Sequence record: PP261279.1
Length of the DNA: 64,000 nucleotides
DNA from: Escherichia phage ECP2303
Reading direction: 5' to 3' (one strand)
Part shown: one piece after another, positions 1 through 64,000 of the stretch
Numbering within the stretch: the stretch's first letter is position 1
Layout of the letters: each line of letters opens with the position of its first letter
The notes under the pieces: generated by a model
What the model saw: the letters and a program-made list of their open reading frames with translations, nothing else
What the model was told of the DNA's origin: nothing
Database searches by the model: none
Translations under genes and position numbers: made by a program

Positions 1-110
1 TGACACTTTTGCCACTTTTGACACTTTTACCTTTGACACAATGTCACACAATATGCCATAATCTGACACCTTATACACTTTCGACACAATAACGACTGTT
101 ATTATTTCAT
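1..110. repeat. iteron-like cluster of (T)GACAC direct repeats
   Basis: Direct reading: tgacac/gacac recurs about six times in ~100 bp with one inverted copy (gtgtca); non-coding. Confidence 0.5.
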
Positions 111-189
111 GTTTCATTGTTCACGTATAGACTATTCCCGCATAGACTGTTTACGCCTGGATAGTTTACACCTTGACAGTTTACACAAA

Positions 190-440
190 GATGATAAGCC
201 ATGACATTCGTTTGCATGATAACAATTAACAAGTTAATAATATATGACATAATATAAAAGCAGGGCAACTATTAGCAGATCTATAGTTGCCTTGCTTGTT
301 ATGTCATGATTAACTAAATACAAGGCAACTATGATCTGATTAATAGATTGCAGACAAACTATCACGGGGGTGATTGTTACTGCTTTTATATTATGTCGCG
401 ACTCCGTCGCGCCATGCCATTCGTTTGCATAGTTGCCTTA
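190..440. repeat. nested inverted and direct repeats (candidate origin or operator region)
   Basis: catg(a/c)cattcgtttgcat occurs twice (~201 and ~415); inverted arms tatatgacataatataaaagcag / ctgcttttatattatgtcgcg; palindrome aaggcaactat...atagttgcctt; one copy of the GAGACAA-type motif at 351-370. Confidence 0.5.
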
Positions 441-1044
441 TTGTTACAGGTAAAACAATTACATTGTTAACTATTTCTTATCTTTCTCTTAGTCATCTAA
501 TGATTCCAGTCAGTATAGTTATGTGCAGTAAACATTAGACGACTAAAGATTTCTCTGATTATAGTAACCTATCGTGACAATTTAGGACTGTTTACGAAAA
601 ATGTTGACACTTGAGCTGATTTATGTTATGCAGTTTACACGAATAATTATTTTATGCAGGTATTGACTATTCCGTTATTCTGTGGTTGGAATAAATACTT
701 TGCAGGCTATAGAATGATGTGCGTACGTGAATTCTGAGATCTGGCGGCTATAGTTACACCCGATTTTTCACGTAGGACACGCTTTTGTGGTTGTGTAAGT
801 GTATGACTTATAAGGGTTTTTAATTGTTGACAGTATACTGAAGATGTGTATCAGGTTAAATTTTGTGCAATAGTTGCATTACGTGCATTTTTGGAAGGAA
901 AAACGTGTAAAAATGGCCCTGCTACCACACAATGAAAGATTATGCAATAGTTATTTTCCATGTATATTTGTACAGTATGTGGGATTGATGGCTAGTCAAT
1001 TATTCCACTTGCCAGGTAGGGCCGTTTATGGTAGGAGAAGAGCA

Positions 1045-1075
1045 GACAAAAAGAAAGGGGCCTTTAAGCCCCTTG
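1045..1075 (-). terminator. rho-independent terminator closing the leftward early operon
   Basis: Minus-sense hairpin aaggggcttaaaggcccctt followed by tttctttttgtc, immediately 3' of the CDS ending at 1093. Confidence 0.6.
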
Positions 1076-1092
1076 ATAATTCAGTTAAGAAA

Positions 1093-1512
1093 TTATAATG
1101 ATTCGTATATTTCAAAAATCCGATTTGCCAGGTCGTTACGGTAGCGGAATTTTTCCTCACGTTTGATCATAAGATCTTTATAGCCGTACTCTTTAAGCAC
1201 TTCATTAACTTTATGGCGGCATACTTTCATATTATCCTGCGCGTCACCAATAAATCTGTTGCTATGGTGCATGGCTTTAATTTCTTCTTCCAGGACCAGG
1301 GCAACTATGCGGACCGGATCAAGCTGATAGGCGGTAACATCCATGCGGCATTGTAAACGGCTTTTTACGTCTGCCACCGGATATACTGCAACCTCTTCCC
1401 CGTCAACATTGACAATAATTAGTTTACCATCGATTTCGAATCCTTTCGCCGCCGGACCGTGACAAAAAGCGTTATCAAAGCTATATGCCGGATTATTAGA
1501 TTTAATGTTCAT
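1093..1512 (-). CDS. hypothetical protein
   Basis: 139-aa ORF; AAGAGG RBS 7 nt upstream of ATG; last gene before the terminator. Confidence 0.7.
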   Translation of the reverse strand: MNIKSNNPAYSFDNAFCHGPAAKGFEIDGKLIIVNVDGEEVAVYPVADVKSRLQCRMDVTAYQLDPVRIVALVLEEEIKAMHHSNRFIGDAQDNMKVCRHKVNEVLKEYGYKDLMIKREEKFRYRNDLANRIFEIYESL

Positions 1513-1656
1513 GGTGTTTTTACCTCTTAGTTAATTTTCTTACAACTTCCCTTCAAAAAAGAATATAGCAAAACTGCCGATCCCTGTCAACCAGGGATAG
1601 CATAATTTTTATGTGATCAAGGGGCTTTATTGCCCCTGACCATGTAACTTGTTGTA

Positions 1657-1920
1657 TTATTTGTTGCTCATCCAGTTTTCCCAAGCTGCCTGATAATCTG
1701 CCTCACTACGGCGGATCTCTTCTTGCTCTTCAAGGCGGATCTCTTCTTCCAGGTACCCCAAGATGTCAGCCTTTTTAGTCTGGCGTAGCATCCAGTCATC
1801 TTTTTTGCGAGTGAAGATCTTATAAGCTTTCTCGCAAACCTCTTTTTTGCTACCTTTCTGGACTTCAAGAACACGATAAGCCATATATTGAACTAATTTG
1901 AGCTGATCAAGACGTTTCAT
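1657..1920 (-). CDS. hypothetical protein (charged, helical)
   Basis: 87-aa ORF; RBS aaagaggtaaacatc-ATG; preferred over the overlapping same-strand frame 1668..1874. Confidence 0.65.
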   Translation of the reverse strand: MKRLDQLKLVQYMAYRVLEVQKGSKKEVCEKAYKIFTRKKDDWMLRQTKKADILGYLEEEIRLEEQEEIRRSEADYQAAWENWMSNK

Positions 1921-1980
1921 GATGTTTACCTCTTTGTGCGGTTCTGATTAGTGGGCCTTTTGGCCCGTGTCATTATCTTA

Positions 1981-2253
1981 TTACTTATGGCGGCAGAATT
2001 CAAGCGTTTTTAATTGATAATCTTCCTCAGCCTGGAGTACGACCGCCTCGATCATTTCGTTGGCATTGTTAAAGCCATAACCTTTAGCGAACTCATCCGC
2101 GCCACCTTCGTGATCATGTTCTGCGTTCATCGCTTCCACAAAATGGAATTCCAAATTGTTGAGGTAGGGGCTTGATGTTCCGTCCTCTTTTTCGATGAGA
2201 TCCCAAATAGCATTAAAACGTGATTCGACTTCTTGATTAATCCAGCTTGACAT
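1981..2253 (-). CDS. hypothetical protein
   Basis: 90-aa ORF; RBS ggagagagg upstream of ATG. Confidence 0.7.
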   Translation of the reverse strand: MSSWINQEVESRFNAIWDLIEKEDGTSSPYLNNLEFHFVEAMNAEHDHEGGADEFAKGYGFNNANEMIEAVVLQAEEDYQLKTLEFCRHK

Positions 2254-2470
2254 AGTGTTTTCCTCTCTCCTGGTTGTTGTGTGGGCACTTTTGCCCCTTC
2301 AAGATAAATGTTACCTCACCCCATGGCAGATGTCAACGGTTTTTATAGTTCTTATATGACAGGCAGGCCCGGTGATTGTCTCCCCCTGTTCCCAAGTGCC
2401 GCCCGTTTAATAAGAATAGCAAAAGGGGCCGAACAAGTCAACCCCAAAATCAGTACCAAAACACTTTTAT

Positions 2471-2782
2471 TTATACGGTCCGATCATTGGCCTTTGTCCA
2501 GGACCTGGCGATCCGTTTCCCGGTCACCTGGAACGGAGGCTGCATTGTGTGTAATGAGTCCAGAGTAAGGGAGGACCGTTTACGGCGTATCTTCAGGATC
2601 GCTAACGTATTGTCCATCTCACGGCCAGGTCCTGGGCGGTATGGTGTGCCTCCAGCGTTAAGGTTGATGATCTCATGTATTGAGATCCGGCGTTGTTTTG
2701 CTTCCGCATCTTTGAAGATAGCCAGCGGAGGCGCTATGCGTTGCCGATACCAATCTAAAACGGTTGGCGTAATAGCGATCAT
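2471..2782 (-). CDS. hypothetical protein
   Basis: 103-aa ORF; weak RBS; start overlaps the next gene's stop; lies downstream of a promoter-like and motif-bearing intergenic region. Confidence 0.4.
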   Translation of the reverse strand: MIAITPTVLDWYRQRIAPPLAIFKDAEAKQRRISIHEIINLNAGGTPYRPGPGREMDNTLAILKIRRKRSSLTLDSLHTMQPPFQVTGKRIARSWTKANDRTV

Positions 2783-2970
2783 ATTTTACCCCCTATGTAG
2801 TCCGGTCGGTTTTTCTCTGTCATACGCTTAAGCAATTCTTGCATGTTGCTTATGGCTTGTAGTGTATCCTCTTCAAGGGATGAATCAAGATAATCAGGAT
2901 CATTCTTCACCTTGCAATGATTATGATAACGCAGTACCGCCAGTACTTTTTTAACTTCTTCCGCTGTCAT
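2779..2970 (-). CDS. hypothetical protein
   Basis: 63-aa ORF; 4-nt overlap with the downstream gene, typical translational coupling. Confidence 0.55.
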   Translation of the reverse strand: MTAEEVKKVLAVLRYHNHCKVKNDPDYLDSSLEEDTLQAISNMQELLKRMTEKNRPDYIGGKI

Positions 2971-2978
2971 TATCGCGC

Positions 2979-3113
2979 CTAAAACAATGAGTTAATATAT
3001 AACACCAGATCGCTGACTACCAGGACAACATTAATCAGCACATACCTAACCATAAAGGGAAAGATCGCCAACATTGCCGCCACGATCCCCATGGTAATAA
3101 TTATCTTTCTCAT
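2979..3113 (-). CDS. small hydrophobic membrane peptide (44 aa)
   Basis: Hand translation MRKIIITMGIVAAMLAIFPFMVRYVLINVVLVVSDLVLYINSLF; below the ORF-track size cut-off; fills the gap between flanking genes. Confidence 0.4.
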   Translation of the reverse strand: MRKIIITMGIVAAMLAIFPFMVRYVLINVVLVVSDLVLYINSLF

Positions 3114-3115
3114 GG

Positions 3116-3400
3116 TTAACGGTTCACGTAAGTTTTCCCGTTCACGGTTATGGGCAGATCCTCCAGGTCTGGATCTTCCTTAAGGTCGCGAGCAAGCTCA
3201 CCGCACCGGATACCCTCGAATCCGTAGTACTCTGTTGTGCCGTCCTTAAAAGTTTTAGCGGCAAGGCATAAGCGATAAGTAACCCCGATTTGATTGACGG
3301 CATGAATATCCGTTAGATTAACCTCTTTTGCCAGCTCTTTAGCCATTACAGGCGCATTAAGTCCAACAACCAGGGTAACCACTGCGATCATCTTTTTCAT
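3116..3400 (-). CDS. secreted/periplasmic small protein with N-terminal signal peptide
   Basis: MKKMIAVVTLVVGLNAPVMA signal-peptide-like N-terminus; RBS aagagg. Confidence 0.65.
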   Translation of the reverse strand: MKKMIAVVTLVVGLNAPVMAKELAKEVNLTDIHAVNQIGVTYRLCLAAKTFKDGTTEYYGFEGIRCGELARDLKEDPDLEDLPITVNGKTYVNR

Positions 3401-3491
3401 TGTGTCTATCCTCTTTCTGCTACGTTTAAGGCGGCGGTAACCGCCTGTTTATGCTTTGTTGGTTAATTTTCAGGTATCTGTATAAATTAAA

Positions 3492-3707
3492 CTATGCTGT
3501 ACGCTCAACTATAACAACGGTTTGGGGGATCTCCCCTTCCACCACTAGTAAGGCCTTTTTCTGCGTGATAGATATCTTTACCCGTTGCAGCGTGGCGGTG
3601 AAGTCTTTCATTTCGTCACGCGGTGTTTTAGTGCAGTACCAGATCTCAGGCTTGCCGATCTGTAAGTTGCGTAAAAATTCCGTTTTGCCTGTTTTGTTAG
3701 TGATCAT
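3492..3707 (-). CDS. hypothetical protein
   Basis: 71-aa ORF; RBS gtgagg upstream. Confidence 0.6.
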   Translation of the reverse strand: MITNKTGKTEFLRNLQIGKPEIWYCTKTPRDEMKDFTATLQRVKISITQKKALLVVEGEIPQTVVIVERTA

Positions 3708-3716
3708 TTGCCAACC

Positions 3717-3821
3717 TCACCCGATACCGTTGGAAGACAAGATCATATTAGACATGGTTGCAATCAGGCCAATACCCAGGGCAATAACCAAGATCACTGC
3801 ATCGATTAATTTCTGTTTCAT
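3717..3821 (-). CDS. small membrane peptide (34 aa)
   Basis: Hand translation MKQKLIDAVILVIALGIGLIATMSNMILSSNGIG; stop overlaps the RBS of the next gene. Confidence 0.35.
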   Translation of the reverse strand: MKQKLIDAVILVIALGIGLIATMSNMILSSNGIG

Positions 3822-3898
3822 GGTGTTTATTCTCTTCTGTTAGTAACCTTATTCATGGGGCCGCTACCACAGCCCCAGGGTAAGGCAGCTATGTGCTT

Positions 3899-4144
3899 TT
3901 AGTGTTTCATTCCAACCATCGCGGCACGGATCGCCGTAGTGCTGTACTTGAAGCCGTCCGGGGTCTTATCTTGTCCGGTTAGCTCCAGAAAAAGCATCAT
4001 ATCCCGCGCCGCATCATTACGATTAGCATTGGCGTTAATAAAGCCTTGGGCCAACCGGTACAATGACTCATCGTTATTAATCCAAAGGCTTACATTCCAA
4101 TGAGTTTTGTTTTTGTAACCGTTATAACCTTTATTGCTTTTCAT
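3899..4144 (-). CDS. hypothetical protein
   Basis: ORF-track frame 3899..4225; start moved to the internal ATG (MKSNKG...) preceded by aagaggtaaacacc, the RBS context shared by neighbouring genes. Confidence 0.6.
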   Translation of the reverse strand: MKSNKGYNGYKNKTHWNVSLWINNDESLYRLAQGFINANANRNDAARDMMLFLELTGQDKTPDGFKYSTTAIRAAMVGMKH

Positions 4145-4231
4145 GGTGTTTACCTCTTCTTTGTTCCAGGTGGCGGACCATTCCACCGCCTTATGTATTA
4201 TGCTTTGTAAGATGGCTGTTGTCAAACTATT

Positions 4232-4411
4232 TTAACGATAATCATCGTACGCTTTATTAACCTGGCGGATATAACATTCAAAAGCCAGATCAATAGATTT
4301 ATATTCACGGATATACTCACCATAGGAAACCACATACATTTCTATAGCTTCCTCATATGCGAGGAGAATAGAATCTAAGCCTACGATCTCAGTCTTTGCA
4401 ATAATAGCCAT
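4232..4411 (-). CDS. hypothetical small protein (59 aa)
   Basis: Hand translation MAIIAKTEIVGLDSILLAYEEAIEMYVV...; RBS aagaggataaaaatc-ATG. Confidence 0.45.
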   Translation of the reverse strand: MAIIAKTEIVGLDSILLAYEEAIEMYVVSYGEYIREYKSIDLAFECYIRQVNKAYDDYR

Positions 4412-4486
4412 GATTTTTATCCTCTTTGTAGTTGGTGGGGTTCGTTGCCCCCTTTGATTTATATATTACAGTCTTATATGGTCATG

Positions 4487-4720
4487 TCAACTATTTTCAA
4501 AAAATTTTTCTGCTGTGATATTCTTCCCGGTAGGGTTCGCTACTTTCAAAATTTTATCATGCACTGGACGCCCAAAAGAATAAGCGCCGTACACAGTAAA
4601 CCAATAATCGCCGTCAGGTTGTACTATTACTGCCGCATATGGTACGCCTTTTTCGTTTTTGCTGACAAAATAGATCACGTTGCCATTAATAGCCTCGGCG
4701 CGTTTAATTTGTTCCATCAT
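4487..4720 (-). CDS. hypothetical protein
   Basis: 77-aa ORF with RBS. Confidence 0.65.
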   Translation of the reverse strand: MMEQIKRAEAINGNVIYFVSKNEKGVPYAAVIVQPDGDYWFTVYGAYSFGRPVHDKILKVANPTGKNITAEKFFENS

Positions 4721-4775
4721 GATGATTTGCCTCTCTTTATTTTCATAATTGGGGGCCTTTTCGGCCCCGCCAGGT

Positions 4776-5060
4776 TTATTTATTGATAGCGTGCAGCGGG
4801 AAAGCTACGCCAGGTTGATAAATAACCTTTACAACCTCATCAGGACAAAAGAAGTTGCAGAACTCACCGCAATAGGCCTCATCCTCTTTCAACTCTTCAT
4901 CAACATACTCAAAAAAGTAGTCGATGCTTGGATAATCCTGGCCGTGATTATAGTCAACCATCGTTAATAATAACTCTTGATCATTCCGTAGGATGTGCAT
5001 ACCCGCTTTTAAGTATTTTGCTTCCATTTCTACTACATTGCCAGCGGTAACAATAGCCAT
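4776..5060 (-). CDS. hypothetical protein
   Basis: 94-aa ORF; RBS aggag. Confidence 0.65.
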   Translation of the reverse strand: MAIVTAGNVVEMEAKYLKAGMHILRNDQELLLTMVDYNHGQDYPSIDYFFEYVDEELKEDEAYCGEFCNFFCPDEVVKVIYQPGVAFPLHAINK

Positions 5061-5189
5061 GATTTTAACTCCTATCTATCTGGTCAACGATTGGGGGCCT
5101 CCCCCTCGACAACTCTTATTATCCATATTGTCGGGAATGATGCAAGTACTTCTTTAAAAATTTTTTAAGCGCCCCGTATGCCGTTGTAA

Positions 5190-5228
5190 CGCCAAAATAA
5201 TAAAGGCCATGCAACCGCATGGCCTTTA
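5190..5228 (-). terminator. rho-independent terminator
   Basis: Minus-sense hairpin aaaggccatgcggttgcatggccttt followed by attatttt, downstream of the CDS ending at 5263. Confidence 0.5.
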
Positions 5229-5262
5229 TGTGATTATATTGCTGTAGGCCCTGCCTGGGGCC

Positions 5263-5613
5263 TTATTTTGCATTCTTGCCTGTATTGCCGCCACGGTACC
5301 AGCGTTTGCGGTGAAAATGGTAATAATCACCCTCGGCATTAAACATCAGATGATTTTCAATAACCAGCTTACGAAGGTGGGCCGGATCTTGTTCCATTCT
5401 TGCCAGATTCCGGCGGCTGTTACGTAAGCGTATAAATTCCATATTCAGGCCGTTGATTGCAGCATGGATGTCAAAGTAACCACCTTTGAGACGTTCACGC
5501 ATGGCGTTAAGCTCAACACAATATACAGATTTCTCACAAATCAAGGTATTAGCTAGGGCGCGGACCTGGGCAAGGGGGTTAAGCTCATTAAGGTAATATA
5601 GTTTGACTTTCAT
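5263..5613 (-). CDS. hypothetical protein
   Basis: 116-aa ORF. Confidence 0.65.
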   Translation of the reverse strand: MKVKLYYLNELNPLAQVRALANTLICEKSVYCVELNAMRERLKGGYFDIHAAINGLNMEFIRLRNSRRNLARMEQDPAHLRKLVIENHLMFNAEGDYYHFHRKRWYRGGNTGKNAK

Positions 5614-5630
5614 AAAATCGCCTGCTGAAA

Positions 5631-5930
5631 TTAGTTTGAGAAAACATCGTTCACAATAGCGATCACAATGCCGCCCACCTTGTCACGGTCAGCAATGCAC
5701 AAATCACCATGGATCATGCGGTAGTCTGGATGATCTTTCACAGAATAGTCAATAAGTGTTTTCTTGTCGTCCAGCTTCGTAACTTCCATTCTCATAACGA
5801 TATGAGAATCATCAAAGGCATTATTCCGAAAAGTCATAGCCTGACCGCCAGGGCACCCGGTGATCTCAACTTCCACGCCGTCTACGATCTGACCATCAAA
5901 GAAATAGAGATTATTGGCGGGTATAAACAT
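5631..5930 (-). CDS. hypothetical protein
   Basis: ORF-track frame 5631..5951; start placed at the ATG (MFIPANN...) with 8-nt spacing from aaggag. Confidence 0.6.
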   Translation of the reverse strand: MFIPANNLYFFDGQIVDGVEVEITGCPGGQAMTFRNNAFDDSHIVMRMEVTKLDDKKTLIDYSVKDHPDYRMIHGDLCIADRDKVGGIVIAIVNDVFSN

Positions 5931-5974
5931 GATCATTGCTCCTTTTTGCACTGATTATTTTAACAGGGTTTAAA

Positions 5975-6020
5975 TTTACTTTATTGATGGCCCTGGAGTC
6001 AAGGCCATCTAAAAATAAAT
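5975..6020. repeat. 45-bp conserved intergenic repeat, copy 1
   Basis: tttactttattgatggccctggagtcaaggccatctaaaaataaa, near-identical at 9692 and 10313; contains hairpin gatggcc...ggccatc; directly 3' of a minus-strand stop. Confidence 0.7.
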
Positions 6021-6021
6021 T

Positions 6022-6222
6022 TTACAGATCTACAATCTCTTTAATTCGTTTTACTGCTGCCTCAGCGCCTTGAGGGTAGAAATTATGATAACCAATCACG
6101 CGGGTAATACTGATCGCCGCTTGGTGGTCCTCGTAGTCGCCTTTGAATATTTCTTGACCATCAACCAGCACAGCAATTTTTTCTTCTTTTTTGAAGTTAA
6201 TAACGCGGATATTGTTGCTCAT
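6022..6222 (-). CDS. hypothetical protein
   Basis: 66-aa ORF; RBS aaaaggagaaacaaa-ATG. Confidence 0.65.
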   Translation of the reverse strand: MSNNIRVINFKKEEKIAVLVDGQEIFKGDYEDHQAAISITRVIGYHNFYPQGAEAAVKRIKEIVDL

Positions 6223-6367
6223 TTTGTTTCTCCTTTTGGAACTTTGTCTGTGTGGTGGGGAGTGTCTCCCCGTTGATTGTTATTATCCATATTCTGGACC
6301 GGATTGCAACACTCAGGAAGAAAAATTTTTTGAAAAAAGTTAGGCCCCCAGGGATCGGGGGCCGTTA

Positions 6368-6487
6368 TCAGTTGCTTACAGCGATAAAATACATCCCTAC
6401 GCCTAACAATATTTCAAGGGCGATGATCTCAAGCCATACCATAACACGGCGCGCCTTATCGGTGCGGGGCTTATCCTTGGTTGTCAT
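6368..6487 (-). CDS. small membrane peptide (39 aa)
   Basis: Hand translation MTTKDKPRTDKARRVMVWLEIIALEILLGVGMYFIAVSN; RBS gggggag. Confidence 0.35.
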   Translation of the reverse strand: MTTKDKPRTDKARRVMVWLEIIALEILLGVGMYFIAVSN

Positions 6488-6596
6488 CGTCTCCCCCTTC
6501 CCTCCTGCTAGCAGTTACGTGGTTTGCAATGGCCCCCAGTAGTCCGATCACGACACACATCGCAAGAAAAATTATCTCTCCCGTTGTTCGATCCAT
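6471..6596 (-). CDS. small membrane peptide (41 aa), alternative to 6508..6729
   Basis: MDRTTGEIIFLAMCVVIGLLGAIANHV... with RBS gagagg; overlaps 6508..6729 in another frame, so only one is likely real. Confidence 0.3.
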   Translation of the reverse strand: MDRTTGEIIFLAMCVVIGLLGAIANHVTASRREGGDDDNQG

Positions 6597-6729
6597 TGTT
6601 ATAAAACCTCTCAAGATCAGGCCTAAAAGTAAATCTTTCGTTATTGAATCCGTCACGCCAGGCGGCTGGCTTCAAATCTTCACTAAATGGATTAATTAAC
6701 GTGGCATTATTTAAACGGTTGGCCCACAT
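6508..6729 (-). CDS. hypothetical protein, alternative to 6471..6596
   Basis: MWANRLNNATLINPF...; RBS gagagg; C-terminal part is low complexity. Confidence 0.25.
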   Translation of the reverse strand: MWANRLNNATLINPFSEDLKPAAWRDGFNNERFTFRPDLERFYNNGSNNGRDNFSCDVCRDRTTGGHCKPRNC

Positions 6730-7078
6730 ATTTTCTATTCCTCTCAAATAAGCGATCCGCCTCAGTTAAACAAATCTCATGGGCGTGATCTCTGGTTTTA
6801 GCTTCATCGAAAACCTGTTGTGCAAGGCTGCAACGTAGGGAGACTGGGAGATCACTATAATAGGCGTTGACAAACGTTTGAGCGTCGTACAGGTCTGAAA
6901 ATACTTTACCCTTTCTATTATTCCCCTTGTCAACAATTGCAAGGATAACCAATACAATAGTTGCAACCACCCCCAGGAAAATAGATATAATAAACCATAA
7001 AAAGGCGGATCTCCCCATCTTGCCAGCGATCCAGGCGTTAAACAAGGCAACCAATATAGCCAAAATAATAAATTCCAT
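6707..7078 (-). CDS. membrane protein (two predicted TM helices)
   Basis: ORF-track frame 6707..7111; start moved to MEFIILAILVALF... preceded by aaagagg; hydrophobic N-terminal half. Confidence 0.6.
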   Translation of the reverse strand: MEFIILAILVALFNAWIAGKMGRSAFLWFIISIFLGVVATIVLVILAIVDKGNNRKGKVFSDLYDAQTFVNAYYSDLPVSLRCSLAQQVFDEAKTRDHAHEICLTEADRLFERNRKYVGQPFK

Positions 7079-7142
7079 TCTATGTACCTCTTTTACAGTT
7101 CTGATCAACAATAAGGCGGCAAATATGCCGCCTGTTACCTGA

Positions 7143-7523
7143 TTAAAAATTATCGCCGTAAATCTTTCCGCTTTCTACCCATACCACCACGCGAGGCATA
7201 CTATCCCACACGTCTTGTTTTAGATTGAGCGCGTGCAATTCTTCGGTGGTGCTCATACCGGGCACGGGCTGATTGTATACTGCAAAACGACCACCCGCAT
7301 AATCATAGGCCAGGGTTAAATCACACTGGATCATCTTTTTGATCATGGCATTAAGCATGGCGTTAGCCGCATACTGATCACGTTTTAAAGGCAACTCTTT
7401 GATTAGTTTGCGATAGTTTTCGATATGGTCGCACACTGTTTCACGCGGAAGATCTTTCATATCTTCACGGAATGTAACCAGGTTAAACATAACGGTGTCA
7501 ATAGCCTTGGTAGTGGTTTTCAT
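7143..7523 (-). CDS. hypothetical protein
   Basis: 126-aa ORF; RBS aaagaggataaaatc-ATG. Confidence 0.65.
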   Translation of the reverse strand: MKTTTKAIDTVMFNLVTFREDMKDLPRETVCDHIENYRKLIKELPLKRDQYAANAMLNAMIKKMIQCDLTLAYDYAGGRFAVYNQPVPGMSTTEELHALNLKQDVWDSMPRVVVWVESGKIYGDNF

Positions 7524-7612
7524 GATTTTATCCTCTTTGTTTTGTGTGGGGCAAGACGTTTGCCCCTTGAGTTTTTAATATAGCAGGTTTTTAGATTATT
7601 GCAACACTTTAT

Positions 7613-8236
7613 TTATGAAAAACTCATCTCCCCATATTCATCCACATCAAACCGCCAATCATTGGCCTCGATAAGGCCGATCAAGTATTCTGCGGTGAAC
7701 TGTTCTAGATAGGCCTCCTCCAGGTCTACGTAAACCTTGCGGGATAGCTCCCGTACCGTCTCGGTGATCAGTTCTTCCAGGTCTTCCACTTTGTTTTCTT
7801 GTTTGGCGGTCAGATCTAGCCAAGTGGTATCAATGTACCCGCTTACAGTGTTTTCATGGCTGTAATGGCTGTACTTGTCGCGTTCAACACTGGCTGATAA
7901 CTCGCCATCGTGCATTGTGCCGAACAAGTGACGAATTGATCTGAACTTGGTCAGGGCCTTGACTTTACGCAAAAATTTTTCTAAATCCACGTTTTCAGCA
8001 CTGATTGACGCGCCGTCACCCTGGCACCAAAAGCCGGACCAATGTACTTCGGTATCTTCAAGGCCGTACTCTGGAAAAACTTGTTCTTTATAGTATTCAA
8101 TTACATTTTCTGCGAAAAAATCATCCCCGCTGCGTTCTTCTCTTTCGCGGACCATTTCAATGGCTTTTTCTTTTTGTTCGTCGGTTAGCACGTCGAAAGA
8201 TAAATTGTAACCTGTGGTAATGTTAACGGTGGTCAT
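7613..8236 (-). CDS. hypothetical acidic protein
   Basis: 207-aa ORF with RBS. Confidence 0.7.
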   Translation of the reverse strand: MTTVNITTGYNLSFDVLTDEQKEKAIEMVREREERSGDDFFAENVIEYYKEQVFPEYGLEDTEVHWSGFWCQGDGASISAENVDLEKFLRKVKALTKFRSIRHLFGTMHDGELSASVERDKYSHYSHENTVSGYIDTTWLDLTAKQENKVEDLEELITETVRELSRKVYVDLEEAYLEQFTAEYLIGLIEANDWRFDVDEYGEMSFS

Positions 8237-8310
8237 GATATTTTCTCCTGTTTTCTTTGTTAGTGGCGGGAAGTTTTCCCGCCTGTGTGTTTAATTATAC
8301 TTATTGAGAT

Positions 8311-8571
8311 TTACTTGTCAACACTATTTTTTAAATTATTGTGGCGCAAAATGTTTAAAATCTCCTCAACGTCATCAACACGGCGGCAATTTTTAAACGC
8401 TACCAATTGCCCCATGATTTTAATCACTGGGCGGCCTTGCCAGTGACCCTGGAGAAAGCGCGCCTTGACTTTATCGGTGGAACTATCACGCCACCAAATA
8501 GCCTTGTTGTTGCAGTAGTAAAAATTATTCAGGATAACATCAACTTTATCAAAATTTTTTAATTTACGCAT
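8311..8571 (-). CDS. hypothetical protein
   Basis: 86-aa ORF; first gene downstream of the promoter at 8604-8631. Confidence 0.65.
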   Translation of the reverse strand: MRKLKNFDKVDVILNNFYYCNNKAIWWRDSSTDKVKARFLQGHWQGRPVIKIMGQLVAFKNCRRVDDVEEILNILRHNNLKNSVDK

Positions 8572-8603
8572 GGCGTTTACTCCTTTCTCTCTTTGATGTG
8601 GTT

Positions 8604-8631
8604 AGTATAGCTAACCTGTTGACGATGTCAA
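8604..8631 (-). promoter_or_regulatory. sigma70-like promoter
   Basis: Minus-sense TTGACA-16 nt-TATACT; overlaps palindrome ttgacgatgtcaa. Confidence 0.55.
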
Positions 8632-8749
8632 TGATATTTTTAACGCCATAAAACGGCCCTGGGCGATGTTTTCAGGTTAAGGGGGGCGATTGCATAGGTG
8701 GGGGCCTTTTTGGCGCTTACAGGGCCAACCAGGGGCGCTATTAGTAGGA

Positions 8750-8782
8750 TAGAAATAAAAAGCCCCGCACAATGGCGGGGCG
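8750..8782 (-). terminator. rho-independent terminator
   Basis: Minus-sense hairpin gccccgccattgtgcggggc followed by tttttatttc. Confidence 0.6.
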
Positions 8783-8789
8783 TTGGTTG

Positions 8790-8987
8790 TTATTTGTCTT
8801 TATGGCGATATCGTTCTGCCTGTCGTTCACGTTCCAAAAGTAGGCCGGGCAATTTACGATCATAATGATTGCGCCAGATCTTCCCAAACCTTTTTGGCTT
8901 ATTCAGTTTATTGTTACGCTGGCGGCGTTCTGGCAGCTCTTCGGAATCATGAGGGCGCTTTACAATTTTCTCGAAATTAATTTTCAT
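8790..8987 (-). CDS. hypothetical basic protein
   Basis: ORF-track frame 8790..9011; start placed at MKINFEK... with RBS aagggggg; ends just before the terminator. Confidence 0.45.
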   Translation of the reverse strand: MKINFEKIVKRPHDSEELPERRQRNNKLNKPKRFGKIWRNHYDRKLPGLLLERERQAERYRHKDK

Positions 8988-9330
8988 ATCTTCCCCCCTT
9001 GCTAACTTCAATATTGGCCTGAATAGCCCGGATGCGGCGCTTTATAACTTCCTGATCTGTGTGGTCGTATCCCCAAAAGTCTACAATTTTTGCGCCACCC
9101 GCTTCCAGGCGGTATAGTGTTTCCTGCATTTTGTAAGCCGGGATCGGTCGCGGTGTTACTTGGTCGCCTTCTTTATTTTTATACTTTATAATATAATCTT
9201 CGTTATCGTTGAATGCCCAAAATGGATATTCTGCAAGGGCGGTACTTCCTCTTTCCTTTTTATCCTGGATCTTATTTACAATTAAAGCCGTAGCAATAGC
9301 GCCAATAATAAAACTAGCCCCGCTAATCAT
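8977..9330 (-). CDS. membrane-anchored protein (N-terminal TM segment)
   Basis: MISGASFIIGAIATALIV... hydrophobic N-terminus; RBS aaaggagaaag. Confidence 0.65.
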   Translation of the reverse strand: MISGASFIIGAIATALIVNKIQDKKERGSTALAEYPFWAFNDNEDYIIKYKNKEGDQVTPRPIPAYKMQETLYRLEAGGAKIVDFWGYDHTDQEVIKRRIRAIQANIEVSKGGRYEN

Positions 9331-9406
9331 GTGTACTTTCTCCTTTCATGGTGTTAATAAATTATCTTTATAGATGGCCCTGCAACCAGGACCACCGAAA
9401 AAATAA

Positions 9407-9652
9407 CTATTTCACAATGCCTACAAAACAGATCCCGCCTTCACCTATGTAAGCAATATCGGTAACTTTATAATTTGTCAAGATCTGTTTATTTAGTTCA
9501 TTAATAAAATCGGTCATTGCGTTGGTGTAGTTGTCTTCCATATCTAAGGCATAATCCCAGGCGTAAGCCTTTTTACGTCCGAAGCCTTTTACCATGATAC
9601 GGGCGCTTTTGGTGTTGGTGGGCGCATAATATTTGGTGATTAGTGCTGCCAT
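9407..9652 (-). CDS. hypothetical protein
   Basis: 81-aa ORF; RBS gaggag. Confidence 0.6.
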   Translation of the reverse strand: MAALITKYYAPTNTKSARIMVKGFGRKKAYAWDYALDMEDNYTNAMTDFINELNKQILTNYKVTDIAYIGEGGICFVGIVK

Positions 9653-9691
9653 GGTTTTAACTCCTCATTAGTTCAGTGTTAACAGTGTAAA

Positions 9692-9741
9692 GTTTACTTT
9701 ATTGATGGCCCTGGAGTCAAGGCCATCTAAAAATAAATTTA
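9692..9741. repeat. 45-bp conserved intergenic repeat, copy 2
   Basis: Same sequence as 5975-6020; directly 3' of the gene ending at 9739. Confidence 0.7.
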
Positions 9742-10080
9742 CTCGTTTTCTTCCAGCTCTGAAAGCTCTTCTTTCACTTCTTCGAGCTCTGTCTGCAATT
9801 CTTGGTACTCTTCATCGTCCTCAATATCCAGGCTGTCGATGTAGTCGCTAAATCCGCAGCGGTAAGCGATAGGATCTAGCTCCTTGAGGATACGCGACGG
9901 AAGAAAAGAAATGTTTCCGATCATAATTTCGCCGTAGATCTCGTCTAACCATTCATCATAGTTTTCGTCGTACTTGTCCTCGTCGATTTCAAAGTTATCG
10001 ATCTTGTTCTCAAGGTCTGCGATCTGTTTTTTCAGCGCGGCGATCTGCATAGCTTTTTCTGCGGCGGTCATAGTAGTCAT
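9739..10080 (-). CDS. highly acidic coiled-coil protein (DNA-mimic candidate)
   Basis: 113 aa, rich in D/E with heptad-like segments (ELEEVKEELSELEENE). Confidence 0.65.
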   Translation of the reverse strand: MTTMTAAEKAMQIAALKKQIADLENKIDNFEIDEDKYDENYDEWLDEIYGEIMIGNISFLPSRILKELDPIAYRCGFSDYIDSLDIEDDEEYQELQTELEEVKEELSELEENE

Positions 10081-10159
10081 GGTGTTTTCTCCTTTTGTGT
10101 GTTCTGGGAAGTTTTCCCGTTTACGTGTTTAAGTATACCGATTTGGGTTAGCTTGTCAA

Positions 10160-10279
10160 TTAAAAATTTAAGAAAAATTTTGCAAAACTGTTGGCGCTAC
10201 TCATTAACATTTGCGCCAGGATGTAACCGACAACGCAAACGATAATAGTTACCTTTGTGTATTGGCGTGTAGTGCTCAT
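10160..10279 (-). CDS. small membrane peptide (39 aa)
   Basis: Hand translation MSTTRQYTKVTIIVCVVGYILAQMLMSSANSFAKFFLNF; RBS aaggggg. Confidence 0.35.
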   Translation of the reverse strand: MSTTRQYTKVTIIVCVVGYILAQMLMSSANSFAKFFLNF

Positions 10280-10312
10280 CTTAAAGCCCCCTTTTTCGCT
10301 TAGTTGAGACTA

Positions 10313-10358
10313 GTTTACTTTATTGATGGCCCTGGAGTCAAGGCCATCTAAAAATAAA
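10313..10358. repeat. 45-bp conserved intergenic repeat, copy 3
   Basis: Same sequence as 5975-6020; directly 3' of the gene ending at 10360. Confidence 0.7.
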
Positions 10359-10359
10359 C

Positions 10360-10764
10360 TTAGTAAGTTTTCAGTACTTTACCGTCCAACCTGTCAAGCT
10401 GGATCTCGATAGCTGCAGAAAACCTATTGTACACCACGTCGCCCATAGAATCCAACCAATCTATGACGTTATACACCTGCTCTTTGTTCTTACAGGTCCG
10501 GATCCGTTTCATGATGTAAGCCGGATCAATATTGGTACTCTCGTCGGTGTTCCCCTGTACCTGGTTTGCCGTATTAGTTACATCTTTAATGGCCTTTACC
10601 ACCACCTGGAAGGGCTTTAAGGTACCTTTTGCGTTCATCTCACGCGCTTTTGCGGCGCGGTTGTTATATGTTACACAACGGCGGCAAATGTTGATCAAAT
10701 GCATGTCAATAATTTTTTCATCGTTTGCCAGTTCATTCATGATGCGGCGTACGTTCTTATTCAT
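10360..10764 (-). CDS. hypothetical protein
   Basis: ORF-track frame 10360..10863; start moved to MNKNVRR... with RBS aaaggaaaaaagatc-ATG. Confidence 0.6.
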   Translation of the reverse strand: MNKNVRRIMNELANDEKIIDMHLINICRRCVTYNNRAAKAREMNAKGTLKPFQVVVKAIKDVTNTANQVQGNTDESTNIDPAYIMKRIRTCKNKEQVYNVIDWLDSMGDVVYNRFSAAIEIQLDRLDGKVLKTY

Positions 10765-10847
10765 GATCTTTTTTCCTTTGTGTTGGCGGGAAACATTCCC
10801 GCCTTTTGTGCCCAGTTTACTTGAATTTTGCAGCGTGTCAACAATTT

Positions 10848-11246
10848 TTATTCGTGGGCGCATGTTACAATGTGCTTTTTATAGCCCAGGCGGTCAGCAA
10901 GTGCCGACAAAAACTCTTCTTCGTAGATCCAGCCGTCGGCAGTGATCCCCATAGCATTTAATGCGCTCTCAAGTGCTGCGTTGGCTTTATCATAACCGTG
11001 ACCGCTCGCCTTGCCTCCAGTATAGCCGTACTTATTGTTCTTGTTGTCGTGTATCCAAAAAACGCAGTAGTGAGTGTTCCCGCTGGCGGCGGCATAATAC
11101 CGGATCTCAGCTACTTCGTGCAAATTATTGTCATCGTCCAGGCCCACCAGATTATAAGCCTTGTAAAATCCACGATCACGGCGGCAGTTCTTGACATCAG
11201 AAAAAGAAAAGTCCGCATTATCAAAATTAAAGGTAGTGGTTTTCAT
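10848..11246 (-). CDS. hypothetical protein
   Basis: 132-aa ORF. Confidence 0.65.
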   Translation of the reverse strand: MKTTTFNFDNADFSFSDVKNCRRDRGFYKAYNLVGLDDDNNLHEVAEIRYYAAASGNTHYCVFWIHDNKNNKYGYTGGKASGHGYDKANAALESALNAMGITADGWIYEEEFLSALADRLGYKKHIVTCAHE

Positions 11247-11310
11247 GATTTTATCCTCTTAGTGTCTTTTGTGCTTTTAGTGTATTTGGTGTCGGACTGT
11301 ATGTCAATAC

Positions 11311-11508
11311 TTATTTTTTATTAAACCAGTGGTTGATCTGGCCTTTTGTCAGGGCGCAACGATTAAGCTGTTGCCGAGTATAGCTCTGACCGCGACGGAA
11401 TTTATAAAGGCCTTGCCCGTTGTTGATGGTTACATCCACCCGGCAAACCATTTGATCGGTGACCACCTGGCGAGTGTTGCGACGTACTTTGATTCCGTAG
11501 GCGTTCAT
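11311..11508 (-). CDS. hypothetical basic protein
   Basis: 65-aa ORF; RBS agagaggataaaaaatc-ATG. Confidence 0.6.
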   Translation of the reverse strand: MNAYGIKVRRNTRQVVTDQMVCRVDVTINNGQGLYKFRRGQSYTRQQLNRCALTKGQINHWFNKK

Positions 11509-11561
11509 GATTTTTTATCCTCTCTGTTAATTGGTGTGGTGTTGTTCACCTTGCGAGGATA

Positions 11562-11590
11562 AGAATAACAATAACTGTACGAGCTGTCAA
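11562..11590 (-). promoter_or_regulatory. sigma70-like promoter
   Basis: Minus-sense TTGACA-17 nt-TATTCT upstream of the gene starting at 11508. Confidence 0.35.
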
Positions 11591-11770
11591 CCATTAGTTA
11601 GAATTATTTTTTTTGGGCAGAATTCTCCAGCCGCCGCCCCTACCAGGTTAACCATCGTTTTTTCGTACTCTTCTTTATGTTCCAACGCTCCCGCCATAGC
11701 CTTTTCAACCAGGGCGATAGCCTCAGCGTCATTAATCGCTACATTTCCAGGGGATCAAATTACCTTTCAT
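11588..11770 (-). CDS. possible small gene with frameshift or non-ATG start
   Basis: Strong RBS gaggagg then ATG opens a 12-codon frame (MKGNLIPWKCSD); the +1 frame continues as protein-like ...NDAEAIALVEKAMAGALEHKEEYEKTMVNLVGAAAGEFCPKKIILTNG. Confidence 0.2.
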
Positions 11771-11960
11771 TTTTGTACCTCCTCTTCAATTGTTACCTGC
11801 CCTATAGCATAGGCCTACCAGGTTTGCAAGCTTTCACTCTCTCCTACCTGGTCAGTCAGGTCCTGCCAGGTTGGCCCCGCCAGGTTGCAACGGTTAGCGC
11901 ATCAGGTTAGAATTTTTTTGAAAAGTGTTGACAGCGGCCCCGCCAGGTGGCACAATATAC
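11640..11960. repeat. dispersed CCAGGTT iterons plus two AGGTTAGAATT-T-run elements
   Basis: ccaggtt at ~11643, 11818, 11866, 11880 (caggtt 11903, ccaggtg 11945); aggttagaatt with T-run at ~11596 and ~11905. Confidence 0.45.
11928..11958 (+). promoter_or_regulatory. candidate sigma70-like promoter, plus strand
   Basis: TTGACA-17 nt-CACAAT; followed by the GAGACAA-CACCGGGG motif. Confidence 0.35.
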
Positions 11961-11989
11961 CTATCGGAAGGACGGCAGGCACCGGTGAC

Positions 11990-12009
11990 GGGGGAGACAA
12001 CCACCGGGG
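11990..12009 (+). promoter_or_regulatory. conserved motif GGGGGAGACAACCACCGGGG
   Basis: Close copies at 12126-12144 (same strand), 2368-2386 (opposite strand) and 351-370 (degenerate). Confidence 0.45.
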
Positions 12010-12071
12010 ATGGGCGCTGCATAAAATGAGAACGGTTATCATTATCATTTAAAAATTTATGCAAAAAATCC

Positions 12072-12102
12072 TTGCTTTCTTTGTCCTGTGTGATACTATA
12101 AT
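12072..12102 (+). promoter_or_regulatory. candidate extended -10 sigma70 promoter, plus strand
   Basis: TTGCTT-16 nt-TACTAT(AAT) with TG one nucleotide upstream of the -10. Confidence 0.4.
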
Positions 12103-12125
12103 AACAAGCCGGGGCAACAGGGGCC

Positions 12126-12144
12126 GGGAGACAATCACCGGGGG
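12126..12144 (+). promoter_or_regulatory. conserved motif GGGAGACAATCACCGGGGG
   Basis: Second tandem copy, ~35 nt downstream of the 12072 promoter, followed by gagaatgattatcatt as in copy 1. Confidence 0.45.
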
Positions 12145-12217
12145 TGCCCGTTATTCTGCAAACGAGAATGATTATCATTCAAAATTCTAAATGAGAACTT
12201 TTCGCATTTCATAAATT

Positions 12218-12231
12218 TAGTTAGCATGCTA
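12218..12231. promoter_or_regulatory. perfect 12-bp palindrome TTAGCATGCTAA (operator-like)
   Basis: Read directly in non-coding DNA. Confidence 0.3.
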
Positions 12232-12304
12232 ATTACCTACCGTGACAATTCTATATAAAATAATACCTCCTTAAATATTTCCATATACAAATTTTAAAAA
12301 TCCA

Positions 12305-12480
12305 TTTCCGAAAACGAAAAATCGATTTCGTCCCCAAAAATTTCAGGTCGAGCTCCGGAACGATTTCCAGAAAATCTGATTCAGAAAACGAAAAACAGAT
12401 CGAGTACTAAGAAATTTATCGAGAAAAATTTTCAGAAAATTCAATCTTTGAAACGAAAAACAGATCGAGTACTGAGAGAG
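12305..12480. repeat. three degenerate ~66-74-bp tandem repeats
   Basis: Units begin gaaaacgaaaaa at ~12310, 12384, 12450; units 2 and 3 share cagatcgagtact(a/g)ag. Confidence 0.55.
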
Positions 12481-12631
12481 ATGTATCAAAACCTACTGAG
12501 AATAATGGGCTTATTGTTATAAAAGGTCAAAGGTAAGCTGGGAAAGTTCTGGTAGAAGGGTGAGGGTATGTGCGGAAAATCTGGAATAGTAACTTAAAGT
12601 ACGGTGCGAACGATAGAATGAGCAGCACATC

Positions 12632-12739
12632 TTATCGCGCCTGTCTTGAAAAATCCATTTTAGTTTTCGATCCATTTTCTGATTTTCTAAGAATTTTAAA
12701 ATATCCGGCCAGGTAAAATATCAAAAGGAGGAAATCCAT
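12632..12739 (-). CDS. small membrane peptide (35 aa) with stem-loop over its ribosome-binding site
   Basis: TAAGGAGG RBS 9 nt before ATG; MDFLLLIFYLAGYFKILRK...; the SD GGAGG can pair with CCTCC in codons 3-5. Confidence 0.35.
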   Translation of the reverse strand: MDFLLLIFYLAGYFKILRKSENGSKTKMDFSRQAR

Positions 12740-12784
12740 TTTAGAAATCCTCCTTATACTTGATGTGCCAGGGATTTTCAAGTA

Positions 12785-13114
12785 TCAACTGTCTTTGTTT
12801 TTAGGCTTGTGCATACGTAGAGGTATGGTCTTTATAACATTCCATCTACCCAACCCCTCCCAGTTCCAATTGTGAGCGTGATACCCGGTTATGCATGCAC
12901 TGCTGGCGTGATCATAAGCATAAGAGAACGCTATGCGAACCAAGTGGGGCCAGTCCCTCCACGGCTGTGGACCGTAAGCCTTCCTCCAACACCGACACAA
13001 ACTAATTGTCTCAAGAATAGGTAGAATAACAAATCCATATACCGCCACCAAAATGGTCAGAGCAATGATTGTCAGGAATACATACCCTGCAGTTGAAATA
13101 ATGATCTCTGTCAT
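12785..13114 (-). CDS. membrane protein
   Basis: 109 aa; hydrophobic N-terminal helix AGYVFLTIIALTILVAVYGFVILPIL. Confidence 0.6.
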   Translation of the reverse strand: MTEIIISTAGYVFLTIIALTILVAVYGFVILPILETISLCRCWRKAYGPQPWRDWPHLVRIAFSYAYDHASSACITGYHAHNWNWEGLGRWNVIKTIPLRMHKPKNKDS

Positions 13115-13314
13115 TTGTCATCCCCTTTCTTACGGATATAGATGTGAGAGCCTGCTTGTACATAAATTTCCAGACCATCTTCTGCAAAGATGTGGAATAC
13201 ACGGTCGCCTTCGTATTCAATACGGGATATCTTCATAACGGTCTTCCCACCCGGAATGCGGATCTCATCACCCACAGCAATGTTCCATGCAGATTTAAGC
13301 TTAAACATCTGCAC
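13111..13314 (-). CDS. hypothetical protein
   Basis: 67-aa ORF; 4-nt overlap with the downstream gene. Confidence 0.55.
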   Translation of the reverse strand: MQMFKLKSAWNIAVGDEIRIPGGKTVMKISRIEYEGDRVFHIFAEDGLEIYVQAGSHIYIRKKGDDK

Positions 13315-13546
13315 CCTCCTTTGGGAGCTCTAACTCTGGCATAGCCATATACGCCACAACAGGGTTGTAATCAAAGTAGAAATGACCGTTAATTATCCCA
13401 GTTTTGTGGGCATAGTCACCAGATCCTGCAAGAACAATCTCGCAAACTCCGAAATCCACCTTGCCATTCTCATCTGCCATGGCTACAATATACTTTCCTA
13501 GAGGCATGTTTTTAACGCCGTCTACAAATGTCCACCCTTTGTTCAT
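13301..13546 (-). CDS. hypothetical protein
   Basis: 81-aa ORF. Confidence 0.6.
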   Translation of the reverse strand: MNKGWTFVDGVKNMPLGKYIVAMADENGKVDFGVCEIVLAGSGDYAHKTGIINGHFYFDYNPVVAYMAMPELELPKEGADV

Positions 13547-13566
13547 ACTTTATCTCCTGCACTTTC

Positions 13567-13899
13567 TTAAGGTAACCAGTAAACAATTTCGCCTTTCAGT
13601 TCCATGTCGTTACCGACATAGATTTTCCAGCCATCCATTTTAGCCACTGCAGGAGTGAAGTCCGTAGAACCACTAACCTCTTTCCAAGTCCCGTAGTCAG
13701 GTTGCCAGATATAGAATCCACCTTCCTTGTCCCATGCTCCATATACCACATCGAGCAGGTTGCCCATTGCAACAATAGTAGGCCGTGGGAATAATACATC
13801 TACAGATGCGCCACAATTTCGGGTAGATTTTAAATTACAATCCCAAAAGATGTCTGCCAGTGTGGCGGCGATAGCTTTACGTCTTTCTAATGTTACCAT
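13567..13899 (-). CDS. hypothetical protein
   Basis: 110-aa ORF. Confidence 0.6.
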   Translation of the reverse strand: MVTLERRKAIAATLADIFWDCNLKSTRNCGASVDVLFPRPTIVAMGNLLDVVYGAWDKEGGFYIWQPDYGTWKEVSGSTDFTPAVAKMDGWKIYVGNDMELKGEIVYWLP

Positions 13900-13909
13900 G
13901 GTACGATAC

Positions 13910-14101
13910 TCACTTGTTGTTAAGAAGTTCTAAAACTTTCTGTTTTACTTTATCAAGGTCTGTTGATTCAAAAACTGTGCGATATCCCCAACTTTGCCCA
14001 TAGGAATGACTGCAATCCCCGTAACACCATTGCTCAACTTGATAGTATTCAAGGAATGGGTGCTGTCTAACTATGATGCCGTCTCGATTAAAAATTACCA
14101 T
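13910..14101 (-). CDS. hypothetical protein
   Basis: 63-aa ORF. Confidence 0.55.
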   Translation of the reverse strand: MVIFNRDGIIVRQHPFLEYYQVEQWCYGDCSHSYGQSWGYRTVFESTDLDKVKQKVLELLNNK

Positions 14102-14164
14102 AATTTATCCCTCTCTGCTAGTCTATGTTTGTATTATATACTGCAGTTTTCAGATGTCAACCTT

Positions 14165-14359
14165 TTACAGGTTACTCCAGTATAATCGGCATTTGCATTT
14201 TGGGCAATGAGGTTCTTTTATGTAGTAACCATCAGTCTTTGGAACACTTTTTGGTGCAGTTTTAAGATTGTACCGAGTAAAGCACCGGAAGCAGGTTACC
14301 TCTCCTACCTGTTGATCGTTTATCCACTCACCAGAGTAAAGCTCTTTCTTGTTTCTCAT
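14165..14359 (-). CDS. zinc-ribbon-like small protein
   Basis: ORF-track frame 14165..14416; start moved to MRNKKELY... with RBS agggag; CFRCF...CPKCKC cysteine pairs. Confidence 0.55.
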   Translation of the reverse strand: MRNKKELYSGEWINDQQVGEVTCFRCFTRYNLKTAPKSVPKTDGYYIKEPHCPKCKCRLYWSNL

Positions 14360-14361
14360 AA

Positions 14362-14556
14362 TTATCTCCCTAGTCCTCTGCAATCTTCTACCAGAATCTC
14401 CAGCCAGAAAGCACACGGGAACACTTTGAGGATTGAATCTTTACTCGGCTCGGAAGTTCTTTTTCCATAGGGCAGGTAGAAATACCCTCCTGCAGATTCA
14501 AACATGGCTCCTTCTGTTGTATCTATCACAGCTAGAATTAGGATTTTAGTCTCCAT
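14362..14556 (-). CDS. hypothetical protein
   Basis: 64-aa ORF. Confidence 0.5.
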   Translation of the reverse strand: METKILILAVIDTTEGAMFESAGGYFYLPYGKRTSEPSKDSILKVFPCAFWLEILVEDCRGLGR

Positions 14557-14610
14557 AGTGCTCCCCTGTCTTAATCGTTGTGGTGACTATACCACCTTAA
14601 AATATAGCTG

Positions 14611-15069
14611 TCAACACCCTTTGTACTCCACCACGATAATATCTATATCAAAAGTGGCAAGGTTAATAATGTCCTCTACATGTTCCCACTTCAAACCGCC
14701 TATGCCGCACCCGATCTTAGGGATGTAGAATGGTAAAATCGACCCCTCAAATACTTCATTGACTCGCTCAAATCCTTTCAGTATTGAGAAATATTCAGCA
14801 TTAGGTCCTGGATAGAACTGAGTATACAGATTTATTCCGTAGACAATACCTCTCGGAGATAAGTGCTCCCAACGGGAGAACGCGCCCAGTTTACTTAGGC
14901 AACCGTGCATAGTCATTTTATCAGCTTCCAATGCTTGAGGGAATTCACGAGCAATCTGCTTTGCTACACCCTTCCCCATTGTGTGGAAGCAGTTACAACC
15001 GTGGATCAGGTGACCAGCACCGCTCTTAAAAAGGGAGATTAAATCTCCCTCTACAGTATCAATAATCAC
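14611..15069 (-). CDS. macro-domain protein (ADP-ribose binding/processing family)
   Basis: Translation shows IVIIDTVEGDLI, HGCNCFHTMGKGVAKQI and IPKIGCGIGG, aligning with macro-domain blocks (GDIT, NAAN...GGGGVDGAI, P.ISTG.YG); likely GTG start overlapping the upstream stop. Confidence 0.6.
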   Translation of the reverse strand: MIIDTVEGDLISLFKSGAGHLIHGCNCFHTMGKGVAKQIAREFPQALEADKMTMHGCLSKLGAFSRWEHLSPRGIVYGINLYTQFYPGPNAEYFSILKGFERVNEVFEGSILPFYIPKIGCGIGGLKWEHVEDIINLATFDIDIIVVEYKGC

Positions 15070-15484
15070 GATATTCCAGCTCCTCTTCCACAATTTCAAA
15101 AAACTCAGTCCAGCACTGCGGCATATTGGAGTTACCGAAGTGGCTTTCATAGTAAAGGTTTTTACCGCTCGGAAGATAGAAATCTGTTACCTCATAAAAT
15201 CCACAATCGTCGCACTCTCCCTCTTCAAACTTGGCCTTAATCTTAATACCAAGGAAGGTGAAAAGTTTATGGATATCTTCGGTCTCGAACTCCCAACTAA
15301 TGTTGTTTTCCGCATCGGTGTAAAACTGGATCAGTAGGCCATCATCCATTTTTCCAAAATATTCTGTGAAGTAGCTCCCTTCCCAGAAGTCTTTGTGACA
15401 AATAATATCCATGCGCTTGCCCATAATAAAGGTGTGGGCGTTTCGTGCATCGTCACGAATCAGTTTTGGCATTTCATAAATCAT
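15059..15484 (-). CDS. hypothetical protein
   Basis: 141-aa ORF. Confidence 0.65.
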   Translation of the reverse strand: MIYEMPKLIRDDARNAHTFIMGKRMDIICHKDFWEGSYFTEYFGKMDDGLLIQFYTDAENNISWEFETEDIHKLFTFLGIKIKAKFEEGECDDCGFYEVTDFYLPSGKNLYYESHFGNSNMPQCWTEFFEIVEEELEYRDY

Positions 15485-15549
15485 CGTAGTTCTCCAGGAT
15501 CAATAGGTGGTGCTACAGGAAGATCATAAAACATGGCGATCACATTCTC

Positions 15550-15747
15550 TTACGCAGGAATTGCTTCAAACAGGCCGTTATCGATACCATCTTTCAAGTA
15601 AAGATTATACTCTATGTCGGTATCTGTGTAAAGGGCAGCATCCAGCATTCTATCTGTGAGTCCATCCATTGGGTGGAGAAACCACCACCCACGCCAGTCA
15701 AAGTAACAACCTGGTGCATCTTCTCTCACACGGATTCGATAAATCAT
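15550..15747 (-). CDS. hypothetical protein
   Basis: 65-aa ORF; RBS aggagg. Confidence 0.55.
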   Translation of the reverse strand: MIYRIRVREDAPGCYFDWRGWWFLHPMDGLTDRMLDAALYTDTDIEYNLYLKDGIDNGLFEAIPA

Positions 15748-15843
15748 GGGCAGTGGCCTCCTGTTAGTTACACATCCCAGTTTTCTTCGTTCATCACATC
15801 CTCCAGCTCTACAAGGTTATAATTGCACACCTTACAACCTGTG

Positions 15844-16260
15844 TCAACAGAAAACTTCAACAAATTCTTCCACAGTTTTAATGTCGTGGGAAAAAGGTTT
15901 ACGGCTATAACGAGCAATAGCACTGTCAACCACCGCCCGGTACTCCAAATCTTCAGAATATTTCATGAAGCATTGCAATGTCTCTGGACAGATAGCCAGA
16001 TAGCTCCACCACCCCTCTTCAGATTGGTAGTCAAATCCCATACTCTCTAGCCACGAAGCGTATACACCTGCACCTTCCAGCCAGTGAGTATTTTCATCAA
16101 GGAACTTGTTCACAGTCATGTGAGCTTCTAAGCATTTATCCAACTCTTTTCCGTTAACCAGCCACGCACTGACAGTGGCGCATCCAAGGTCCACAGATTG
16201 GGTTGATAGATTGTATTGGTCATAGTTCTCAGGTTTAACAATGATATCTTCTAATGTCAT
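15844..16260 (-). CDS. hypothetical protein
   Basis: 138-aa ORF; RBS agagagg. Confidence 0.65.
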   Translation of the reverse strand: MTLEDIIVKPENYDQYNLSTQSVDLGCATVSAWLVNGKELDKCLEAHMTVNKFLDENTHWLEGAGVYASWLESMGFDYQSEEGWWSYLAICPETLQCFMKYSEDLEYRAVVDSAIARYSRKPFSHDIKTVEEFVEVFC

Positions 16261-16279
16261 TTTTCAGTCCTCTCTATAC

Positions 16280-16308
16280 AAAAATGCCCCACCCTTTCGG
16301 GTAGGGCT
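16280..16308 (-). terminator. rho-independent terminator with GAAA tetraloop
   Basis: Minus-sense gccctacccGAAAgggtggggc followed by atttttgtat; near-identical copy at 26439-26467. Confidence 0.6.
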
Positions 16309-16322
16309 ATGTTAACTAGATG

Positions 16323-17549
16323 TTAAAAAGGTATGTCATCATCAAAGGCGTACTGTGCCGGATTCTGATCCATCGGGTCGTCTTCCGCATCATCTACAGG
16401 AGGAGCGTCTACAGTGTTTTGCTGTGGGGCGGCTTCCTGTTTGGCAGCTTGAGGCTCTTGATGGTCAGTGGCTCCAGCACCGTTCTTGATCCAATCATAC
16501 AACGGTTCAGCAAGATTAGTCAAGACATCTTTTGCCTCTGCAGTAATTGCTACTGCAAAATCATCAACTTTCGTTTTCTTGTCAATACGGCGACAAGCGT
16601 TCAATACCGCATTACCAACACTGGCACCTACTTCATCTTCAGTTCGGTTAGTGGCTTGAGCGTACTCTTTCTTAAGCTCGATGGTGACCACGTGCAGTGT
16701 TTTAGCCACATCTAAAGGGCTGTCAATCTTAAACCCGCGATCCAGGATGATCTGCAATGCATTGATACTGTGCCCTGTCTCTACACCGATGGGGTCGTAA
16801 GAGGATTTACGCTTACCACCAGAACCTTGTGTACCGTTCTCTGCTTTAGGCGGGTAGGCCTTGAAGCCGCTGATAATATTCCCGGTGTCTTTGTCAACAA
16901 TAGCTGCAACACGACCGCCAACCACCAGGTCTTTAAGCTGCTCATCAGAGACAACCATAGCACCTTCACCAATCTTGTGATCATTGACAGTAACCACGTT
17001 GCCAACAATCTGAGTCACATCACCATAGATGCGTAAAACGTCCTGATTGGCATTCTGCTGAGGTTTCTGCTTCTGGCCTTGTGATTGTGTGCCTTGTTGC
17101 TGTTTTTGTTGCTGTGGAGCTGCTGGAGCCTCTCCTGCCCCCAACTTAACCATTTTAGCCAGTGAGCCTTTGTAGTAGGTCTTGCCGTTATGCTCGTTTG
17201 CCTTCAAAGGGATATTTACGATCCATCCTGGCGTTACGGTTTCCCACTTGTCGTCAATTTTAACAGAGACGGAGTCTTGATGACCAGGCTTAAGCAGCTT
17301 ATCACCCATACTGATCCAAACTTCTTCACCACCTTGGAGCAGGTTATCAGAGGAGTCCAGTTCAGAAATCAGTAAAGAGATGGTGTGGCTGGATTCAATT
17401 TTCTTACCTTGCCACACAGTGGTTTTAATACCTGTTGTAGGATCAGCACCTTTAATGGGCTTGATGCTGACACGTTTAATCATACCGTGAGCCAGTAAAA
17501 CAGTTTCACGCGGATTCATCGGGTTGGCAAATTGTTGAATAACGCTCAT
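16323..17549 (-). CDS. single-stranded DNA-binding protein-like (acidic C-terminal DDDIPF tail, Q-rich linker)
   Basis: C-terminus ...AQYAFDDDIPF matches the bacterial SSB tail signature; start at MSVIQQ... with RBS aaggagacaaata-ATG rather than the upstream ORF-track start. Confidence 0.6.
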   Translation of the reverse strand: MSVIQQFANPMNPRETVLLAHGMIKRVSIKPIKGADPTTGIKTTVWQGKKIESSHTISLLISELDSSDNLLQGGEEVWISMGDKLLKPGHQDSVSVKIDDKWETVTPGWIVNIPLKANEHNGKTYYKGSLAKMVKLGAGEAPAAPQQQKQQQGTQSQGQKQKPQQNANQDVLRIYGDVTQIVGNVVTVNDHKIGEGAMVVSDEQLKDLVVGGRVAAIVDKDTGNIISGFKAYPPKAENGTQGSGGKRKSSYDPIGVETGHSINALQIILDRGFKIDSPLDVAKTLHVVTIELKKEYAQATNRTEDEVGASVGNAVLNACRRIDKKTKVDDFAVAITAEAKDVLTNLAEPLYDWIKNGAGATDHQEPQAAKQEAAPQQNTVDAPPVDDAEDDPMDQNPAQYAFDDDIPF

Positions 17550-17914
17550 TATTTGTCTCCTTGTTCTTCGTTGGTGTTTGCTGTGTGTGCAAACCCTGCT
17601 TGAATTAATTTGTCCTGCACTTGAGCCAACAGGCCCATTGCAAAACTTGTCGTCCCAGAAAGGGCCATTAGCATATCTCGTTGCTGAGCTACCCAACCTA
17701 AGGCATAATCTAAACGACGATATTTTTCTTCTTCGCGCAGAGCCTGAAATAACTGTTCAGCCTCTGGTTGTTGTGTGAGCTCCTGAAGTCTTCCCATAAA
17801 AGAAGAAAGTACCAGCAGAAGAGACACTTGATCTTTGCTTAACCCTAAGAAAAATTCTTGAGGTTGTTCTTGCTCGTTCATCGCAACCGACGCTTGATCG
17901 TTCATTTGTTCCAT
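17549..17914 (-). CDS. hypothetical protein
   Basis: ORF-track frame 17549..17959; start at MEQMNDQ... with RBS ggag; TAATG overlap with the SSB-like gene. Confidence 0.55.
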   Translation of the reverse strand: MEQMNDQASVAMNEQEQPQEFFLGLSKDQVSLLLVLSSFMGRLQELTQQPEAEQLFQALREEEKYRRLDYALGWVAQQRDMLMALSGTTSFAMGLLAQVQDKLIQAGFAHTANTNEEQGDK

Positions 17915-17996
17915 TGTGGAATCTCCGATTTTATTTGAACAACATAAAGGAGACACCATTTTAGCATCTCCTTCTGTAAATTACAACAGCTATTTA

Positions 17997-18242
17997 TTAG
18001 CCAATTACTTCGAAAGTGCCCCAACTCCCGTTCAGCAGGCAGGTGATCGGATCACCATCATCGTCAATTATTTCAAAGTTTTCAACATCCAGAATATGGT
18101 CATCGAACACAATACTTTCGTCACCACCACCAGAAACAACAGTGTATTCCTTACCTTGAGTCAAGTTTTGACACCCTTTGCCACCAAAACCTACTTCAAC
18201 ACAACGTACTTTCTGTCCTGCGCGAGCAACTACTTCAGCCAT
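17997..18242 (-). CDS. hypothetical small protein
   Basis: 81-aa ORF; RBS aggaga. Confidence 0.6.
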   Translation of the reverse strand: MAEVVARAGQKVRCVEVGFGGKGCQNLTQGKEYTVVSGGGDESIVFDDHILDVENFEIIDDDGDPITCLLNGSWGTFEVIG

Positions 18243-18259
18243 CTTAAGGTCTCCTGATA

Positions 18260-18562
18260 TTAATCGTCAAGTTCAAAATAGATTTTAACAGCTTCATCAA
18301 AGATTGGAATCCCGATGTTGTTGATAAGCTGCCAAACTACCATATCTTTTCCTGGATCTGGGAGAATGTCAACCTTTCTCCATGCGCTGTATATCCAGTT
18401 CGGACCGCCTTCTGCACTAACTGGTAGATTTTCACCAGCTTCCTGTAGATACTTATACAGCAAAAGGTATTCTGGATACTCTAGAACACTGTCCTCTGTA
18501 GTATACAGCAGTTCACGGTATACTTTCAAGAATCCTGTTGGGTTGATGTTTTCAGTCTTCAT
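18260..18562 (-). CDS. hypothetical protein
   Basis: Start placed at MKTENIN... with RBS aggaga. Confidence 0.6.
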   Translation of the reverse strand: MKTENINPTGFLKVYRELLYTTEDSVLEYPEYLLLYKYLQEAGENLPVSAEGGPNWIYSAWRKVDILPDPGKDMVVWQLINNIGIPIFDEAVKIYFELDD

Positions 18563-18956
18563 TTGCTGCTTCTCCTGCATTCATCAGATCTGCCATAGCG
18601 TCACCAACGAAGAGGACAACCACGTCGTTGACAGCGTCAGCATCATCTTTATTGATGTTGCTGAATTTGGGGCACACTGCAATGACCATATAGACCCCGT
18701 TGCCCAACTGAACAGTGCGTGTAGTGCACATCAGTGTGGTGCTTGTGCCTTCTTTAAAGGCAAATCCTTGCAGACGTTCTTCCAGAGAGCCACCTGTGGA
18801 TTTCAACAAGGCAAGATCTCCCAGTGCGTAGGTAGTGTCCTCATAGGTCAGTCCAGAGGTCAATGTTGCCTTTCCATCAGAGACTATAATAACTCCATCG
18901 GCACCGTCAAGCTCAGAGGCTTCAAAGATATTAATATCCCAAATGTTTTTCATCAC
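18552..18956 (-). CDS. hypothetical protein
   Basis: 134-aa ORF. Confidence 0.6.
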   Translation of the reverse strand: MMKNIWDINIFEASELDGADGVIIVSDGKATLTSGLTYEDTTYALGDLALLKSTGGSLEERLQGFAFKEGTSTTLMCTTRTVQLGNGVYMVIAVCPKFSNINKDDADAVNDVVVLFVGDAMADLMNAGEAANED

Positions 18957-19225
18957 GCTTCCTCGTCATCTAAGTAATCATCAAGAGAGGTGAAGATTTC
19001 ACCGAAGTATTCTAATACCTCCAGCTCTCTGGTGGTGCAACAAACATAATCTCCCTGGTCATCCTTGATAGTAGCCTCCTTACCTAGCACATCCACTTCA
19101 AATTCATCGTTTAGCAGGACGGCCCCTGTGTAAATTTTGTCTGCTGTGCAGTCCCGAAAAGCAGAGTCCTTCTCCAGATAGTCTGGCTTAACCTTGGCTT
19201 TAATTCGTTGATATTGTTTGGTCAT
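18953..19225 (-). CDS. small paralog-family protein
   Basis: Start at MTKQYQ... with RBS aaaggaga; shares (A/S)F(K/R)DCT...DD(E/Q)GD..(W/C)CT with 19289..19543. Confidence 0.6.
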   Translation of the reverse strand: MTKQYQRIKAKVKPDYLEKDSAFRDCTADKIYTGAVLLNDEFEVDVLGKEATIKDDQGDYVCCTTRELEVLEYFGEIFTSLDDYLDDEEA

Positions 19226-19288
19226 TGCTGTGGTCTCCTTTCGTTTTGATAGGGCCATTATATTAGACCCCATCTCTATTGTCAAGTA

Positions 19289-19543
19289 TTAATGCTCAGG
19301 TTTTACAAAAACTACTTCGTTAACAGTGCACCAGACAGAATCCCCTTCATCATCTTTAAAGGTAAGACACTGGGCCGAGTTTTCCAACTCATCAAGTTCT
19401 TCTTGTGATAAACAGGTTCCTTCTTCCAGAAGGGCTTTTACCAAAGGGTTCTCACAAAACTCTGCTTCATAAATTGCACCGAGTGTGCAATCTTTAAAAG
19501 CTCGGTCATTTGCAACGCATTCTGGCTTCAAAGTGATTTGCAT
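19289..19543 (-). CDS. small paralog-family protein
   Basis: 84 aa; RBS gaggag; paralogous to 18953..19225. Confidence 0.6.
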   Translation of the reverse strand: MQITLKPECVANDRAFKDCTLGAIYEAEFCENPLVKALLEEGTCLSQEELDELENSAQCLTFKDDEGDSVWCTVNEVVFVKPEH

Positions 19544-19619
19544 CTTAGCAGTCTCCTCAATTATTTAAAAATCAAATCTCTGTTTGTGTGAAGTATCTTA
19601 TATCCAATCTTACTTCTTG

Positions 19620-19991
19620 TCAATGGCTATTTTCAATCATCCACACAGGGTCGAGGTAAATTTGTTGGCGTTTTGCCCAATGACAAACTTCATTGTACAT
19701 CTGAATCTCTTTGTCTGTCAATTCACGAATAGGCTCATCTATACCCTCATTTTTGTGGTAATCCCAGTCGGCATCGATTTCCCACAACCATGACTTACGA
19801 TCTTCACGCTTACGCACACAGAAGTCCCCAGGACGGCCTGCCAGTGCATTTAAGAACTCGTTCTCCGCTCGCTCCTGAAGAATACTAAGGAGCAAAACGT
19901 TGGAGCATGACCGTAAAATATGCTTCAGCTCACAATCATCAATCTCAACTTCAATACGTTGCTTGACTGTGTGGGTACCTTTTACTAACAT
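19620..19991 (-). CDS. hypothetical protein
   Basis: Start at MLVKGTH... with RBS gaggagg. Confidence 0.6.
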   Translation of the reverse strand: MLVKGTHTVKQRIEVEIDDCELKHILRSCSNVLLLSILQERAENEFLNALAGRPGDFCVRKREDRKSWLWEIDADWDYHKNEGIDEPIRELTDKEIQMYNEVCHWAKRQQIYLDPVWMIENSH

Positions 19992-20001
19992 TCTACCTCC
20001 T

Positions 20002-20196
20002 CTATACAAACTCTGCAAGGGTTGTGTTGTTCACCGCACCGCAGTAGATGGAATATCCCAACCCATTAGGGTGCAGAAACCACGGCACACCTTGGTCATC
20101 CTTCACGTATACATCTCCATTTTTCGTGAAGGGCCAATACTCTTCCCCAAGGGTAAAATACCTACTCATACCTTCAGCCAGATACTTTACTTTCAT
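20002..20196 (-). CDS. small paralog-family protein (KDDxG..W(F/Y)(L/I) motif)
   Basis: 64 aa; shares the motif with 20193..20420 and 20417..20701. Confidence 0.55.
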   Translation of the reverse strand: MKVKYLAEGMSRYFTLGEEYWPFTKNGDVYVKDDQGVPWFLHPNGLGYSIYCGAVNNTTLAEFV

Positions 20197-20420
20197 AGAT
20201 CCTCTTCAACAGCTACAAACTTGGCAAGTAGGGTGGTTCCATAGATATGATACTCACCGTTTGCCAGATGGGAGATATACCAGGAGATACCGTCCTCGTC
20301 TTCGATCATATTGTTTCTGCGATCCTTATCGTAATAAACCTTGTAGACCTTACCTTCTTCAAAGAATGATAAATCTGTCATCTTCTCTTCTACAAACGTC
20401 GCTTTAACCAAAGTTGTCAT
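20193..20420 (-). CDS. small paralog-family protein
   Basis: 75 aa; motif EDEDGISWYI. Confidence 0.55.
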   Translation of the reverse strand: MTTLVKATFVEEKMTDLSFFEEGKVYKVYYDKDRRNNMIEDEDGISWYISHLANGEYHIYGTTLLAKFVAVEEDL

Positions 20421-20701
20421 TGATCTGCCTCCTTCTTGTTAAGCCGGAACACTGCAATAATAGCATTTCCAAGATGCAGTGTCAAATCATTTCCCAGATA
20501 CCACAGCATTCCACGGTCATCTTTAATGAAAGGGTAACAGTCTGGTGCCTTCCAGACATTATACACTTTGCCGACCTGAAAGAAATCAGGCCCTGTTGGA
20601 ATTTTAGTACCGGGCCACACTTGAGACACCTGAACGCACTCTACCTGCATAATAACAGGAATAGTCATGGAGGTAAATGTTTTTGTCGGTTCTACTACCA
20701 T
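20417..20701 (-). CDS. small paralog-family protein
   Basis: 94 aa; motif KDDRGMLWYL. Confidence 0.55.
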   Translation of the reverse strand: MVVEPTKTFTSMTIPVIMQVECVQVSQVWPGTKIPTGPDFFQVGKVYNVWKAPDCYPFIKDDRGMLWYLGNDLTLHLGNAIIAVFRLNKKEADQ

Positions 20702-20752
20702 AAAAGTCTCCTCTCTTTGTCTAGCAACACTTCCGTGTGTTGATAGTTTACA

Positions 20753-23530
20753 TTAGTGACAATCGCCCCAGTTACGACCGCACAAGTATTCACCTGTGAT
20801 CTGGAACGGAACGCCCATCATTTTAGAAGCCTGCCAGAAGCAATGCACCACCATTTCGCCCACAGGGCTCCAGATAAGTTCAAGCTTTCCGTCATCGTTC
20901 AAGATAGGATCGTATACCGTATTTCCGTCCTTGTCAACCATTTCGTTTCCATCCTCATCTTTGCGTGCCTTTTTGTACTTATGACCGTCGAACACATGAA
21001 GTTTAGCCTCCTGCTTGGCCTTAAATGTTTCCAGCTCTTCAATTGTGTCGAAGGTGTATACGGTTTTATACTTAGGTGTGTCAGGCACTTGAAGCTGATA
21101 TTCGTCATGGTAATAAATAATACGACGAACACCTTCATCATACCATCCACGCTTCACCATTTGGTGGTGCATGAGGATTCCGACCAAGTCGCACAACGAT
21201 GCACCGCCATTTTGCTGATATGCATTAAGCAAAGAGTGTTTAGAGCGGGTCCAAATGGCATGCCCGTCAAAAGAGTAGATAAATTTCTTACCTGTTGCTT
21301 CCCAGAATTTCTCCAGATCCTCTTTACGCCCCTTAAGGCCTGGGTTGGCATCCCAGAGAGCATCAATTACTCTCTGTCCAAGTTCTGGAGAGATATCTAG
21401 CATATCTGCAACTTTATCTTTTTGTGCCCCGTACATAACCCCATATGTGACAGGCTTACCATCGTTACGAGACACCTCTCTACCTGCTACTTTTGTATAT
21501 GCCTCAGCATTGTTTTGGTGCGCGTCCCCGTTACTTACAACATCATAATACAGACCGTTGTCAAACTCAAAGGCACCCCAGGCCCCGATGAGCTGCTCTA
21601 AGTTGGACCCGTCAATACCGATCTCAAAGTATCCCGGAGGAACACCCCACAGACTACGCATCTCTTTACCCATAACCACTTTAGGAGATGGTTTAGGCAT
21701 GTTTGCACAAATACTATGTTTCTGTCTGGAAGTGTTTGTTAATCCAGAACTTTTAGCAGGAAGCTTGTGGTCAATCTTCAAACGTGGATGATTAAGAAGA
21801 CCAGTATCAACCTTATCTTCCTTGATTGGATCAAGGACCGATCTGCGGTTTCGCAATGATAACCACAAAACGATATCTTTAGCCATCTCTCCGTTCAATT
21901 TTTCAAGATTCGGGCACAGGTGTCCAAACGTATCTTTCAGTTGCGGAGAAGTAATAAGCGCTCTGGCTTTTCTACGTATCTTCCCAAACACTTCCTTTTT
22001 AATCCTTTCTGAGTTAGGGAAGCTTCGGAACTTATGCACAGTTGTCTGGAACTTGGCATCAGTTTTGTTCCAGAAGTTGATAATTAGATCACAATACTCT
22101 GACTCTAAAAGCTCGTCCATATATGCATATACTCGTGCATCAACATCTGCATCAGGTAAAGCTTTCTTCTTACTATCCTTAGTTACATCCTTAGTTCTCC
22201 ACATTGTTGGGAGCCAACCAGCACTGATCAGGTATCGCTTGATGTCGTCCTGATTGCTGATTTTCATAGGTATCTTGCAGTCAGGCATTCGCTTCTGCTG
22301 TAGGTCACTTATCGCCTGATCCATCAGCTCTTTAGGTAAAGGGTGTGGTGTAGAAGTTCCTTTGATATACCCCCTCAAGAAATCAGCCATCTTATCGGGG
22401 TCTTTACAGCCCATCTCTTCACACCATTTTATCCCCATCTTACTTACATCCCCTGTGGAGGTAAATGCTCGCTTAGGAGGGGCTTTAAATTCTAAAGCAC
22501 TCATGTCTACAGGATAGCCAAGCTTGTCTTTTAACCATTTCCAACCATTATTGGAGATTGTCCCATCTTGGTTAAACGGCTTTTCAGGGAACTTAGGCCG
22601 TTGAGACATTGATAGCTCTTTTAAAGGAAGTTGTGGTTCAACACGATCAGCGATCTCTTTCATCCACGCATCGCAGCGGTCACGTAAAGCAATAGCCCCA
22701 TCTATGTCGAAATACACCCCCTGTCGAGCCTGCAGCTCCATCAGGAAGTGCTGTAACATGCCTCGGCGTAATGCGTTCTTCCAGGTGATCTTCTTGAAGC
22801 CTTTCGGCTTCTCTTTGGCAGGATCGTACATAAAGTTCTGCATGTCAGATTTGCCGTAGAATACACCTTTTGATTCAGCTACCAACTCCTTCCAGAGCAA
22901 CTCCTGAATGATAACGTCCTCGAACACACGATCCACATACTTCCACAGCGGAAGCTCACGCCAGTCATCGATTTGAACTTTCTGGTTACCAAGGGCATAG
23001 CCCCATGCCATAAGGCCATGAGGCCCAACAGGCTGCATTTTCTTGGTAACTGGATTGAATACTGCGTCCGGACAACCTTTTGGCAAAGGGCGGTCAGGCC
23101 ACAAGATTCGACTCATCGCTAACGTATCAAACAGATTAACCTGGTGGTCGTTGATAGTTCCCATGCATTTAGGATCACGGAACATATCAAAATGAATACC
23201 GGATAATCTTTCCATCAGCATAAAGTCGTAACTGTAGCAGTTATGGCAGTTCAAAGCCGTAGGTGACCAGTCTGAATTGCCTGTAAGCCAGCCTTCCAAC
23301 TCTGAAAAATCTGCTATGCGAGCCTCAAAATCTGTATAAAGGGTCTTCTTTGCCAGAATGAAGTTCTTAGCTTTCTCCACATCCTCTTCAGAGTAGTGTG
23401 TGCGGTCATTTAGGGGAAGGAACAGCATAAAACGGTTCTTATTCAGCTCTTTAAACAAACCGCAGTGATAATAAAGATCTGGGTCTTCCAGCAAGCCAGA
23501 GGCCTCAAAATCGAACGACCACATGCTCAT
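20753..23530 (-). CDS. DNA polymerase, family A, with N-terminal 3'-5' exonuclease domain
   Basis: 925 aa; Exo I-like FDFEASGL; motif A-like GIDGSNLEQL; motif B-like RNDGKPVTYGVMYG; motif C-like IIYYHDEYQL; RBS aaggaga. Confidence 0.9.
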   Translation of the reverse strand: MSMWSFDFEASGLLEDPDLYYHCGLFKELNKNRFMLFLPLNDRTHYSEEDVEKAKNFILAKKTLYTDFEARIADFSELEGWLTGNSDWSPTALNCHNCYSYDFMLMERLSGIHFDMFRDPKCMGTINDHQVNLFDTLAMSRILWPDRPLPKGCPDAVFNPVTKKMQPVGPHGLMAWGYALGNQKVQIDDWRELPLWKYVDRVFEDVIIQELLWKELVAESKGVFYGKSDMQNFMYDPAKEKPKGFKKITWKNALRRGMLQHFLMELQARQGVYFDIDGAIALRDRCDAWMKEIADRVEPQLPLKELSMSQRPKFPEKPFNQDGTISNNGWKWLKDKLGYPVDMSALEFKAPPKRAFTSTGDVSKMGIKWCEEMGCKDPDKMADFLRGYIKGTSTPHPLPKELMDQAISDLQQKRMPDCKIPMKISNQDDIKRYLISAGWLPTMWRTKDVTKDSKKKALPDADVDARVYAYMDELLESEYCDLIINFWNKTDAKFQTTVHKFRSFPNSERIKKEVFGKIRRKARALITSPQLKDTFGHLCPNLEKLNGEMAKDIVLWLSLRNRRSVLDPIKEDKVDTGLLNHPRLKIDHKLPAKSSGLTNTSRQKHSICANMPKPSPKVVMGKEMRSLWGVPPGYFEIGIDGSNLEQLIGAWGAFEFDNGLYYDVVSNGDAHQNNAEAYTKVAGREVSRNDGKPVTYGVMYGAQKDKVADMLDISPELGQRVIDALWDANPGLKGRKEDLEKFWEATGKKFIYSFDGHAIWTRSKHSLLNAYQQNGGASLCDLVGILMHHQMVKRGWYDEGVRRIIYYHDEYQLQVPDTPKYKTVYTFDTIEELETFKAKQEAKLHVFDGHKYKKARKDEDGNEMVDKDGNTVYDPILNDDGKLELIWSPVGEMVVHCFWQASKMMGVPFQITGEYLCGRNWGDCH

Positions 23531-23588
23531 ATACAGTTCTCCTTAAAGGGGAGGCGGTTGTACTACCCCTCCCACTCTTGGTTAAACA

Positions 23589-25667
23589 TTAAAAAGGTGT
23601 TTCGTCGTCTTCAAAACCAGGAACGTGGTTAGAGGACGGATCATCATACTGAAGATCTTCCTGTGTGTCAACAGGGTTAACAGCAGGAGTTATAACCTTA
23701 TCAGCCACAACCTTGCCCACAGGTGTTTCTACAACTGCATGCTCCTGATCCTCAAACATAGCTTGAGGTCTCCAAACAACCTCTCCACCTTCCCCGTCTG
23801 TAAACATCTGCATCTCTTTATCCCAATACCAATTGCTGGCATCGTGGAACTTGCCTGTGTGGGGATCCATAACTAGGGTGTCCGCAATACCTAAGGTTTT
23901 TGCTGGGCGGTTTTTAAGACCTACCAGCCGGACACGTCCACGGGAACGATCCACCATCTCCTCTGCCTCTACCCCGACAACCACCCAGCTAAGTTGCTCC
24001 AATCCGGCACTACCGCGAAGGTTCTCTTTTCGCACAGGGTACCAGAAAGGTAACGGATTTCCATCCTTATCCTTCGGAGGTACAATCTCTGTGCGCTTCA
24101 GGTGAGCAATCACCAAGATAAACACATTAAACTGCTTACAGAACGCGGCTAGTTGAGTCATAGCCATGTCAAGCTCTTTACGCTCATCCTTAACATTAAG
24201 CCCTGAAATCACCATAGACAAGTGATCCAGCACAATGTAACGGCAGTGATACAGGCACACCATTTGTTTAAGCTTAGTGATCAGCTCATCTACAGGGATG
24301 GAGCCGAAATGCTTGAACACTTTGATTTTTCCGGCCTTGGCCCAAGATTGATGAATCTCAGCGTGCTCCTGATCGGTCAGGAACTGACTGGGGTCTTCAA
24401 CAAACTCTTTAACATCAAACCCCAGCTGGTTAGCGTACAGAGAGTTGATTGCTTCCTCAGGATCCTCTTCAAGGTGAATCAGGCACAGGCGATCATCCTC
24501 TTCATAATCATCAGCTTTAGGGCATGTTGGGTCCATCAAGTATCTTGCAATGCAATGTTCCAGCTTCTTGGCTACAGTTGTTTTACCACCGCCAGACGGG
24601 CCTGTCAGCATCATCAAGGTGCCTTTGTGGAGTCCTTTCAGCATCTTCTGCAGTTTAGGGAACTCTGCACTAATATCCACGCCATTGGAAGTCTTCTTAC
24701 GAAGAGATTCAATGGAGAAGTCTTCTAAATCAGATACAGCATCAGGCACATATTTGACTGGGTGACGGAACATGTTGACAATATCTTCCAGCTTTTTAGC
24801 CTTCAGCATGTCACGAATATCTTTTACACCATCAGGGTCGTTTACCTCACCTGGGTATTCCACGTGGTAAACGTTGTCAGCCATCAAAAATGCTGCGATA
24901 TTATGCGTAGCTTCAACACCTTTGATAACGTGTTTTTGCTTCTCTACCTCGTTAGCTGCATCGTTGTCCATTGCAAGGACTACTGTTCCGTAGCTACGGA
25001 TAAATTTCTCATTGTTCGCAAAAGTGTCTACGGCGTTTGCACACCCGCAGTTAATTCCGACAAAAGGCAGGCATGGTTTTCCTGCCAGATCACCGCCGTT
25101 GATAACTGCATCAATCCCATCCTGGACTTCTTTAGCCCACTGCTTCACCTTCGCTGGGGCTTTAGCATTGGTGAGAATACCTTTTACTTGTACCTGATAT
25201 GCAGCCTGCCACGCTGCAATAACATCTCCTTCCCCCTCACAAACGTTAATCTGCTTGCGGTTGTTGGAGGATGCACACAGCTTTTGACCAAACATCTGGG
25301 AGTTGGCCTTTACTATGCCGACAACCGAGAAATGGCCCCTTTGCTCTTTAGGGATTGTCCAGTCACGCTTTTTAAAGCCAGATAGATTACCGTAGCGGTC
25401 ATAATACGGAAAGTAGGTGGCAGTAACAGTTACGCCATCCTCTTGGGATAGCGATGATCGTACACCAAAATATTGTGCAGCCATCAGTCCAATATTTTGT
25501 TGTGGAACAGGGACAATTTTAGTATTTTCTAAAACAGTCTCTACAGTTTCAACTTCTTTTTCATCACGATAGTCTCGTTTCACACTTCCCCCACTTTTAT
25601 ACTTAGTTGCTTTCGGGTTTGGCTCACCGAAACGGTTGTATGCAGATGCCATGAATTTACTGCCCAT
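23589..25667 (-). CDS. primase-helicase (TOPRIM primase + DnaB-family helicase, T7 gp4-like)
   Basis: 692 aa; TOPRIM-like VCEGEGD and LAMDNDAAN; Walker A LTGPSGGGKTT; VLDHLSMV; IAHLKR; LRGSAGLEQLS. Confidence 0.85.
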   Translation of the reverse strand: MGSKFMASAYNRFGEPNPKATKYKSGGSVKRDYRDEKEVETVETVLENTKIVPVPQQNIGLMAAQYFGVRSSLSQEDGVTVTATYFPYYDRYGNLSGFKKRDWTIPKEQRGHFSVVGIVKANSQMFGQKLCASSNNRKQINVCEGEGDVIAAWQAAYQVQVKGILTNAKAPAKVKQWAKEVQDGIDAVINGGDLAGKPCLPFVGINCGCANAVDTFANNEKFIRSYGTVVLAMDNDAANEVEKQKHVIKGVEATHNIAAFLMADNVYHVEYPGEVNDPDGVKDIRDMLKAKKLEDIVNMFRHPVKYVPDAVSDLEDFSIESLRKKTSNGVDISAEFPKLQKMLKGLHKGTLMMLTGPSGGGKTTVAKKLEHCIARYLMDPTCPKADDYEEDDRLCLIHLEEDPEEAINSLYANQLGFDVKEFVEDPSQFLTDQEHAEIHQSWAKAGKIKVFKHFGSIPVDELITKLKQMVCLYHCRYIVLDHLSMVISGLNVKDERKELDMAMTQLAAFCKQFNVFILVIAHLKRTEIVPPKDKDGNPLPFWYPVRKENLRGSAGLEQLSWVVVGVEAEEMVDRSRGRVRLVGLKNRPAKTLGIADTLVMDPHTGKFHDASNWYWDKEMQMFTDGEGGEVVWRPQAMFEDQEHAVVETPVGKVVADKVITPAVNPVDTQEDLQYDDPSSNHVPGFEDDETPF

Positions 25668-26421
25668 TAATTCTTCTCCTTACTGCAGGCTCGTTTGCTA
25701 AGAATACAGCTCTTGCCCAGCCACGTGGTGTAAGGCTTCGAATCATCTTCGTCCTTGCACTCTTTCCACCTAGCTTAGCGTGTTGCATGGAATAACCACT
25801 AACCACATCAACTATTTGCGGGACAGGTTTTGTGGCGGGGATTATAAATCCATTGCCTATCCAACCGCAAGTTATTTTTGGGTAGGCATCACGTGGAGCT
25901 ATAAATTCAGGAAACCATGGGTTTACATCATCCTCTGGTAGATACCCACCATAATCCGAAGGATGAAAACGGTAATCAGGTTTTCGCCACAGTGTTGACA
26001 TAACTCCTACAGGGTTCTCTACATGCCACGGGCAATCGTAAATCTCTCCCAACTCTTCTGCAACCCGAGCATCTTTCACAGCATCAATTTGGATCAGAGG
26101 ATCCTTAGCCAGCTTTTTCTTAAAGTGTGCAGCTCCGGATACTGCTAAATGCGTGCACGGAGGAAATGCAAGAATAAAGTCTGGAGCTGGGTACATGCAA
26201 AAAGTTTCTTGAGGGAACCACGGGTCAATCCAATAATCCACGTAGTGAATGTTGGAATGATCGGTTATCACCTCTGCATAACTGCCATGGTCAGCACCTT
26301 CTGCGTTAAAGCACAGGCACAGATATCCAGCTTTTGCCCAGTCAATAACTGCACCACCAGACCCGTCAAATAGACTCCACACAACACCTTTGTGGTAGTG
26401 TTCTTTGTAGATAAATTTCAA
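25657..26421 (-). CDS. C5-cytosine methyltransferase-like protein with atypical PPCT catalytic motif
   Basis: Motif order matches C5-MTases: I SLFDGSGG, IV AFPPCTHLAVSG (PCQ is canonical), VI HVENPVG; likely TTG start after RBS aggagg; ORF-track start lies upstream of the terminator hairpin. Confidence 0.55.
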   Translation of the reverse strand: MKFIYKEHYHKGVVWSLFDGSGGAVIDWAKAGYLCLCFNAEGADHGSYAEVITDHSNIHYVDYWIDPWFPQETFCMYPAPDFILAFPPCTHLAVSGAAHFKKKLAKDPLIQIDAVKDARVAEELGEIYDCPWHVENPVGVMSTLWRKPDYRFHPSDYGGYLPEDDVNPWFPEFIAPRDAYPKITCGWIGNGFIIPATKPVPQIVDVVSGYSMQHAKLGGKSARTKMIRSLTPRGWARAVFLANEPAVRRRINGQ

Positions 26422-26438
26422 TTTGCTGCCTCCTAATG

Positions 26439-26467
26439 CAAAAAGCCCCACCCTTTCGGGCAGGGCC
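26439..26467 (-). terminator. rho-independent terminator with GAAA tetraloop (copy 2)
   Basis: Minus-sense gccctgcccGAAAgggtggggc followed by tttttgcatt; near-identical to 16280-16308. Confidence 0.6.
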
Positions 26468-26472
26468 TAGTG

Positions 26473-26955
26473 TTAAACCCGGATACCTATTGTATACTCG
26501 GTGGATACCAATGTCAAATCTAAATTTAAAATTTCTTGCATCTCATAGTATGCATCCAGAGTGAGATACATTTCCCCATCCTCTTCTACATACTTGTCGA
26601 GATGTTTGAGGCACTTTGGATAACTATCAAGGGCAGCTTTTAAGCACTCAAACTCCGTGCTGTTGATGAATCCTTCCATCTTGGCTACCCGTTCTGGAGT
26701 AACAATAGCACTGTAGTGAGATTTAGCTTCCTGAATGCAATGGGTCCAAGCATCAACTTTCTCTTCAAAAAGCCCGAAGAATTTCTTTTTGGTAAGTTTC
26801 AGATTTTTTAAGTGCTTAAGCACTCGGTTGCCGATTACAGCCACATCACGAAACTTAAAGATAACTTTGTCGATATCCTCGCGGCCTATTTTCACAAAGC
26901 AGGCCTTGCACATCTCGGGAGCAGCGTAGCCTACCTTCCACATAAAATCTGACAT
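26473..26955 (-). CDS. hypothetical protein
   Basis: 160-aa ORF. Confidence 0.6.
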   Translation of the reverse strand: MSDFMWKVGYAAPEMCKACFVKIGREDIDKVIFKFRDVAVIGNRVLKHLKNLKLTKKKFFGLFEEKVDAWTHCIQEAKSHYSAIVTPERVAKMEGFINSTEFECLKAALDSYPKCLKHLDKYVEEDGEMYLTLDAYYEMQEILNLDLTLVSTEYTIGIRV

Positions 26956-26967
26956 AACACTCCCTCC

Positions 26968-27366
26968 TTATTCTTGAAAAGCAACGATATCGTATGAGCT
27001 TGCAGACGAGCCGGGTGAAGAGTGGCTCCAGTCTAGATCATCAGAATAGTCAGCATACTGTGCACCACTCCGCAGTTTATATTTTACCCACTTACCTGGT
27101 GCAGGGTTTTCACCACCTTCCCATACTTCCCAACCTTCTGGCAATCCGTCGTCCTGAGAGTTGTCGTCCACCTCACTAATAATCTTAGGGTTTGGAACCA
27201 AGATCCATGCAGGCTCTTCCTTCTTAGCAAGTGTCCACACAATGTATGTGTCTGAGCAGGAGCATGTCAGTAAAGTATACCCACTGTTCAGAGCTTCTGC
27301 AAGCTCTTTTTCAGCATCTTCTAATTTGGTTAGGTGGTATTGGATAATCTTCACATCTGTAATCAT
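26968..27366 (-). CDS. hypothetical protein
   Basis: 132-aa ORF. Confidence 0.6.
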   Translation of the reverse strand: MITDVKIIQYHLTKLEDAEKELAEALNSGYTLLTCSCSDTYIVWTLAKKEEPAWILVPNPKIISEVDDNSQDDGLPEGWEVWEGGENPAPGKWVKYKLRSGAQYADYSDDLDWSHSSPGSSASSYDIVAFQE

Positions 27367-27671
27367 CAGAAACCTCCTGTCTCTTCAGCAAATGCAGCCG
27401 CTGTTGTTGCTGCATCCAGATAGGACTCTAGTTCACGTGCTGCCCGTTTGTAAATCGAGTGGCGCATATCGTTCGGCAGTTGGTGAAAATCCACCTCTTC
27501 TCCGTTGTGGTAAACATGCACATCAGTAATCTGTCTAAATCCATAATAATCAACATCAGAATCACGGCACTCTGGATCTGGCAACTGGACAACTGCCTGA
27601 GCCTCTACAGTGAGCATATTGTCAAGTTCGAAATCGATTTCAAAAGTATATGGTTTATAACGCTTCATCAT
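27366..27671 (-). CDS. hypothetical protein
   Basis: 101-aa ORF. Confidence 0.6.
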   Translation of the reverse strand: MMKRYKPYTFEIDFELDNMLTVEAQAVVQLPDPECRDSDVDYYGFRQITDVHVYHNGEEVDFHQLPNDMRHSIYKRAARELESYLDAATTAAAFAEETGGF

Positions 27672-27727
27672 TCGGTGTTCTCCTTGTCTTGTGTGAAGAG
27701 TAGACCTCTCCTTCGATATTTTAAATA

Positions 27728-29071
27728 TTACTCTAAATCTTCTTCTGAGTCAAGCCTATCTTTCACAACTAAGTTCTGGGCAAGTTTGTAATAACGAAAG
27801 CCCCCACCACCTTGCCAGTTTACAGATTTAGAAATACCACTTTGATCTTCACCATCGATCACTTTTTGCAAGCGTGGAATAATATGGGTATGACAATGAT
27901 CTCCTAGCTCAACCGAGATCCAACGTCTTTTCATCTTGTGAGCTACAGCAGCAGTAGTTCCCGAACCGCCGAATGAATCCAATACTAAATCTCCTTCTCG
28001 CGTACACATTTCTAAAATCCGCTTCAAAAGCGCTTCAGGTTTTTTTCCATTTTTGAAACTAACGCCCCCTTCATTTGCTATTCCATTCCAACTAATGTCA
28101 GTCCAAACATCAGTTATTAGTTCAGCAGGCTGCATCTCACCGTCAATTTCCAAAAGCCTATTGGAATAAAAGACCATTTGCCTACCATTTGCGATATAAA
28201 AGCCTTCGACATCCTCATTTGGATGTACATAAACCTTATCCCTATCTTTCTTTGACTTCTCGATAGTTTCTTTTCTCTTTATTTTGGCACCACCGCCAAT
28301 TGCAACGGATTGAAATACACGTTCTGCATTATCAATTGCAAATTGTGCTAATTCATAATCAAATGTATCAGGCAGTTTTTTCTTGGCTTCTTTTGTATCT
28401 TTATAGCCATTGGCCTTTGCAAACGCATCGGCAATACCGCACCACGTCCAACTTTTATAATGGTCATCTGGGTTTAATAGATATTTGTTATATCCCGTAT
28501 CATACTCTTTAGGTATATAGATTTTGTTAAGTGGTTTCTTGGTACGATCTTTTGCATATACAAGCAAAAAGTTTGCTGTGGAGAAAACTGTAGTTCCTGT
28601 TGCTTTAAAGCCTGAAGGGCAATTTGTAGTCATCGATATGGTATTTAACTGATTTGCACGACCAAAAATCTCGTCCATCAAGACTTTTAAATAAGCCATT
28701 TCGCAGTCATCTAAGTGAACGAATATCACTCCATCATCGCTTAGCAGATTACGAATTATTTCTAATCTGTCCCGCATTAAGCCCAGCCAAATGGAGTGCT
28801 CCAGGCTATCATCGTAGTGCTCAAAATCCCTTCCGGTATTGAATGGCGGGTCTATGTAAACACACTTCACTTTGCCTGCATACTCTTGCTCTAGTGCCTT
28901 CAATGCCAGTAAGTTATCTCCAAAAATCAGTTTATTATCAAAAATATCGTTTTCGGTCACCTTTTTACTGGCGTGATAAGACTTGCTCGAATCTTCTAAC
29001 AAAATGTGAGGCTCTAGCTTTTTGCGCTCGTTCTTACCTATCCAGGTAAGTTCTAATTTGGTTTTACTCAT
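27728..29071 (-). CDS. DNA methyltransferase, beta-class (N6-adenine or N4-cytosine), Type III Mod-like orphan
   Basis: 447 aa; motif IV VYIDPPFNTG before motif I LVLDSFGGSGTTA (beta-class order); N-terminal LIFGDNLLALKAL. Confidence 0.85.
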   Translation of the reverse strand: MSKTKLELTWIGKNERKKLEPHILLEDSSKSYHASKKVTENDIFDNKLIFGDNLLALKALEQEYAGKVKCVYIDPPFNTGRDFEHYDDSLEHSIWLGLMRDRLEIIRNLLSDDGVIFVHLDDCEMAYLKVLMDEIFGRANQLNTISMTTNCPSGFKATGTTVFSTANFLLVYAKDRTKKPLNKIYIPKEYDTGYNKYLLNPDDHYKSWTWCGIADAFAKANGYKDTKEAKKKLPDTFDYELAQFAIDNAERVFQSVAIGGGAKIKRKETIEKSKKDRDKVYVHPNEDVEGFYIANGRQMVFYSNRLLEIDGEMQPAELITDVWTDISWNGIANEGGVSFKNGKKPEALLKRILEMCTREGDLVLDSFGGSGTTAAVAHKMKRRWISVELGDHCHTHIIPRLQKVIDGEDQSGISKSVNWQGGGGFRYYKLAQNLVVKDRLDSEEDLE

Positions 29072-29132
29072 CGTTTGGTGCTCTCCTTAATTTTTGTGGG
29101 GAGGAGTGCCTCCCCTTTATACTCACATCTTA

Positions 29133-29474
29133 CTACTCAAGGTCTTCAGAGTCAAGCTCAAAAAGAATCAAACTGTGCATGCCTGCAGAGAGATCAACAC
29201 ACCCTGCAACAATAAGGGTTTGATAGTAAGGTTCAGCACCCTCAATATCTTCGTTAAAATCCACAACAAGGTAGTCACCTTTGTTAAAGGTGTATTTGTC
29301 CGATGTAAACGCAAAACCTGCCCAGTCACCTACTGCAGGATCTTTATCAGTCACCTTTGTTAGCAGTAGATCTTTTTCACGAGATCTTTTAGTAAAATCG
29401 TGAATCACAACATCCTTCTCTTCAGGAGTCGGATTGCCACACACGTAGTTAACGATATTTCTCCACAAACTCAT
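29133..29474 (-). CDS. hypothetical protein
   Basis: 113-aa ORF; 4-nt overlap with the Dda-like gene. Confidence 0.6.
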   Translation of the reverse strand: MSLWRNIVNYVCGNPTPEEKDVVIHDFTKRSREKDLLLTKVTDKDPAVGDWAGFAFTSDKYTFNKGDYLVVDFNEDIEGAEPYYQTLIVAGCVDLSAGMHSLILFELDSEDLE

Positions 29475-30841
29475 ACGTCCCCCTTTTCTGCTCTAGTTTC
29501 AAAATCTTTCCTGACTTTCTCGTCTAAGCCAGGAAAAGTTGTATTATAAAACTCTACGACTCTCGGGTCAACAATAATATCCACCTCTCTTAATGGACGC
29601 AACAAGTTTATTCCTTGTATCGTCTTAACCCGACTCAAGGCAACATACGTCATTCCGGGAGAGAAAGCTCCGTTCTTTCCGAGGTCCAGGTTGTAACAAT
29701 CTAGCGTAAGTCCTTGACTTTTATGTGATGTTACTGCGTACCCTGATTTCAAAGGGAGTTGCTCATAAGACCCGATCACAACCCTCTCTATGAACTTCTC
29801 CATCTTCCTTTCGGCAATATTGTACCTCTGGGAAGGTTTGTACTCGTTATTCTCCCACAATCTCGGCTCAATTTCAACCTGTGCCCCGTCTTCCAGCTCA
29901 ACTACTACAGATTTGGTCTTGAATTTTACCACTGTGGCGCGTGTCCCGTTGACATAGTACGGAACTTTGTGGGTAGGGTCAACATCGTTTGAGGTTATCA
30001 TAACCTTCATCCCTATCTTCAGCCTCATTTCCTGCTCCACAGGCAGTGTGGAAGGGAACTTACCTTTCATTTTACCAATGTAGGTCTTCTCTGGGGCCTT
30101 GATGGCATCATAGAAACGTCTGTTCACCTCCTCTGCTTGCTTATTGGTGGCACAGATGGTCAAGGCATCTGTTGGGACACCACCATGATAGCAACGAGTG
30201 TTAAGCTCTGCTACAACCTCTTTTATGCGACGACCTTCACGAACACAGTTCAACATTGTGGCGAAGCGAACAGATTCCTGACGGAACTGGTCTACTAAGG
30301 CTATATTGTGAAGATTAAGATCCTCCCAAGATTTTGTATAGCAACACAGATCTGTGTGGTAGAAGTTGAAGTAGGCCTCCTTCTCCATAGAAGAGACAAC
30401 TGGAGGTGCTTGGTAGAAGTCTCCAAACAATAACACCTGAATGCCTCCGAAAGGCTTGTCATTTTTCCGAAGAAAGCGGAGTTTTCTATCCATCTCTATG
30501 AACTTGTCAGCACGGATCATGGAGATTTCATCGATAATTAGGATGGTAAATGCCTTGCTTTTCAGAGGCTTTGCTGTTTTTGCCCTTATTGCTGTCCAGT
30601 CTGACTCCATGCTCACACCTGCGGCAAGATCGAAAGTTCGGTGAGCTGTTGCTCCATTAACGTTTAAAGCGGCTACCCCTGTCGGGGCAACCGTTATGCA
30701 AGAGTCTCCATACATGGACTGGATTATGTTGATAAGATATGTCTTCCCTGTTCCACCAGGTCCACTTACGAAGACATTCTCACCGCTCATGATTGCAACA
30801 AGGGCAGCATCTGTGCCTACATCGTACTGCCCTTTTTCCAT
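29471..30841 (-). CDS. dda: SF1B DNA helicase, Dda/Pif1/RecD-like
   Basis: 456 aa; Walker A GPGGTGKTY; VAPTGVAA; Walker B DEISMI; VTSHKSQGLTLD. Confidence 0.8.
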   Translation of the reverse strand: MEKGQYDVGTDAALVAIMSGENVFVSGPGGTGKTYLINIIQSMYGDSCITVAPTGVAALNVNGATAHRTFDLAAGVSMESDWTAIRAKTAKPLKSKAFTILIIDEISMIRADKFIEMDRKLRFLRKNDKPFGGIQVLLFGDFYQAPPVVSSMEKEAYFNFYHTDLCCYTKSWEDLNLHNIALVDQFRQESVRFATMLNCVREGRRIKEVVAELNTRCYHGGVPTDALTICATNKQAEEVNRRFYDAIKAPEKTYIGKMKGKFPSTLPVEQEMRLKIGMKVMITSNDVDPTHKVPYYVNGTRATVVKFKTKSVVVELEDGAQVEIEPRLWENNEYKPSQRYNIAERKMEKFIERVVIGSYEQLPLKSGYAVTSHKSQGLTLDCYNLDLGKNGAFSPGMTYVALSRVKTIQGINLLRPLREVDIIVDPRVVEFYNTTFPGLDEKVRKDFETRAEKGDV

Positions 30842-32082
30842 TACGCCTCCTCGTAGATAATGTCGATAGTGTTACCGTCGCGGTCAACCACGTACTCAAT
30901 TGGGTCGCCATCTTTGCGTGATTCTGGAGCTACTACGATTTCGTAGCGGCATGCACGGCACTTGGCACTGTTGTGTTGGTAAGGCACACTAACTACATCA
31001 GCAGGGTCAACCATAACCGTCATCACAGTTCCATAGCTCTTTGCATACTCTTTGCTGGCACAGTGCAGGCCATAAGAGCATGCAGCTTCCGGATCATCCT
31101 CTACAAAGTTACGGGGCATGGATACAAAAGCCCCCTGGTATTGTGGGACTTTACCACTGTGCCAATCCACCCACTTGTCGCCGTTAAACTGAACCCCTTT
31201 GTAGCAAATGATTCGACCATCTTCTGCAATCTGAATGTCGTTTGCCTGCATAAAATCGTAGAGCATGTTTACAGATTTTGCAGAAGGATTGCGTAGCAGG
31301 CGAACGAGGAATTTCACATAGCGGTCATCCAGTGTTCCGTCTGCATAATCTTTCTCAATTTTCTTTGCAATGGTGGATCGCATCTCTACACCGTAGTAGT
31401 AGAGCTTACCATCTTTCATGATCAGGTTGTCTGCAAGTGTGGTGAACTCATTCTTGCGTTCCAGCCAGACAAGGATTTCACCAATTGCCTCGTCATATTC
31501 CTGAACAGAGATATGTTCGAAGACTTTCTGGTAAACTTCCTCGCTTTCACTGCGGCGAATTTCAAAAATACCTTCGTTGCAGGTGATCTGGAGGAGTTCC
31601 CCGCAAATAACCACCAAAGGCTCGATGCTTCGGGTCTGTTGCTGAGACACACTGCTCACCACCTCCAGCACCGGGTCTTTGACTTCTACTAAAGGTTCTT
31701 CTGACTTGATTGCTACCCCAGTGAACCCTACACCGTGAACAACACACAGCGGATATACCACGCCCCAACGTTTAACGGAACCTTCTCCTAAATCTAAGAT
31801 CATGGCGTACTTACCGTTATCTTCCAGCCCATATCGAAATAAACGGGCCTCTTCACGGGTTTCAAAATCCTCACGGGTGTAGCAGACGCTGTCACGGTCA
31901 GGATCGAACAACTCTGGGGCACCTACTGCCAGTGTCCAGGTTGTGTTACCTTTCTCAATAGCGCATGTGAAACCCTTCTTCTCAAGCTCTGCACGGCGGT
32001 CACGTGCTTCTTTACGAGTTTTGAAATGTTCGTAGATGAAAATCATCTTGGTCTCCTTATTTGATGTTATTCTTTGTATCAA
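30841..32082 (-). CDS. hypothetical protein (possible rIIB-like partner of the upstream GHKL protein)
   Basis: 413 aa; start overlaps the end of the GHKL gene by 26 nt; rIIB assignment rests on gene order only. Confidence 0.55.
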   Translation of the reverse strand: MIQRITSNKETKMIFIYEHFKTRKEARDRRAELEKKGFTCAIEKGNTTWTLAVGAPELFDPDRDSVCYTREDFETREEARLFRYGLEDNGKYAMILDLGEGSVKRWGVVYPLCVVHGVGFTGVAIKSEEPLVEVKDPVLEVVSSVSQQQTRSIEPLVVICGELLQITCNEGIFEIRRSESEEVYQKVFEHISVQEYDEAIGEILVWLERKNEFTTLADNLIMKDGKLYYYGVEMRSTIAKKIEKDYADGTLDDRYVKFLVRLLRNPSAKSVNMLYDFMQANDIQIAEDGRIICYKGVQFNGDKWVDWHSGKVPQYQGAFVSMPRNFVEDDPEAACSYGLHCASKEYAKSYGTVMTVMVDPADVVSVPYQHNSAKCRACRYEIVVAPESRKDGDPIEYVVDRDGNTIDIIYEEA

Positions 32083-34039
32083 TCAGTTCACGGTATTCAA
32101 TCATAGCAGGAGTGTCCCAATATTTCAAGCCTACATGCTTCAAAAGTGGATATTTCTTTTCCAATCTTGCAATATAGGCCTTCCCGCACTTAACCCGGTT
32201 GGCGATTAAGATTTTGGCACGATGATTTAGCTCACCGTACTTCCACGTGGTGCTACCTTCCCACTTGTGAAAATGTGGCCGATAACTTCCAAAATCCTGC
32301 ATGGGGATAATTTTACCTAACTGTCTGTACAGGCTGTCATATGAAGTTTCATTTGCTGCGCGAGTTAGTAAGAATTTCCAAGCATCCTCTTTCAACAAAT
32401 GTTCCACATTCTTCTCTGTAACATATTGGCAATCAGGATCAGTCCAAAGCAGACGAGATTCCGACACCAGGTACAGATCTTCCCCTTCAGGAATCTGGAG
32501 TGCCGCACGCACACGGTCATAATCTTGCTGGTAGATGTTGCTCATCTGCCCTAGCCAACAACTTCCGCGTTGGATATCCCCCTCATACGGTATGCAGTGC
32601 TTAATCTTCCTGAACTCTGCCTTAGTAATACGCTCACGCCGGAAGTAACCATCCTTCTCAAGTTTTTTAACCCAATAGCCTGGTTCGTAACGGGTTTTGG
32701 TTTCACCTTTCTTCGTAGGTCGGCGTGGAAGCTCCGATAACAATTTGACCGTATCTGCAAAAAACGGATGGTGTGCCGCCTCTTTAAACTCTTTCACCAG
32801 ATCCGTGTTACGGCAATAGAAAACGTTGCGTCCGGTAATCTCGCTTAAGTAGTTACACTTATTCCGGTTATATTTGCCGTCTCCGTCGTTAAATACTAAA
32901 TAAACTCCCCGTAAGAATTCTACCTTTCCGTAGCAGGCGTAACCTATGCGGCCTTTATTTAAGCCGCCAGCGAAGATCTCGCAGTCCCCCAAATTTCCTA
33001 GCCCTGTTTCTTCCCAGCGGTCATACATAAAATTCTTACCGAAGATGTGCCCGAACACTCCACTGTTCTTCATCATCTCGCGTGCTTCTGAGGATGTTTT
33101 TGCTGTCTCCAGTTCTGCAACAACTTCTGCTCCACGAAGGCGAATGCCTTCTTTGACAAAAGCTTCCAAACGCTCTTGGAATCCACCATCGTCGTGACCT
33201 TCTATGGTCCATTCACGCCCTGGGTTAATATTGCAATCTCCGATAGGGATCTCTACACAAATTGCAGGATAATCTATTAGTGTCTCCAGGAACTTAGAAC
33301 GGTAAGGTTGGTGACCCATTACCACACGACTCTCGTCAGAGCTGGTATAACCCTTCAGGATGGTCATTTTCCAACCATCCTTCTCGTAGTGATACTGCGC
33401 CTCAACCTTGTCACCTTCCAGCATCTTACTGGTCATAGGGTCGGTAACGGTAAACGGAAACTTTGCATAGCGTAGGCATGACGCAATAGCAGTGCGATAT
33501 TTCAGGACATGCTCTTTCTTAACATGGAACTGAACTTTTACCCCGTTGTGCTCTTCAGTCTTCCGCTCGCGGATCTTGGTAACGTTTGGGATACCCTGAT
33601 CCAAGAACAATAGATATGTGCTTTCAACACCATTGTGCACACTGATAACATCGAAAGTGTCCACCATGCTGAACGGAGCCTTTGAACCAACACCTTTATT
33701 ACCTACCAGAGCGTTGCTGTTGCGCTTGGTTGACTCCCCGAGGTTCATGAAAGTGTTGCGGACCATCTCTTCTGACATGCCCAATCCAACGTCCTGCACA
33801 AAGAAGTATGGTTCAAGGTCTGTAGGGGAGTGAATGATGATCGGTACATCACCCCGTCCAGACTCAACATGAGAGTCCACAGCATTGAAGATTGGTTCAC
33901 GGCAGCTTGCCAGCACCTTATCTTCGTAAATCCCTTTAATGATTAGCCCAAAAGTCTCTTTGTTCAGAGAAATTGAGCCCCTGGTGACCTCCATATTTCC
34001 GGTTAGTACTGCTTTAGTTTCATTACTGTTTACAATCAT
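32057..34039 (-). CDS. GHKL-type ATPase domain protein (Hsp90/MutL/histidine-kinase-like fold; rIIA-like)
   Basis: 660 aa; N-box REPIFNAVDS, G1 VQDVGLGMS, G2 GNKGVGSKAPF in GHKL order and spacing. Confidence 0.6.
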   Translation of the reverse strand: MIVNSNETKAVLTGNMEVTRGSISLNKETFGLIIKGIYEDKVLASCREPIFNAVDSHVESGRGDVPIIIHSPTDLEPYFFVQDVGLGMSEEMVRNTFMNLGESTKRNSNALVGNKGVGSKAPFSMVDTFDVISVHNGVESTYLLFLDQGIPNVTKIRERKTEEHNGVKVQFHVKKEHVLKYRTAIASCLRYAKFPFTVTDPMTSKMLEGDKVEAQYHYEKDGWKMTILKGYTSSDESRVVMGHQPYRSKFLETLIDYPAICVEIPIGDCNINPGREWTIEGHDDGGFQERLEAFVKEGIRLRGAEVVAELETAKTSSEAREMMKNSGVFGHIFGKNFMYDRWEETGLGNLGDCEIFAGGLNKGRIGYACYGKVEFLRGVYLVFNDGDGKYNRNKCNYLSEITGRNVFYCRNTDLVKEFKEAAHHPFFADTVKLLSELPRRPTKKGETKTRYEPGYWVKKLEKDGYFRRERITKAEFRKIKHCIPYEGDIQRGSCWLGQMSNIYQQDYDRVRAALQIPEGEDLYLVSESRLLWTDPDCQYVTEKNVEHLLKEDAWKFLLTRAANETSYDSLYRQLGKIIPMQDFGSYRPHFHKWEGSTTWKYGELNHRAKILIANRVKCGKAYIARLEKKYPLLKHVGLKYWDTPAMIEYRELIDTKNNIK

Positions 34040-34536
34040 TTATTGCGCTCCTTGTAGTAGATATGACTCCCGAACTGAGCTGTCCTCTGCATCTTTTTTG
34101 CCCATTTCGGTCGTACTTTGGTTGTATGGTAGTGTGTTGCTCCACCTGTTATGTCCATAGCCATGTATGCAACATGGTTGTTATTATAGACCTTTAGAAG
34201 CATCTTTGCAAGACTTTTAGCGTGATCCCATGAATCTTTTTCTGTCACCTTAAAAGTTTTGCCGTGGTTTGTCCACGAAAACTGGTTAGGTTGGTAGACA
34301 ATCTTTCTTATGGTGTCTGGGTATTTGGGGTGAGATTTCCTGTTTAGGGTGGCAAACCCAGATGCCAGCATACCCATCGTGCCATCCCCTCTAGCTTCCC
34401 TGTAGATATTGCATGCTAGAATGTTTTCCTTAGTATCTGATGGCTTGCAAGTATGGTATACTTTTTGTTTTGGTGCTGCAACAACAGGCAGCGATAAAAA
34501 TGCGCTCAAAATAATAGCAAAGATCTTAATTTTCAC
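34036..34536 (-). CDS. secreted cell-wall hydrolase, SleB/CwlJ-like
   Basis: 166 aa; signal peptide MKIKIFAIILSAFLSLPVVAA; NIYREARGDG...ATLNR...YQPNQFSW matches the SleB-type signature; probable GTG start. Confidence 0.65.
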   Translation of the reverse strand: MKIKIFAIILSAFLSLPVVAAPKQKVYHTCKPSDTKENILACNIYREARGDGTMGMLASGFATLNRKSHPKYPDTIRKIVYQPNQFSWTNHGKTFKVTEKDSWDHAKSLAKMLLKVYNNNHVAYMAMDITGGATHYHTTKVRPKWAKKMQRTAQFGSHIYYKERNK

Positions 34537-34554
34537 AATAACTCCAAATAGAAA

Positions 34555-34576
34555 ATCCCCGCCGAAGCGGGGGAGG
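34555..34576 (-). terminator. terminator/attenuator hairpin
   Basis: Minus-sense cccccgcttcggcgggg followed by attttctattt; same stem-loop as 60698-60713. Confidence 0.45.
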
Positions 34577-34585
34577 TCTTAGAAA

Positions 34586-34966
34586 TTAATCGTAGTGTGC
34601 CAAAATCTCTCCATCGTTGCAAGTTCCCTCTACAAAGTTATGAAGATTCATGCACTCATCTTGATAGAAGAATTTACCGCTTTTCAGCCGTAAGCCAAAC
34701 AACTCCGCATCTCCACGATGGCAAGCCTCTACAAGTTCATAGATTTCATACGGCAACTCTCCGTCGTCATGGAAGAACCCAGCCTTATCGTTGACATAGA
34801 TGAAGAAATAATCACTGCTGTCGCAAGCGTCCAATATTTTAAACCAGATTTCATCTACATCTTTTTCTCGGATATCGATCACGCAAGTGGAGCTGCATTC
34901 GTACTCCTTCTCCGGCTCCTCGGTCAATACCACCAGGTAGTTTCCCCGCTTACCTACTTTAGCCAT
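34586..34966 (-). CDS. hypothetical protein
   Basis: 126-aa ORF. Confidence 0.6.
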   Translation of the reverse strand: MAKVGKRGNYLVVLTEEPEKEYECSSTCVIDIREKDVDEIWFKILDACDSSDYFFIYVNDKAGFFHDDGELPYEIYELVEACHRGDAELFGLRLKSGKFFYQDECMNLHNFVEGTCNDGEILAHYD

Positions 34967-34975
34967 ACAACCTCC

Positions 34976-36160
34976 TTAAGCTTTAGCCAAAATGGCGCTA
35001 AACTCTTCACCAAACTCTTTTACAATCTTCATCAGGTTTGGGTATGCTTTGATCAGCTGAGCAACGATCTTGTCACGACCTTTACCGATAAGCAAGGCAT
35101 TTCCTAAGGCATTAGGTTTCATCATCGCCATAAAGACTGAAAATACAAAATCTCGGTTCTCGTCCTTGAAGTTTTCCCAAAGGAAATCGAGAAAGTTTGC
35201 CACACAGCTAACAAGATCTTCGTCGGAGATACTTGCATTTTCCATCATATTACGAATAGCGATGCAACCTTCAGATCCAAGAATCCACAAGATGTCTGGC
35301 TGTTTAGGACCTACGTATTCTTTGCAACCTCCTGCCATAATCCGACCGATTTCCGGTAAGTTGCGTTTCTTGGTGTGGTAAGTCCAGATCTCTACCGCTG
35401 CAGTGTGACCAATAGCACCTTGCAGAAGAACACGGGCCATAGCGTCAGAAATAATACCGCTGTCAAAATCGTGCAAGATATCAGATGCAGCAACCCAAGA
35501 TCGCGGTGTGGCAAAAGATGGACAATTAATCTCAGCCATGGCCTCATAATTATCGATAGCTGATGGAACTCTTTTCAGATATCCAATTACAGAGGAGTGC
35601 ACCCCATTAAGGAATGCGTAGTCCTCAATAAACACCTCTGCATTGCTTGTAACCTCTACAATGATAAAACGGTTAGCCAGAGGGGCTTCGAGCGCCGAAA
35701 GAACCGCACCATCTGTAGAACGGTTACCAGCAGCCACAAAAACAGACCCCTTAGGGAATGCATAAGTACCGCACTTGTGGTCAAGCATAATTTGCATTGC
35801 AACCTTTTGTAGGTAGTTATCTGCATGAGTGAGCTCATCCAGAAAGATAATTCCGCTCCAGTCAGGATCCGCAGGCCAAAATTCTGGAATTGCAAACACT
35901 GTACGTGTAGTTCCATCCGCTTCTACAGGGATAGGTAGCCCAGATAAGTCGGCAGGATCTTTATCTGACAGCCGCACGTCAACAAGGTTGTCATCTCGCT
36001 CACCGAACATATTATCAGCGATCTGCTTCATCACCTGGCTTTTACCTACACCCATTGGTCCCAAAATTAGGACAGATCGGCTATGACGTTGGGCAAACTG
36101 AATAATAGCTGGCAACTCACGGACAGTGATTTGACCACTTTCGAATACGTTTCTTGACAT
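34976..36160 (-). CDS. MoxR-like AAA+ ATPase (AAA_5-type)
   Basis: 394 aa; Walker A LILGPMGVGKSQ; Walker B IIFLDELTHA; AAGNRS. Confidence 0.75.
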   Translation of the reverse strand: MSRNVFESGQITVRELPAIIQFAQRHSRSVLILGPMGVGKSQVMKQIADNMFGERDDNLVDVRLSDKDPADLSGLPIPVEADGTTRTVFAIPEFWPADPDWSGIIFLDELTHADNYLQKVAMQIMLDHKCGTYAFPKGSVFVAAGNRSTDGAVLSALEAPLANRFIIVEVTSNAEVFIEDYAFLNGVHSSVIGYLKRVPSAIDNYEAMAEINCPSFATPRSWVAASDILHDFDSGIISDAMARVLLQGAIGHTAAVEIWTYHTKKRNLPEIGRIMAGGCKEYVGPKQPDILWILGSEGCIAIRNMMENASISDEDLVSCVANFLDFLWENFKDENRDFVFSVFMAMMKPNALGNALLIGKGRDKIVAQLIKAYPNLMKIVKEFGEEFSAILAKA

Positions 36161-36429
36161 TAGTAAAAGTCCTCTACTTGTGTGTAAGTGTTTTCAAAGT
36201 TTTCCAAAACAGATATCACATCGGATCTGTCAATATCATACGTGACTCTCCAGTTGTACGCAACCCTTTCTGCTGTTGCCTCTTCTGGCGCTAGTCGTCT
36301 GCTGGCATAAAAGAGTGTTGGAGTACACTTTCTTGCTTGCCCTCTAACTTTCCCATAATAATATCTGTGAATATCTTTGTCAAAATTTAACTCTTTTTCT
36401 GCACGAAGTTCATATTGCTGGTATAACAT
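36160..36429 (-). CDS. hypothetical protein
   Basis: 89-aa ORF; ATGA overlap with the MoxR-like gene. Confidence 0.55.
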   Translation of the reverse strand: MLYQQYELRAEKELNFDKDIHRYYYGKVRGQARKCTPTLFYASRRLAPEEATAERVAYNWRVTYDIDRSDVISVLENFENTYTQVEDFY

Positions 36430-36473
36430 CTCTACTACTCCTTAAGCAGCATCCTTGCCGCCATTCCTGCCCA

Positions 36474-36854
36474 CTAAAATGCAGTCCGAATCCAGACAAG
36501 GTTCTTATCTGCCCAATCATAGAGGCAAGTCATTGCACTATTGAATTGCTCACACGGAGGATAATCTTCTTCCATCTGACGCATAGCAGAGCCTTGTGGG
36601 TAAAGCTCCCGTGCTGCAAACCACGCGTCGTAGTCATCAACGGTGTCGAAGTAGTATACAACATCCTCCAACTCAGGATCGAACTTTGAACTATCAGGAT
36701 CCAGTTGTTCAGGGAACTTGGAGCGTAACTTGCCAGCCACAATACTTGCCAACTCGCTAACATGCTTATTGTCCCACTCCATTAGCTTCCCGTCTTCAGT
36801 GATGCGTCCTAACCACTGATCATGAAGGTCAACTGTTGTCTTCCACCGGGCCAT
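36474..36854 (-). CDS. hypothetical protein
   Basis: 126-aa ORF. Confidence 0.6.
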   Translation of the reverse strand: MARWKTTVDLHDQWLGRITEDGKLMEWDNKHVSELASIVAGKLRSKFPEQLDPDSSKFDPELEDVVYYFDTVDDYDAWFAARELYPQGSAMRQMEEDYPPCEQFNSAMTCLYDWADKNLVWIRTAF

Positions 36855-36856
36855 TA

Positions 36857-37114
36857 TCAGTCCACCTCTTCTTCTCGTTGTAGTTCAAGATACCCGTAGG
36901 TCTGGACATCTTCAAGGGTGTGGAACTCCCCATCTGCCGCTAATGCACGAACAACTTGGCACAAAACCTTATGAGGAACTTCATCCAGACCAAGATTCAG
37001 TGCAGGGAACACCTTATCTAAGTCAACAAAATAAATGAACTGTAGCTCACCAGCTTCAAAAGGTGTATCTTCAATAAACATCTTCTCGGCATTAGTCAAG
37101 ATCTGCACTTTCAT
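36857..37114 (-). CDS. hypothetical acidic protein
   Basis: 85-aa ORF. Confidence 0.55.
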   Translation of the reverse strand: MKVQILTNAEKMFIEDTPFEAGELQFIYFVDLDKVFPALNLGLDEVPHKVLCQVVRALAADGEFHTLEDVQTYGYLELQREEEVD

Positions 37115-37470
37115 TATTCTACCTCCTCTTCTTTTTCTTCGGCATTAGTTTCATGGCTACCCCACTCTGGAGTTTCCACCTCGATAGTAAACTCACGCAC
37201 TACACGGTAATTGCCCATGAAGCGCTCCACTTCGTCAAGGCTTATGGAGAGGCCATTGGCAACCAGGTCTGCAGCACCCTCTTCTACCAGGTAGTCCAGA
37301 TTGGCTTCCAGAGCTTCAGGTTCAAACCCTGTCAATGCAATCAGATAACCTTTCCCTTCATCAGGGAGGACAATACATCCCAACTGATTTTCTTTAAAAA
37401 GGCAGTGACCATCATTATTGATTGGGTGTTCATTGCAGTAAATAGCTGCACGATAAGTAACTTTAGACAT
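37114..37470 (-). CDS. hypothetical acidic protein
   Basis: Start at MSKVTYR... with RBS aaggag. Confidence 0.6.
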   Translation of the reverse strand: MSKVTYRAAIYCNEHPINNDGHCLFKENQLGCIVLPDEGKGYLIALTGFEPEALEANLDYLVEEGAADLVANGLSISLDEVERFMGNYRVVREFTIEVETPEWGSHETNAEEKEEEVE

Positions 37471-37483
37471 CGGCAAGGTCTCC

Positions 37484-37762
37484 TTAGGCAATTGTCATTT
37501 TACATTCTTGAAATTTTAACACAAGACGGTGATTGTGTCTAGTGTCTAAAAAGATTTTTTCAACCATCAGGCACACGGTATAACCGTCCATCTTGTTGAC
37601 AACAAAATCTCCAGGGTAAGGGAGAGTGTCCCCTGGGCTGGGAAAGCATAACCCGCTCAGAAAGGCATCATCGGTGGTGGACTTAATGGATTTCCACACA
37701 CTATCTGCCTGAACATTCTCACCAACATAATATACACTACCACATGACTTCATCATAGTCAA
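37484..37762 (-). CDS. hypothetical protein
   Basis: 92-aa ORF. Confidence 0.55.
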   Translation of the reverse strand: MTMMKSCGSVYYVGENVQADSVWKSIKSTTDDAFLSGLCFPSPGDTLPYPGDFVVNKMDGYTVCLMVEKIFLDTRHNHRLVLKFQECKMTIA

Positions 37763-38657
37763 TCTCCGCGTAAATTAAACTGGAATCAGTATACTTCTTT
37801 AATGGGTAAATATCCTGTCCATAGATGCAATCATTAAACACCTCATCTACCCAAAGGCTACGCTTATATCCCATCATTTCTAAAACACTCATCTCTTCTT
37901 CGGTAAACTTATCACCACTCTTGCAAGATGTCAATACCTCATTTTGAACTCTTGCTACCTCGAATCGGTTATTGGCAATATCGCTATTGGCGATCAAATA
38001 CTCACCTAGAGGGTGTGCGGCATTAAAGATGCACAGTGGACGGCTGACGTAATAGTCTCCGGGTGTATAAAAATTGTTGAGGTCTTTCACTAGAACATTC
38101 TTATCAGTCACTTCATTTATAACATCATGCATATCGCACATCTTTATATGTTTGAGGATTCCATCTCCCATCACAAAATAAAAACTTGCTGAGACACTTT
38201 CGGCATAGATCTTACTAGATCCGTTGTAGTTGTATTTTACTCGGATGCTAACGGGGGTTTTTCCTGTCGCGTTAGCCATCATCCAAAGAAATGGCAGCTC
38301 ATACTTCTCCTCTGAGGAAACAAAAGGTGAGGTAGCCAGAGATCGAAAACCTCCAGAGAAGTTGAAAGTTACAGAACCGCTCCGGCGGTATGATACCGCG
38401 TATTCTACTTTTATATCGACGTACCCATTGGAATAGGTGTGTCCTTCATTATCTAAATATGTCCACTTATCAGACCCAGATACCAATCTACGCTCAATAA
38501 CCTTCATCACTACAGGAATTAGTGGGTTGGTACAAACCGCTTTTGAAGTAGCTTTATCATCTAAAGCCTCGTAAATTGCAGAAAGGATGTCCCCAGCTGA
38601 AAGATTGGTTGTTATGTCCTGTTTCCACCGCGTACTAAAACTGTTAAGATTTGCCAT
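37737..38657 (-). CDS. hypothetical protein (first gene of the leftward operon)
   Basis: 306-aa ORF directly downstream of the minus-strand promoter at 38698-38726. Confidence 0.65.
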   Translation of the reverse strand: MANLNSFSTRWKQDITTNLSAGDILSAIYEALDDKATSKAVCTNPLIPVVMKVIERRLVSGSDKWTYLDNEGHTYSNGYVDIKVEYAVSYRRSGSVTFNFSGGFRSLATSPFVSSEEKYELPFLWMMANATGKTPVSIRVKYNYNGSSKIYAESVSASFYFVMGDGILKHIKMCDMHDVINEVTDKNVLVKDLNNFYTPGDYYVSRPLCIFNAAHPLGEYLIANSDIANNRFEVARVQNEVLTSCKSGDKFTEEEMSVLEMMGYKRSLWVDEVFNDCIYGQDIYPLKKYTDSSLIYAEIDYDEVMW

Positions 38658-38697
38658 AAGTAAGTGCTCCTATGTTAGTTTTCTTTCGAATGGGTGC

Positions 38698-38726
38698 ACT
38701 ATATTGTGGAGTTAGAGTAAAGTCAA
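38698..38726 (-). promoter_or_regulatory. sigma70-like promoter for the leftward operon
   Basis: Minus-sense TTGACT-17 nt-TATAGT. Confidence 0.6.
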
Positions 38727-38745
38727 CACGTTTTTGATGTTGACA
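38722..38745. promoter_or_regulatory. operator-like inverted repeat shared by the divergent promoters
   Basis: GTCAACAcgtttttgaTGTTGAC overlapping both -35 elements. Confidence 0.45.
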
Positions 38746-38768
38746 TCTGTTGAGACAATTGATACGAT
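38740..38768 (+). promoter_or_regulatory. sigma70-like promoter for the rightward operon
   Basis: TTGACA-17 nt-TACGAT. Confidence 0.55.
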
Positions 38769-38799
38769 TTCTTCACTTACAGAGCACGAGAGACGACGC

Positions 38800-39777
38800 A
38801 TGAATCTTGAAAAATATTATACACCAGAAGAGTTAGAGCGCTTGCTCAAAAAATATAGACGCAAACAGAATAACGCACGGAAACGAGATATAGAGTTCGA
38901 CCTGTCATGGGAAGAATACCTCCTATTTGGTAAAAAACTTTTAGGAGATGGAGTATGCGACTATACCCTTATACCTTTTGACATGCACACAGATGAAAAC
39001 GGGCTGGGGAATCCTTTCTACCCATCTTTGGAGCGTATAGATGATGAAGGTCCTTACGCAATTGACAATTGTTGTGTGGTAGGGTTGAGGTGCAATGCTC
39101 TGAAAGACTGTCTGGTAGATAAAAAGACTGCAATCCTGATTAAAGACAAAACTGATCGAAAAATTGTCCAGCAGATGATGCTCCACCTGAGTGAAGAGCG
39201 TATGGAGAAGTTGAAAGGTGATTATACTTTTGAAGATTTCATCTTGCAATACGGGACAGAAGAAGATAAACTAGCACTATTTGACGAAGAGGAAGAAGAT
39301 ATGTCACCGATGCAGGATTTTAAAAATTTCATGGCTGATCGTGCAGCCAACAAACACATTTCAGACATCGTAAACGAGACTGTGACAGAAGAAATTGAAG
39401 AACAGACATCTGAAGAGGAAAAAGAGCCTCAGGTGGTTGAAGAGGAGATTGCAGAAGAGGTTCCTGCACTGCCTGATGATGTTGAGATTGCTAAGGCTTA
39501 CACTTTCTATTGTCAAACGTTCTACGATGCAGGTATGAAAGTTGACCTGTCGTTCAGCCAATTTAAGAGTTCGTATATTCGCAAATGCTGTGCTTTAACT
39601 GGTGAACGTCTCGGAGCTGGACTTAAACCACTGTTGGTGACCGACTGGAATAAAGGTTTCACTAAAGGAAACTTTATGGTAGTATCTCCAATTATGGAGA
39701 AAGCTATGACAGATCTTATGAAGACCACCCGCATGACAATGACCGAGTTGGCAGGTATTTTCAAACACGTTAAATAA
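38800..39777 (+). CDS. HNH-endonuclease-like domain protein
   Basis: ORF-track frame from 38734; start moved to the ATG at 38800 because the first ATG overlaps the -35; CDY...SLERIDDEGPY..DNCCVVGLRCNALK resembles an HNH core. Confidence 0.45.
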   Translation: MNLEKYYTPEELERLLKKYRRKQNNARKRDIEFDLSWEEYLLFGKKLLGDGVCDYTLIPFDMHTDENGLGNPFYPSLERIDDEGPYAIDNCCVVGLRCNALKDCLVDKKTAILIKDKTDRKIVQQMMLHLSEERMEKLKGDYTFEDFILQYGTEEDKLALFDEEEEDMSPMQDFKNFMADRAANKHISDIVNETVTEEIEEQTSEEEKEPQVVEEEIAEEVPALPDDVEIAKAYTFYCQTFYDAGMKVDLSFSQFKSSYIRKCCALTGERLGAGLKPLLVTDWNKGFTKGNFMVVSPIMEKAMTDLMKTTRMTMTELAGIFKHVK

Positions 39778-39810
39778 TGACAGGGGCCATTGGCCCCTTC
39801 TGGAGTTTTA

Positions 39811-41271
39811 ATGGATAGCAGAAGTTCAGAAATCATTGCCTCACAGAAAGATGATGCCCTGAGAATGTTGCAGGCTGCACGTATGTATCTCCTTGAAAAG
39901 CTGCCGTTTTATGGCACACTGCTGTCAGGATTGCAGTTCGTAGAAAACCACACATGGTGCTCCACCATGGCAACCGACCATAAACGCATCTATTACAGCC
40001 CTGAGTTCATTATGGGATTGGCTGATGAACGCAAGGTTATTCTTAAGGCTTCTCTAACTGACGAACAGTTTGAGATGGCTGAGGTTTTCTATTCCCTCAA
40101 ATCTGTGAAAGAGGTGGCTTTTCTTCTGTCACACGAGGTGGGGCATATTATCTGTGATCACCTGGTCCGTGGTAAAAGCTTCGAGCCGGAACTGTTTAAT
40201 ATTGCTTGTGATCATGTTATCAACACAGGTCTTGTGGTTGACTTTAGCAAGCCTCCCTGTGTTTTCTTCCCGAAGGGGAAAAGCACTACGTTCGTGAAAG
40301 GTAAGCCTTTTGGTTTCTTAGCCAGCTGCTACTGCGACATGAGGTTTCATGGATGGATTGCTGAGAACGTCTATGCGGTTCTTGATAAGCAAAGAGATCA
40401 GAATAACGGTAAAAGTAAGAGCGGTAAAGGTGAGAACTCTCAAGGGGATAAGCGACAAACCGATGATCACATGAGTGGGAACGGTGGCACCAGCGATGAT
40501 CTTGGAAAGGCTATGGGGTATGATCAGCCACAACCTGTAATCAGCCAATCTGATAAAGATCAGGCCATGCAAGACTCTGGTGACATGCTGGAAGCAGCAA
40601 TGCAAGCTTCCGGAGGTCGTTGCCCCGAGGCGGTGCGTGAGTTTGTCAAGAACAGAGGTAAGCCTGTAATCAACTATATAGACATCATTAAGCAACGCAT
40701 GTTGTCTAAACGAAAGGCCGAACTGACCTACAGAAAACCTGGTCGCCGATCTGGGTCTTTGACCAGCACAATGCGAAAAGTTGGGGCTATAAACAAGAAC
40801 CAGCACGTTATTGTTCCTGGTCGTAATCCGGAAAACACCATAGATATTGTGGTAGCTTTAGACGTTTCTGGCTCGATATCTCAAAGAACTTTAAAGAAAA
40901 TGTTCAATGAAATCACCGGATTGTGCAATCTGTATAAAGAGTTTAAGGTTACAATGTTCTGTTGGTCAACTGAAGTCGGAGAGGTTAAAGTATATACTCG
41001 CGGCAACATAGACGAAATGATCAACTATGAGGTCCACTCAACATGGGGCACAACAGCTGCTTGCGTGTTCGAGTATCTGGATGCCAACATACCAAATGCA
41101 AAAGATGTCATCGTCCTGACCGACCTATACTTTGAGCATAACTTTGAACAAAAGGCTGTTGACAACAAGTGGAAAAAGTACGATACTTTATGGGTTCTCA
41201 CCGAAGGGTATAATAAAAATTATATCCCTAGCTTTGGTAAAACTGTGGAATTAATCGAGTACGCTAAGTAA
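39811..41271 (+). CDS. vWA-domain protein with N-terminal HExxH putative metallopeptidase domain
   Basis: HExxH in LLSHEVGHIICDH; MIDAS-like DxSxS in VVALDVSGSIS; ATG at 39811 after ggag. Confidence 0.7.
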   Translation: MDSRSSEIIASQKDDALRMLQAARMYLLEKLPFYGTLLSGLQFVENHTWCSTMATDHKRIYYSPEFIMGLADERKVILKASLTDEQFEMAEVFYSLKSVKEVAFLLSHEVGHIICDHLVRGKSFEPELFNIACDHVINTGLVVDFSKPPCVFFPKGKSTTFVKGKPFGFLASCYCDMRFHGWIAENVYAVLDKQRDQNNGKSKSGKGENSQGDKRQTDDHMSGNGGTSDDLGKAMGYDQPQPVISQSDKDQAMQDSGDMLEAAMQASGGRCPEAVREFVKNRGKPVINYIDIIKQRMLSKRKAELTYRKPGRRSGSLTSTMRKVGAINKNQHVIVPGRNPENTIDIVVALDVSGSISQRTLKKMFNEITGLCNLYKEFKVTMFCWSTEVGEVKVYTRGNIDEMINYEVHSTWGTTAACVFEYLDANIPNAKDVIVLTDLYFEHNFEQKAVDNKWKKYDTLWVLTEGYNKNYIPSFGKTVELIEYAK

Positions 41272-41286
41272 GAGAGGATGTTATTT

Positions 41287-41544
41287 ATGGCAACAGAGGT
41301 AGTAATTAAAGCTGAACGCCCAGTTAAAAAAGCTATCAACACGTTCCCTGTGGGGACCATTGTGAGCATGATCACAGAGTCAGGTCGTGTATCTACGCTG
41401 CTGATTGTGAAATCTGCATGTTCTTCTTGTGTGTGGGCTTACGATCTGGACGAGAAAGAACTAAAAGATTTTGTTGGGGAGCTGAAAGCAACCGAGCTCG
41501 ATGCTCGTATCGAAGTATTTGGTGAAACTATGGAGGAAGAGTAA
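41287..41544 (+). CDS. small paralog-family protein
   Basis: Start at MATEVV...; similar in outline to 41544..41807 and 41809..42042. Confidence 0.55.
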   Translation: MATEVVIKAERPVKKAINTFPVGTIVSMITESGRVSTLLIVKSACSSCVWAYDLDEKELKDFVGELKATELDARIEVFGETMEEE

Positions 41545-41807
41545 TGACCACGAAAATCACTATTGCAGAACCGAAAGCTAACACGCAACCTATCGAAAAG
41601 TTTAAATGCGGCGAGGTGGTAACATTCACACCAGATAATGAAGATGCTAAGATTTTCGCAATGGTCACAGCTGAGTGGATGTGTGACAACACCACACAGG
41701 TTCTGCGTTTTGACACCTATCTTACCGATGAAATCAGGAACGACAAGATTGTGACTGGTGTGGATACTGAGATTGTTTTCTACAAGAGCTTTTTAGAGGG
41801 TTTCTGA
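41544..41807 (+). CDS. small paralog-family protein
   Basis: 87-aa ORF. Confidence 0.6.
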   Translation: MTTKITIAEPKANTQPIEKFKCGEVVTFTPDNEDAKIFAMVTAEWMCDNTTQVLRFDTYLTDEIRNDKIVTGVDTEIVFYKSFLEGF

Positions 41808-41808
41808 T

Positions 41809-42042
41809 ATGGCAAAAATTCGAAAATTATCTAGCAATCAGGTTGTGAAAGACTTCGAATCTGGAGAGATTCTTTATGTTCGTGATGCAGATGACGAAGG
41901 TGAAGATCTCGTTATGTTGGTGGGGCACGCTGAGGACGGATGCATCCAAGCTGTTTTTCTTGAAACAGCTATGGTGCACTGGATAGAGCTGGACTTGAAA
42001 GCACGAAAACCTAAAGCAGAAATCCTGATTTACGAAGATTAA
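41809..42042 (+). CDS. small paralog-family protein
   Basis: 77-aa ORF. Confidence 0.6.
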   Translation: MAKIRKLSSNQVVKDFESGEILYVRDADDEGEDLVMLVGHAEDGCIQAVFLETAMVHWIELDLKARKPKAEILIYED

Positions 42043-42058
42043 CAAAAAGGAGATAGCC

Positions 42059-42508
42059 GTGTTGAGCAAGCGTGAATGCGACAGCATTAGCCTGAATTCT
42101 TATAAGAAACAATGGTTTGGGGTAGAAGTTTGCCGACTGCGGCTAGGCTCCTACCTGAACTTCGTTTATTATGAGAGCGATAGTCGTATCGTTTCTTATG
42201 AAGTGTTCTACACTAAGAACACCTTCGAACTGCGCCGTAAAGTGGATGGCGGGAGAACTACCGCTCAGAATAATTGGGAAACTATCCTACCTACAGATGT
42301 TATAGGAAGTCCCCTGAATGTATCTGAAGATGAAAATCTTATGGTTCATGCTATGATGGGACTTGACAGCTTAGAGCTGGCAATCTATGATATGTCCATC
42401 GAAGCAGTTAAGCTGGACTACATCGAAAACACTTTAGAGGAAGGTATCAAGAAGTTTCTCAGTGAGAAATTAAAAGACCACTTTCATAAGGAGCTATACC
42501 TGTTATGA
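42059..42508 (+). CDS. hypothetical protein
   Basis: 149 aa; GTG start after aaaggag. Confidence 0.55.
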   Translation: MLSKRECDSISLNSYKKQWFGVEVCRLRLGSYLNFVYYESDSRIVSYEVFYTKNTFELRRKVDGGRTTAQNNWETILPTDVIGSPLNVSEDENLMVHAMMGLDSLELAIYDMSIEAVKLDYIENTLEEGIKKFLSEKLKDHFHKELYLL

Positions 42509-42750
42509 AGACCCGTAAAGAACGTAACAAAATTTTACCTGGAGCTCTCGAACACCTGATGAAGTGCAGATCTATTTGGCACTCTGCCAAGGAAGGGCAG
42601 AAGGTGGTTGTGGTTAGTGACAATACCAACCCGTTTGGAGATTATACCACTATGATGGCCCCGTATGTCCGTGATGGTGTTGTGGAAGTGGTCCCTTACA
42701 ACGGTCTGCATGAACGGCACTTTGAAAGCACTTTGCTAGTGGAGCTATAG
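42505..42750 (+). CDS. hypothetical protein
   Basis: 81-aa ORF; ATGA overlap with the upstream gene. Confidence 0.6.
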   Translation: MKTRKERNKILPGALEHLMKCRSIWHSAKEGQKVVVVSDNTNPFGDYTTMMAPYVRDGVVEVVPYNGLHERHFESTLLVEL

Positions 42751-42752
42751 TC

Positions 42753-43319
42753 ATGGCGGTCAATGTGGCTTACAACACAGGAAAGCTTGACAGAGACATT
42801 GGGTGTCTTGTCCTTTCAGATACAGAAGAGTATTGGGGTTATGGGTTGCTGTCAGACCCACACCCGAGCAACCTTGTATCAACAGTGCTATACCGCTACG
42901 ACCCTGTGCCAACGGTACACGACAAAGACATTCACGACCTTCGGATCAAGTGTCTGGAAGATCTGCTGAACAATGGTTGCAATGATCTGAGGGTAGCCAA
43001 AGAGAAGCTTACAAACATTCACAAAGAGGAAGTGATGAGCACCCTCAGTAAGAGATCAGTGCACAAAAAGATGATGCTGAACTTTGCAATGGGTATCTAC
43101 ATGGACGGGTATAAGGGAGGTGATCCGATTCTCAAGCTTCGCTGCCCAACACTGTGGGAAAGGGTGGTTGACAGTAAGGACGGCACTGCCCTGCTTGAGC
43201 TTCACACTGCAGGTTGGATATGGCGGTATGTTGATGGATACCCTCTATGGGCATGTGGGCCTGGGGAATTTGTTGACAGGCCTAGTGCGGTGGTGGACCT
43301 GCTATTGCAGTTTGAATAA
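42753..43319 (+). CDS. hypothetical protein
   Basis: 188-aa ORF. Confidence 0.65.
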   Translation: MAVNVAYNTGKLDRDIGCLVLSDTEEYWGYGLLSDPHPSNLVSTVLYRYDPVPTVHDKDIHDLRIKCLEDLLNNGCNDLRVAKEKLTNIHKEEVMSTLSKRSVHKKMMLNFAMGIYMDGYKGGDPILKLRCPTLWERVVDSKDGTALLELHTAGWIWRYVDGYPLWACGPGEFVDRPSAVVDLLLQFE

Positions 43320-43374
43320 AAGTGAGATATAAGGTGTTCATGCACCTACTAACAATACAACAAGAGAGACTGAG

Positions 43375-43650
43375 ATGACGAAAGAAGAAGCTGACGTATT
43401 AGACTTTGCACTGGAGGCTACGCAAGAGGCTCTGGTGTTAGCTTGGAAAATGAACCAGCGTGCTGCAGAATGCAACCGCCGAATCAATGAGATCCTGGGC
43501 ATGTCTATGTATGATTTCACCATGCATGCTGGAGAGATTCCTGAATTAACTGCTGAGATGAATGATCTTGACGATAAAATTAATATCATTCTGAAGACAG
43601 CAGAAACAACTCACCAAACCGCCCGTAAATTTATCAACGAGAAGGTGTGA
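43375..43650 (+). CDS. hypothetical protein
   Basis: 91-aa ORF. Confidence 0.6.
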   Translation: MTKEEADVLDFALEATQEALVLAWKMNQRAAECNRRINEILGMSMYDFTMHAGEIPELTAEMNDLDDKINIILKTAETTHQTARKFINEKV

Positions 43651-44117
43651 ATATGGACTACAGCTACTGCGGGGAAGAGGTCCCTTTTAACTACAGCAAT
43701 CTTACCACAAGCAATCCATATGAGACACGCCACGGCACACACATCATTGCCATTGACTTTGATGGAACATTTAATGCGAGTCCTTTCATCTTCTCCCGCC
43801 TGATCAGGGACCTGAAGAAGGAGAGGTGGACAGTATACCTTGTGACTTTCCGATTCATTACTCAAGACAATGTGGACATTGAGTATTGGCGCAAGGAGCT
43901 TGATGTTGGTGTGTTTTATACTGGAGGTATTCAGAAGGCAGCCTATCTGGCGCAGTTTGATATCTACCCAGATATTTGGATTGATGATTCTCCGGCATGT
44001 ATTCCGGCTAAAAATCAGTTAGAGTTTGCAATGAAGGAGATCGAGTATAAGTCTGAGGCTAAGCGGAACGGATGGCCTTTTATTATTGAAGATTACCCAG
44101 ATCCTGAACCGGAGTAA
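43647..44117 (+). CDS. HAD-superfamily phosphatase-like protein (5'(3')-deoxyribonucleotidase-like)
   Basis: HAD motif I IIAIDFDGTF and motif IV-like IWIDDSP; 156 aa. Confidence 0.5.
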   Translation: MNMDYSYCGEEVPFNYSNLTTSNPYETRHGTHIIAIDFDGTFNASPFIFSRLIRDLKKERWTVYLVTFRFITQDNVDIEYWRKELDVGVFYTGGIQKAAYLAQFDIYPDIWIDDSPACIPAKNQLEFAMKEIEYKSEAKRNGWPFIIEDYPDPEPE

Positions 44118-44122
44118 GAGCC

Positions 44123-44293
44123 ATGAGGCGAAGATATCATTACCTGATGTGGAAGTTATATCATGGTGCTGCTAAAGCTTACCGCACCGTGTTTAGTAAT
44201 GACAATCACTGCATTATGTTACGCCTTGCCGCCATTGGACATCACAATGAGTGGATTCGTGCAATCGTAATAGGTGACAAAGATTTTAAGTAA
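44123..44293 (+). CDS. hypothetical small protein (56 aa)
   Basis: Hand-found ORF MRRRYHYLMWKLYHGAAKAY... with RBS ggag; below the ORF-track cut-off. Confidence 0.3.
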   Translation: MRRRYHYLMWKLYHGAAKAYRTVFSNDNHCIMLRLAAIGHHNEWIRAIVIGDKDFK

Positions 44294-44323
44294 AGTATTG
44301 CTTTCTAGATGGAGACTGATTAA

Positions 44324-44704
44324 ATGTGCAAGTGTAAATCCTATAATTGGAAAGTGAAAGGTGCCAAGCATCAAAATGTTATCGTTGATGTGCCTAAAAA
44401 GCTCCGTGACGGCAAAAAACGTGTGTGCCTTGATAAGTGCATGGCTAAGCCTATCATGAGTCTATGGGCGGCAGGATTGAAAACTCTAAACTGCTGCTGT
44501 GGTCATAACAAAGATGTTCCAAGTATCATTATCCCAGAAGATGCAGACCCTAAAGCTTATGCAAAAATACTGACCCGCTACCCCAGCACCTTCCTGATCG
44601 GAAAATGGTGTCACGATGAACTTCAATGGTGGGTAGCATACGGTAGTATAGGTACTGCTTTTGGCTTTCCAGCCCTGTCAGAGCGCTACGTAAAAGTGTC
44701 ATAA
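44324..44704 (+). CDS. cysteine-rich protein
   Basis: 126 aa; multiple Cys clusters (MCKCKS, LNCCCGHN). Confidence 0.6.
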   Translation: MCKCKSYNWKVKGAKHQNVIVDVPKKLRDGKKRVCLDKCMAKPIMSLWAAGLKTLNCCCGHNKDVPSIIIPEDADPKAYAKILTRYPSTFLIGKWCHDELQWWVAYGSIGTAFGFPALSERYVKVS

Positions 44705-44869
44705 TCGATTTTAAGGCCTCAAACGAGGCCTGTGCCTTCATAAATTGTCCTACCCTATGTGATTACCCACCCTGAACAAAATACCTCTCCAAAATCGTTT
44801 AAAATTAAGCTTGACCCCAACATCAGATCTATGTATGATTACCTCACCAACCAAACAGAGGAGATCGTC

Positions 44870-45277
44870 ATGAACAATCTTGCAGATGTAAATGTCGAAA
44901 TTGTTAAACTAAAGTTCTTGGGCTTTCGAGACCCTTATTCTTTAACAGCTATACTAATGGACACTCACTTCACACCAGGTAAAGAGTACACAGCCTTCCG
45001 TTATATTTGTGGAGATCACGAATCAGCTTATAGTGTGAATACAAACCTCGGCGAGGGATATTTCATCAGAGATATCACAGATCACTTATGGGGAATGTGG
45101 GAGTTGGTGGAAGAAGAGAATAAATCCCTTCCTAAAGAGATTTGGGTGCACACCTTCCACACAGGTAAGTTTGGAGGTACGGAACATAAGTCTATCCACT
45201 ATGATGAAGAAAGTGCCATCAAACAACAAGCTGTGCTTGGTGGATCTGTAGAAAAATTTTTTAAATGCGAGGACTGA
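44870..45277 (+). CDS. hypothetical protein
   Basis: Start at MNNLADV... with RBS gaggag. Confidence 0.55.
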   Translation: MNNLADVNVEIVKLKFLGFRDPYSLTAILMDTHFTPGKEYTAFRYICGDHESAYSVNTNLGEGYFIRDITDHLWGMWELVEEENKSLPKEIWVHTFHTGKFGGTEHKSIHYDEESAIKQQAVLGGSVEKFFKCED

Positions 45278-45280
45278 GAA

Positions 45281-45481
45281 ATGGCTGATTTTTGTAAAGA
45301 TTGCTCTGAAGAGTTGTTTGGCTTTGACTGCAAAGATTTGGAAGGTCTGATCACTGAGGATCAGTGGAAGGAAGGCTATGCAGCACCTGTTATTTGTGAA
45401 GGTTGTGGCTATACCTATGTTGACCATAAAGGTAAGCGCGTCAAGCCGTCTGAAGATGGGGCATGTTGGGAGTATTACTAA
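45281..45481 (+). CDS. zinc-ribbon-like small protein
   Basis: 66 aa; CKDC...CEGCG cysteine pairs. Confidence 0.55.
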   Translation: MADFCKDCSEELFGFDCKDLEGLITEDQWKEGYAAPVICEGCGYTYVDHKGKRVKPSEDGACWEYY

Positions 45482-45484
45482 CTA

Positions 45485-45520
45485 TAAAAAGAAAGGGGCC
45501 GTTTGGCCCCTTTTTATTTA
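45485..45520. terminator. bidirectional rho-independent terminator between convergent operons
   Basis: Hairpin aaaggggccgtttggcccctttt flanked by A-run on one side and T-run on the other. Confidence 0.7.
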
Positions 45521-45527
45521 CCCCTTG

Positions 45528-48500
45528 TTAACGAGAAAAGGTTGCGTAGGCTTCTAGACGATACTGCTGGTCACCAGGGAACATAACACCTATAGAGGCT
45601 GTCCCTAGAATCCTGCCTTCCCTTCCAGACTCCATTCTGAACCCTACCCATCCTGAACTCCTTGCAGCCTCGATGTTGTCGCTATACCCGAAAGTGGCAA
45701 GATCGTCAACACCAGCCCCAAACAGCAACTGAAGCTGACTTCTCGGAAGCCCTATAATTTCAGGAATATACGCACCAAAGTACACCATCTGCCCTACCTT
45801 AGGACCGCTGCCGTACTCCATCGGTTTGCTTGTAGAGAAAGTCTTCATACCAGAAGTACCTGCCGGATTAGGGTATGCCCCGTTTGTTGCTGTACCTATC
45901 CACATTCTCCACTGTGGTGCCATCTGTTTAACAGTAAAAGATGTTGAGGACGTTTTGCGGCCTGCATCATCTGTAACTACAAACTTTATGGTGACATTCC
46001 CAGTAGCTTTAAATGTTACCAGTCCTGTGGTAGCATCCACTGTTGCAATGTTGGTATTGCTACTTTCCCAAGTCTTTCTAATCCCAGATACGTTGGAAGG
46101 GGTAATAGAAGGTTCCTGCATCTGCAGTTTACCGCCCACAATCCCTATGCCGTTGCCAGGATTATACAGTGCACCAACCTCGTCTATAATGTTCCCTGCT
46201 TTGAGACTATACTTCCTTGAGAAATTGTAGGTTCCGTTATAAGTGTGTGTCCCTGAGAAGGTGACATCTGCCTTCCCGTAAGAGATGCAAACCAACGCAT
46301 ACTTCCTGTCAGGCAACGTTTCTCCAGTCTCTGGGTGAGTTTTACCTACCTGGAACACACTCGGGTCAGTAGAGTCGTGACTATCACTAACGGAGCTTGG
46401 ACCGCCCATCAACTGTGACAAACAATTCCTTACCCATGTCCAGTTATTATCGCTGGAGAAGTCCACAGTCAAATCAAACACAACCCACTCATTTGGCTTC
46501 CACACAGGTGTTGTAATGGACTTGCCTACACCACCTCCTTGGAGTGTTGCCGACTGTTCAGTGATCAGGGCCGCATAGGCCAGAGTTCCTAAACTCAGAG
46601 TCTGGCTTGCTGTCCTCACTACCTTAGAATCAGCATCTGTGAAGTTGTTGATGATTTGGAATGTGCCATAAGTGTTTTTACAGGTAATTCTGGCGTTCAG
46701 TGTGTCAATCTTCCTCACATCTGCCATAGCAGTGTTAGACACAGAGAAGTCAGAAGCTTTAGCTGAGTTTGCCGCAACAGCAGGATCAACGTTAAGAGTT
46801 GCGTTGAACTGACAAGCAGGAGTAACCAGTAGCTTGTTATCACCTATTTGCTTCCATGAAACACTTTGAACAGGGAGATTCCATTTAATACCTGAGAAAA
46901 CCTTAGCAACCCTTGGCCCCAAAGCTCCAGTCCTGTTGTCTTTACAGCACATAGACATGGTGATCGTTGACGGAGTGGCCTGACCAAATAATTGCTGTGC
47001 TTTTGCAGAGGACATAGTGTAGAAATTGTCCTTAACAAACTCATCAGCAGCTAAAGATCCATCAGCTCTCCACCACTGAACCTGATACCCTGTTTTGTCC
47101 CAACCACCGACCTGCTTCAAGTCCTCCCAGGAGATTTCCAGATCCCCGGTGGTAGGATTGATTGCAGCAGTTCCTGGTGTTCCAGATGACCATATTGGAA
47201 TATCGAACCACGCTGGTTTAACCGACTGCACTGCGCTGGGACCTATTGCGGCAGCAAGTTGCTGGCCCATCAATACGCGAGCATCTTTCACCAGACCCCA
47301 CTCAATCATAGACCCAGAGTAACCTTCTTTCTTGTAGGCTGAGGATCCGTTCAAATGGATGAGTCGGCTTGTGCCAAAGTTATGTGCTCCACCACCGTTG
47401 TCGTCTGCAAAATTGGTTATGATTCTGTCCCTGATATTTTTCCATGCCCTGCCTCCAATCTCGTAGTCATGGTCATAACATCTTTGCAGTGTTGTCCAGC
47501 AAATGATCGCCATCCTTCTACCATTGCTGAAGCCAAAGGCCTGATCGTTAAGCTCTCTCCACAAGTAGCAGTTGGTGGTCCACATGGCCCTATGAATGTT
47601 AAACCAGTTTATAGATTTGGCTGAGTTGTTCCACTGAGTCCCAGGTAATTCAGGCCATACTGCATTAACCAGCATGTCTTCTGTTCCTGCATCAACCAAG
47701 AACCCTCTCACCTTCTTACCCATGCCTACCCTATCTTTTGCAATCCAACTGCCAAACAATCTCAGTTTTGGACCGTAGACAACATCTTCCGGATGCTCAA
47801 AAGAAATATATTTTAGGTATATTGTAGGGTCACCATAGGTGCCATCACAAACAGCTTTGTGCATGTTCTCACCAAGGTCTAGACGAAGTCCTGTTACAAC
47901 TCTAGACGTGTCGGTGAATTTGTCTGTTAAATCAAACTCATACCACCACCAACCTGCACCCAACAATACTTTCTTACAACGCTGTGCATCTGTATCAGAT
48001 ATTCTCTTATCGCCTGCAAAAGGTGAGTCAGCAAACTGATAGTGCAGAGCAACCTCAAAAGGATGTGTGGATGTCCCGTTTTCTGCAAGAACTTGTTTAC
48101 CTATCAGGTCGCACTTAATGATCATCACAACACGTTTGTATCCGTTTGTTACCGGAATTTGCATGGACATGGATGTCCCATCCATGTTTGATCTCAGTGC
48201 AGTCATGATGATATAAGGGTCAACGGCATTGCCCAAAGTCTCAGGACCGGGGATTATCTTATACTTCTTGACCTGCCCCATGATGTAGTCACTTGCGTAA
48301 GTTGCCTCATTCAAGCAAGATCCTCCACCAGGTAACTCACCAGGTCCCCAGAAAAATGCGCCGTAACAGTTGTAGAACCACTTGTTAGGATCGTATTTAT
48401 TCTTGAAGGTCTGAACCTCGTTGGCCTGTTTTGTCAAGAAAACCTGCGTGTCTGTGAAGATTGCAGGGTTTACTCTCGCCTGTCTTGGAGGGTAACCTGT

Positions 48501-51164
48501 AGTTTGGTTAAACCACAAATTACAAGAGTAATCCCTCATATAGTCATAATCAGAGTATTTGTTTACATCTTCGTTCCAACACATGTTTAGGTTGGTACCG
48601 CCCATGCATACAATATATTCTGCGACATACTTATCACTTCTGGTAGGAATACCTATGAACCATCTGTTAACAGGCTCATCCCAAGCTGTGCGCTCATCTT
48701 TAACGCAGATAGCAATCCAGTCATGTGTTCCTGTTTTCTTGCACACATCTCGCTTCATACCATAGTAGAACTCTTTAGTATTCGGCTCAGGTGCATTTAT
48801 CAGGTAACTCCATGCCTGATTTGCATAAGTTCCATTGGTGCGTGGATCATGATCAAAGGCATACATGATGATCCTTTCCCCACCAAGATGTTCGCCAAGA
48901 GTAACTTTGACATTCACATCGCCGTAACCATTGCGAACAACATCCATATTGTCAATAGAGATGCCTCTGGGAGTGTAGGCAATCTTCAGCGAGTTATCCT
49001 CACTAGTGCCACCAAGTGTAATCCCTATGTTGTTTGTTGTCCCGTCGGCATATCTTACTGTGGCTTCCCAGCGTATTCCGAAATATCCTGCATCATGGCT
49101 AACAATTTTCAGTGTACGAGCACCAGAGTTAGGTTTTCCAGGATCAGGCCAAGGATTTGGATGTTCATGGACAGTCAACGATGTCCCGTTTTGCTCGTTG
49201 ACCTGCAACATTTTACCGCCTCTGCCGTTAGGGTTGAACTCCCACAAGGCTTGTGTTTTCACAATATTGTCATACGTGGTACGTCTCTGATCGTAGATCT
49301 CCTGAGTCACATCGTAGGTTACAGACCCGGCATCCATTCTATGGAGTCGTACTATATACGATGTATCGCCTTCTACAGCAGGTTGAGCTGCGTTAAGCCC
49401 GAAGTATACAGTATCGTTGACATGGAACTGTTTGTTTCTACCGACAGTATGCCACTTGCCGTTGGACGGGTACGCTGGGACGATAGTGTTCCAGTTCAAA
49501 GTCCTTGTTGTGTGGGTTCTGCCTGTGCCATGTTTGTCATGATAGGTTATTTTTACAGAGTACAGTCCACGTCTGTTAACATTTCTGTTATATTGGGTAA
49601 CAACAACTTCGTTGGCCCCGCCGTGGTTCCAGTTGGTGGAGAATTGGTAATTTGCATCTGTAACAACCGTGCCTGCAGCATTTACCAGTTCAATCTTGTC
49701 AATAATGAACGTAGCCCCCTCTGGCTGAGGCTTCAATTTCATCTTGACCGTGTCACCAATGTAAATATTGCTAACGCTGCTAACACCGTTAACTTCGAAA
49801 ATATCATCAACACCCCAACTGTCTACTGGGACATTTTTATACCAATTCTCAGGAACCTCTGTGAACCCCTGGCTATTAAGTCTGCCGCCAAACAGGTTGT
49901 TAGATCCTGCAAAACTTCCCCTTGGGATGCCTGACCACCAAAGTTTACCATTAACAACAGTAAAGGTTCCTAAGAAACCTTCTCTGTGGATGCCTTGGAA
50001 ATAAACACTCTCTGTCCAGCTAACTGGCAGGCGTTGCTCAACATATTTAGCTGTAGCAAGAGCTTGATAGTGGATAAAATTAGCCCTAGGGCTATTGTTT
50101 GCAGATTGTGCACCAATATCATTACACAAGTTGCGAGAGAATCCACGATACTGTTTAGTGCCATTATTGAAGAAAATGCCACTTGTGCCATATCCACGAG
50201 CCATTATCACCTCATGGGTGTAGGTGATATTTAAGGAACGCCATGTGTCATCTCCCCAGACGTCTTGCCCGTAGAATACGTTAACAAGCTGCTGGTCATT
50301 GGGTTTGTGCATCCTCTGTGTGGCAATTATTGCCCCGTTAGGGCCACACATAAACCCTTTCCACTCCTCATCTGCAGGAATGCCCCTCAAATCGTTACGA
50401 GTAATCTGCACAGGGGGCCAAACAAGGTCGTTTCTACTGTTATTTCTCAGAAAGTCGTATCCAGCAATCCAGAAACCCCTAGGACCACCGAAAATAACAG
50501 AATTGTCATGCACCTCGCAGTTGATGCTTGGGTTTTTCCAAGGTCCTGTTTCAGGATTTTCCGATGTCTCACCAATCTTCACAGGGGTTGCATGCTGATT
50601 TTTATCTACATGTAAAGATCCGTAGGTGTTGTTACCAGATCCATACAGGTTAAGTATGCCAGTACCTTCTGCCTCTGCAATAACCCAGACAGTGTTGTTA
50701 ATACCGCCCATCACCTCAATAAGGCGTTCTGGGTGGGTGTCAAGGTGCAATCCTTTAACAATCTGCTCTGGGAGTGGTGTCCACTCGTTTACGCAAACAT
50801 CATTACCGCCTGCAGCAGTGGATCCGATAAGACCTGCAGTGCAGCCGATGTAGAAAAACTGGTTATCAAAAGTCCGGATCACAAACGCGCGGTCTGCTCT
50901 CCACACATGATCAACATTCCAGGCTGTTTCGCTCGGATAGTTTATAGGGCTACGATCCCCAGTGCGGCACTCTCCGAACTTGTTATAGCCGGTAATATTA
51001 AGCTGACCATCATCAAAAAGTATAGCTAAGCTATTTACATAGGATACTGTGTTGCTTGTACCATCACTGTTGTCTATTGGGTATGACAGAACAGCAAGTT
51101 CCTTAATTCCACCCCTCTTATCGAGGAAATGACGACCAAGTTTTAGCAAAGGGATTGGAAGCAT
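45528..51164 (-). CDS. giant structural protein (1878 aa) with RCC1-like repeats and Big_2-like Ig domain; putative tail fibre/adhesin
   Basis: Uninterrupted 5.6-kb ORF; N-terminal Gly-rich repeats of beta-propeller type; C-terminal TWESSNTNIATVDATTGLVTFKATGNVTIKFVVTDDAGR resembles Big_2. Confidence 0.8.
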   Translation of the reverse strand: MLPIPLLKLGRHFLDKRGGIKELAVLSYPIDNSDGTSNTVSYVNSLAILFDDGQLNITGYNKFGECRTGDRSPINYPSETAWNVDHVWRADRAFVIRTFDNQFFYIGCTAGLIGSTAAGGNDVCVNEWTPLPEQIVKGLHLDTHPERLIEVMGGINNTVWVIAEAEGTGILNLYGSGNNTYGSLHVDKNQHATPVKIGETSENPETGPWKNPSINCEVHDNSVIFGGPRGFWIAGYDFLRNNSRNDLVWPPVQITRNDLRGIPADEEWKGFMCGPNGAIIATQRMHKPNDQQLVNVFYGQDVWGDDTWRSLNITYTHEVIMARGYGTSGIFFNNGTKQYRGFSRNLCNDIGAQSANNSPRANFIHYQALATAKYVEQRLPVSWTESVYFQGIHREGFLGTFTVVNGKLWWSGIPRGSFAGSNNLFGGRLNSQGFTEVPENWYKNVPVDSWGVDDIFEVNGVSSVSNIYIGDTVKMKLKPQPEGATFIIDKIELVNAAGTVVTDANYQFSTNWNHGGANEVVVTQYNRNVNRRGLYSVKITYHDKHGTGRTHTTRTLNWNTIVPAYPSNGKWHTVGRNKQFHVNDTVYFGLNAAQPAVEGDTSYIVRLHRMDAGSVTYDVTQEIYDQRRTTYDNIVKTQALWEFNPNGRGGKMLQVNEQNGTSLTVHEHPNPWPDPGKPNSGARTLKIVSHDAGYFGIRWEATVRYADGTTNNIGITLGGTSEDNSLKIAYTPRGISIDNMDVVRNGYGDVNVKVTLGEHLGGERIIMYAFDHDPRTNGTYANQAWSYLINAPEPNTKEFYYGMKRDVCKKTGTHDWIAICVKDERTAWDEPVNRWFIGIPTRSDKYVAEYIVCMGGTNLNMCWNEDVNKYSDYDYMRDYSCNLWFNQTTGYPPRQARVNPAIFTDTQVFLTKQANEVQTFKNKYDPNKWFYNCYGAFFWGPGELPGGGSCLNEATYASDYIMGQVKKYKIIPGPETLGNAVDPYIIMTALRSNMDGTSMSMQIPVTNGYKRVVMIIKCDLIGKQVLAENGTSTHPFEVALHYQFADSPFAGDKRISDTDAQRCKKVLLGAGWWWYEFDLTDKFTDTSRVVTGLRLDLGENMHKAVCDGTYGDPTIYLKYISFEHPEDVVYGPKLRLFGSWIAKDRVGMGKKVRGFLVDAGTEDMLVNAVWPELPGTQWNNSAKSINWFNIHRAMWTTNCYLWRELNDQAFGFSNGRRMAIICWTTLQRCYDHDYEIGGRAWKNIRDRIITNFADDNGGGAHNFGTSRLIHLNGSSAYKKEGYSGSMIEWGLVKDARVLMGQQLAAAIGPSAVQSVKPAWFDIPIWSSGTPGTAAINPTTGDLEISWEDLKQVGGWDKTGYQVQWWRADGSLAADEFVKDNFYTMSSAKAQQLFGQATPSTITMSMCCKDNRTGALGPRVAKVFSGIKWNLPVQSVSWKQIGDNKLLVTPACQFNATLNVDPAVAANSAKASDFSVSNTAMADVRKIDTLNARITCKNTYGTFQIINNFTDADSKVVRTASQTLSLGTLAYAALITEQSATLQGGGVGKSITTPVWKPNEWVVFDLTVDFSSDNNWTWVRNCLSQLMGGPSSVSDSHDSTDPSVFQVGKTHPETGETLPDRKYALVCISYGKADVTFSGTHTYNGTYNFSRKYSLKAGNIIDEVGALYNPGNGIGIVGGKLQMQEPSITPSNVSGIRKTWESSNTNIATVDATTGLVTFKATGNVTIKFVVTDDAGRKTSSTSFTVKQMAPQWRMWIGTATNGAYPNPAGTSGMKTFSTSKPMEYGSGPKVGQMVYFGAYIPEIIGLPRSQLQLLFGAGVDDLATFGYSDNIEAARSSGWVGFRMESGREGRILGTASIGVMFPGDQQYRLEAYATFSR

Positions 51165-51212
51165 TGTGTTCTCCAGATAAGAAAACCGCCCCGTCAGGAG
51201 CGGTTAGATATA

Positions 51213-52958
51213 TTAACGTTGTGCAATTACTACGTCTACGATATCACCAACACCACAATACGTTAATTGCAGCAAGGTAACACTGTTAGCCTTGTTGTTA
51301 ATAACAGGTGTTGCCGACAGGATAGCATACTTATCGTGCAAAGTCACGTTGTGACCTACAGCATCCTGAATTACATAGATAACCGCAGTGAATGGATAAG
51401 GTTTATCTTCCGCTGATGTCCCAGGCCACTGTCCTATTGTAAAATCCCCTTTCGCGTGAACAACATACATACTGGCCTGCCCGTTAGGTGTCCATGTCCC
51501 ACTGGACGCGTCAACCTCCTCTAAATCAAAATCTACCTTTCCTGCGTGGAAAGTAGGGGCAGTAATGGTTTTACCCGCCTCAATTTCTTGAGAGGTGGTT
51601 ATCTTGCCACTGGAGTTAATGCCATTACAGACAAAGTTGACATTAGAGAAGTCAGGCAACCACCCAGTCACCGTGCCGGATATTTCAAGGTTGTGAACAG
51701 AGGTGGTGCCAGTCCCTGCTGCGTTTAAACTGACATCTCCATTTACCTGCAAGTTGCGGGTAACGTTGCAGTTTTCAGAGTTTGCAGTTGTTGCAGTTAA
51801 AGTGGTTGTTGTCAGCTCGGTAATTACACCTTTGTTGGCTGTAAGCCCTTCTCCTTCAAAAGTTGCACGCTCATTGACTCTTAAGGTATTCAGAGCTATG
51901 TTTTGGATAGAGGCCGTACCTCGAATAACTACAGACCCGCCAATCTCCAAATCGCCATTTATCAATGCATCACCAGTGCTTTCAATATAGCTAGGATAGA
52001 TCATGGTGCCATCGACAGAGTATGTTATCCCTGTAACGGTACCTGTCACCTCAAGGTTCTTAACCCTGGTGGTCCCATCGACCTGCAATGTCGGTTCGGT
52101 TGCTGCCTTCATGGCATTACCACGAATGTACACGTAGTCAAAAAAGTTATTACCCAGACCATCAAAATGCACATCGTTATTATTAGCCACTGGTTTCCCA
52201 GAAGTTATAGTGTCAGCTATAACCCTGTGGGTGGACACTTCATGAGGTTGCAGCTCTGTACTTCTCCAGTCTGCATGCTTAGGATCGCTCCACGCAAAAG
52301 TAAGTGTAGAAGTATTTGCCGTGAGGATTAGATTCCTAAAGCGTGCAGTAGAATCTGCCCCATTAACAGGTCCATGTAAGGTAAGGGTGCCACCAACTAT
52401 AGTGTTAGCGAGTTCTGTAAGACCTTTTACCACCAAAGATCCTACAGTAACTTTCATCCCCTCCATGGCTTTAAATATGCTATCAACATAGTCAACAACA
52501 AACTCTGTGTTTGCTATGGACTCTGACTTATCGTCCATTGGAGGTGTAGGTACTCGCGGGTCACCTTCGAACCTTGGGCTGTTAAGTTTTGCGTAGTATT
52601 TTGCCATTACTGCAGAGTCGGTGTATAATCTCCAGTTTGGAGATTGTGAAGGATCTGCTGGCATTCTAACCGGGTTAGATTTTGATGCTGCTGGGGCGTA
52701 CCACCACTGAGTGCCTGTATCCCCTTTAAACTCATACAACTGGTTAAAAACTGTTGTGGATGCACCATACGCCCAAGGGATTGGTGGCGTTTTAAAATAA
52801 AGGGTGTCAAGCATGGCTTTTCGTACCGTAGGGATAGTGGTCCCATCCTCTACGACAACTTCATCCACAGCGTTACCGTTGACAATCAAGTGCAAACGTT
52901 CAGAATCAACAATTACTTGATCTACCGCCTGCTCGAAGCTTGTCATGTCTTGCGCCAT
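51213..52958 (-). CDS. tail fibre/tailspike-like protein
   Basis: 581 aa; Thr/Gly/Asn-rich beta-helix-like repeats. Confidence 0.65.
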   Translation of the reverse strand: MAQDMTSFEQAVDQVIVDSERLHLIVNGNAVDEVVVEDGTTIPTVRKAMLDTLYFKTPPIPWAYGASTTVFNQLYEFKGDTGTQWWYAPAASKSNPVRMPADPSQSPNWRLYTDSAVMAKYYAKLNSPRFEGDPRVPTPPMDDKSESIANTEFVVDYVDSIFKAMEGMKVTVGSLVVKGLTELANTIVGGTLTLHGPVNGADSTARFRNLILTANTSTLTFAWSDPKHADWRSTELQPHEVSTHRVIADTITSGKPVANNNDVHFDGLGNNFFDYVYIRGNAMKAATEPTLQVDGTTRVKNLEVTGTVTGITYSVDGTMIYPSYIESTGDALINGDLEIGGSVVIRGTASIQNIALNTLRVNERATFEGEGLTANKGVITELTTTTLTATTANSENCNVTRNLQVNGDVSLNAAGTGTTSVHNLEISGTVTGWLPDFSNVNFVCNGINSSGKITTSQEIEAGKTITAPTFHAGKVDFDLEEVDASSGTWTPNGQASMYVVHAKGDFTIGQWPGTSAEDKPYPFTAVIYVIQDAVGHNVTLHDKYAILSATPVINNKANSVTLLQLTYCGVGDIVDVVIAQR

Positions 52959-52967
52959 GATTTCTCC

Positions 52968-53234
52968 TTAAGCTTTTTGCTCTTCGTTTTTAACGTGGTC
53001 AGGGTGCTGGCAACCCCACCGGAGCGAGATGAATTTGCTAATAAGCTGGGGGCAGGCTACTGAAGGTGCATATATCCACGCATACCATTCAGGAAGCGTA
53101 TCATTATACCCCATATGAATAAACACCCCAGTCATCACCGCCATGCCTATGTTCGACCATAGCTTAGATTGGGATACTTTCGTAGGGTCATCAGATGCCG
53201 CAACCAGTCCCCATAAAAACTGAGTTAGTTTCAT
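52968..53234 (-). CDS. small membrane-associated protein
   Basis: 88-aa ORF with a hydrophobic segment. Confidence 0.5.
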   Translation of the reverse strand: MKLTQFLWGLVAASDDPTKVSQSKLWSNIGMAVMTGVFIHMGYNDTLPEWYAWIYAPSVACPQLISKFISLRWGCQHPDHVKNEEQKA

Positions 53235-53245
53235 TTACCCTCTTT

Positions 53246-54292
53246 TTAAGCATAAGATATAGTGATCCATTGACCGTTTACAAGTTTTTGGATAGCACCT
53301 GTCCAGTAATCACCTTGATAAGGGTGTTTATAAGCGTAGTTACCAGAGCACATCACATGTCCAGGGTAGACTCTTGACTCTCTGTAGGTGGTTTTGAAAC
53401 GGTTTGCTATCCTTACATCGTCAACCCCTCTACTGGGCATAGGGACAGTAAGGTTACCACTACCGTCTGCGCTGTTACCGTTTACCCTGCGGACCACGTT
53501 TCTTCCACCAACGGTTGCATATTGGCCTCTAACGGTTTCATCGTTACAATCAACTCTTCCACCTATTTGAGCGCTTCCGCAGGATTGTTGTCCGTTAACA
53601 GTGGCTCTTGGTATCGTGACCGCATTGGCATTTGCAGAGGAACTTTTTGCATCGTTGCATTCAAGATTTCCTTGGATAGCCAGTCTTGCACGGTTGGCAG
53701 TTATAGCATTGAGCTTCATAGCCGAAAACACAGGCTGCCCACCAGAAGGTTGAAATCTCCAACGGAACCCGTCTATTTGGTGAGAAGGATCATCAAGGTC
53801 TGTGCCGTCAGCACCACCGATGTTGTCCATAATCCAGAAATCCATCGTCGTCTTGTCTGGCGTTATGGTGGTATATATTGCCGCACTGTCTGTTGACGCA
53901 GATGCAAACTCGATTCTTTGGAGACCTAAAGTTTGAGTCTGAGTCATTATGTCTCCAGACTTGTCAACATATAGATCGTCCATTTCTTCAGGTGAGTATA
54001 CATTGAGAACTTGACGTGCAGCAGCTTTGTCTGGAACGTCTGCTAGATTATTAGTGACCCTTAAGAATCTATTATCCCATCCTGGGACAACATCTTCTGT
54101 TAAATGCTTCAACCACGCAGAAAGCATGTGAAGTTCAAAGTTAACAACTTCACATGCCATTCTTTGTGTCATATCCCAACCTTTCAATCTCTCTTCTTTT
54201 TTTGGTTGAGACTTATTCAACTCTCCCGTATTTTCAAGCACAACATCCTGATTGGCCCAAATATCAAGAGGGATAACTGGTTTAGTCATCAC
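53246..54292 (-). CDS. tail fibre protein, paralog 2
   Basis: 348 aa; shares PL(D/E)IWA N-terminus and LQKLVNGQWIT(I/V)(S/N)YA C-terminus with 55304..56344. Confidence 0.7.
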   Translation of the reverse strand: MMTKPVIPLDIWANQDVVLENTGELNKSQPKKEERLKGWDMTQRMACEVVNFELHMLSAWLKHLTEDVVPGWDNRFLRVTNNLADVPDKAAARQVLNVYSPEEMDDLYVDKSGDIMTQTQTLGLQRIEFASASTDSAAIYTTITPDKTTMDFWIMDNIGGADGTDLDDPSHQIDGFRWRFQPSGGQPVFSAMKLNAITANRARLAIQGNLECNDAKSSSANANAVTIPRATVNGQQSCGSAQIGGRVDCNDETVRGQYATVGGRNVVRRVNGNSADGSGNLTVPMPSRGVDDVRIANRFKTTYRESRVYPGHVMCSGNYAYKHPYQGDYWTGAIQKLVNGQWITISYA

Positions 54293-54340
54293 GTTCTCCT
54301 GAGAAAATTCCTTAGGACTATTTTAACACTTTAGAGAACA

Positions 54341-54363
54341 AAATGCAAGAACGGAGTCCTTTC
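54341..54363 (-). terminator. candidate terminator/attenuator hairpin
   Basis: Minus-sense gaacggaaaggactccgttc followed by T-rich tract. Confidence 0.35.
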
Positions 54364-54378
54364 CGTTCTGACCTTTGT

Positions 54379-54693
54379 TTACCTTTTACTATGCTCTACG
54401 AGCATGTGCAAAATCTTTTGTACATCAGCTCGGATGCCGGAGACATCTGTCCTGACATCCTGCTTAAGGTCGTTAATATCGGCCTCTAGCTTGCTTAACC
54501 GGGTCTCGATAACGGAATCAAGTCTATCTTTTGTAACCATACTGTTTTTCACTAAGATGAGGTCTTTCTCCAGTTCATCCAACCTCTGGGAAATGCCTTT
54601 CCATTTGGTGTGCCACTGGTTGAAAGCCCATACACAGATCGGGACAACGGTACCCATACAGATACCGTACAATGCCGCCAAATCCAACTCCAC
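54379..54693 (-). CDS. membrane protein with coiled-coil region
   Basis: 104 aa; N-terminal hydrophobic helix then heptad-like charged region. Confidence 0.55.
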   Translation of the reverse strand: MELDLAALYGICMGTVVPICVWAFNQWHTKWKGISQRLDELEKDLILVKNSMVTKDRLDSVIETRLSKLEADINDLKQDVRTDVSGIRADVQKILHMLVEHSKR

Positions 54694-54704
54694 AACACCT
54701 CCTC

Positions 54705-55289
54705 TTAGAGGGTAGGTCGCTCCGGGAAGAAAATGTCAGGGGCTTTAGATGTATCTATTTCAAGAAGTTTTACCCTGTACATTTTCAAATCTCTGATGTT
54801 ACGTTTCTGGTCATCAGTAAGATCATATTCAAGGTCAATCATGTCTTGATAGGCACCAATTCTAGCAGTAGCCCAAGCAAGTTCTGTCTCTATGACACCC
54901 TCTGCCTGTTGAACAAAGAATTCATTGTCTGTGACAAATTCATCACCAACTAAACGCAAAGCGTCGTGGTGAAGCATAATGTTTTCTGGTACCTCTTCTT
55001 TTTTGGCGATAACCACACGAAGACCTGGAGCAGGCCATAAGGCATCAGGTTCTTCTGTAGATGTCTTAAGAATTCCCTTCTCGTCAACAAGTAGGAAGAT
55101 ACAACCTGGATTTTCTTGTCGCAATGTTCGTGACTGCACATACCAATCGCCATCATCATTACGTAAAAAATACCCAGTGTATGCGGTGTAATCCTCAACC
55201 TCTTGAGGGGTCAGCTCCTTGGTTTCCTTGTTGGCGTGGTATTCGCCAGATCCCGGTTGGTAAAGTTTAAACTCTTGAAGTATTTTCAT
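54705..55289 (-). CDS. tfa: tail fibre assembly chaperone (lambda Tfa-like)
   Basis: C-terminus RDLKMYRVKLLEIDTSKAPDIFFPERP matches the recalled lambda Tfa C-terminus [27 protein letters not shown]; follows a tail-fibre gene. Confidence 0.8.
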   Translation of the reverse strand: MKILQEFKLYQPGSGEYHANKETKELTPQEVEDYTAYTGYFLRNDDGDWYVQSRTLRQENPGCIFLLVDEKGILKTSTEEPDALWPAPGLRVVIAKKEEVPENIMLHHDALRLVGDEFVTDNEFFVQQAEGVIETELAWATARIGAYQDMIDLEYDLTDDQKRNIRDLKMYRVKLLEIDTSKAPDIFFPERPTL

Positions 55290-55303
55290 GCTAGTCCTCC
55301 GAT

Positions 55304-56344
55304 CTATGCATAATTAACAGTGATCCATTGACCGTTTACAAGTTTTTGTAAAGGTCCTGCCCAGTAAGTTGAACCACGCATCTCTTTTTTGTCACCGAAA
55401 TGCCAGCCTGTGACAACGTAGCCGTTGCGGATTGGAGATTCAGAAACGCCGTCCACAAGTCTTGCACCGATTCTGATGTCTTGCACACCTGTCTGCGGGA
55501 TAGTGATCGTTACATCACCGTTACCGTTAGCCGTCACTCCGTTCACAGAGCGAACCACATTTCTGTTACCGACAACACAGTGCTGGCTTCTTACAACCAT
55601 ACTGTCACAACTTGCACCACCATTAACATATACTGACCCAGCCGTCAATTGACTAGCCACATTGCAGTTGGTGAATGTTGCTGTATTACTGATAGTAAGG
55701 TTATTACACCTCATGTTATCGACAACTTCAACATTGCCTACCACTTTCAACAGCGCACGGTTAGCCGTGATCGCGTTAAGGTACATCAAAGTGAACTCTG
55801 GATTAATATCCGGCTGAGTTGGCTGGAATCTCCAACGAAACGCATCTACTGTAGATGTACCGCCATCATCAAACGACCCGGTATTATCACTTAACCCAAA
55901 GTCGAGAGTTGTCTTATCTGGGCCAATAGTCGTCTCTATCCAAGCCTTATCTGTCTCGGCAGCTTTAAAGTTGATACGTTGCAAACCCAAGGGGCCTGTC
56001 ATTGTATCACCTGTAACTTTTACATACCTGGCGTCTGCCTCTTCCTTGGTAATAATCCCAAGGTTTCTACGGGCAACAGGGATGTTCAAAAGATCACTCA
56101 AGTTATTATCACGTACCAGATAACGGCCTTCTTGAGCGGGGATCTGCTCGTCAGCAATATATTTTGCCCAAGTTCCGAGCATATTGAAAATATAGTTAAG
56201 TTCTTCACATGAGGGCTTTTGACCAAGATCCCAACCTTTTCTCCACAAATCATCAATCGGGCGTAGCCTGTTCTGTCTGTGGGTGTTAGGCAGAACCTGA
56301 TCCTCCTCTGCCCAAATCTCTAATGGAAAACTAGGTTTTGACAT
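55304..56344 (-). CDS. tail fibre protein, paralog 1
   Basis: 346 aa; conserved termini shared with 53246..54292; followed by tfa. Confidence 0.7.
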   Translation of the reverse strand: MSKPSFPLEIWAEEDQVLPNTHRQNRLRPIDDLWRKGWDLGQKPSCEELNYIFNMLGTWAKYIADEQIPAQEGRYLVRDNNLSDLLNIPVARRNLGIITKEEADARYVKVTGDTMTGPLGLQRINFKAAETDKAWIETTIGPDKTTLDFGLSDNTGSFDDGGTSTVDAFRWRFQPTQPDINPEFTLMYLNAITANRALLKVVGNVEVVDNMRCNNLTISNTATFTNCNVASQLTAGSVYVNGGASCDSMVVRSQHCVVGNRNVVRSVNGVTANGNGDVTITIPQTGVQDIRIGARLVDGVSESPIRNGYVVTGWHFGDKKEMRGSTYWAGPLQKLVNGQWITVNYA

Positions 56345-56356
56345 TTTATCTCCTGA

Positions 56357-58429
56357 TTATGAGAAGTCTGGCGGGACAACATCTTCTACATACCCTTTCA
56401 GAGCAACCTGCCCCATATGAAGCACGGTAGAATCTCTAGCGGTAACAGTGATGCTGTCAGACATTACTTGCGGGTATGCCCACACATACTGTTTTACCTC
56501 AGGGTATCTATACTCTATAGTTGCCATGTTTCCGCAAATACATCTCCATAAAAATTCTTGGTAATTCCTAGTTGGGTCATAGCCATATACCGGAGCAAGC
56601 TCTTTACTAGGAACGAACCCTGCAAGGTATTGTATTTCAGACGGTTGCCAACCTAACCTAACGATAGGTATGTTTACAGACTCTTTTGCCTTTTCAATAC
56701 CTCCCTGCATCACCCAATCGTAGCACTCGGTGCAGAAGAAATCAAGAGCACCTGCTTCCTTTTTATATTGGTCAGCAAGGTTCAGCTTTTGTGTAAGCTC
56801 GGTTTCCATAATGGTTGGGAAAAACAGCAAAGCTGTCATCTGAGCTGATGCAGCGTGTGCCTTTACTGCCTTTGAAATAGCCGCAATACGAGCGCCAAGC
56901 TTACCACGACAAAATGCCACATACTTGTCGTAAACACCGCCAGTTTTAGGATCGTCAATAGTCCCAATATCTAATGCATACTCACCTGTCTCATCATAAA
57001 ACGCCTGCTTTGTAGGGTAATCATAAATACAAGGCCTACGAGTATCGGTATTGTACCACCACCACGGTTCACCAACCTGCATAATCACTGGCAGGTTGTT
57101 TCTCATAGCGGCTGATGCAAAATTCTTAAATACTGCAGTAAGGAAATTCATACCCTCTTCAATGGTTGGAGATAGGAGGTAGCTACAAGGTGTATACCCT
57201 GTTTTAGCGTAGTTATCGTTCCAGTCTCTTTGGGTCCATTCCAACGGGCAGGCATCGCTGAAAAGCTCAAAACTTACAGATTGCATAACGTCGAAGTTAT
57301 GTCGTTTGGCATTGTACATAAAATCATCATGCCATTTATAAGCTGCAGCGTTTAGCGCTCCTGTTCTGTTTATAGACCATTGGGTTCCGGACCATGTGTA
57401 GTCATAATAATGACTCATACCAACATAATGGTTTATGGTTCCGGTATATCCCAGACGCTTGATATTGTTCAACACCCTTAAAGGAGAGACGTTCCACATA
57501 TCGTCATATGCGGTGCAGATCCCAACGTCGTGCTCTCTCACCTGAATATTATTAAGTTGCATCATTTTCCAGCCTGTGTCTGGCTGAAGCAAATCTAGGC
57601 GCAACTCACACTCTACATTTTCCGTTCTCGGGTCTGTGCTATTACTTACCCAGTCTTTAGGCATGAGTGGTATTAAAATCCTTCTCACCTGCCGAGGATC
57701 AACACCCATCATGTTGTTGTTCTGGTCCATCCCGACGCAGTCCTCGAAATCAATATGAATTTCTGCAACATTCTTATCCTCTGAGATGCTGACAGCATAT
57801 TGAGCTAAAGGAACATAGATGATTGTGCCATCAACAAGGTCTACAGTCATAATCATCTTTTCAGGAGTGGAGAAGTTGCTGGCGTTGGTTATTGACATTC
57901 TGAACCAAAGTTTGGTGTTTCTCATCTCATAGTGATCATCAAACCCAATACCGAAATGGTCATACTTGTCAACTGTTTCCCAAATGCATCCAGCCATACC
58001 CCCATATGTTCTTGACACTAAACGGTTAATACAACAGTTGTTATCTGCAACAATACAGGTACTTTCAGTCTGCTGAGTAGTTGTAACCCAATATCTTGGG
58101 TGGAACATTCTCTCCTCGACAGTATCCCAAGATATCCTGTCAAGATTCTCATCTGAAACTATTGTACATTTCGCCCTTTGTGTCCCGATCATCACCCCTT
58201 GAGATTTTGATGAAAACTCCATAAAGAAGCTTCTTGGCAACCTGTTGGGTAATTTGTCAACAATTTCCACCGGAATCTCAATACTGGTTGCCCCGACTGG
58301 GATAGTTACATCGCCCTCAACATGATCATAATCCCTACCAGGAACGGCAGTATCCTGAACTGTGCGGTAATGAAACTGCGCAGCCATTGTAGAGTAATCA
58401 CGGTAAGGTTTAAAAACAGCTGTTGCCAT
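56357..58429 (-). CDS. tail/baseplate-associated protein (690 aa)
   Basis: Long ORF within the tail module; no catalytic motif recognised. Confidence 0.65.
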   Translation of the reverse strand: MATAVFKPYRDYSTMAAQFHYRTVQDTAVPGRDYDHVEGDVTIPVGATSIEIPVEIVDKLPNRLPRSFFMEFSSKSQGVMIGTQRAKCTIVSDENLDRISWDTVEERMFHPRYWVTTTQQTESTCIVADNNCCINRLVSRTYGGMAGCIWETVDKYDHFGIGFDDHYEMRNTKLWFRMSITNASNFSTPEKMIMTVDLVDGTIIYVPLAQYAVSISEDKNVAEIHIDFEDCVGMDQNNNMMGVDPRQVRRILIPLMPKDWVSNSTDPRTENVECELRLDLLQPDTGWKMMQLNNIQVREHDVGICTAYDDMWNVSPLRVLNNIKRLGYTGTINHYVGMSHYYDYTWSGTQWSINRTGALNAAAYKWHDDFMYNAKRHNFDVMQSVSFELFSDACPLEWTQRDWNDNYAKTGYTPCSYLLSPTIEEGMNFLTAVFKNFASAAMRNNLPVIMQVGEPWWWYNTDTRRPCIYDYPTKQAFYDETGEYALDIGTIDDPKTGGVYDKYVAFCRGKLGARIAAISKAVKAHAASAQMTALLFFPTIMETELTQKLNLADQYKKEAGALDFFCTECYDWVMQGGIEKAKESVNIPIVRLGWQPSEIQYLAGFVPSKELAPVYGYDPTRNYQEFLWRCICGNMATIEYRYPEVKQYVWAYPQVMSDSITVTARDSTVLHMGQVALKGYVEDVVPPDFS

Positions 58430-59115
58430 TAACCCTCCTGTCTAGTTGCGTTTACTGTAATACTTTCACAATAAATGGTTGTGGTGTCCCAATCAGGTCT
58501 TACGTCAGGAACATACAGCAAAGTAGCCAGCCCACCAACTCCGAATTGGTTTTCTTCCCACACTGATCCGAAGCCAAGAGCTGTATGGTCCCCTTCAAAA
58601 CCAAAAGCTTGCCCTTGCGATTCTGTAAGACGCAAATGACAAGGCAATGGTAGCATGTCTAAGATCTGATCGATAGACTGCAATATGTCAAAGCAAGTTT
58701 TTCTAATATTTATGTCAAATCTGAAGTTGTCTCCTTTCCACGTATCGAAATTGTCCCTTCCGAACAATTGTCGCAAGGTGGAGATGACATCTTCGCGAGT
58801 CCCACCCCTTGATGCTGCGGCCTGCTGAATAATCAGCGTGGCACGAAAATCAGCATCTGAAAGTCCATTCCTAAGAATACCAAGTTGATTACCAACTTCG
58901 TCAAGGTATCTTCCGCTAGCATTGTTAAGCAATCTTCCTTCAGCCAAACCTACCAGCATCTTATCAACATCCTCCAACCTTTTAAGGTACACGGTTAAGA
59001 ATGTGACCAAATTAACCTTCTCAGCCAGAAAATCTCCAGGCAGGTAGTCAAGACCTCCCTGAACAAAATCTGGCAGAGTGTGGATGTGGTTAACATCCGA
59101 CTTAATCTCTGCCAT
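58429..59115 (-). CDS. baseplate/tail protein
   Basis: 228 aa; ATGA overlap with the downstream gene. Confidence 0.6.
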   Translation of the reverse strand: MAEIKSDVNHIHTLPDFVQGGLDYLPGDFLAEKVNLVTFLTVYLKRLEDVDKMLVGLAEGRLLNNASGRYLDEVGNQLGILRNGLSDADFRATLIIQQAAASRGGTREDVISTLRQLFGRDNFDTWKGDNFRFDINIRKTCFDILQSIDQILDMLPLPCHLRLTESQGQAFGFEGDHTALGFGSVWEENQFGVGGLATLLYVPDVRPDWDTTTIYCESITVNATRQEG

Positions 59116-59126
59116 ATCTCGCCGCC

Positions 59127-60617
59127 TTAAATAGTTTGTTGGAAAGTTATATTACTTTCGTCGAGGTCAAACACCTCGGTCATGTTCGCAACAATATCGT
59201 TTGTAGTGTAAGCTTCATCAGAAGCTCCTACTGGTTTAACTTGAATTACCAGTCTATTAAATCTGCCTATTGACACAGCAGCAGATGCAGCACCGACCAA
59301 TTGGATATTATACAACGTATCTGCAACATCCAGTCCGTTAACAACCTGTAAAAGAGCCTCTACAATGGCATCTTTTTCGGTTGTGGAAAGCGCAGCACCA
59401 GAGTAGGTAATTCTTACATCCAGGCGGTAGGTATTTGCCTTGGAGTAATAAATTCTTTCAGTTTGACCGTCAGATGTAGTGACATCGTAGAAAATATTAC
59501 CATAAGTCCTGTTCGTACAGGCTATAGTTTGGTAAAGTGCTTGGCAAATGTCCTCCGTTGCACCACCAAACACAACCACTTGGAACTTGTAAGGAGGTAT
59601 ACCTTTAGCATCAGTTTTATCGGTGTTGTTGGAGAACACTCTCACTTTCTCAACACCTTTCACCTCGCTTACAGCGCTAAGGATTGCAGGACGGGTAGCC
59701 TTAGATGTTAACTGTTTTGTGCTGGAAGCTCTTAAGCGATACTCTGAGTCTTTCTCAACATCTCTGCCCTCATTGAATCTTTCTCGGTTGGTAAGTTTGA
59801 TAAATCCACTAGGGGTAGGTGACATTGTTGTCACGGTTTCTGCCTCTCTTGACAGCTCACCAGCCTCGTTAGCGATAACATCCAGGGTGATAGTTCTTTC
59901 TCCTACAATCGGGGATACTCTGAAATCTACCCTGCTATTAAGTCCAACTTGATCAAGATTCGAATTGTACCCTATCCACAACGTTCCTGTCAACATATCG
60001 ATCTGAATCAAATCGTCGTTCAACAGGGTTGTATTATCGACAATGAACTGCTTAATCTCTCCGTAAAAGCTTGGCAGATCAGAGGAGTCCAGAGCCTTAT
60101 CTGTTAAAACCAGACTTTTTGTTTTGATACTTCCGTCTGTCTGGTTGGTAATTTGAAAGTTGTATTTCCCAATTCTTAGGTCTGGAGCGTTTATTCTGTG
60201 AGCAATAAGATTTCCAGCCACCTGCACATCGTTGCTAAGAACAAAGTTGCCACTGTCCAGCGTATAAGTTTTGGAATCATAAATCATATTGTACGGCACA
60301 GTTGTGTTGATTGTCAACTGGCAGGTACCTGATGATTTAGAACGGCCTCTTCGGTAAATACCCTGCCTTCCAAGAAGCTCATCCAGGTAAATACCTTCTG
60401 CCCCATACAGCGTCTGTGATGCGTATACAGATGCTGCCATAAGAATAAGTTGATATTCTCGCTCGTTGAAAATAGTGGTCAGCTTATCTGCAACTGAGTT
60501 ACTCTGTACGTTGAAGTTTTCGCCAAAAGCACGGATCAGGCTTTGCTTAGTTTCAACGATTAGGTCATTTAGGGTTGGTATAACGAAACCAGCCTCTGTC
60601 AATCCATACTTAGCCAC
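59127..60617 (-). CDS. baseplate protein (Baseplate-J-like N-terminal pattern)
   Basis: 496 aa; N-terminal region resembles the pattern of gpJ/gp47-type baseplate proteins, from memory only. Confidence 0.55.
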   Translation of the reverse strand: MAKYGLTEAGFVIPTLNDLIVETKQSLIRAFGENFNVQSNSVADKLTTIFNEREYQLILMAASVYASQTLYGAEGIYLDELLGRQGIYRRGRSKSSGTCQLTINTTVPYNMIYDSKTYTLDSGNFVLSNDVQVAGNLIAHRINAPDLRIGKYNFQITNQTDGSIKTKSLVLTDKALDSSDLPSFYGEIKQFIVDNTTLLNDDLIQIDMLTGTLWIGYNSNLDQVGLNSRVDFRVSPIVGERTITLDVIANEAGELSREAETVTTMSPTPSGFIKLTNRERFNEGRDVEKDSEYRLRASSTKQLTSKATRPAILSAVSEVKGVEKVRVFSNNTDKTDAKGIPPYKFQVVVFGGATEDICQALYQTIACTNRTYGNIFYDVTTSDGQTERIYYSKANTYRLDVRITYSGAALSTTEKDAIVEALLQVVNGLDVADTLYNIQLVGAASAAVSIGRFNRLVIQVKPVGASDEAYTTNDIVANMTEVFDLDESNITFQQTI

Positions 60618-60685
60618 GTCACTCCTCCGGTATGAAAATCTCTACAAGGTATTTTACCAAATTTTGTAACAATAGTCAATCTGAG

Positions 60686-60714
60686 CATAAAAATAAACCC
60701 CGCCGAAGCGGGGC
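60686..60714 (-). terminator. intra-operon terminator/attenuator
   Basis: Minus-sense ccccgcttcggcgggg followed by tttatttttat, 3' of the J-like gene. Confidence 0.55.
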
Positions 60715-60722
60715 TTTAAAGG

Positions 60723-63700
60723 TTAGTCGTGAGACTCGTTCCAAGGTCCTTGGAAACTAGAGTTAGAACGGCTTACCACAACAGTAGGACAGGATATTGC
60801 GACCCCTGTTACAGAAGACGTTGACCATGGTGTGTAGATTTCAACAACAATATCTATGGTTTGTTCACCAAGACCCGTTATCCCTACTGCACACATACCG
60901 TTGTTGTCGTTTCCGTACTTCTTACCTGCAAGGATTTGATGTCCGGCTATCCAAACGTTAAGCTGGGAGCCAGACAAGGTTCCGTTTAGTTTAAAGAAGA
61001 ATGTTACGTTCTTACCTTGTCCTGAAACGTTGTCCACATATCTCCACCTCCAACGGCAAACCCTCTGCTGTGAGTTATATACTGGAGGACAGTCACCGTA
61101 GGTTCTGTGTGCAACTATTGCACCTTCGAACTGGTTAGCACGGATAACAGAAGCTTCTACACGCCCACGAAAGGTACCTCCGGTTGCATCTATGGTGCCC
61201 CTAAAGCTACCATTATTGGCATAAACATCCCCACGGAAGGTACCACTAGTGGCGTTAACTGCCCCTGTGAAGTTACCAGAACTGGCGTTGATGTTGCCTT
61301 TCACCCACACATCCATAAATTGGGCGTGCCCGTTCTTGTTAATATACCAACCGTATTTATGGTACCCGTTGCCATCGTAGTTGTTTGACGAAATTTCTTG
61401 TGCGATCTTGGCAGATGAAATCGTCCCGTTCTCTATAAAAGCATCTTTCAAGAACGCTTGGTTGTTCTTGATTGCGAAAGCAAGGGTTGCTGTTCCATTT
61501 CCAGGGTTGTATACCGCAAAATTGTTTGCACTAACCATGAAGTAGGATTGAACTTGGCCTCCAGACCCTTCCATCCCCAACTGGATACCTGCAACATATT
61601 TATTCCCTGCGGAGTCTACCTGTATTTTTGTGCCCCATTGAGCATTTACTTTACCCTCTAAGTCGGTTACAGCCTTAGATGTTGTAGCTACTGCAGCCCT
61701 GATCTCGGACACATCCCCAACATCATCAATGATCTCCTGCTTAGCAACAGCAAGTTCTTGACGAATAGCTGACGCTGTGCCGTTGATAAGGTCCACAGTA
61801 GCTTTGTTGGTATCGGAAATTGTAGCATCCAGCGCTGTTTTTGTGGAAGTCAGTTTTCCATCCAAAGCATCAATCGCCTGCTTGTTGGTAGAAATCTCCC
61901 CACGTGCAGAAGTTATCTGCTCTGACAGTGCAGATGTTTTCTGATTCAACAAGTCAGTGGTGGCCTTGTTGGTATTGGCAATCAAGGTGTTGAGGTCAGT
62001 TTTTGCGGTGGTTATCTTGCCATCCAGGGTGGTATAGTTTTTAGATACCGTCGCGTTTGTCTGACTGATCTTTTGATCCAGAGTTTCAGATGTCCTGTTC
62101 AAAAGATCCACAGTTGCCTGGTTAGTGCTCAAGATGCTTGCGTCAAGTTCTGTTCTCTGAGTATTGATCTTACCATCCAGAGTTTTATCTCCGGCTAAAT
62201 ACCCGCTCTCAACTCCCTCTATCTGCTCTACCAGCTCACCTTTGGCGGCAACCAATTTCTCATCTAAAGCCTCTGTCTTTTTGTTCAGAAGATCAGTAGT
62301 TGCTTTATTGGTTGTCTCGATCAGAGATGCCAGTCTGCCACTTTCAGTGTTCAGATCGTTGGTGAATTTGTTCTGTGCAGCAACAAGTTTCCTATCCAGC
62401 GCTGTAATGTTACCATTGACATCTTCAAACTTCTGAGTTGTTTCTGTAACTACCGCACCTATTCTGTCCCCAAGTTGTTGGAACGCTTCATCTACCCTAC
62501 CATCCATGTACCTGTTAAGTTCTGTGACACGATTTTCAACCTCTTCAATAGAGGAATCCAAAGTGCTCATCAACTCTTTATAAGTTTCTGTCTTTTTGAA
62601 TTCAGCATCTATCTGAGGCATCAAATCCTCAATAGAGGTATAGCAGCGTGCAGCGCATTCTACAAACTGAGAGCTACCAAAAGCGTTTGTGGTTCGAATA
62701 TACCAATAATAAACCTTATCGTTCTGCAGACCTTCAGATGTCCAAGTCGAACCAACACCCATACGGGTGGCTTCTGAAGTAACGGTTGCATCACTAGTGT
62801 CTGGCAACCTTGTCATACCAGATGTCCAAAAGTCATACTGGGTGCTTACACTTGCTAAATCCCTGCTGTGTGGAATCAAGGTGATAGCAAAGTATCCTTG
62901 CTTAACCTCTACAGAAACAGGAGCTTCAGGTGCCTGAATGTTAAACTCGCAGTACGCTTCTGGAGATACACCACCTTTATAAGATGTTGCAACCACGGTT
63001 GCTGTGTATGACCCTTTGGTCAAGCCTTCTACTCTGACAAACTGCTCAACTGTCTGTGCTGTCCAAACAATCTCTCCGTTCTTTCTTACCTGCACAATAT
63101 TTTGAGCGTAAGTTCCAACGTTGTCCCAAGCCAAAACACCGTGAGTTACTTCCCCAGCTTGGAGAACGGAGTATCTGAAGTTTTGCGGTTGAGCTACACC
63201 GGATGGGGATATCGGAATATCTACATCGCCGGAATCCGGAAGTTGCCCTGTGGCATCATTCCACTCTTTAGCATCTTGACGAAGTTTTACCTTGACACCG
63301 CCCTTTTTGGTGAACTCCCATTCAAGAACCCTCATTTCTTGGCCCACTATACCAATACTTGGGAGATTCATTGTAACGTAACGGCCAGGTTTAAATTTAA
63401 AACCTCGCATATTGCAGGTGACTTCAATAATCCTGCCAGCTCTAGCACGTCTTAAAAATATTGCAGAAACACGCTGAGCTTGATAAGGGCTGGTAACAAA
63501 GCGGTAGTCTATATCGATTATCTTTCTTTCTCCATCCTTCTCTATCCACTCTGGGACAAACACTGATGGAAAATCTGTTTCAGAATACCCTTTGGTCGGA
63601 CTGGTGAATCTGCCAGTTATTGTGTTGGATCTTTTGTCAAACGAGGCTTCCGGATAGATCTTAACCTCACCACAGACACAGTCCTCACTCAGTGTCATTG

Positions 63701-64000
63701 TTGCCGGACCATAATATGCACCTACCAGCAGTCCATACTTACCAGCTACATAGCTGAGATCTGCACCACAAGCTTTCAGCATTTCTGCCATAATACTTGC
63801 TGGGGCCTCATCCATATCGAACTCGCCATTAATGGTGTAACGGCGCTCACTAGTTCCGTCCGCGTTTCTTACCGCCTCATCGCATATGTTAGCAGCCTCC
63901 TTGAAGGACTCCCAGTTGATGGTTTCGTCAGGACATTTAAGGTACGTTCTTAAATAGTCTAGAATCACCAAGGCCGCGTTATTGGTATACACCTCTTTAC
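60723..64000 (-). CDS. host-specificity/tail-tip protein, lambda J-like, 5'-truncated by the window edge
   Basis: Segments KYVAGIQLGMEGS, FMVSANNFAVYNPGNG, GYFAITLIPH and YYWYIRTTNAFGSS parallel recalled lambda gpJ (KHYVAGIGLSMED, FLVAANRIAFIDPANG, GYFQITATPH, YYFYIRSVNTVGKS); no upstream stop within the window. Confidence 0.75.
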   Translation of the reverse strand, partial: KEVYTNNAALVILDYLRTYLKCPDETINWESFKEAANICDEAVRNADGTSERRYTINGEFDMDEAPASIMAEMLKACGADLSYVAGKYGLLVGAYYGPATMTLSEDCVCGEVKIYPEASFDKRSNTITGRFTSPTKGYSETDFPSVFVPEWIEKDGERKIIDIDYRFVTSPYQAQRVSAIFLRRARAGRIIEVTCNMRGFKFKPGRYVTMNLPSIGIVGQEMRVLEWEFTKKGGVKVKLRQDAKEWNDATGQLPDSGDVDIPISPSGVAQPQNFRYSVLQAGEVTHGVLAWDNVGTYAQNIVQVRKNGEIVWTAQTVEQFVRVEGLTKGSYTATVVATSYKGGVSPEAYCEFNIQAPEAPVSVEVKQGYFAITLIPHSRDLASVSTQYDFWTSGMTRLPDTSDATVTSEATRMGVGSTWTSEGLQNDKVYYWYIRTTNAFGSSQFVECAARCYTSIEDLMPQIDAEFKKTETYKELMSTLDSSIEEVENRVTELNRYMDGRVDEAFQQLGDRIGAVVTETTQKFEDVNGNITALDRKLVAAQNKFTNDLNTESGRLASLIETTNKATTDLLNKKTEALDEKLVAAKGELVEQIEGVESGYLAGDKTLDGKINTQRTELDASILSTNQATVDLLNRTSETLDQKISQTNATVSKNYTTLDGKITTAKTDLNTLIANTNKATTDLLNQKTSALSEQITSARGEISTNKQAIDALDGKLTSTKTALDATISDTNKATVDLINGTASAIRQELAVAKQEIIDDVGDVSEIRAAVATTSKAVTDLEGKVNAQWGTKIQVDSAGNKYVAGIQLGMEGSGGQVQSYFMVSANNFAVYNPGNGTATLAFAIKNNQAFLKDAFIENGTISSAKIAQEISSNNYDGNGYHKYGWYINKNGHAQFMDVWVKGNINASSGNFTGAVNATSGTFRGDVYANNGSFRGTIDATGGTFRGRVEASVIRANQFEGAIVAHRTYGDCPPVYNSQQRVCRWRWRYVDNVSGQGKNVTFFFKLNGTLSGSQLNVWIAGHQILAGKKYGNDNNGMCAVGITGLGEQTIDIVVEIYTPWSTSSVTGVAISCPTVVVSRSNSSFQGPWNESHD

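Follow-up and report, generated by a model that had tools for sequence, protein, structure and literature searches.

A Tk.4/AdfM-like macrodomain protein of a Vequintavirus is a candidate hydrolase for DarT2-made ADP-ribose on phage DNA

An orphan antitoxin strategy has already been shown for phages, with NADAR/AdfN acting against DarTG1 and macro/AdfM acting against DarTG2. In phage T4, tk.4 was the single, depleted hit on DarTG2 in a HIDEN-SEQ (transposon library) screen, and a clean tk.4 knockout sensitised T4 to DarTG2, after which the gene was renamed adfM; the enzymatic step of T4 Tk.4 was inferred from genetics in the same November 2025 preprint (bioRxiv 10.1101/2025.11.20.689424). For a chimallivirus macrodomain, AdfM of PhiKZ, removal of T-linked ADP-ribose from DNA was shown biochemically (PMC13309987). 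The two AdfM names were given independently and cover different macro lineages, which are set apart, going by the published description, by Lys78 of the PhiKZ protein. SCO6735, a bacterial macrodomain with Gln85 in place of the catalytic Lys, hydrolyses dT-ADPr on DNA and shields Streptomyces from DarT. Q85A, Q85E and N27S abolish its activity, and the mechanism proposed for it relies on water, the Gln serving to position the distal ribose (PMC9411070).

A different activity has been described for macrodomains that accompany phage NAD+ salvage. NARP1 operons (Adps and Namat) rebuild NAD+ from ADPR, and 15% of those found in phages include a Poa1p-like macro protein, Adpp. Adpp of Vibrio phage Gary, the macrodomain of an Adps-macro-Namat operon, was purified and shown to convert ADPR-1''-phosphate, the compound that the RES-domain defence aRES produces, to ADPR (January 2026 preprint, 10.64898/2026.01.28.702374). 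One sequence family has therefore two experimentally supported roles, as an anti-DarTG2 factor (genetic) and as an ADPR-1''-phosphate phosphatase (biochemical).

The gene described here lies in a window of 64 kb, the whole stretch of DNA that was analysed, which matches Escherichia phage ECP2309 (PP464953.1) at 100% identity. This phage is a Vequintavirus (rV5-like) with a genome of 136,863 bp, and a window coordinate is the PP464953.1 coordinate minus 459. A CDS with identical ends in that record is already named 'macro domain protein' (WXX18279.1). The initial annotation assumed more novelty than this leaves, since GenBank already names the domain and counter-defence roles have been published for the family. 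All of the macro-domain blocks that it had quoted (GDLI, HGCNC...MGKGVAKQI, IPKIGCGIGG) were found in the translation, which contains VEGDLISLF, HGCNCFHTMGKGVAKQIA, YIPKIGCGIGGLKW and IPKIGCGIGG. The coordinates of the gene and of the features discussed below are collected in Table 1.

Table 1. Features of the macrodomain locus, in window coordinates
Feature	Position	Strand	Basis and remarks
Macro-domain CDS, stand-alone, 152 codons (152 aa) plus TGA stop	14611..15069	minus	ORF and translation; GTG 15069-15067, TGA 14613-14611
H23-G24-C25-N26 codons	14992..15003	minus	Conservation in 70 homologs; alignment to Poa1p; residue roles from PMC9411070 and PMC13309987
Gln84 codon CAG	14818..14820	minus	Invariant in 70 homologs; catalytic-Lys position of TARG1 (K84) and DarG (K80)
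Diphosphate-binding Gly-rich loop P117-K-I-G-C-G-I-G-G125	14695..14721	minus	Conservation; aligned to TARG1 PRIGCGLDR
Shine-Dalgarno-like GAGGAG	15080..15085	minus	Read from sequence; 10 nt upstream of GTG, inside the end of the upstream gene
Upstream acidic protein, 141 aa, pI 4.4	15059..15484	minus	ORF; PHROG 8157, unknown function
Sigma-70-like TTTACA-17-TATAAT, 11/12	15604..15632	minus	Consensus scan only; upstream of the two-gene unit
Sigma-70-like TTGACA-17-AATTAT, extended -10 TG	15819..15847	minus	Consensus scan only; upstream of a 65-aa ORF preceding the unit
Sigma-70-like TTGACA-17-TATAGT, 11/12, TG	14586..14614	minus	Consensus scan only; overlaps the macro stop

The GTG start had been proposed to overlap the stop of the upstream gene, and this proved right. 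The overlap with the TGA (15061-15059) of the 141-aa gene is 11 nt and is also found in Bas54 and bov10K2, while the GTG start and the GAGGAG are kept in two other Vequintavirus genomes, bov10K2 and C12. The Krischvirus ortholog has ATG at the codon that is GTG here, followed by nearly identical nucleotides, and the N-terminus MII.TV.GD corresponds to the ATG start of T4 Tk.4. A 179-aa reading from an ATG at 15150 was rejected; it overlaps the upstream gene, and the homologs begin at the GTG/ATG position, none supporting the longer form.

The protein has a macro fold of the TARG1/DarG/Poa1p class, and the initial call of a macro domain is borne out by domain searches, predicted structure and structural neighbours alike. 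The Pfam Macro profile (PF01661) was matched over positions 1-118 of 118 with 32 bits against a gathering cut-off of 22 (E = 1.3e-7), and PHROG 335 with E = 1.6e-60. The AlphaFold2 model, built on the homolog alignment, has a mean pLDDT of 96.6 and a pTM of 0.91 and shows the three-layer alpha/beta/alpha arrangement of macrodomains. Its nearest structural neighbours belong to the TARG1/DarG/Poa1p/SCO6735 ('ALC1-like') class rather than to the MacroD, PARG or viral-Mac1 types, and Poa1p is among the top ones. PADLOC and NCBIfam each returned a single match, which in both was the macro part of DarG (E = 2e-14 and 2e-12); for the DarG equivalog NF048014 the score is 47 bits against a cut-off of 250, with positions 3-143 of 338 matched, and the protein stops at residue 152. 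Ranking PDB entries in order to separate DarG-like from Poa1p-like proteins was uninformative, since the rankings cross these lines for three query proteins: the window protein was led to Mtb DarG, T4 Tk.4 to BT1257 and Poa1p, and the Adpp-like protein of Cilsick to TARG1 and SCO6735.

Homologs were found by tblastn in 2,809 phage records. Among 70 aligned homologs, G24, N26, G34, A36, N80, Q84, P117, G120 and G122 are invariant, and H23, M31, G32, I119 and G125 are kept in at least 90%. Both ADP-ribose-binding loops are present, the Gly-rich loop after strand 2 as MGKGVA and the diphosphate loop as PKIGCGIGG. N26 is the conserved macro Asn, matching N22 of TaqDarG, N27 of SCO6735 and N23 of PhiKZ AdfM, and H23 matches H23 of Poa1p and H24 of SCO6735. 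H23 and T30 align with H23 and S30 of Poa1p, the residues altered in the solved point-mutant structures of that protein (H23A, S30A).

The catalytic Lys of TARG1 (K84) and DarG (K80) is absent and Gln84 fills its column. In the profile alignment, YTQ, within an invariant N-L-Y-T-Q, falls on ITK of TARG1 and PTK of Mtb DarG. The Asn is separated from the Gln or Lys by 58 residues in the window protein, in TaqDarG (N22-K80) and in SCO6735 (N27-Q85). From this spacing and from the alignments to TARG1 and DarG, we infer that Gln84 is equivalent to Gln85 of SCO6735. Asp125 of TARG1, the partner of its Lys, is also absent, with Gly124 aligning there, and the same Asp is missing from DarG and SCO6735.

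The window protein is 41% identical to T4 Tk.4 (AdfM) over its full length (153 columns, E = 7e-43) and 71% identical to Tk.4 of the Krischvirus Skers, the gene of which sits between vs and tk, as tk.4 does in T4. As Skers Tk.4 and T4 Tk.4 share only 44% identity, the Vequintavirus and Krischvirus genes are each other's closest relatives, which points to an exchange of the macro gene between unrelated phage families (Vequintavirus and Krischvirus), judging by these sequence comparisons. A neighbour-joining tree recovered the Vequintavirus and Krischvirus Tk.4 clade with 98% bootstrap, whereas the join of this clade to the neighbouring T4 Tk.4 group had only 38%.

The gene belongs to a block of approximately 60 genes, most of them small; all are on the minus strand, and hardly any has an assigned function. 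A domain and PHROG search of its ten neighbours found no ART domain and placed all of them in PHROGs of unknown function; no darT is present in the GenBank annotation, and neither the annotation nor the neighbour search showed a sirtuin or ART gene adjacent to the macro gene. No tRNAs or Rfam families were found around the locus, and no copy of the macro gene was found at the DNA level in complete E. coli genomes, whether in the host or in prophages. The sirtuin-RNA ligase-kinase-phosphoesterase cassette of ECP2309 is at about 97-100 kb of the record. The consensus scan gave 28 sigma-70-like matches in 12-19 kb against 14.3 ± 3.9 expected, mostly on the coding strand. This enrichment fits an early region, and together with the run of small genes on one strand it agrees with the early-operon setting that had been assumed initially. 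The match that overlaps the macro stop would drive the next downstream small genes.

The overlap of stop and start suggests that the 141-aa gene and the macro gene are probably translationally coupled. The 141-aa protein had no Pfam or NCBIfam hit and four homologs only, all in Vequintavirus-like contigs, and its AlphaFold2 model (pLDDT 44) was too poor for a fold search. Searches gave neither support nor refutation to the idea that this protein replaces the DarT-binding domain of DarG.

The macro gene is a genuine gene under purifying selection, with pairwise dN/dS values of 0.09-0.18 among Vequintavirus orthologs in which it is intact. Its ortholog in Bas54, bas54_0092, is 80% identical and labelled 'hypothetical protein'. 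It tolerated insertions at 31 of 31 TA sites and was classed as non-essential on K-12, in HIDEN-SEQ data that for this gene cover K-12 and clinical isolates. Four truncated alleles were found in long phage contigs; two have lost Gln84 through in-frame deletions between short repeats (QFY...QFY and WEH...WEH), and the other two are frameshifted. Strong purifying selection on intact copies and repeated loss elsewhere are what one would expect of a counter-defence gene that is useful only under some conditions.

With modest confidence, on the combined evidence of homology, active site and genomic setting, we favour the view that the macro protein would be an orphan antitoxin-like hydrolase of the Tk.4/AdfM family, stripping DarT2-made ADP-ribose from phage DNA. 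It would be synthesised early from host-type promoters, probably co-translated with the small acidic protein upstream. The canonical macro cleft, formed by H23/N26 together with the MGKG and GCGIGG loops, would bind ADP-ribose, and the bond at ribose C1'' would be hydrolysed. The most likely substrate would be the ADP-ribose that DarT2, a host toxin, places on thymidine of single-stranded phage DNA; its removal would allow the phage to replicate in E. coli carrying DarTG2. Catalysis could be of the SCO6735 type rather than the Lys-dependent type of DarG and TARG1, with Gln84, held by Asn26, positioning the distal ribose for attack by water. For this protein, what it acts on, its phenotype and its early expression are inferred. 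Of the two routes to counter-defence offered by the initial annotation, reversal of DarT-type ADP-ribosylation of DNA stands as the best-supported reading, given the homology to Tk.4, which T4 needs to resist DarTG2, and the PADLOC and NCBIfam matches to DarG only, whereas action on NAD-derived signals, as in Thoeris, gained no specific support.

As the main alternative, the protein could be an ADPR-1''-phosphate phosphatase like Adpp or Poa1p, converting ADPR-1''P to ADPR and in this way detoxifying or recycling a metabolite rather than repairing DNA, which we consider somewhat unlikely. RES-type NADases, among them the aRES defence, could supply its substrate, which might also be a by-product of the phage's own sirtuin/RNA-ligase/kinase RNA-repair cassette. 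PHROG 335 and many GenBank records name the family 'phosphatase' or 'Poa1p-like', Poa1p is a close structural neighbour with H23/S30 aligned to H23/T30, and Gary Adpp, a proven ADPR-1''-phosphate phosphatase, is of the same sequence family. The positional counterparts of Adpp in Vibrio phage Cilsick, Acinetobacter phage Aci05 and Pseudomonas phage GEC_PNG3 are homologous to the window protein with 33-36% identity, and the Adpp-type, NARP1-linked members carry the same His, Asn and Gln. However, the window protein scores 126 bits to T4 Tk.4 versus 74-83 to the NARP1-linked members and falls outside the Cilsick/PNG3/Bas61 clade. Adpp works only together with NARP1, and tblastn with two Adps-like and two Namat-like queries found neither Adps nor Namat at E ≤ 1 in ECP2309 (record positions 460-136,863), so that a role like that of Adpp is weakened. 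These three points, the bit scores, the separate clade and the lack of Adps and Namat, are why the anti-DarT reading is favoured over an Adpp role. The RNA-repair cassette could make a clean-up enzyme necessary, given the proposal of Iyer et al. that the cassette of phage V5 generates ADPr>P during RNA repair (PMC9503650); against this, the macro gene is approximately 84 kb from the cassette, among early genes of unknown function, and the same authors report that the cassette sirtuin is not coupled to a macro gene (PMC9503650).

It is also conceivable, although improbable in our view, that the protein reverses ADP-ribosylation of protein or RNA, or deacetylates O-acetyl-ADP-ribose, the modification arising from another ART or sirtuin defence of the host or from the phage sirtuin. 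The structural class is promiscuous, TARG1 and SCO6735 acting also on protein-linked ADP-ribose, the phage encodes a Sir2-like protein, and several databases label homologs 'O-acetyl-ADP-ribose deacetylase', but such labels were assigned automatically and test nothing. Neither an ART nor a sirtuin gene adjoins the macro gene, and the Lys84/Asp125 dyad with which TARG1 acts on Glu-linked ADP-ribose is replaced by Gln84 and Gly124. For RNA, the mRNA ADP-ribosyltransferase system CmdTAC strongly restricts T4 even though this phage has Tk.4 (PMC11618068); therefore, the Tk.4 family probably does not erase mRNA ADP-ribosylation. A non-catalytic binder, serving as a sponge for NAD-derived signals such as the gcADPR of Thoeris or inhibiting DarT directly without hydrolysis, seems very improbable. 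Catalytically dead SCO6735, DarG and TARG1 do still inhibit DarT through interaction (PMC9411070), yet the His, Asn, Gln and Gly loop needed by enzymes of the SCO6735 type are invariant or nearly so in the 70 homologs, which speaks for an enzyme. For the signal-binding form, the macro domain of ThsA resembles the window protein far less than the hydrolases do, and no anti-Thoeris protein is known to be a macrodomain.

Several observations run against the anti-DarT reading. Besides the node of 38%, the NARP1-linked copy of Aci05 falls near the Tk.4-like groups in the tree. The two Lys with which SCO6735 holds DNA are not conserved, the first being K33 in this allele and Ala or Ser in relatives and the second having no Lys at the K89 position, and the protein is mildly acidic with a pI of 5.8. 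The C-terminal DarT-binding domain of DarG and a darT neighbour are both missing. The invariant Gln, His and Asn also occur in the NARP1-linked members, which leaves no known residue to tell the two activities apart. As one member of this family is an ADPR-1''-phosphate phosphatase, the substrate proposed here is provisional.

The stripping of DarT2 adducts and the ADPR-1''-phosphate phosphatase activity may not be exclusive. An unlikely but broader idea is that the Gln-type phage macrodomains, comprising Tk.4/AdfM, the Vequintavirus protein and Adpp, would form one bifunctional family that removes both ADP-ribose from DNA thymidine and the phosphate from ADPR-1''-phosphate. Cleavage of any good leaving group at ribose C1'' would cover both activities, and the Vequintavirus enzyme might act with its coupled, lineage-specific acidic 141-aa protein. 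If true, one 150-aa gene would blunt two mechanistically unrelated classes of defence.

If the assignment to anti-DarT2 activity is right, rV5-like phages (Vequintavirus) come already equipped against DarTG2. Such phages are favoured for phage therapy of E. coli and for biocontrol, and the macro gene would then help to predict which DarTG2-positive clinical strains they can infect. The orphan antitoxin strategy would also reach a third large group of lytic phages of E. coli. The protein is a convenient test case for how substrates are chosen among macrodomains with identical active-site residues.

Compared with the described systems, the window protein shares with the DarG of DarTG2 (TaqDarG and Mtb DarG; PDB 5M31, 5M3E, 5M3I and 7OMU) the conserved Asn at 58 residues before the catalytic position, but Lys80 of DarG is replaced by Gln84. 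DarG has approximately 340 aa with a C-terminal DarT-binding domain and is encoded beside darT, whereas the window protein has 152 aa without that domain and no darT adjoins its gene. SCO6735 of Streptomyces coelicolor (PDB 5E3B) is a stand-alone macrodomain of the same structural class and has in common with the window protein the Gln at the catalytic-Lys position, the His-x-x-Asn motif and, seven residues beyond its Asn, a Lys (K34; K33 here). It protects against DarT although it is not encoded next to one (PMC9411070). It differs in being bacterial, with a housekeeping or stress role, rather than phage-encoded, in its identity of approximately 24% to the window protein, and in its DNA contact K89, which has no counterpart here.

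Adpp of Vibrio phage Gary (10.64898/2026.01.28.702374) and yeast Poa1p (PDB 6LFQ) belong to the same PHROG-level family as the window protein, and Adpp is likewise a phage counter-defence enzyme that acts at ribose C1''; however, it sits in an Adps-macro-Namat operon and works only with it, whereas ECP2309 is without Adps and Namat. The chimallivirus AdfM (PhiKZ gp104; PMC13309987) is also a phage orphan macrodomain countering DarTG2, but it keeps the Lys of the DarG type (N23/K78) where the window protein has Gln, and it is expressed late and imported into the phage nucleus, whereas the window gene is in an apparently early region.

T4 Tk.4, like the window protein, is a stand-alone macrodomain of approximately 150 aa from a large lytic myophage of E. 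coli. The two share the motifs HGCNCFHTMG.G.A, NLYTQF.PGPN.EY and P.IG.GIG, and both are without NARP1 genes, without an ART neighbour and dispensable on K-12. They differ in their start codons, which are ATG in T4 and GTG in the window gene, and in their settings, as tk.4 lies between vs and tk and the window gene is instead coupled to a Vequintavirus-specific acidic 141-aa gene. The anti-DarTG2 phenotype belongs to T4 Tk.4, to which the window protein is tied by homology.

The 141-aa protein encoded immediately upstream of the macro gene contains a conserved C-x2-C motif and is confined to Vequintavirus-like contigs. It gave no family match in Pfam or NCBIfam, and its AlphaFold model was of low confidence (pLDDT 44). 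The only neighbour of the macro gene with any family assignment was the small zinc-binding-domain protein encoded further downstream (features are listed in the table). The ECP2309 annotation leaves a stretch of approximately 0.9 kb (window about 11700-12630) without any gene. No tRNA was found in this stretch, and an Rfam scan covering 11000-17000 gave no match; the stretch does contain a long imperfect hairpin.

Features discussed in the text (L-numbered pieces of phage records in their own numbering)
Feature	Sequence	Coordinates	Strand	Remark
141-aa protein, acidic, pI 4.4	window	15059-15484	-	probably translationally coupled to macro gene
64-aa protein, Pfam PF23903 'Phage zinc binding domain' (E = 8e-23)	window	14165-14359	-	two genes downstream of macro gene
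Long imperfect hairpin, then T-run	window	12341-12304	-	within unannotated stretch
Krischvirus tk.4 homolog	L006, Escherichia phage vB_EcoM_Skers (T4-like)	2501-2956		between vs and tk
RNA-repair-type cassette	L010 (PP464953.1 record 96.5-100.8 kb)	32126-36377		same phage, outside window
Macro + NARP1-like cassette	L008, Acinetobacter phage Aci05	904-4474
Macro + NARP1-like cassette	L009, Vibrio phage Cilsick	3132-6138
Macro + NARP1-like cassette	L014, Pseudomonas phage GEC_PNG3	469-3980
Macro + NARP1-like cassette	L015, Escherichia phage EmilieFrey/Bas61	1741-3956

Natural disruption of the macro gene was found in four homologs of window 14611-15484 (P0017, P0019, P0033 and P0051), located on contigs of 12-135 kb. 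P0017 has undergone a deletion between two QFY codon repeats, so that residues 1-54 of the 141-aa protein now run on, in the same frame, into macro residues ~85-152. P0019 carries an in-frame deletion between the two WEH motifs; Gln84, at the position of the catalytic lysine in DarG/TARG1, is absent from both. The macro alleles of P0033 and P0051 are frameshifted, which could be errors because the contigs are automated assemblies.

The T4-like Krischvirus Skers carries a Tk.4 protein that is 71% identical to the Vequintavirus macro protein and only 44% identical to its T4 counterpart. Over the first 23 nt, the Skers gene nearly matches the macro gene at window 14611-15069, except for ATG in place of GTG, which implies that the macro gene has been exchanged between unrelated phage families. 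The tk.4 gene also evolves or is swapped quickly, given that two Tequatrovirus Tk.4 proteins, from T4 and UFV-AREG1, share only 58% identity.

Sixteen 'Campylobacter phage' records (MG065635.1 'Campylobacter phage C12', flagged UNVERIFIED, and 15 similar ones), with C. jejuni as the stated host, are about 91% identical to ECP2309 across this region. GenBank taxonomy places all of them in Vequintavirus, and their host label looks doubtful. The top viral structure match to the macro model in BFVD, outranking the phage Tk.4 proteins, was A0A481YV05 (TM 0.94, 40% identity), a 302-aa 'SNF2 subfamily protein' of Marseillevirus LCMAC103 from a giant-virus metagenome bin; either the gene is shared or the contig was mis-binned.

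Elsewhere in the same phage, the RNA-repair-type cassette of ECP2309 encodes a DsrC-like protein, a phosphoesterase, an AAA/polynucleotide kinase, an RNA ligase and a Sir2-like protein. The corresponding cassette of phage V5 has been proposed to use NAD+ in removing RNA 2'-phosphates (Iyer et al. 2022, PMC9503650). In ECP2309, the cassette may supply the macrodomain with ADP-ribose derivatives from within the phage itself.

More distant members of the macro family lie inside or beside NARP1-like cassettes, composed of a PRPP-synthetase-like Adps and a NAMPT/NAPRT-like Namat, in Aci05, Cilsick, GEC_PNG3 and EmilieFrey/Bas61, and often have an RNA ligase as neighbour. In Bas61, a 244-aa protein carries the macro domain in its C-terminal part, and its gene has a phosphoribosyltransferase gene and a HAD-like gene as neighbours. 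The layout in these four phages agrees with the recently described NARP1-AP/Adpp arrangement.

What the first reader, a model, noticed from the sequence alone, without database searches (positions are those of the whole stretch)
16323..17549. SSB-like protein with canonical DDDIPF tail but unusual long N-terminal body
The C-terminal ...AFDDDIPF is the interaction tail of bacterial-type SSBs, and a Gln-rich linker precedes it, but the ~400-aa body is far longer than an OB-fold SSB and may be a fusion or a distinct ssDNA-binding/annealing fold.
Basis: partly seen in the sequence, partly recalled or inferred. Interest (0 to 1): 0.4.

Follow-up and report, generated by a model that had tools for sequence, protein, structure and literature searches.

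The report
Phage SSB-like protein, host-type tail
This is a real gene of an rV5-like E. coli phage whose product is most likely the phage's own single-stranded-DNA-binding protein, built from two OB folds and a helical bundle and ending in the same tail as the host SSB; a 97%-identical copy was already reported in a 2026 preprint as the trigger of the DRT10 defence system.

Summary
Window 16323-17549 (minus strand) is a 408-aa gene with a good ribosome-binding site and its own terminator, ending ...AFDDDIPF, the last seven residues of E. coli SSB.

The tail is not a coincidence. It is conserved across a family of about 254 sequence clusters, where the terminal Pro-Phe are two of only four invariant positions.

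The "long body" is not one unusual domain. It consists of:
- an OB-fold domain (residues 1-138);
- a Gln-rich disordered linker;
- a minimal OB fold (171-232);
- a confidently modelled four-helix bundle (253-355) with no specific known structural relative;
- a disordered acidic linker and the tip.

The gene lies in the replication cluster, near a family-A polymerase and a DnaB-like primase/helicase. No other SSB was found in the phage genome. Distant relatives sit in T7-like replication modules.

The window is Escherichia phage ECP2309 (Vequintavirus). The 97%-identical orthologue Bas52_0087 was described in April 2026 (bioRxiv 10.64898/2026.04.29.721553) as an "SSB-like" trigger of DRT10, and its escape positions D252 and Y351 are conserved here.

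ssDNA binding and the tail's partners remain untested. Interest is modest.

The parts
16323..17549 (-). CDS of the SSB-like protein (408 aa plus stop at 16323-16325)
   Evidence: Open frame. It is 100% identical to the ECP2309 CDS WXX18284.1 and 97% identical to Bas52_0087. It matches phrog_4477 at E 1.5e-172.
17556..17560 (-). Shine-Dalgarno GGAGA. The ATG at 17549-17547 overlaps the upstream gene's TAA by 1 nt (TAATG).
17136..17549 (-). N-terminal OB-fold domain (about residues 1-138), the proposed ssDNA-binding module
17043..17135 (-). Gln-rich disordered linker 1 (about residues 139-169; 13 Q in 31 residues)
   Evidence: pLDDT below 50; sequence; length varies between homologues.
16851..17042 (-). 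Middle small beta-barrel (about residues 170-233) with strand order b1-b2-b3-helix-b4-b5, a minimal OB topology. Optional module, present only in the long forms.
16800..16850 (-). Gly/Lys-rich disordered linker 2 (about residues 234-250)
   Evidence: pLDDT below 50.
16479..16799 (-). Four-helix bundle (about residues 251-357), the most conserved module (D252, G259-H260, N263, H286, G308, G312). It carries both DRT10-escape positions, D252 and Y351.
16350..16478 (-). Disordered Pro/Gln/Ala/Asp-rich acidic linker (about residues 358-400)
   Evidence: pLDDT below 50; sequence.
16326..16349 (-). C-terminal tip AFDDDIPF (SSB-Ct type)
   Evidence: family-wide conservation.
16277..16307 (-). Intrinsic terminator (GCCCTACCC-GAAA-GGGTGGGGC plus T-run) ending the transcription unit
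23589..25667 (-). DnaB-like primase/helicase of the same replication cluster. It also ends in an acidic PF tail (...PGFEDDETPF*; tail at 23592-23615).
   Evidence: Pfam DnaB_C and AAA_25; tail. Only these two real genes among the window's 326 ORFs of 60 aa or more have such a tail.
20753..23530 (-). Family-A DNA polymerase of the same cluster, a candidate docking partner for the tails
   Evidence: Pfam DNA_pol_A, E 1e-7, 31.7 bits, just under the 34.3-bit gathering cut-off. The orthologous Bas52 gene is annotated as DNA polymerase.

Best explanation
[quoted passage not shown] It belongs to an uncurated phage family (phrog_4477).

**Proposed working.**
- The N-terminal OB fold, helped in the long forms by the second minimal OB fold, binds ssDNA exposed at phage replication and recombination intermediates.
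- The conserved four-helix bundle mediates self-association or cooperativity, or another protein contact.
- The long disordered acidic linker presents the C-terminal tip ...FDDDIPF. This tip is a docking peptide for partner proteins, as in bacterial SSB and T7 gp2.5.
- Because the tip is identical to the host SSB-Ct, it can also engage host SSB-binding proteins (ExoI/SbcB, RecQ, PriA, the chi subunit of Pol III and others) and so perturb host ssDNA metabolism. DRT10 appears to sense this perturbation.

**Shown.** Gene structure, domain architecture, tail conservation, genomic context, and orthology to the genetically defined DRT10 trigger.

**Inferred.** ssDNA binding, oligomerisation through the bundle, and the identity of the tail's partners.
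For: **Fold.**
- Two confidently modelled beta domains.
- The best PDB matches are dominated by OB-fold nucleic-acid binders: Stn1 8.3, RecO 8.1, RPA 7.8, Rim1 7.8, bacterial SSBs 7.0-7.7, LEF-3 7.6.
- In the viral structure library, hits beyond the family itself include DUF2815 (E 2.5e-3, prob 0.98), annotated phage SSBs and LEF-3.

**Tail.**
- It is identical to the E. coli SSB-Ct.
- P407 and F408 are invariant across about 25%-identical relatives.
- 104 of 146 remote representatives end in xPF.

**Context.**
- The gene is on the same strand as, and close to, a family-A polymerase, a DnaB-like primase/helicase and a PIF1/RecD-like helicase.
- The orthologue lies 11 genes downstream of the polymerase in Bas52.
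- In BME3 the homologue lies two genes after the polymerase.
- Distant short-form members sit between the polymerase (or a T7 Gp5.9-like gene) and a 5'-3' exonuclease in T7-like modules.

**No competing SSB.**
- None is annotated in record positions 4,785-129,999.
- No ORF matches E. coli SSB or T7 gp2.5 by phmmer.

**Parallel tail.** The phage's own primase/helicase also ends in an acidic ...DDETPF. This recalls T7, where the tails of gp2.5 and gp4 dock on the polymerase (T7 facts as quoted).

**Genetics on the 97%-identical orthologue.** Bas52_0087 is required for DRT10 activation, and SbcB/ExoI dosage modulates that system.

**Precedent.** A phage SSB tail can be essential for partner recruitment, as for HK620 SSB and Sak4.

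**Annotation.** Several phi92-like homologues are already annotated as SSB.
Against: - Nobody has shown ssDNA binding for any family member; the preprint offers only prediction and genetics.
- There is no sequence-level similarity to any SSB family, Pfam model or PDB chain apart from the tail.
- The function of the most conserved module, the helical bundle, is unknown, and both escape mutations map there rather than to the OB folds.
- Expressing Bas52_0087 alone does not trigger DRT10.
- In many alleles and relatives the IPF is followed by a conserved 15-16-residue extension, so the Phe carboxylate is not free there. By established knowledge of the ExoI, RecQ and chi complexes, that carboxylate is needed for canonical SSB-Ct pocket binding.
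- The PF tail on the helicase is not found in distant T7-like contigs.
Confidence: 0.62

Rival explanations
1. It is a host-takeover decoy. The protein is not a general SSB. It displays a host-identical SSB-Ct peptide on a multimeric scaffold to sequester or redirect host SSB-interacting enzymes such as ExoI/SbcB, RecQ, RecJ, PriA and Pol III chi. This would protect phage ssDNA ends or shut down host replication and repair.
For: - The tip is identical to the host's and is the most conserved feature of the family.
- DRT10 triggering by the orthologue is genetically linked to SbcB/ExoI dosage.
- The escape mutations lie in the helical bundle rather than in the OB folds.
Against: - Two conserved OB folds would be unnecessary for a pure decoy.
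- The conserved placement in replication modules, including small T7-like genomes, fits a core replication role.
- No other SSB was found in a 137-kb genome that encodes its own replisome.
- Variants with a capped tail are common.
Confidence: 0.17
2. It is a recombination mediator or annealing protein (RecO- or SSAP-like). An OB fold plus a helical domain would load a recombinase or anneal ssDNA, with the tail used to reach SSB-binding sites.
Against: - The helical domain searched alone does not retrieve RecO among its 60 best hits, all of which are generic helical proteins. The resemblance therefore most likely comes from the OB fold.
- No Pfam or PHROG annealase or mediator family matches.
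- RecO binds SSB tails rather than carrying one (established knowledge; PMC7913777 abstract).
Confidence: 0.08
3. It is another replisome accessory, such as a helicase loader, primosome organiser or polymerase processivity factor, that uses OB folds and an acidic tail without coating ssDNA stoichiometrically.
For: It sits in the replication cluster. The primase/helicase has a similar tail, suggesting a shared docking site. The function of the helical bundle is unknown.
Against: The combination of OB fold, long disordered linker and acidic Phe-terminated tip is the hallmark plan of SSBs (E. coli SSB, T7 gp2.5). There is no similarity to known loaders or clamps.
Confidence: 0.08

Closest known systems
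Bas52_0087 (QXV84166.1) of Escherichia phage RudolfGeigy, the 'SSB-like' trigger of the DRT10/UG17 defence system (bioRxiv 10.64898/2026.04.29.721553)
   Same: 97% identical over all 408 residues, with the same length, tail and genomic position. D252 and Y351, the positions of the escape mutants D252V and Y351C, are conserved. The preprint describes two OB folds, a disordered C-terminus and an FDDDIPF tip.
   Different: Twelve substitutions, none at the escape positions or in the tip. The preprint reports no ssDNA-binding or interaction biochemistry. As far as the text I read shows, it does not describe the family-wide picture: short versus long forms, the invariant Pro-Phe, the helical bundle as a distinct domain without known relatives, or the helicase tail.
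Bacterial-type SSB (E. coli SSB; Pfam PF00436) and canonical phage copies such as Salmonella phage epsilon34 gp35
   Same: The plan is an OB-fold body, a disordered low-complexity linker and an acidic tip. The last seven residues, FDDDIPF, are identical. Some phage copies of both kinds carry the same post-IPF extension (AP[IV].L...H..).
   Different: There is no sequence similarity in the body: no PF00436 hit even at E up to 10, and the PDB profile search aligns only the tail. This protein has two OB folds and an extra four-helix bundle, at 408 aa against about 170-180. A tetramer interface is not evident and was not tested.
T7 gp2.5 and Enc34 ORF6 (DUF2815, 'phage ssDNA-binding domain')
   Same: A phage-specific OB-fold SSB with an acidic, Phe-terminated tail that docks on a family-A polymerase and a gp4-type primase/helicase (as quoted). 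Distant members of this family sit in T7-like replication modules. There is a weak structural hit to a DUF2815 protein (E 2.5e-3, prob 0.98). Here the primase/helicase also has an acidic PF tail.
   Different: No sequence match. The tail sequence is the bacterial DDDIPF, not the gp2.5 type. gp2.5 has no helical bundle and no second OB fold.
RPA / CST (Stn1) multi-OB ssDNA binders
   Different: The similarity is at fold level only (7-16% identity). This protein has no winged-helix domains, a different oligomeric logic, and a bacterial-type tail.

Membership tests
phrog_4477 / Bas52_0087 family (phage 'SSB-like' DRT10 trigger) | Full-length sequence homology | tested here: met
   phrog_4477 at E 1.5e-172, covering residues 1-408 against profile positions 1-393 of 393. 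97% identity to Bas52_0087.
phrog_4477 / Bas52_0087 family (phage 'SSB-like' DRT10 trigger) | Residues whose mutation lets the phage escape DRT10 (D252, Y351) are present | tested here: met
   Both are conserved at the same positions. D252 is nearly invariant among close homologues.
phrog_4477 / Bas52_0087 family (phage 'SSB-like' DRT10 trigger) | Activates DRT10 during infection | not testable with these tools
   Known only from the genetics in the preprint on Bas52.
Bacterial-type SSB (PF00436) | Sequence match of the OB domain to the SSB family model | tested here: not met
   No PF00436 hit at E up to 10. phmmer of the protein and hmmsearch of the family profile against the PDB give no body match.
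Bacterial-type SSB (PF00436) | OB-fold DNA-binding core | tested here: met
Bacterial-type SSB (PF00436) | Disordered linker followed by the acidic C-terminal tip D-D-D-I-P-F at the very C-terminus | tested here: met
   pLDDT is below 50 for model residues 358-402. The sequence ends FDDDIPF* and this is conserved family-wide.
Bacterial-type SSB (PF00436) | High-affinity, sequence-independent ssDNA binding; homotetramer | not testable with these tools
   Needs EMSA or anisotropy and SEC-MALS. No multimer prediction was available.
T7 gp2.5 / DUF2815 phage SSBs | Sequence or clear structural homology of the OB core | tested here: inconclusive
Only weak Foldseek hits to DUF2815 proteins (E 2.5e-3 to 4e-2).
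T7 gp2.5 / DUF2815 phage SSBs | Acidic C-terminal tail ending in Phe | tested here: met
T7 gp2.5 / DUF2815 phage SSBs | Encoded in a replication module with a family-A polymerase and a gp4-type primase/helicase | tested here: met
   In the window and in the distant relatives L015 to L017.
RecO-type recombination mediator | OB fold followed by the RecO helical / zinc-binding domain | tested here: not met

The most novel reading that the evidence does not exclude
phrog_4477 is a distinct, widespread class of phage SSB of about 254 clusters. In this class a previously undescribed four-helix bundle, rather than an OB-OB interface, provides oligomerisation or cooperativity. Its invariant host-type Pro-Phe tip lets the phage plug its ssDNA into, or starve, the host SSB interactome (for example ExoI). 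That act is what DRT10-type systems guard against. The alternative C-terminal extension (AP[IV]GLQY..H..), shared with canonical phage SSBs and a primase/helicase, would then be a switch that masks or retargets the tip.
Probability: 0.25. Interest if true: 0.6.

Novelty: already known. Interest (0 to 1): 0.3.

Why it matters
rV5-like phages (Vequintavirinae) are common candidates for therapy and biocontrol, yet their replication proteins are mostly annotated "hypothetical". Assigning their missing SSB improves annotation of at least 277 phage genomes.

The protein also links phage replication to host immunity, because its orthologue is the genetic trigger of DRT10. A tail identical to the host SSB-Ct suggests direct competition for host ssDNA-processing enzymes.

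What remains new and testable is biochemical:
- whether the OB folds bind ssDNA;
- what the conserved helical bundle does;
- which proteins the invariant Pro-Phe tip recruits;
- what the recurrent post-IPF extension is for.

Tried and rejected
1. **Curated families.** Pfam gave only noise (PIN_9, DCX2 at E of about 0.1). The PDB sequence search gave noise. Pfam scans of ten remote family members also found nothing above the cut-offs.

2. **Internal duplication.** hhalign between the N-terminal, middle and helical sub-alignments gave a probability of 0.2% or less. The two OB folds are not detectable duplicates of each other.

3. **RecO homology.** Rejected, because the helical domain alone finds only generic helical proteins.

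5. **The 'APIGLQY...' extension as read-through into an inserted homing-endonuclease cassette, group I intron or intein.**
   - In Bas54 a 640-nt insertion carrying the extension and a homing-endonuclease gene (HEG) sits exactly between the Phe codon and the stop. The Bas54 and L008 HEGs share a Zn-finger N-terminus.
   - Rfam finds no intron.
   - L007 and BME3 have the extension followed directly by a terminator.
   - The gene after the epsilon34 SSB is a DnaQ-like exonuclease.
   - So the extension is a genuine alternative C-terminus, not just an insertion artefact.

6. **Tail-versus-host covariation through prophage copies.** The genome-collection scan found only one relative, on a Succinivibrio MAG contig. 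The test could not be done.

7. **Helicase PF tail as a general family-linked feature.** Not found in the distant T7-like contigs.

8. **Another SSB elsewhere in the genome.** None is annotated.

9. **Literature on the extension motif.** None found.

Full report
**Observation**

The stretch 16323-17549 is open only on the minus strand. It encodes a 408-aa protein, MSVIQQ...AQYAFDDDIPF*. The ATG at 17549 follows a GGAGA ribosome-binding site and overlaps the stop of the upstream gene by one base (TAATG). Directly after the TAA lies a strong hairpin with a T-run, GCCCTACCC-GAAA-GGGTGGGGC-ATTTTTG at 16307-16286, with a folding energy of -21.9 kcal/mol and z = -4.3. Several sigma-70-like promoters, one of them a perfect consensus at 19285-19257, lie upstream on the same strand. 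This is a real, well-delimited gene in a region likely transcribed by host RNA polymerase.

**Source**

The window is essentially identical to Escherichia phage ECP2309 (PP464953.1), a Vequintavirus (rV5-like). It is 92-98% identical to more than 100 other such phages. By tblastn the protein occurs in 277 phage records. These include Vequintavirinae of Escherichia, Klebsiella, Salmonella, Cronobacter and Pectobacterium. A shorter form occurs in phi92-like Stephanstirmvirinae. It is almost always annotated "hypothetical protein"; a few phi92-like records call it SSB. Pfam has no model for it. PHROGs files it as phrog_4477, "unknown function" (E 1.5e-172). No PDB chain resembles it in sequence.

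**The tail is not coincidental**

FDDDIPF is identical to the last seven residues of E. coli SSB. DDDIPF is the SSB-Ct hexapeptide (PMC5872125).

- Among 57 homologues at 34-97% identity, every full-length one keeps an acidic ...[IV]PF motif.
- A profile search of 1.84 billion representative proteins found 254 family clusters.
- Of the 146 new representatives, 104 end exactly in [IVLMT]PF and about 18 more in close variants (APF, SPF, LDF, IPW). Most of the rest are truncated fragments.
- In a 66-sequence alignment at about 25% identity, only four columns are invariant: G22, G312, P407 and F408.

**Architecture**

An AlphaFold2 model built from a 27-sequence alignment has mean pLDDT 74.8. It shows three confident modules separated by disordered linkers.

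| Residues | Module | Confidence |
|---|---|---|
| ~1-138 | beta domain (OB fold) | pLDDT 81-91 |
| ~139-169 | disordered Gln-rich linker | pLDDT below 50 |
| ~171-232 | compact barrel, strand order b1-b2-b3-helix-b4-b5 (canonical OB topology) | pLDDT 82-86 |
| ~234-250 | Gly/Lys-rich linker | pLDDT below 50 |
| ~253-355 | four-helix bundle | pLDDT above 90 |
| ~358-400 | disordered acidic Pro/Gln/Ala-rich linker | pLDDT below 50 |
| 401-408 | tip | - |

The middle OB fold is optional. Most family members are "short forms" of 255-300 aa with only the N-terminal OB fold, the bundle and the tail.

**Context**

The gene lies on the same strand as a replication cluster:
- a family-A DNA polymerase (20753-23530);
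- a DnaB-like primase/helicase (23589-25667);
- a DNA methylase;
- a PIF1/RecD-like helicase (29471-30841).

No SSB is annotated anywhere between record positions 4,785 and 129,999. No ORF resembles E. coli SSB or T7 gp2.5.

Distant short-form relatives lie in T7-like modules: Toprim primase, then family-A polymerase, then small ORFs including a T7 Gp5.9-like gene, then this protein, then a 5'-3' exonuclease. In BME3 the homologue lies two genes after the polymerase. The family is almost absent from bacterial genomes: the genome scan, which used a narrow pattern, gave one hit on a MAG contig. It therefore looks like a gene of virulent phages.

**Literature**

A bioRxiv preprint of April 2026 (10.64898/2026.04.29.721553) isolated Bas52 mutants that escape the DRT10 (UG17) reverse-transcriptase defence.
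- Both mutants carried changes in Bas52_0087 (QXV84166.1): D252V or Y351C.
- The authors used Phold and AlphaFold2 to call the protein [quoted passage not shown].
- They propose interference with SbcB/ExoI.
- Expression of the protein alone did not activate DRT10.
- No ssDNA-binding experiment is reported.

Bas52 is phage RudolfGeigy, MZ501102. Its gene 0087 is 97% identical to the window's protein, has the same length, and keeps D252 and Y351.

**Most likely mechanism**

I commit, at about 0.6, to the phage's replicative SSB.
- The OB fold or folds bind ssDNA.
- The helical bundle provides self-association or another contact. Both escape mutations sit at its ends.
- The long acidic linker presents a Pro-Phe tip that recruits partners.

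Two kinds of partner are plausible. One is the phage's own T7-like replisome. In T7 the Phe-terminated acidic tail of gp2.5 docks on the polymerase and the helicase (quoted). Here the primase/helicase itself also ends ...FEDDETPF, the only other real gene in the window with such a tail. The other is the host SSB interactome, because the tip is identical to the host's and because of the SbcB link to DRT10. The HK620 SSB-Sak4 case shows that a phage SSB tip can be essential for recruiting a partner.

The rivals are a pure decoy of host SSB partners (about 0.17), a RecO- or annealase-like mediator (about 0.08) and another replisome accessory (about 0.08). The conserved OB folds and replication context argue against the decoy. 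The RecO idea is weakened because the helical domain does not resemble RecO's.

**An unexplained complication**

Many alleles and relatives do not stop at IPF. They continue with a conserved 15-16-residue peptide, AP[IV]GLQY[GA]...[HY]..[LF].
- The same bipartite ending occurs on the canonical SSB of Salmonella phage epsilon34 (...DFDDDIPFAPVTLPFPRHAIHAI).
- It occurs on the phi92-like homologue.
- It occurs on the primase/helicase of a Klebsiella relative (...DDDTPFAPIGLQYAKHAIYVI).
- A peptide search hits 643 phage records.
- In Bas54 the extension comes together with a homing-endonuclease gene, in a 640-nt insertion placed exactly between the Phe codon and the stop. Elsewhere the extension is followed directly by a terminator, so it is a genuine alternative C-terminus.

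Canonical SSB-Ct pockets use the free carboxylate of the terminal Phe (established structural knowledge on ExoI, RecQ and chi). Extended variants should therefore bind differently or be masked. The window's allele has the plain, free tip.

**Verdict**

The thing itself is already described through a near-identical orthologue. What remains open is biochemical: ssDNA binding, the role of the bundle, the tail's partners and the extension. Interest is modest (0.3). The most novel reading still allowed, a distinct SSB class with a new oligomerisation domain that hijacks the host SSB interactome and is guarded by DRT10, has a probability of about 0.25.

Noticed in passing
window 23589-25667 (-), tail at 23592-23615: The phage's DnaB-like primase/helicase also ends in an acidic Pro-Phe tail (...PGFEDDETPF*). 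It is the only other real gene in the window that does. In a Klebsiella relative the helicase ends ...GPDDDTPFAPIGLQYAKHAIYVI. This suggests that SSB and helicase share a docking site, as T7 gp2.5 and gp4 do. The feature is absent from distant T7-like contigs.
   Followed up: partly
homologues of window 16323-16349: L002 2725-2772, L009 3463-3510, L011 1234-1281, L012 3034-3081: A conserved 15-16-aa extension (AP[IV]GLQY..H..) follows the IPF in many alleles of this family. It also follows the IPF in canonical phage SSBs (epsilon34 gp35) and in a primase/helicase. A peptide search hits 643 phage records. Its function is unknown, and it would bury the terminal Phe carboxylate. No literature was found.
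   Followed up: partly
L002 2725-3364 (Bas54 MaxBurger), corresponding to window position 16325/16326: There is a presence/absence polymorphism of a 640-nt insertion placed exactly between the Phe codon and the stop codon. The insertion carries the extension and a 207-aa homing endonuclease whose ATG lies inside the extension and which uses the original TAA. The window allele lacks it. The 423-aa extended form is the largest cluster, with 533 member sequences. Rfam finds no group I intron. The HEG shares a Zn-finger N-terminus with the ORF after the L008 homologue.
   Followed up: partly
L013 709-876, L017 5837-6001: In distant short-form relatives, the gene immediately upstream, with an overlapping stop/start, is a T7 Gp5.9-like gene (PF25708; Gp5.9 is a RecBCD inhibitor). 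In the window the equivalent, translationally coupled upstream gene (17549-17914, phrog_7310) has unknown function.
   Followed up: no
window 14611-15069 (-): A macro-domain protein (Pfam Macro, E 1.3e-7) lies four genes downstream. It could be an ADP-ribose-removing counter-defence enzyme.
   Followed up: no
window 19257-19285 (-): A perfect sigma-70 consensus promoter (TTGACA-17-TATAAT) sits on the gene's strand, and several other near-consensus promoters lie in 18.2-20.7 kb. There are 17 promoter-like sites against 8.5 expected.
   Followed up: no
phage records MG065635.1, MG065646.1, MG065658.1 and others: About 16-20 records labelled 'Campylobacter phage' (host C. jejuni) are 92-98% identical to rV5-like E. 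coli phages across this region. The host labels look doubtful.
   Followed up: no
L004 1-2803 (Bas52 bas52_0076): The DNA polymerase CDS of Bas52 is annotated as a join of two pieces. In the window the polymerase is one contiguous 925-aa ORF (20753-23530). This may be another insertion polymorphism (intron or HEG) in the replication cluster.
   Followed up: no

Follow-up and report, generated by a model that had tools for sequence, protein, structure and literature searches.

GHKL ATPases, helicases and methylases occur together in some bacterial defence loci, and the MORC/MutL-type GHKL ATPases of such restriction-like loci are among the closest known systems for the phage genes described here, together with the rIIA/rIIB pair of phage T4, the Pif1-family SF1B helicases, the Type III Mod methyltransferases (MTases) and the C5-cytosine MTases. 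The rII pair is the classic counter-defence pair against RexAB; T4 uses it to protect infected cells against abortive infection by systems like lambda RexAB. Genes of all these kinds, namely rIIA, rIIB, a DNA helicase, an N6-adenine/Type III Mod MTase and a Dcm-like C5 MTase, are already annotated in Vequintavirus genomes (rV5/V5 NC_011041, FV3 and BASEL Bas51-59). These genomes have 90-100% DNA identity and the same gene order as the window (the whole stretch of 64,000 nucleotides that was analysed), from which they differ in nothing of substance. Escherichia phage ECP2309 (PP464953.1:460-64459), a Vequintavirus, is 100% identical to the whole window, and the phage records that match it with 90-100% identity number 121 in all. 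In the ECP2309 record rIIB, the C5-MTase and the polymerase are all labelled 'hypothetical protein'.

The 8.4 kb considered here (25657-34039) lie in the conserved genome arm for replication and host takeover of Vequintavirus, the rV5-like myoviruses. A preliminary description had pointed to the clustering of two methylases, a helicase and a GHKL ATPase, and had weighed a phage-borne defence or counter-defence module against a conservative reading as separate phage functions. All open reading frames of the cluster are real, lie on the minus strand and have the outer limits given at that time. The clustering is likewise genuine, but it is the usual gene order of the phage lineage and nothing special. 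Identities, conservation of catalytic residues, predicted folds, gene order, presence or absence and fitness were computed or taken from publications, and from these we infer all biochemical activities and targets. The features are as follows, in the direction of transcription.

34572..34557, terminator-like hairpin upstream of the SleB-like gene
34036..34536, minus strand, SleB-like cell-wall hydrolase (PF07486, E 2e-19), just outside the cluster
32057..34039, minus strand, rIIA, 660 aa, with an N-terminal GHKL ATPase, a probable second transducer-like domain and an rIIA-type C-terminal region
30841..32046, minus strand, rIIB, 401 aa from ATG 32046 (phrog_609, phrog_36818, phrog_3803)
29471..30841, minus strand, Pif1-family SF1B DNA helicase, 456 aa (PF05970, E 1.3e-33; phrog_325, E 1e-110)
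29133..29474, minus strand, 113-aa protein, p113 (phrog_11869, E 2e-78)
29066..29087, no strand, direct repeat copy 2, 22 nt, in the ribosome-binding site (RBS) and start-codon region of the MTase gene; one edge of the cassette
27728..29071, minus strand, orphan Type III Mod-like beta-class N6-adenine MTase, 447 aa (PF01555, E 1e-43)
27663..27684, no strand, direct repeat copy 1, 22 nt; second cassette edge, where the 101-aa gene has its RBS and start-codon region
27366..27671, minus strand, 101-aa protein (phrog_4240, E 6e-33)
26968..27366, minus strand, 132-aa protein (phrog_11995, E 2e-84)
26473..26955, minus strand, 160-aa protein (phrog_12900, E 1e-111)
26443..26468, minus strand, terminator-like hairpin of 11 pairs with a T-run, between the 160-aa frame and the C5-MTase gene
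25657..26421, minus strand, orphan mini C5-cytosine-MTase-like gene, 254 aa from TTG 26421 (phrog_757, E 1.6e-86)

The stop and start codons of SleB, rIIA, rIIB, the helicase and p113 overlap or nearly abut, in an order common to two genera. The SleB-like gene, which shares its last 4 nt with the start of rIIA, is the first of this packed run and holds the same position in Seunavirus; at the far end, the p113 start overlaps the helicase stop by 4 nt. For the small genes, the Bas54 orthologues are classed as 'reduced fitness' (160 aa, which has no Pfam, PADLOC or NCBIfam match here), non-essential (132 and 101 aa) and 'intermediate' (113 aa) (10.1101/2025.11.20.689424). Comparison with relatives shows that the backbone is kept in Seunavirus and that the Mod-like gene and rIIA/rIIB are separable from it. 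In Seunavirus the order is SleB-rIIA-rIIB-helicase...C5-MTase-primase-polymerase, and the Mod-like gene is absent at the locus (SalP219, GAP31). Felixounavirus also has rIIA followed by rIIB, with helicase and MTase absent nearby, and in Certrevirus CB7 rIIA/rIIB are reported to be absent and the MTases to lie at other places (PMC7344957).

The 660-aa GHKL ATPase of the preliminary description matches PF13589, has N-box, G1 and G2 residues that are invariant in 31 homologues, and can now be identified over its full length as rIIA (phrog_612, residues 1-658, E 2e-123). Its predicted model aligns from end to end with the rIIA models of the T4-like phages KVP40 and 44RR2.8t, so that an rIIA-like C-terminal region is present. 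From the lengths of the alignments, the GHKL fold also seems to be followed by a second domain, similar to that found at this place in Hsp90, Topo II, MutL and MORC. The adjacent '413-aa unknown' is in fact rIIB, with a length of 401 aa: it matches phrog_609 (E 1.4e-61), consists of two N-terminal repeats of ~50 aa each and a conserved rIIB C-terminal domain, and is, over residues 172-371, 36.8% identical to the T-even protein (E 1e-30); identity to Seunavirus rIIB is 35%. The overlap of the two genes reported earlier is an artefact of extending the frame to TTG 32082; the start at ATG 32046 lies 7 nt after AGGAG, is separated from the rIIA stop by a 10-nt spacer, and is the annotated rIIB start in every GenBank record inspected.

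As in T4, rIIA directly precedes rIIB on the same strand. Direct similarity to the T-even proteins is seen in the N-terminal GHKL domain of rIIA and in the C-terminal domain of rIIB. The pair differs in that identity is only 28-37% and restricted to one domain per protein, in the two extra N-terminal repeats of rIIB, and in its location in the replication arm, flanked by a SleB-like hydrolase and a helicase. This clear homology, in standard synteny, favours the conservative reading. Both rIIA and rIIB match phrog_609, and the two are fused in RB43 (Q56C47); because they form a single polypeptide in some phages, rIIA probably works with rIIB. The two proteins are T4 rII orthologues, rIIA being a GHKL-type ATPase with intact ATP-binding motifs and the probable partner of rIIB, and by analogy with T4 they may protect the cell from abortive infection. 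In the BASEL raw data all Vequintaviruses plate at ~1 on RexAB, and rIIA/rIIB mutants of Bas54 had no defect in either of two hosts examined (10.1101/2025.11.20.689424).

The helicase, whose start has one base in common with the rIIB stop, had been called Dda-like. Solved Pif1 helicases match it over the full length (E 1e-54 to 1e-65), and no match to T4 Dda came up at E<=1e-3. Together with PF05970, this places the protein in the Pif1 family, with likeness to Dda at the superfamily level only. T4 Dda and RecD2 are distant relatives of the Pif1-family SF1B helicases. The protein resembles Bacteroides and Thermus Pif1 in its full-length alignment and its intact P-loop and SF1B core, and differs in being phage-encoded and translationally coupled to rIIB. 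It is 50% identical to the Seunavirus orthologue, which occupies the same position, and rV5 gp237 was described in 2013 as a PIF1-like helicase (PMC3606486). Judging from the family assignment, it would be a 5'-3' helicase with an accessory role in replication or recombination, apparently dispensable on E. coli K-12 and needed in at least one clinical host.

This last point raises the question of whether the helicase goes beyond a mere replication accessory and acts in counter-defence, or as a host-range factor, in particular hosts, either stripping a defence protein or structure off phage DNA or substituting for a host helicase that is lacking or sequestered in some strains. In the HIDEN-SEQ transposon data for the sister phage Bas54 on K-12, rIIA, rIIB, the helicase (66/73 TA sites hit) and both MTases are non-essential, and the primase/helicase and polymerase are essential (10.1101/2025.11.20.689424, supplementary file 9). 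In the '311' (clinical isolate) set only the helicase among the five genes is depleted (log2FC -6.32, adjusted p reported as 0), compared with -0.01 for rIIA, -0.34 for rIIB, +0.43 for the N6-MTase and -0.07 for the C5-MTase, and the anti-defence genes bas54_0063 (MoxR) and bas54_0140 are depleted in the same set (10.1101/2025.11.20.689424). However, this is one data set, in which sheet title and input-file name conflict; the authors credit anti-DS-28 activity to MoxR and bas54_0140 only; and dependence on an accessory helicase could stem from host replication physiology rather than immunity. We consider such a role somewhat unlikely and prefer the accessory helicase. The helicase depletion is not mentioned in the main text of the preprint (10.1101/2025.11.20.689424).

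The beta-class MTase proposed earlier is confirmed by PF01555 and by the order of its motifs, with DPPF (residues 74-77) before FGGSGTT (367-373). The PADLOC model MTase_III matches it with 674 bits over model positions 2-445 of 575, and the solved Mod proteins of H. pylori (6k0w) and EcoP15I (4zcf) align with it. In contrast to these Type III Mod proteins, which it resembles in motif order and strong profile match, the phage gene has no Res partner, its match ends at position 445 of the 575 and begins ~50 residues into the solved chains, and it behaves as a dispensable, repeat-bounded cassette. The gene is found in 86 of the 121 matching records and missing from 35 (roughly a quarter). Bas59, the only Mod-minus record inspected, has a deletion of ~1.4 kb whose limits are marked by the 22-nt direct repeat of family D10; the two copies are spaced 1403 nt apart in the window, and the Bas59 junction has a single hybrid copy. 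The gene is very probably a 1.4-kb accessory cassette that is gained or lost via recombination between short RBS-region repeats. No phage outside Vequintavirus has it at >=60% identity; below that level come 42 further records, mostly from Campylobacter phages (37-45%). Going by its family, the enzyme presumably methylates a short asymmetric site in phage DNA and may so block some cognate restriction system, acting without Res and without the C-terminal part of the Mod profile. On EcoPI, the plating efficiency in the BASEL raw data is ~1e-3 to 1e-2 for Bas53, Bas54 and Bas55, which carry the MTase, and ~1e-3 for Bas59, which lacks it; this natural plus/minus comparison shows no EcoPI protection. 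EcoRI, EcoRV and EcoCFT_II restrict all Vequintaviruses, which are described as 'exceptionally susceptible' to every RM system tested (PMC8594841), so that the methylases are at most putatively protective.

The second methylase most likely starts at TTG 26421, giving 254 aa, with AGGAGG 7 nt before it, and the GTG at 26451 lies inside the terminator-like hairpin; at its 3' end the methylase gene runs 11 nt into the start of the primase/helicase gene. That it is C5-MTase-like, as first described, is borne out by phrog_757 (4,182 homologues found, widespread in phages), by the motifs F18-D-G-S-G22, P87-P88-C89 and E135-N-P-V138, and by a predicted model (pLDDT 89.8) with a C5-MTase fold that matches the DNMT3A/3B catalytic domains (E 6e-6). 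With C5 MTases (PF00145; Dcm, M.HaeIII, DNMT3) it has in common motif I, the PC catalytic motif, the ENV motif, a motif IX-like RSLTPRG and the Rossmann-type fold, but the phage mini-Dcm proteins of phrog_757 are far shorter (225-260 aa) and their target-recognition region is minimal. Such brevity, with only ~90 residues from the ENV motif to RSLTPRG, could indicate another C5 modification or an RNA target in place of DNA m5C methylation; the protein itself is below every Pfam C5-MTase threshold, its M.HaeIII profile match is not significant (E 0.7), and its TM-scores to DNMT3 are only ~0.5. We nevertheless regard this as quite improbable: among 25 aligned homologues P87/P88/C89, with the catalytic Cys, and E135-V138 are invariant and G20/S21 nearly so, 15 of the 25 match PF00145, the top structural matches are all DNA C5-MTases including DNMT3A/B, and the gene adjoins replication genes with accessory modification genes absent nearby. 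DNMT3A/B also have very small target-recognition regions. A minimal C5-cytosine methylase beside the primase/helicase gene, as in two genera, would presumably methylate phage DNA during replication. With respect to known methylase families, one enzyme is thus a widespread Dcm-like phage protein and the other is Type III Mod-like, not Dam.

According to the module reading, the five genes form one restriction-like system, in which the methylases mark self DNA and the helicase and GHKL ATPase jointly target foreign DNA or a host system. In favour of it, all five point the same way and are closely spaced, GHKL ATPase, helicase and methylase do co-occur in some bacterial defence loci, and the orthologue of a neighbouring MoxR ATPase is an experimentally supported anti-defence gene in Bas54. 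However, a Res or nuclease gene is absent, and the GHKL ATPase and the protein beside it are simply rIIA/rIIB. PADLOC, applied to all proteins, matched no defence-system model; its hits were limited to P-loop fragments and generic models for MTases. The cluster does not stay together in relatives: roughly a quarter of the close relatives, and Seunavirus at this locus, lack the Mod-like gene with the remainder unchanged, and Certrevirus is reported to lack the rII pair. Terminator-like hairpins and intergenic gaps set the units apart, and the fitness phenotypes in Bas54 are unlinked. A single module is therefore already largely refuted and in our judgement extremely improbable, and the evidence supports the conservative reading: very probably the locus holds four independent functions (rIIA/rIIB, the helicase, the Mod-like MTase and the C5-MTase) that are neighbours through lineage gene order.

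We conclude that the stretch is already known and annotated rather than novel, and consists of ordinary rV5-like replication-arm genes. The term counter-defence is correct for rIIA/rIIB only in the long-known RexAB sense. Given the packed SleB-rIIA-rIIB-helicase-p113 run, the rII pair and the helicase may be functionally linked or co-expressed.

The stretch under study (8,383 bases) is 100% identical to the corresponding part of Escherichia phage ECP2309 (PP464953.1), a Vequintavirus of the rV5-like myoviruses, and the window as a whole corresponds to PP464953.1:460-64459. A total of 121 phage records match the stretch at 90–100% identity. Every ORF in it lies on the minus strand, and the five large genes seen in the preliminary description, which was made from the sequence alone, are real, though several of their labels were wrong. 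The activities and targets ascribed to these genes below are predicted ones. The genes are as follows:

25657..26421, minus strand: small C5 methyltransferase (C5-MTase), 254 aa
Between the two methyltransferase genes, minus strand: ORFs of 160, 132 and 101 aa
27728..29071, minus strand: Mod-like methyltransferase
29133..29474, minus strand: 113-aa ORF
29471..30841, minus strand: Pif1-family helicase
30841..32046, minus strand: rIIB, 401 aa
32057..34039, minus strand: rIIA, 660 aa

The region has been known and annotated for years, and its genes are ordinary rV5-like phage genes. In Bas55, a sister Vequintavirus from the BASEL collection, the annotated order is DNA polymerase, primase/helicase, Dcm-like C5 methyltransferase, three hypothetical proteins, N6-adenine methyltransferase, a hypothetical protein, DNA helicase, rIIB, rIIA, cell-wall hydrolase, one small hypothetical gene and MoxR ATPase. 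The stop and start codons of the SleB-like hydrolase, rIIA, rIIB, helicase and 113-aa genes overlap or abut in two genera, and co-expression of these genes is therefore likely. A promoter scan found 33 candidates, which is not above the shuffled expectation of 27.2 ± 5.7 and supports no promoter call; of the terminator-like hairpins, the two strongest were taken into account. A repeat scan of 25–35 kb recovered short repeats at chance level only, except for one family, D10, that marks the edges of the Mod-like methyltransferase cassette.

Several observations concern existing records and the wider window. The ECP2309 GenBank record lists the DNA polymerase (20753-23530), the C5-MTase (25657-26421) and rIIB (30841-32046) as 'hypothetical protein' and an 89-aa ORF (36160-36429) as 'ATPase'; curated relatives carry the correct annotation for all of them. 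Sixteen unannotated GenBank records named 'Campylobacter phage' (MG0656xx, e.g., MG065646, MG065674 and MG065635) show ~92% identity to the stretch and are probably mislabelled or contaminant genomes. Elsewhere in the window, the GC skew switches sign at ~38000-46000, the otherwise minus-strand arm is broken by a plus-strand gene block (38738-45482) that holds genes annotated as anti-termination/anti-sigma factor and HNH endonuclease/metallopeptidase, and a divergent promoter-like region lies near 38.7 kb.

Two readings of the gene cluster had been proposed, namely a phage-borne defence or counter-defence module and, more conservatively, methylases, a helicase and rIIA/rIIB with separate functions. 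The former is contradicted by the separation of the components in relatives, by the PADLOC results and by the lack of a common phenotype, and the same synteny, PADLOC and fitness data uphold the latter. In pairwise protein comparisons, the Seunavirus phages SalP219 and GAP31 show 35–59% identity and keep the cell-wall hydrolase, rIIA, rIIB, helicase, small ORFs, C5-MTase, primase/helicase and polymerase, with the Mod-like gene absent at this locus. The comparison of gene order that the preliminary description suggested thus gives an order conserved in Seunavirus minus the Mod-like gene, and the rIIA-rIIB order recurs in Felixounavirus, where no helicase or methylase gene is close by. In Certrevirus CB7, both rIIA and rIIB are reported to be missing and the two methylase genes to be unlinked (PMC7344957). 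Nine proteins of the stretch and the neighbouring MoxR were scanned with PADLOC, which returned only the generic models MTase_III, MTase_II and oMTase and partial P-loop matches for the helicase; it gave no match for rIIA, rIIB, the C5-MTase or the small ORFs, and no component of DISARM, BREX or similar systems (DrmA/B/C, BrxC, PglZ, Res). In the transposon study HIDEN-SEQ of the BASEL phage Bas54, rIIA, rIIB, the helicase, the N6-MTase and the C5-MTase are non-essential on K-12 (10.1101/2025.11.20.689424, supplementary file 9), and the adjacent primase/helicase and polymerase are essential (10.1101/2025.11.20.689424). Between K-12 and a uropathogenic isolate, whose identity is ambiguous in that the sheet 'Data S6' is titled 'K-12_vs_CFE303', its command line names a '311' input file and the next sheet carries identical numbers, there is no effect on rIIA (log2FC -0.01), rIIB (-0.34), the N6-MTase (+0.43) or the C5-MTase (-0.07) (10.1101/2025.11.20.689424, supplementary file 9). 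The genes of the stretch share no phenotype, and most likely they have separate functions and are neighbours through the gene order of the lineage.

The protein encoded at 32057..34039 had been described as a 660-aa GHKL ATPase; the gene and the GHKL domain were borne out, and the label is corrected to rIIA. It matches phrog_612 over residues 1-658 (model positions 1-724 of 725, E 2e-123), its N-terminus matches PF13589, and tblastn against T-even rIIA gives 28% identity over residues 9-190 only (E about 1e-15). Across 31 homologues, the ATP-binding residues of the N-terminal GHKL ATPase domain (E48/N52/D55, D83xGxG87 and G113/G116/G118) show no variation. In a Foldseek search of predicted viral structures, the whole of rIIA aligns with rIIA of the T4-like phages KVP40 and 44RR2.8t (730–760 columns, E about 1e-31), so that the similarity extends to the C-terminal region about which the preliminary description had asked, and rIIA aligns also with the fused RIIA-RIIB protein of RB43 (1,049 aa). 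By sequence, neither rIIA nor rIIB has solved-structure relatives. The preliminary description had also asked about an S5/transducer domain of the MORC/MutL type, on which the alignments below bear.

Comparison of rIIA with other ATPases (protein; score; aligned length)
Hsp90 / TRAP1; 16.0; 309
Phage T6 topoisomerase II ATPase; 14.0; 262
MutL N-terminal domain; about 13; about 205
MORC2; 12.1; 261

The Bergerat fold is taken here as roughly 180 residues, and since all four aligned lengths exceed this we infer, on the basis of length, a probable second, transducer-like domain after the GHKL fold. An rIIA-like C-terminal region and a transducer-like domain are not alternatives in rIIA, the latter being suggested by the same lengths.

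What had been taken for a 413-aa unknown is rIIB, of 401 aa. The protein matches phrog_609 (E 1.4e-61) and four further rIIB families, i.e., five rIIB PHROGs with E from 1e-61 to 6e-21, and residues 172-371, which comprise the conserved rIIB C-terminal domain, are 36.8% identical to rIIB of RB27 and other T-even phages (E 1e-30). The 401-aa form starting at ATG 32046 is annotated in all inspected records. The junction reads TAA-GGAGACCAAG-ATG, which places ATG 32046 behind an AGGAG site after a 10-nt spacer from the rIIA stop (32057), and the partner of the GHKL protein therefore does not overlap it as had been claimed. rIIB lies immediately downstream of rIIA in the same orientation, as it also does in Seunavirus and Felixounavirus; such clear rIIA/rIIB homology in standard synteny is what the preliminary description had named beforehand as pointing to ordinary phage genes. 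phrog_609 is matched both by the rIIA N-terminus and by the rIIB C-terminus, and this, together with the fused protein of RB43, supports the notion that the two proteins act together. rIIA is a GHKL ATPase that, by homology to T4, would work together with rIIB to counter abortive-infection systems such as RexAB. Wild-type Vequintaviruses have a plating efficiency of about 1 on RexAB (BASEL raw data).

The T-even similarity of rIIB is limited to its C-terminal half. A unit of about 50 aa bearing the motif F-x-[TS]-R-x-E-A-R occurs twice in the N-terminus (residues about 1-100), and these repeats are present also in Seunavirus rIIB (comparison locus L003, 12992-14230). The only match is a weak, sub-threshold one to SPOR (E 0.0015). 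Homology of the N-terminus of the 132-aa protein to this repeat was considered and dropped as too weak (E 0.018 in a single comparison), and a comparison of the 113-aa and 132-aa proteins found no similarity. In two unrelated phage groups the rII pair adjoins a murein hydrolase: in Vequintavirinae a SleB-like gene (34036-34536) overlaps the rIIA start, and in Felixounavirus an SLT-domain transglycosylase (comparison locus L006, 3658-4206) directly follows rIIB.

The helicase belongs to the Pif1 family and not, as first labelled, to a Dda-like group. It matches PF05970 (E 1.3e-33) and aligns over residues about 20-434 with solved Pif1 chains (E 1e-54 to 3e-65), i.e., over the full length of the Pif1 (SF1B) helicase core, and a search against PDB at E<=1e-3 retrieved no chain of T4 Dda. 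The 'Dda-like' label of phrog_325 is a broad family name. The rV5 genome paper of 2013 had already called the orthologue, gp237, PIF1-like (PMC3606486). In two genera its translation is coupled to that of rIIB, and the product probably serves as an accessory 5'-3' helicase for replication or recombination. The Bas54 orthologue, bas54_0068, is non-essential on K-12 and depleted (log2FC -6.32) in the same ambiguously labelled uropathogenic isolate (HIDEN-SEQ, 10.1101/2025.11.20.689424, supplementary file 9). This depletion could reflect a host-specific counter-defence or host-range role, a reading that we regard as unlikely; the gene is not mentioned in the main text of that study (10.1101/2025.11.20.689424). 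A helicase orthologue is thus conditionally essential in one published data set, where it has so far received no interpretation. Separately, a MoxR-type AAA ATPase is encoded two genes upstream of rIIA (window 34976-36160, minus strand), and its orthologue in Bas54 (bas54_0063) reportedly acts in anti-defence, being needed against the predicted system 'DS-28' (log2FC -7.23; 10.1101/2025.11.20.689424).

The description of 25657..26421 as C5-MTase-like agrees with its catalytic motifs and fold. The gene most likely starts at TTG 26421, which lies behind AGGAGG; GTG 26451 lies inside a strong terminator-like hairpin. The protein matches phrog_757 (E 1.6e-86) and has 4,182 detectable homologues, of which the best-scoring 120 are almost all 219–262 aa long. 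In an alignment of 25 homologues, P87-P88-C89 with the catalytic Cys (motif IV) and E135-N-P-V138 (motif VI) are invariant, G20 and S21 of motif I (F18-D-G-S-G22) are nearly so, and RSLTPRG is invariant or nearly so. The protein itself has no Pfam match at E<=0.01, and PF00145 is matched by 15 of the 25 homologues (best E 1.3e-6). Direct links to solved C5-MTases by sequence were not significant, either with the single sequence (E 0.37) or with the family profile against M.HaeIII (E 0.71), and the assignment was settled by the Pfam matches of the homologues and by the fold. The predicted model (pLDDT 89.8, pTM 0.89) has a C5-MTase catalytic-domain fold, with DNMT3A/3B catalytic domains as the top Foldseek PDB matches (E 6e-6, probability 1.0, TM about 0.5) and a further match to the prophage MTase 3g7u. 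The product is a predicted Dcm-like enzyme of minimal size, a type common in phages.

Membership of the phage Dam/Dcm families, which the preliminary description had named as a sign of ordinary phage genes, accordingly holds for the C5 enzyme and fails for the Mod-like one. The latter was correctly recognized as beta-class: it matches PF01555 (beta-class N6/N4, E 1e-43), its sole significant Pfam family, with no Dam-type (alpha-class) family among the Pfam or NCBIfam matches, and DPPF (residues 74-77) precedes FGGSGTT (367-373). It is an N6-adenine methyltransferase of the Mod family by its PADLOC MTase_III match (674 bits, E 4e-203, model positions 2-445 of 575 only) and its alignment with EcoP15I Mod (4zcf) and H. 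pylori Mod (6k0w). Type III Mod proteins share this profile and alignment and differ in their Res subunit and longer C-terminus. Only about 75 residues follow motif I in the phage protein, and EcoP15I Mod extends about 190 further; no Res subunit (SF2 helicase-nuclease) is adjacent, the neighbours being the 113-aa and 101-aa proteins and the nearby helicase being of the SF1B Pif1 type; and neither the first 50 kb of the window nor the Bas54 gene table contains an annotated restriction enzyme. The methylase is accordingly not of Dam type but a Mod-like orphan with a shorter C-terminus.

Of the 121 matching records, 86 contain the Mod-like gene; it is present in some Vequintavirus genomes and absent from others, and in many genomes that are otherwise collinear the match covers just 84% of the stretch. 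In Bas59, the one of these whose junction was inspected, the 101-aa and 113-aa genes adjoin directly and the alignment leaves a gap of some 1.4 kb, bounded in ECP2309 by the 22-nt direct repeat of family D10 (27663-27684 and 29066-29087, spacing 1,403 nt). The repeat comprises a ribosome-binding site plus ATG, and Bas59 has a single copy at the junction, which is typical of accessory gene gain or loss via short-homology recombination. Among phages, matches to the protein at >=60% identity are confined to the Vequintavirus group; next come 42 records at <60%, chiefly Campylobacter phages at 37–45%.

Vequintavirinae were described in the BASEL study as 'exceptionally susceptible' to restriction-modification systems (PMC8594841). 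The plating efficiency on EcoPI is about 1e-3 to 1e-2 for the MTase-positive Bas53/54/55 and about 1e-3 for the MTase-negative Bas59; EcoRI, EcoRV and EcoCFT_II restrict these phages to the same degree, and on RexAB each has a plating efficiency of about 1 (BASEL raw data). The Mod-like methylase was rejected as a cause of differences in EcoPI sensitivity, as Bas53/54/55 are restricted as strongly as Bas59, and these plating data show no protection by it against any of the six restriction systems tested. Literature searches on rV5-like E. coli phages yielded neither methylomes nor restriction digests. A third small Vequintavirus methylase, 'N6-adenine-methyltransferase 2', is encoded far from the cluster at Bas54 105178-105711, outside the matching region of the window, so that methylases are scattered through the genome.

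Both orphan methylases of the stretch presumably pre-methylate phage DNA against some restriction systems, and the repeat-bounded Mod-like cassette, naturally present or absent among near-identical phages, offers a ready comparison for finding the target site. The chief value of the analysis is that a false lead has been stopped: a helicase, two methylases and a GHKL ATPase resemble a defence island, yet they are ordinary rV5-like genes.
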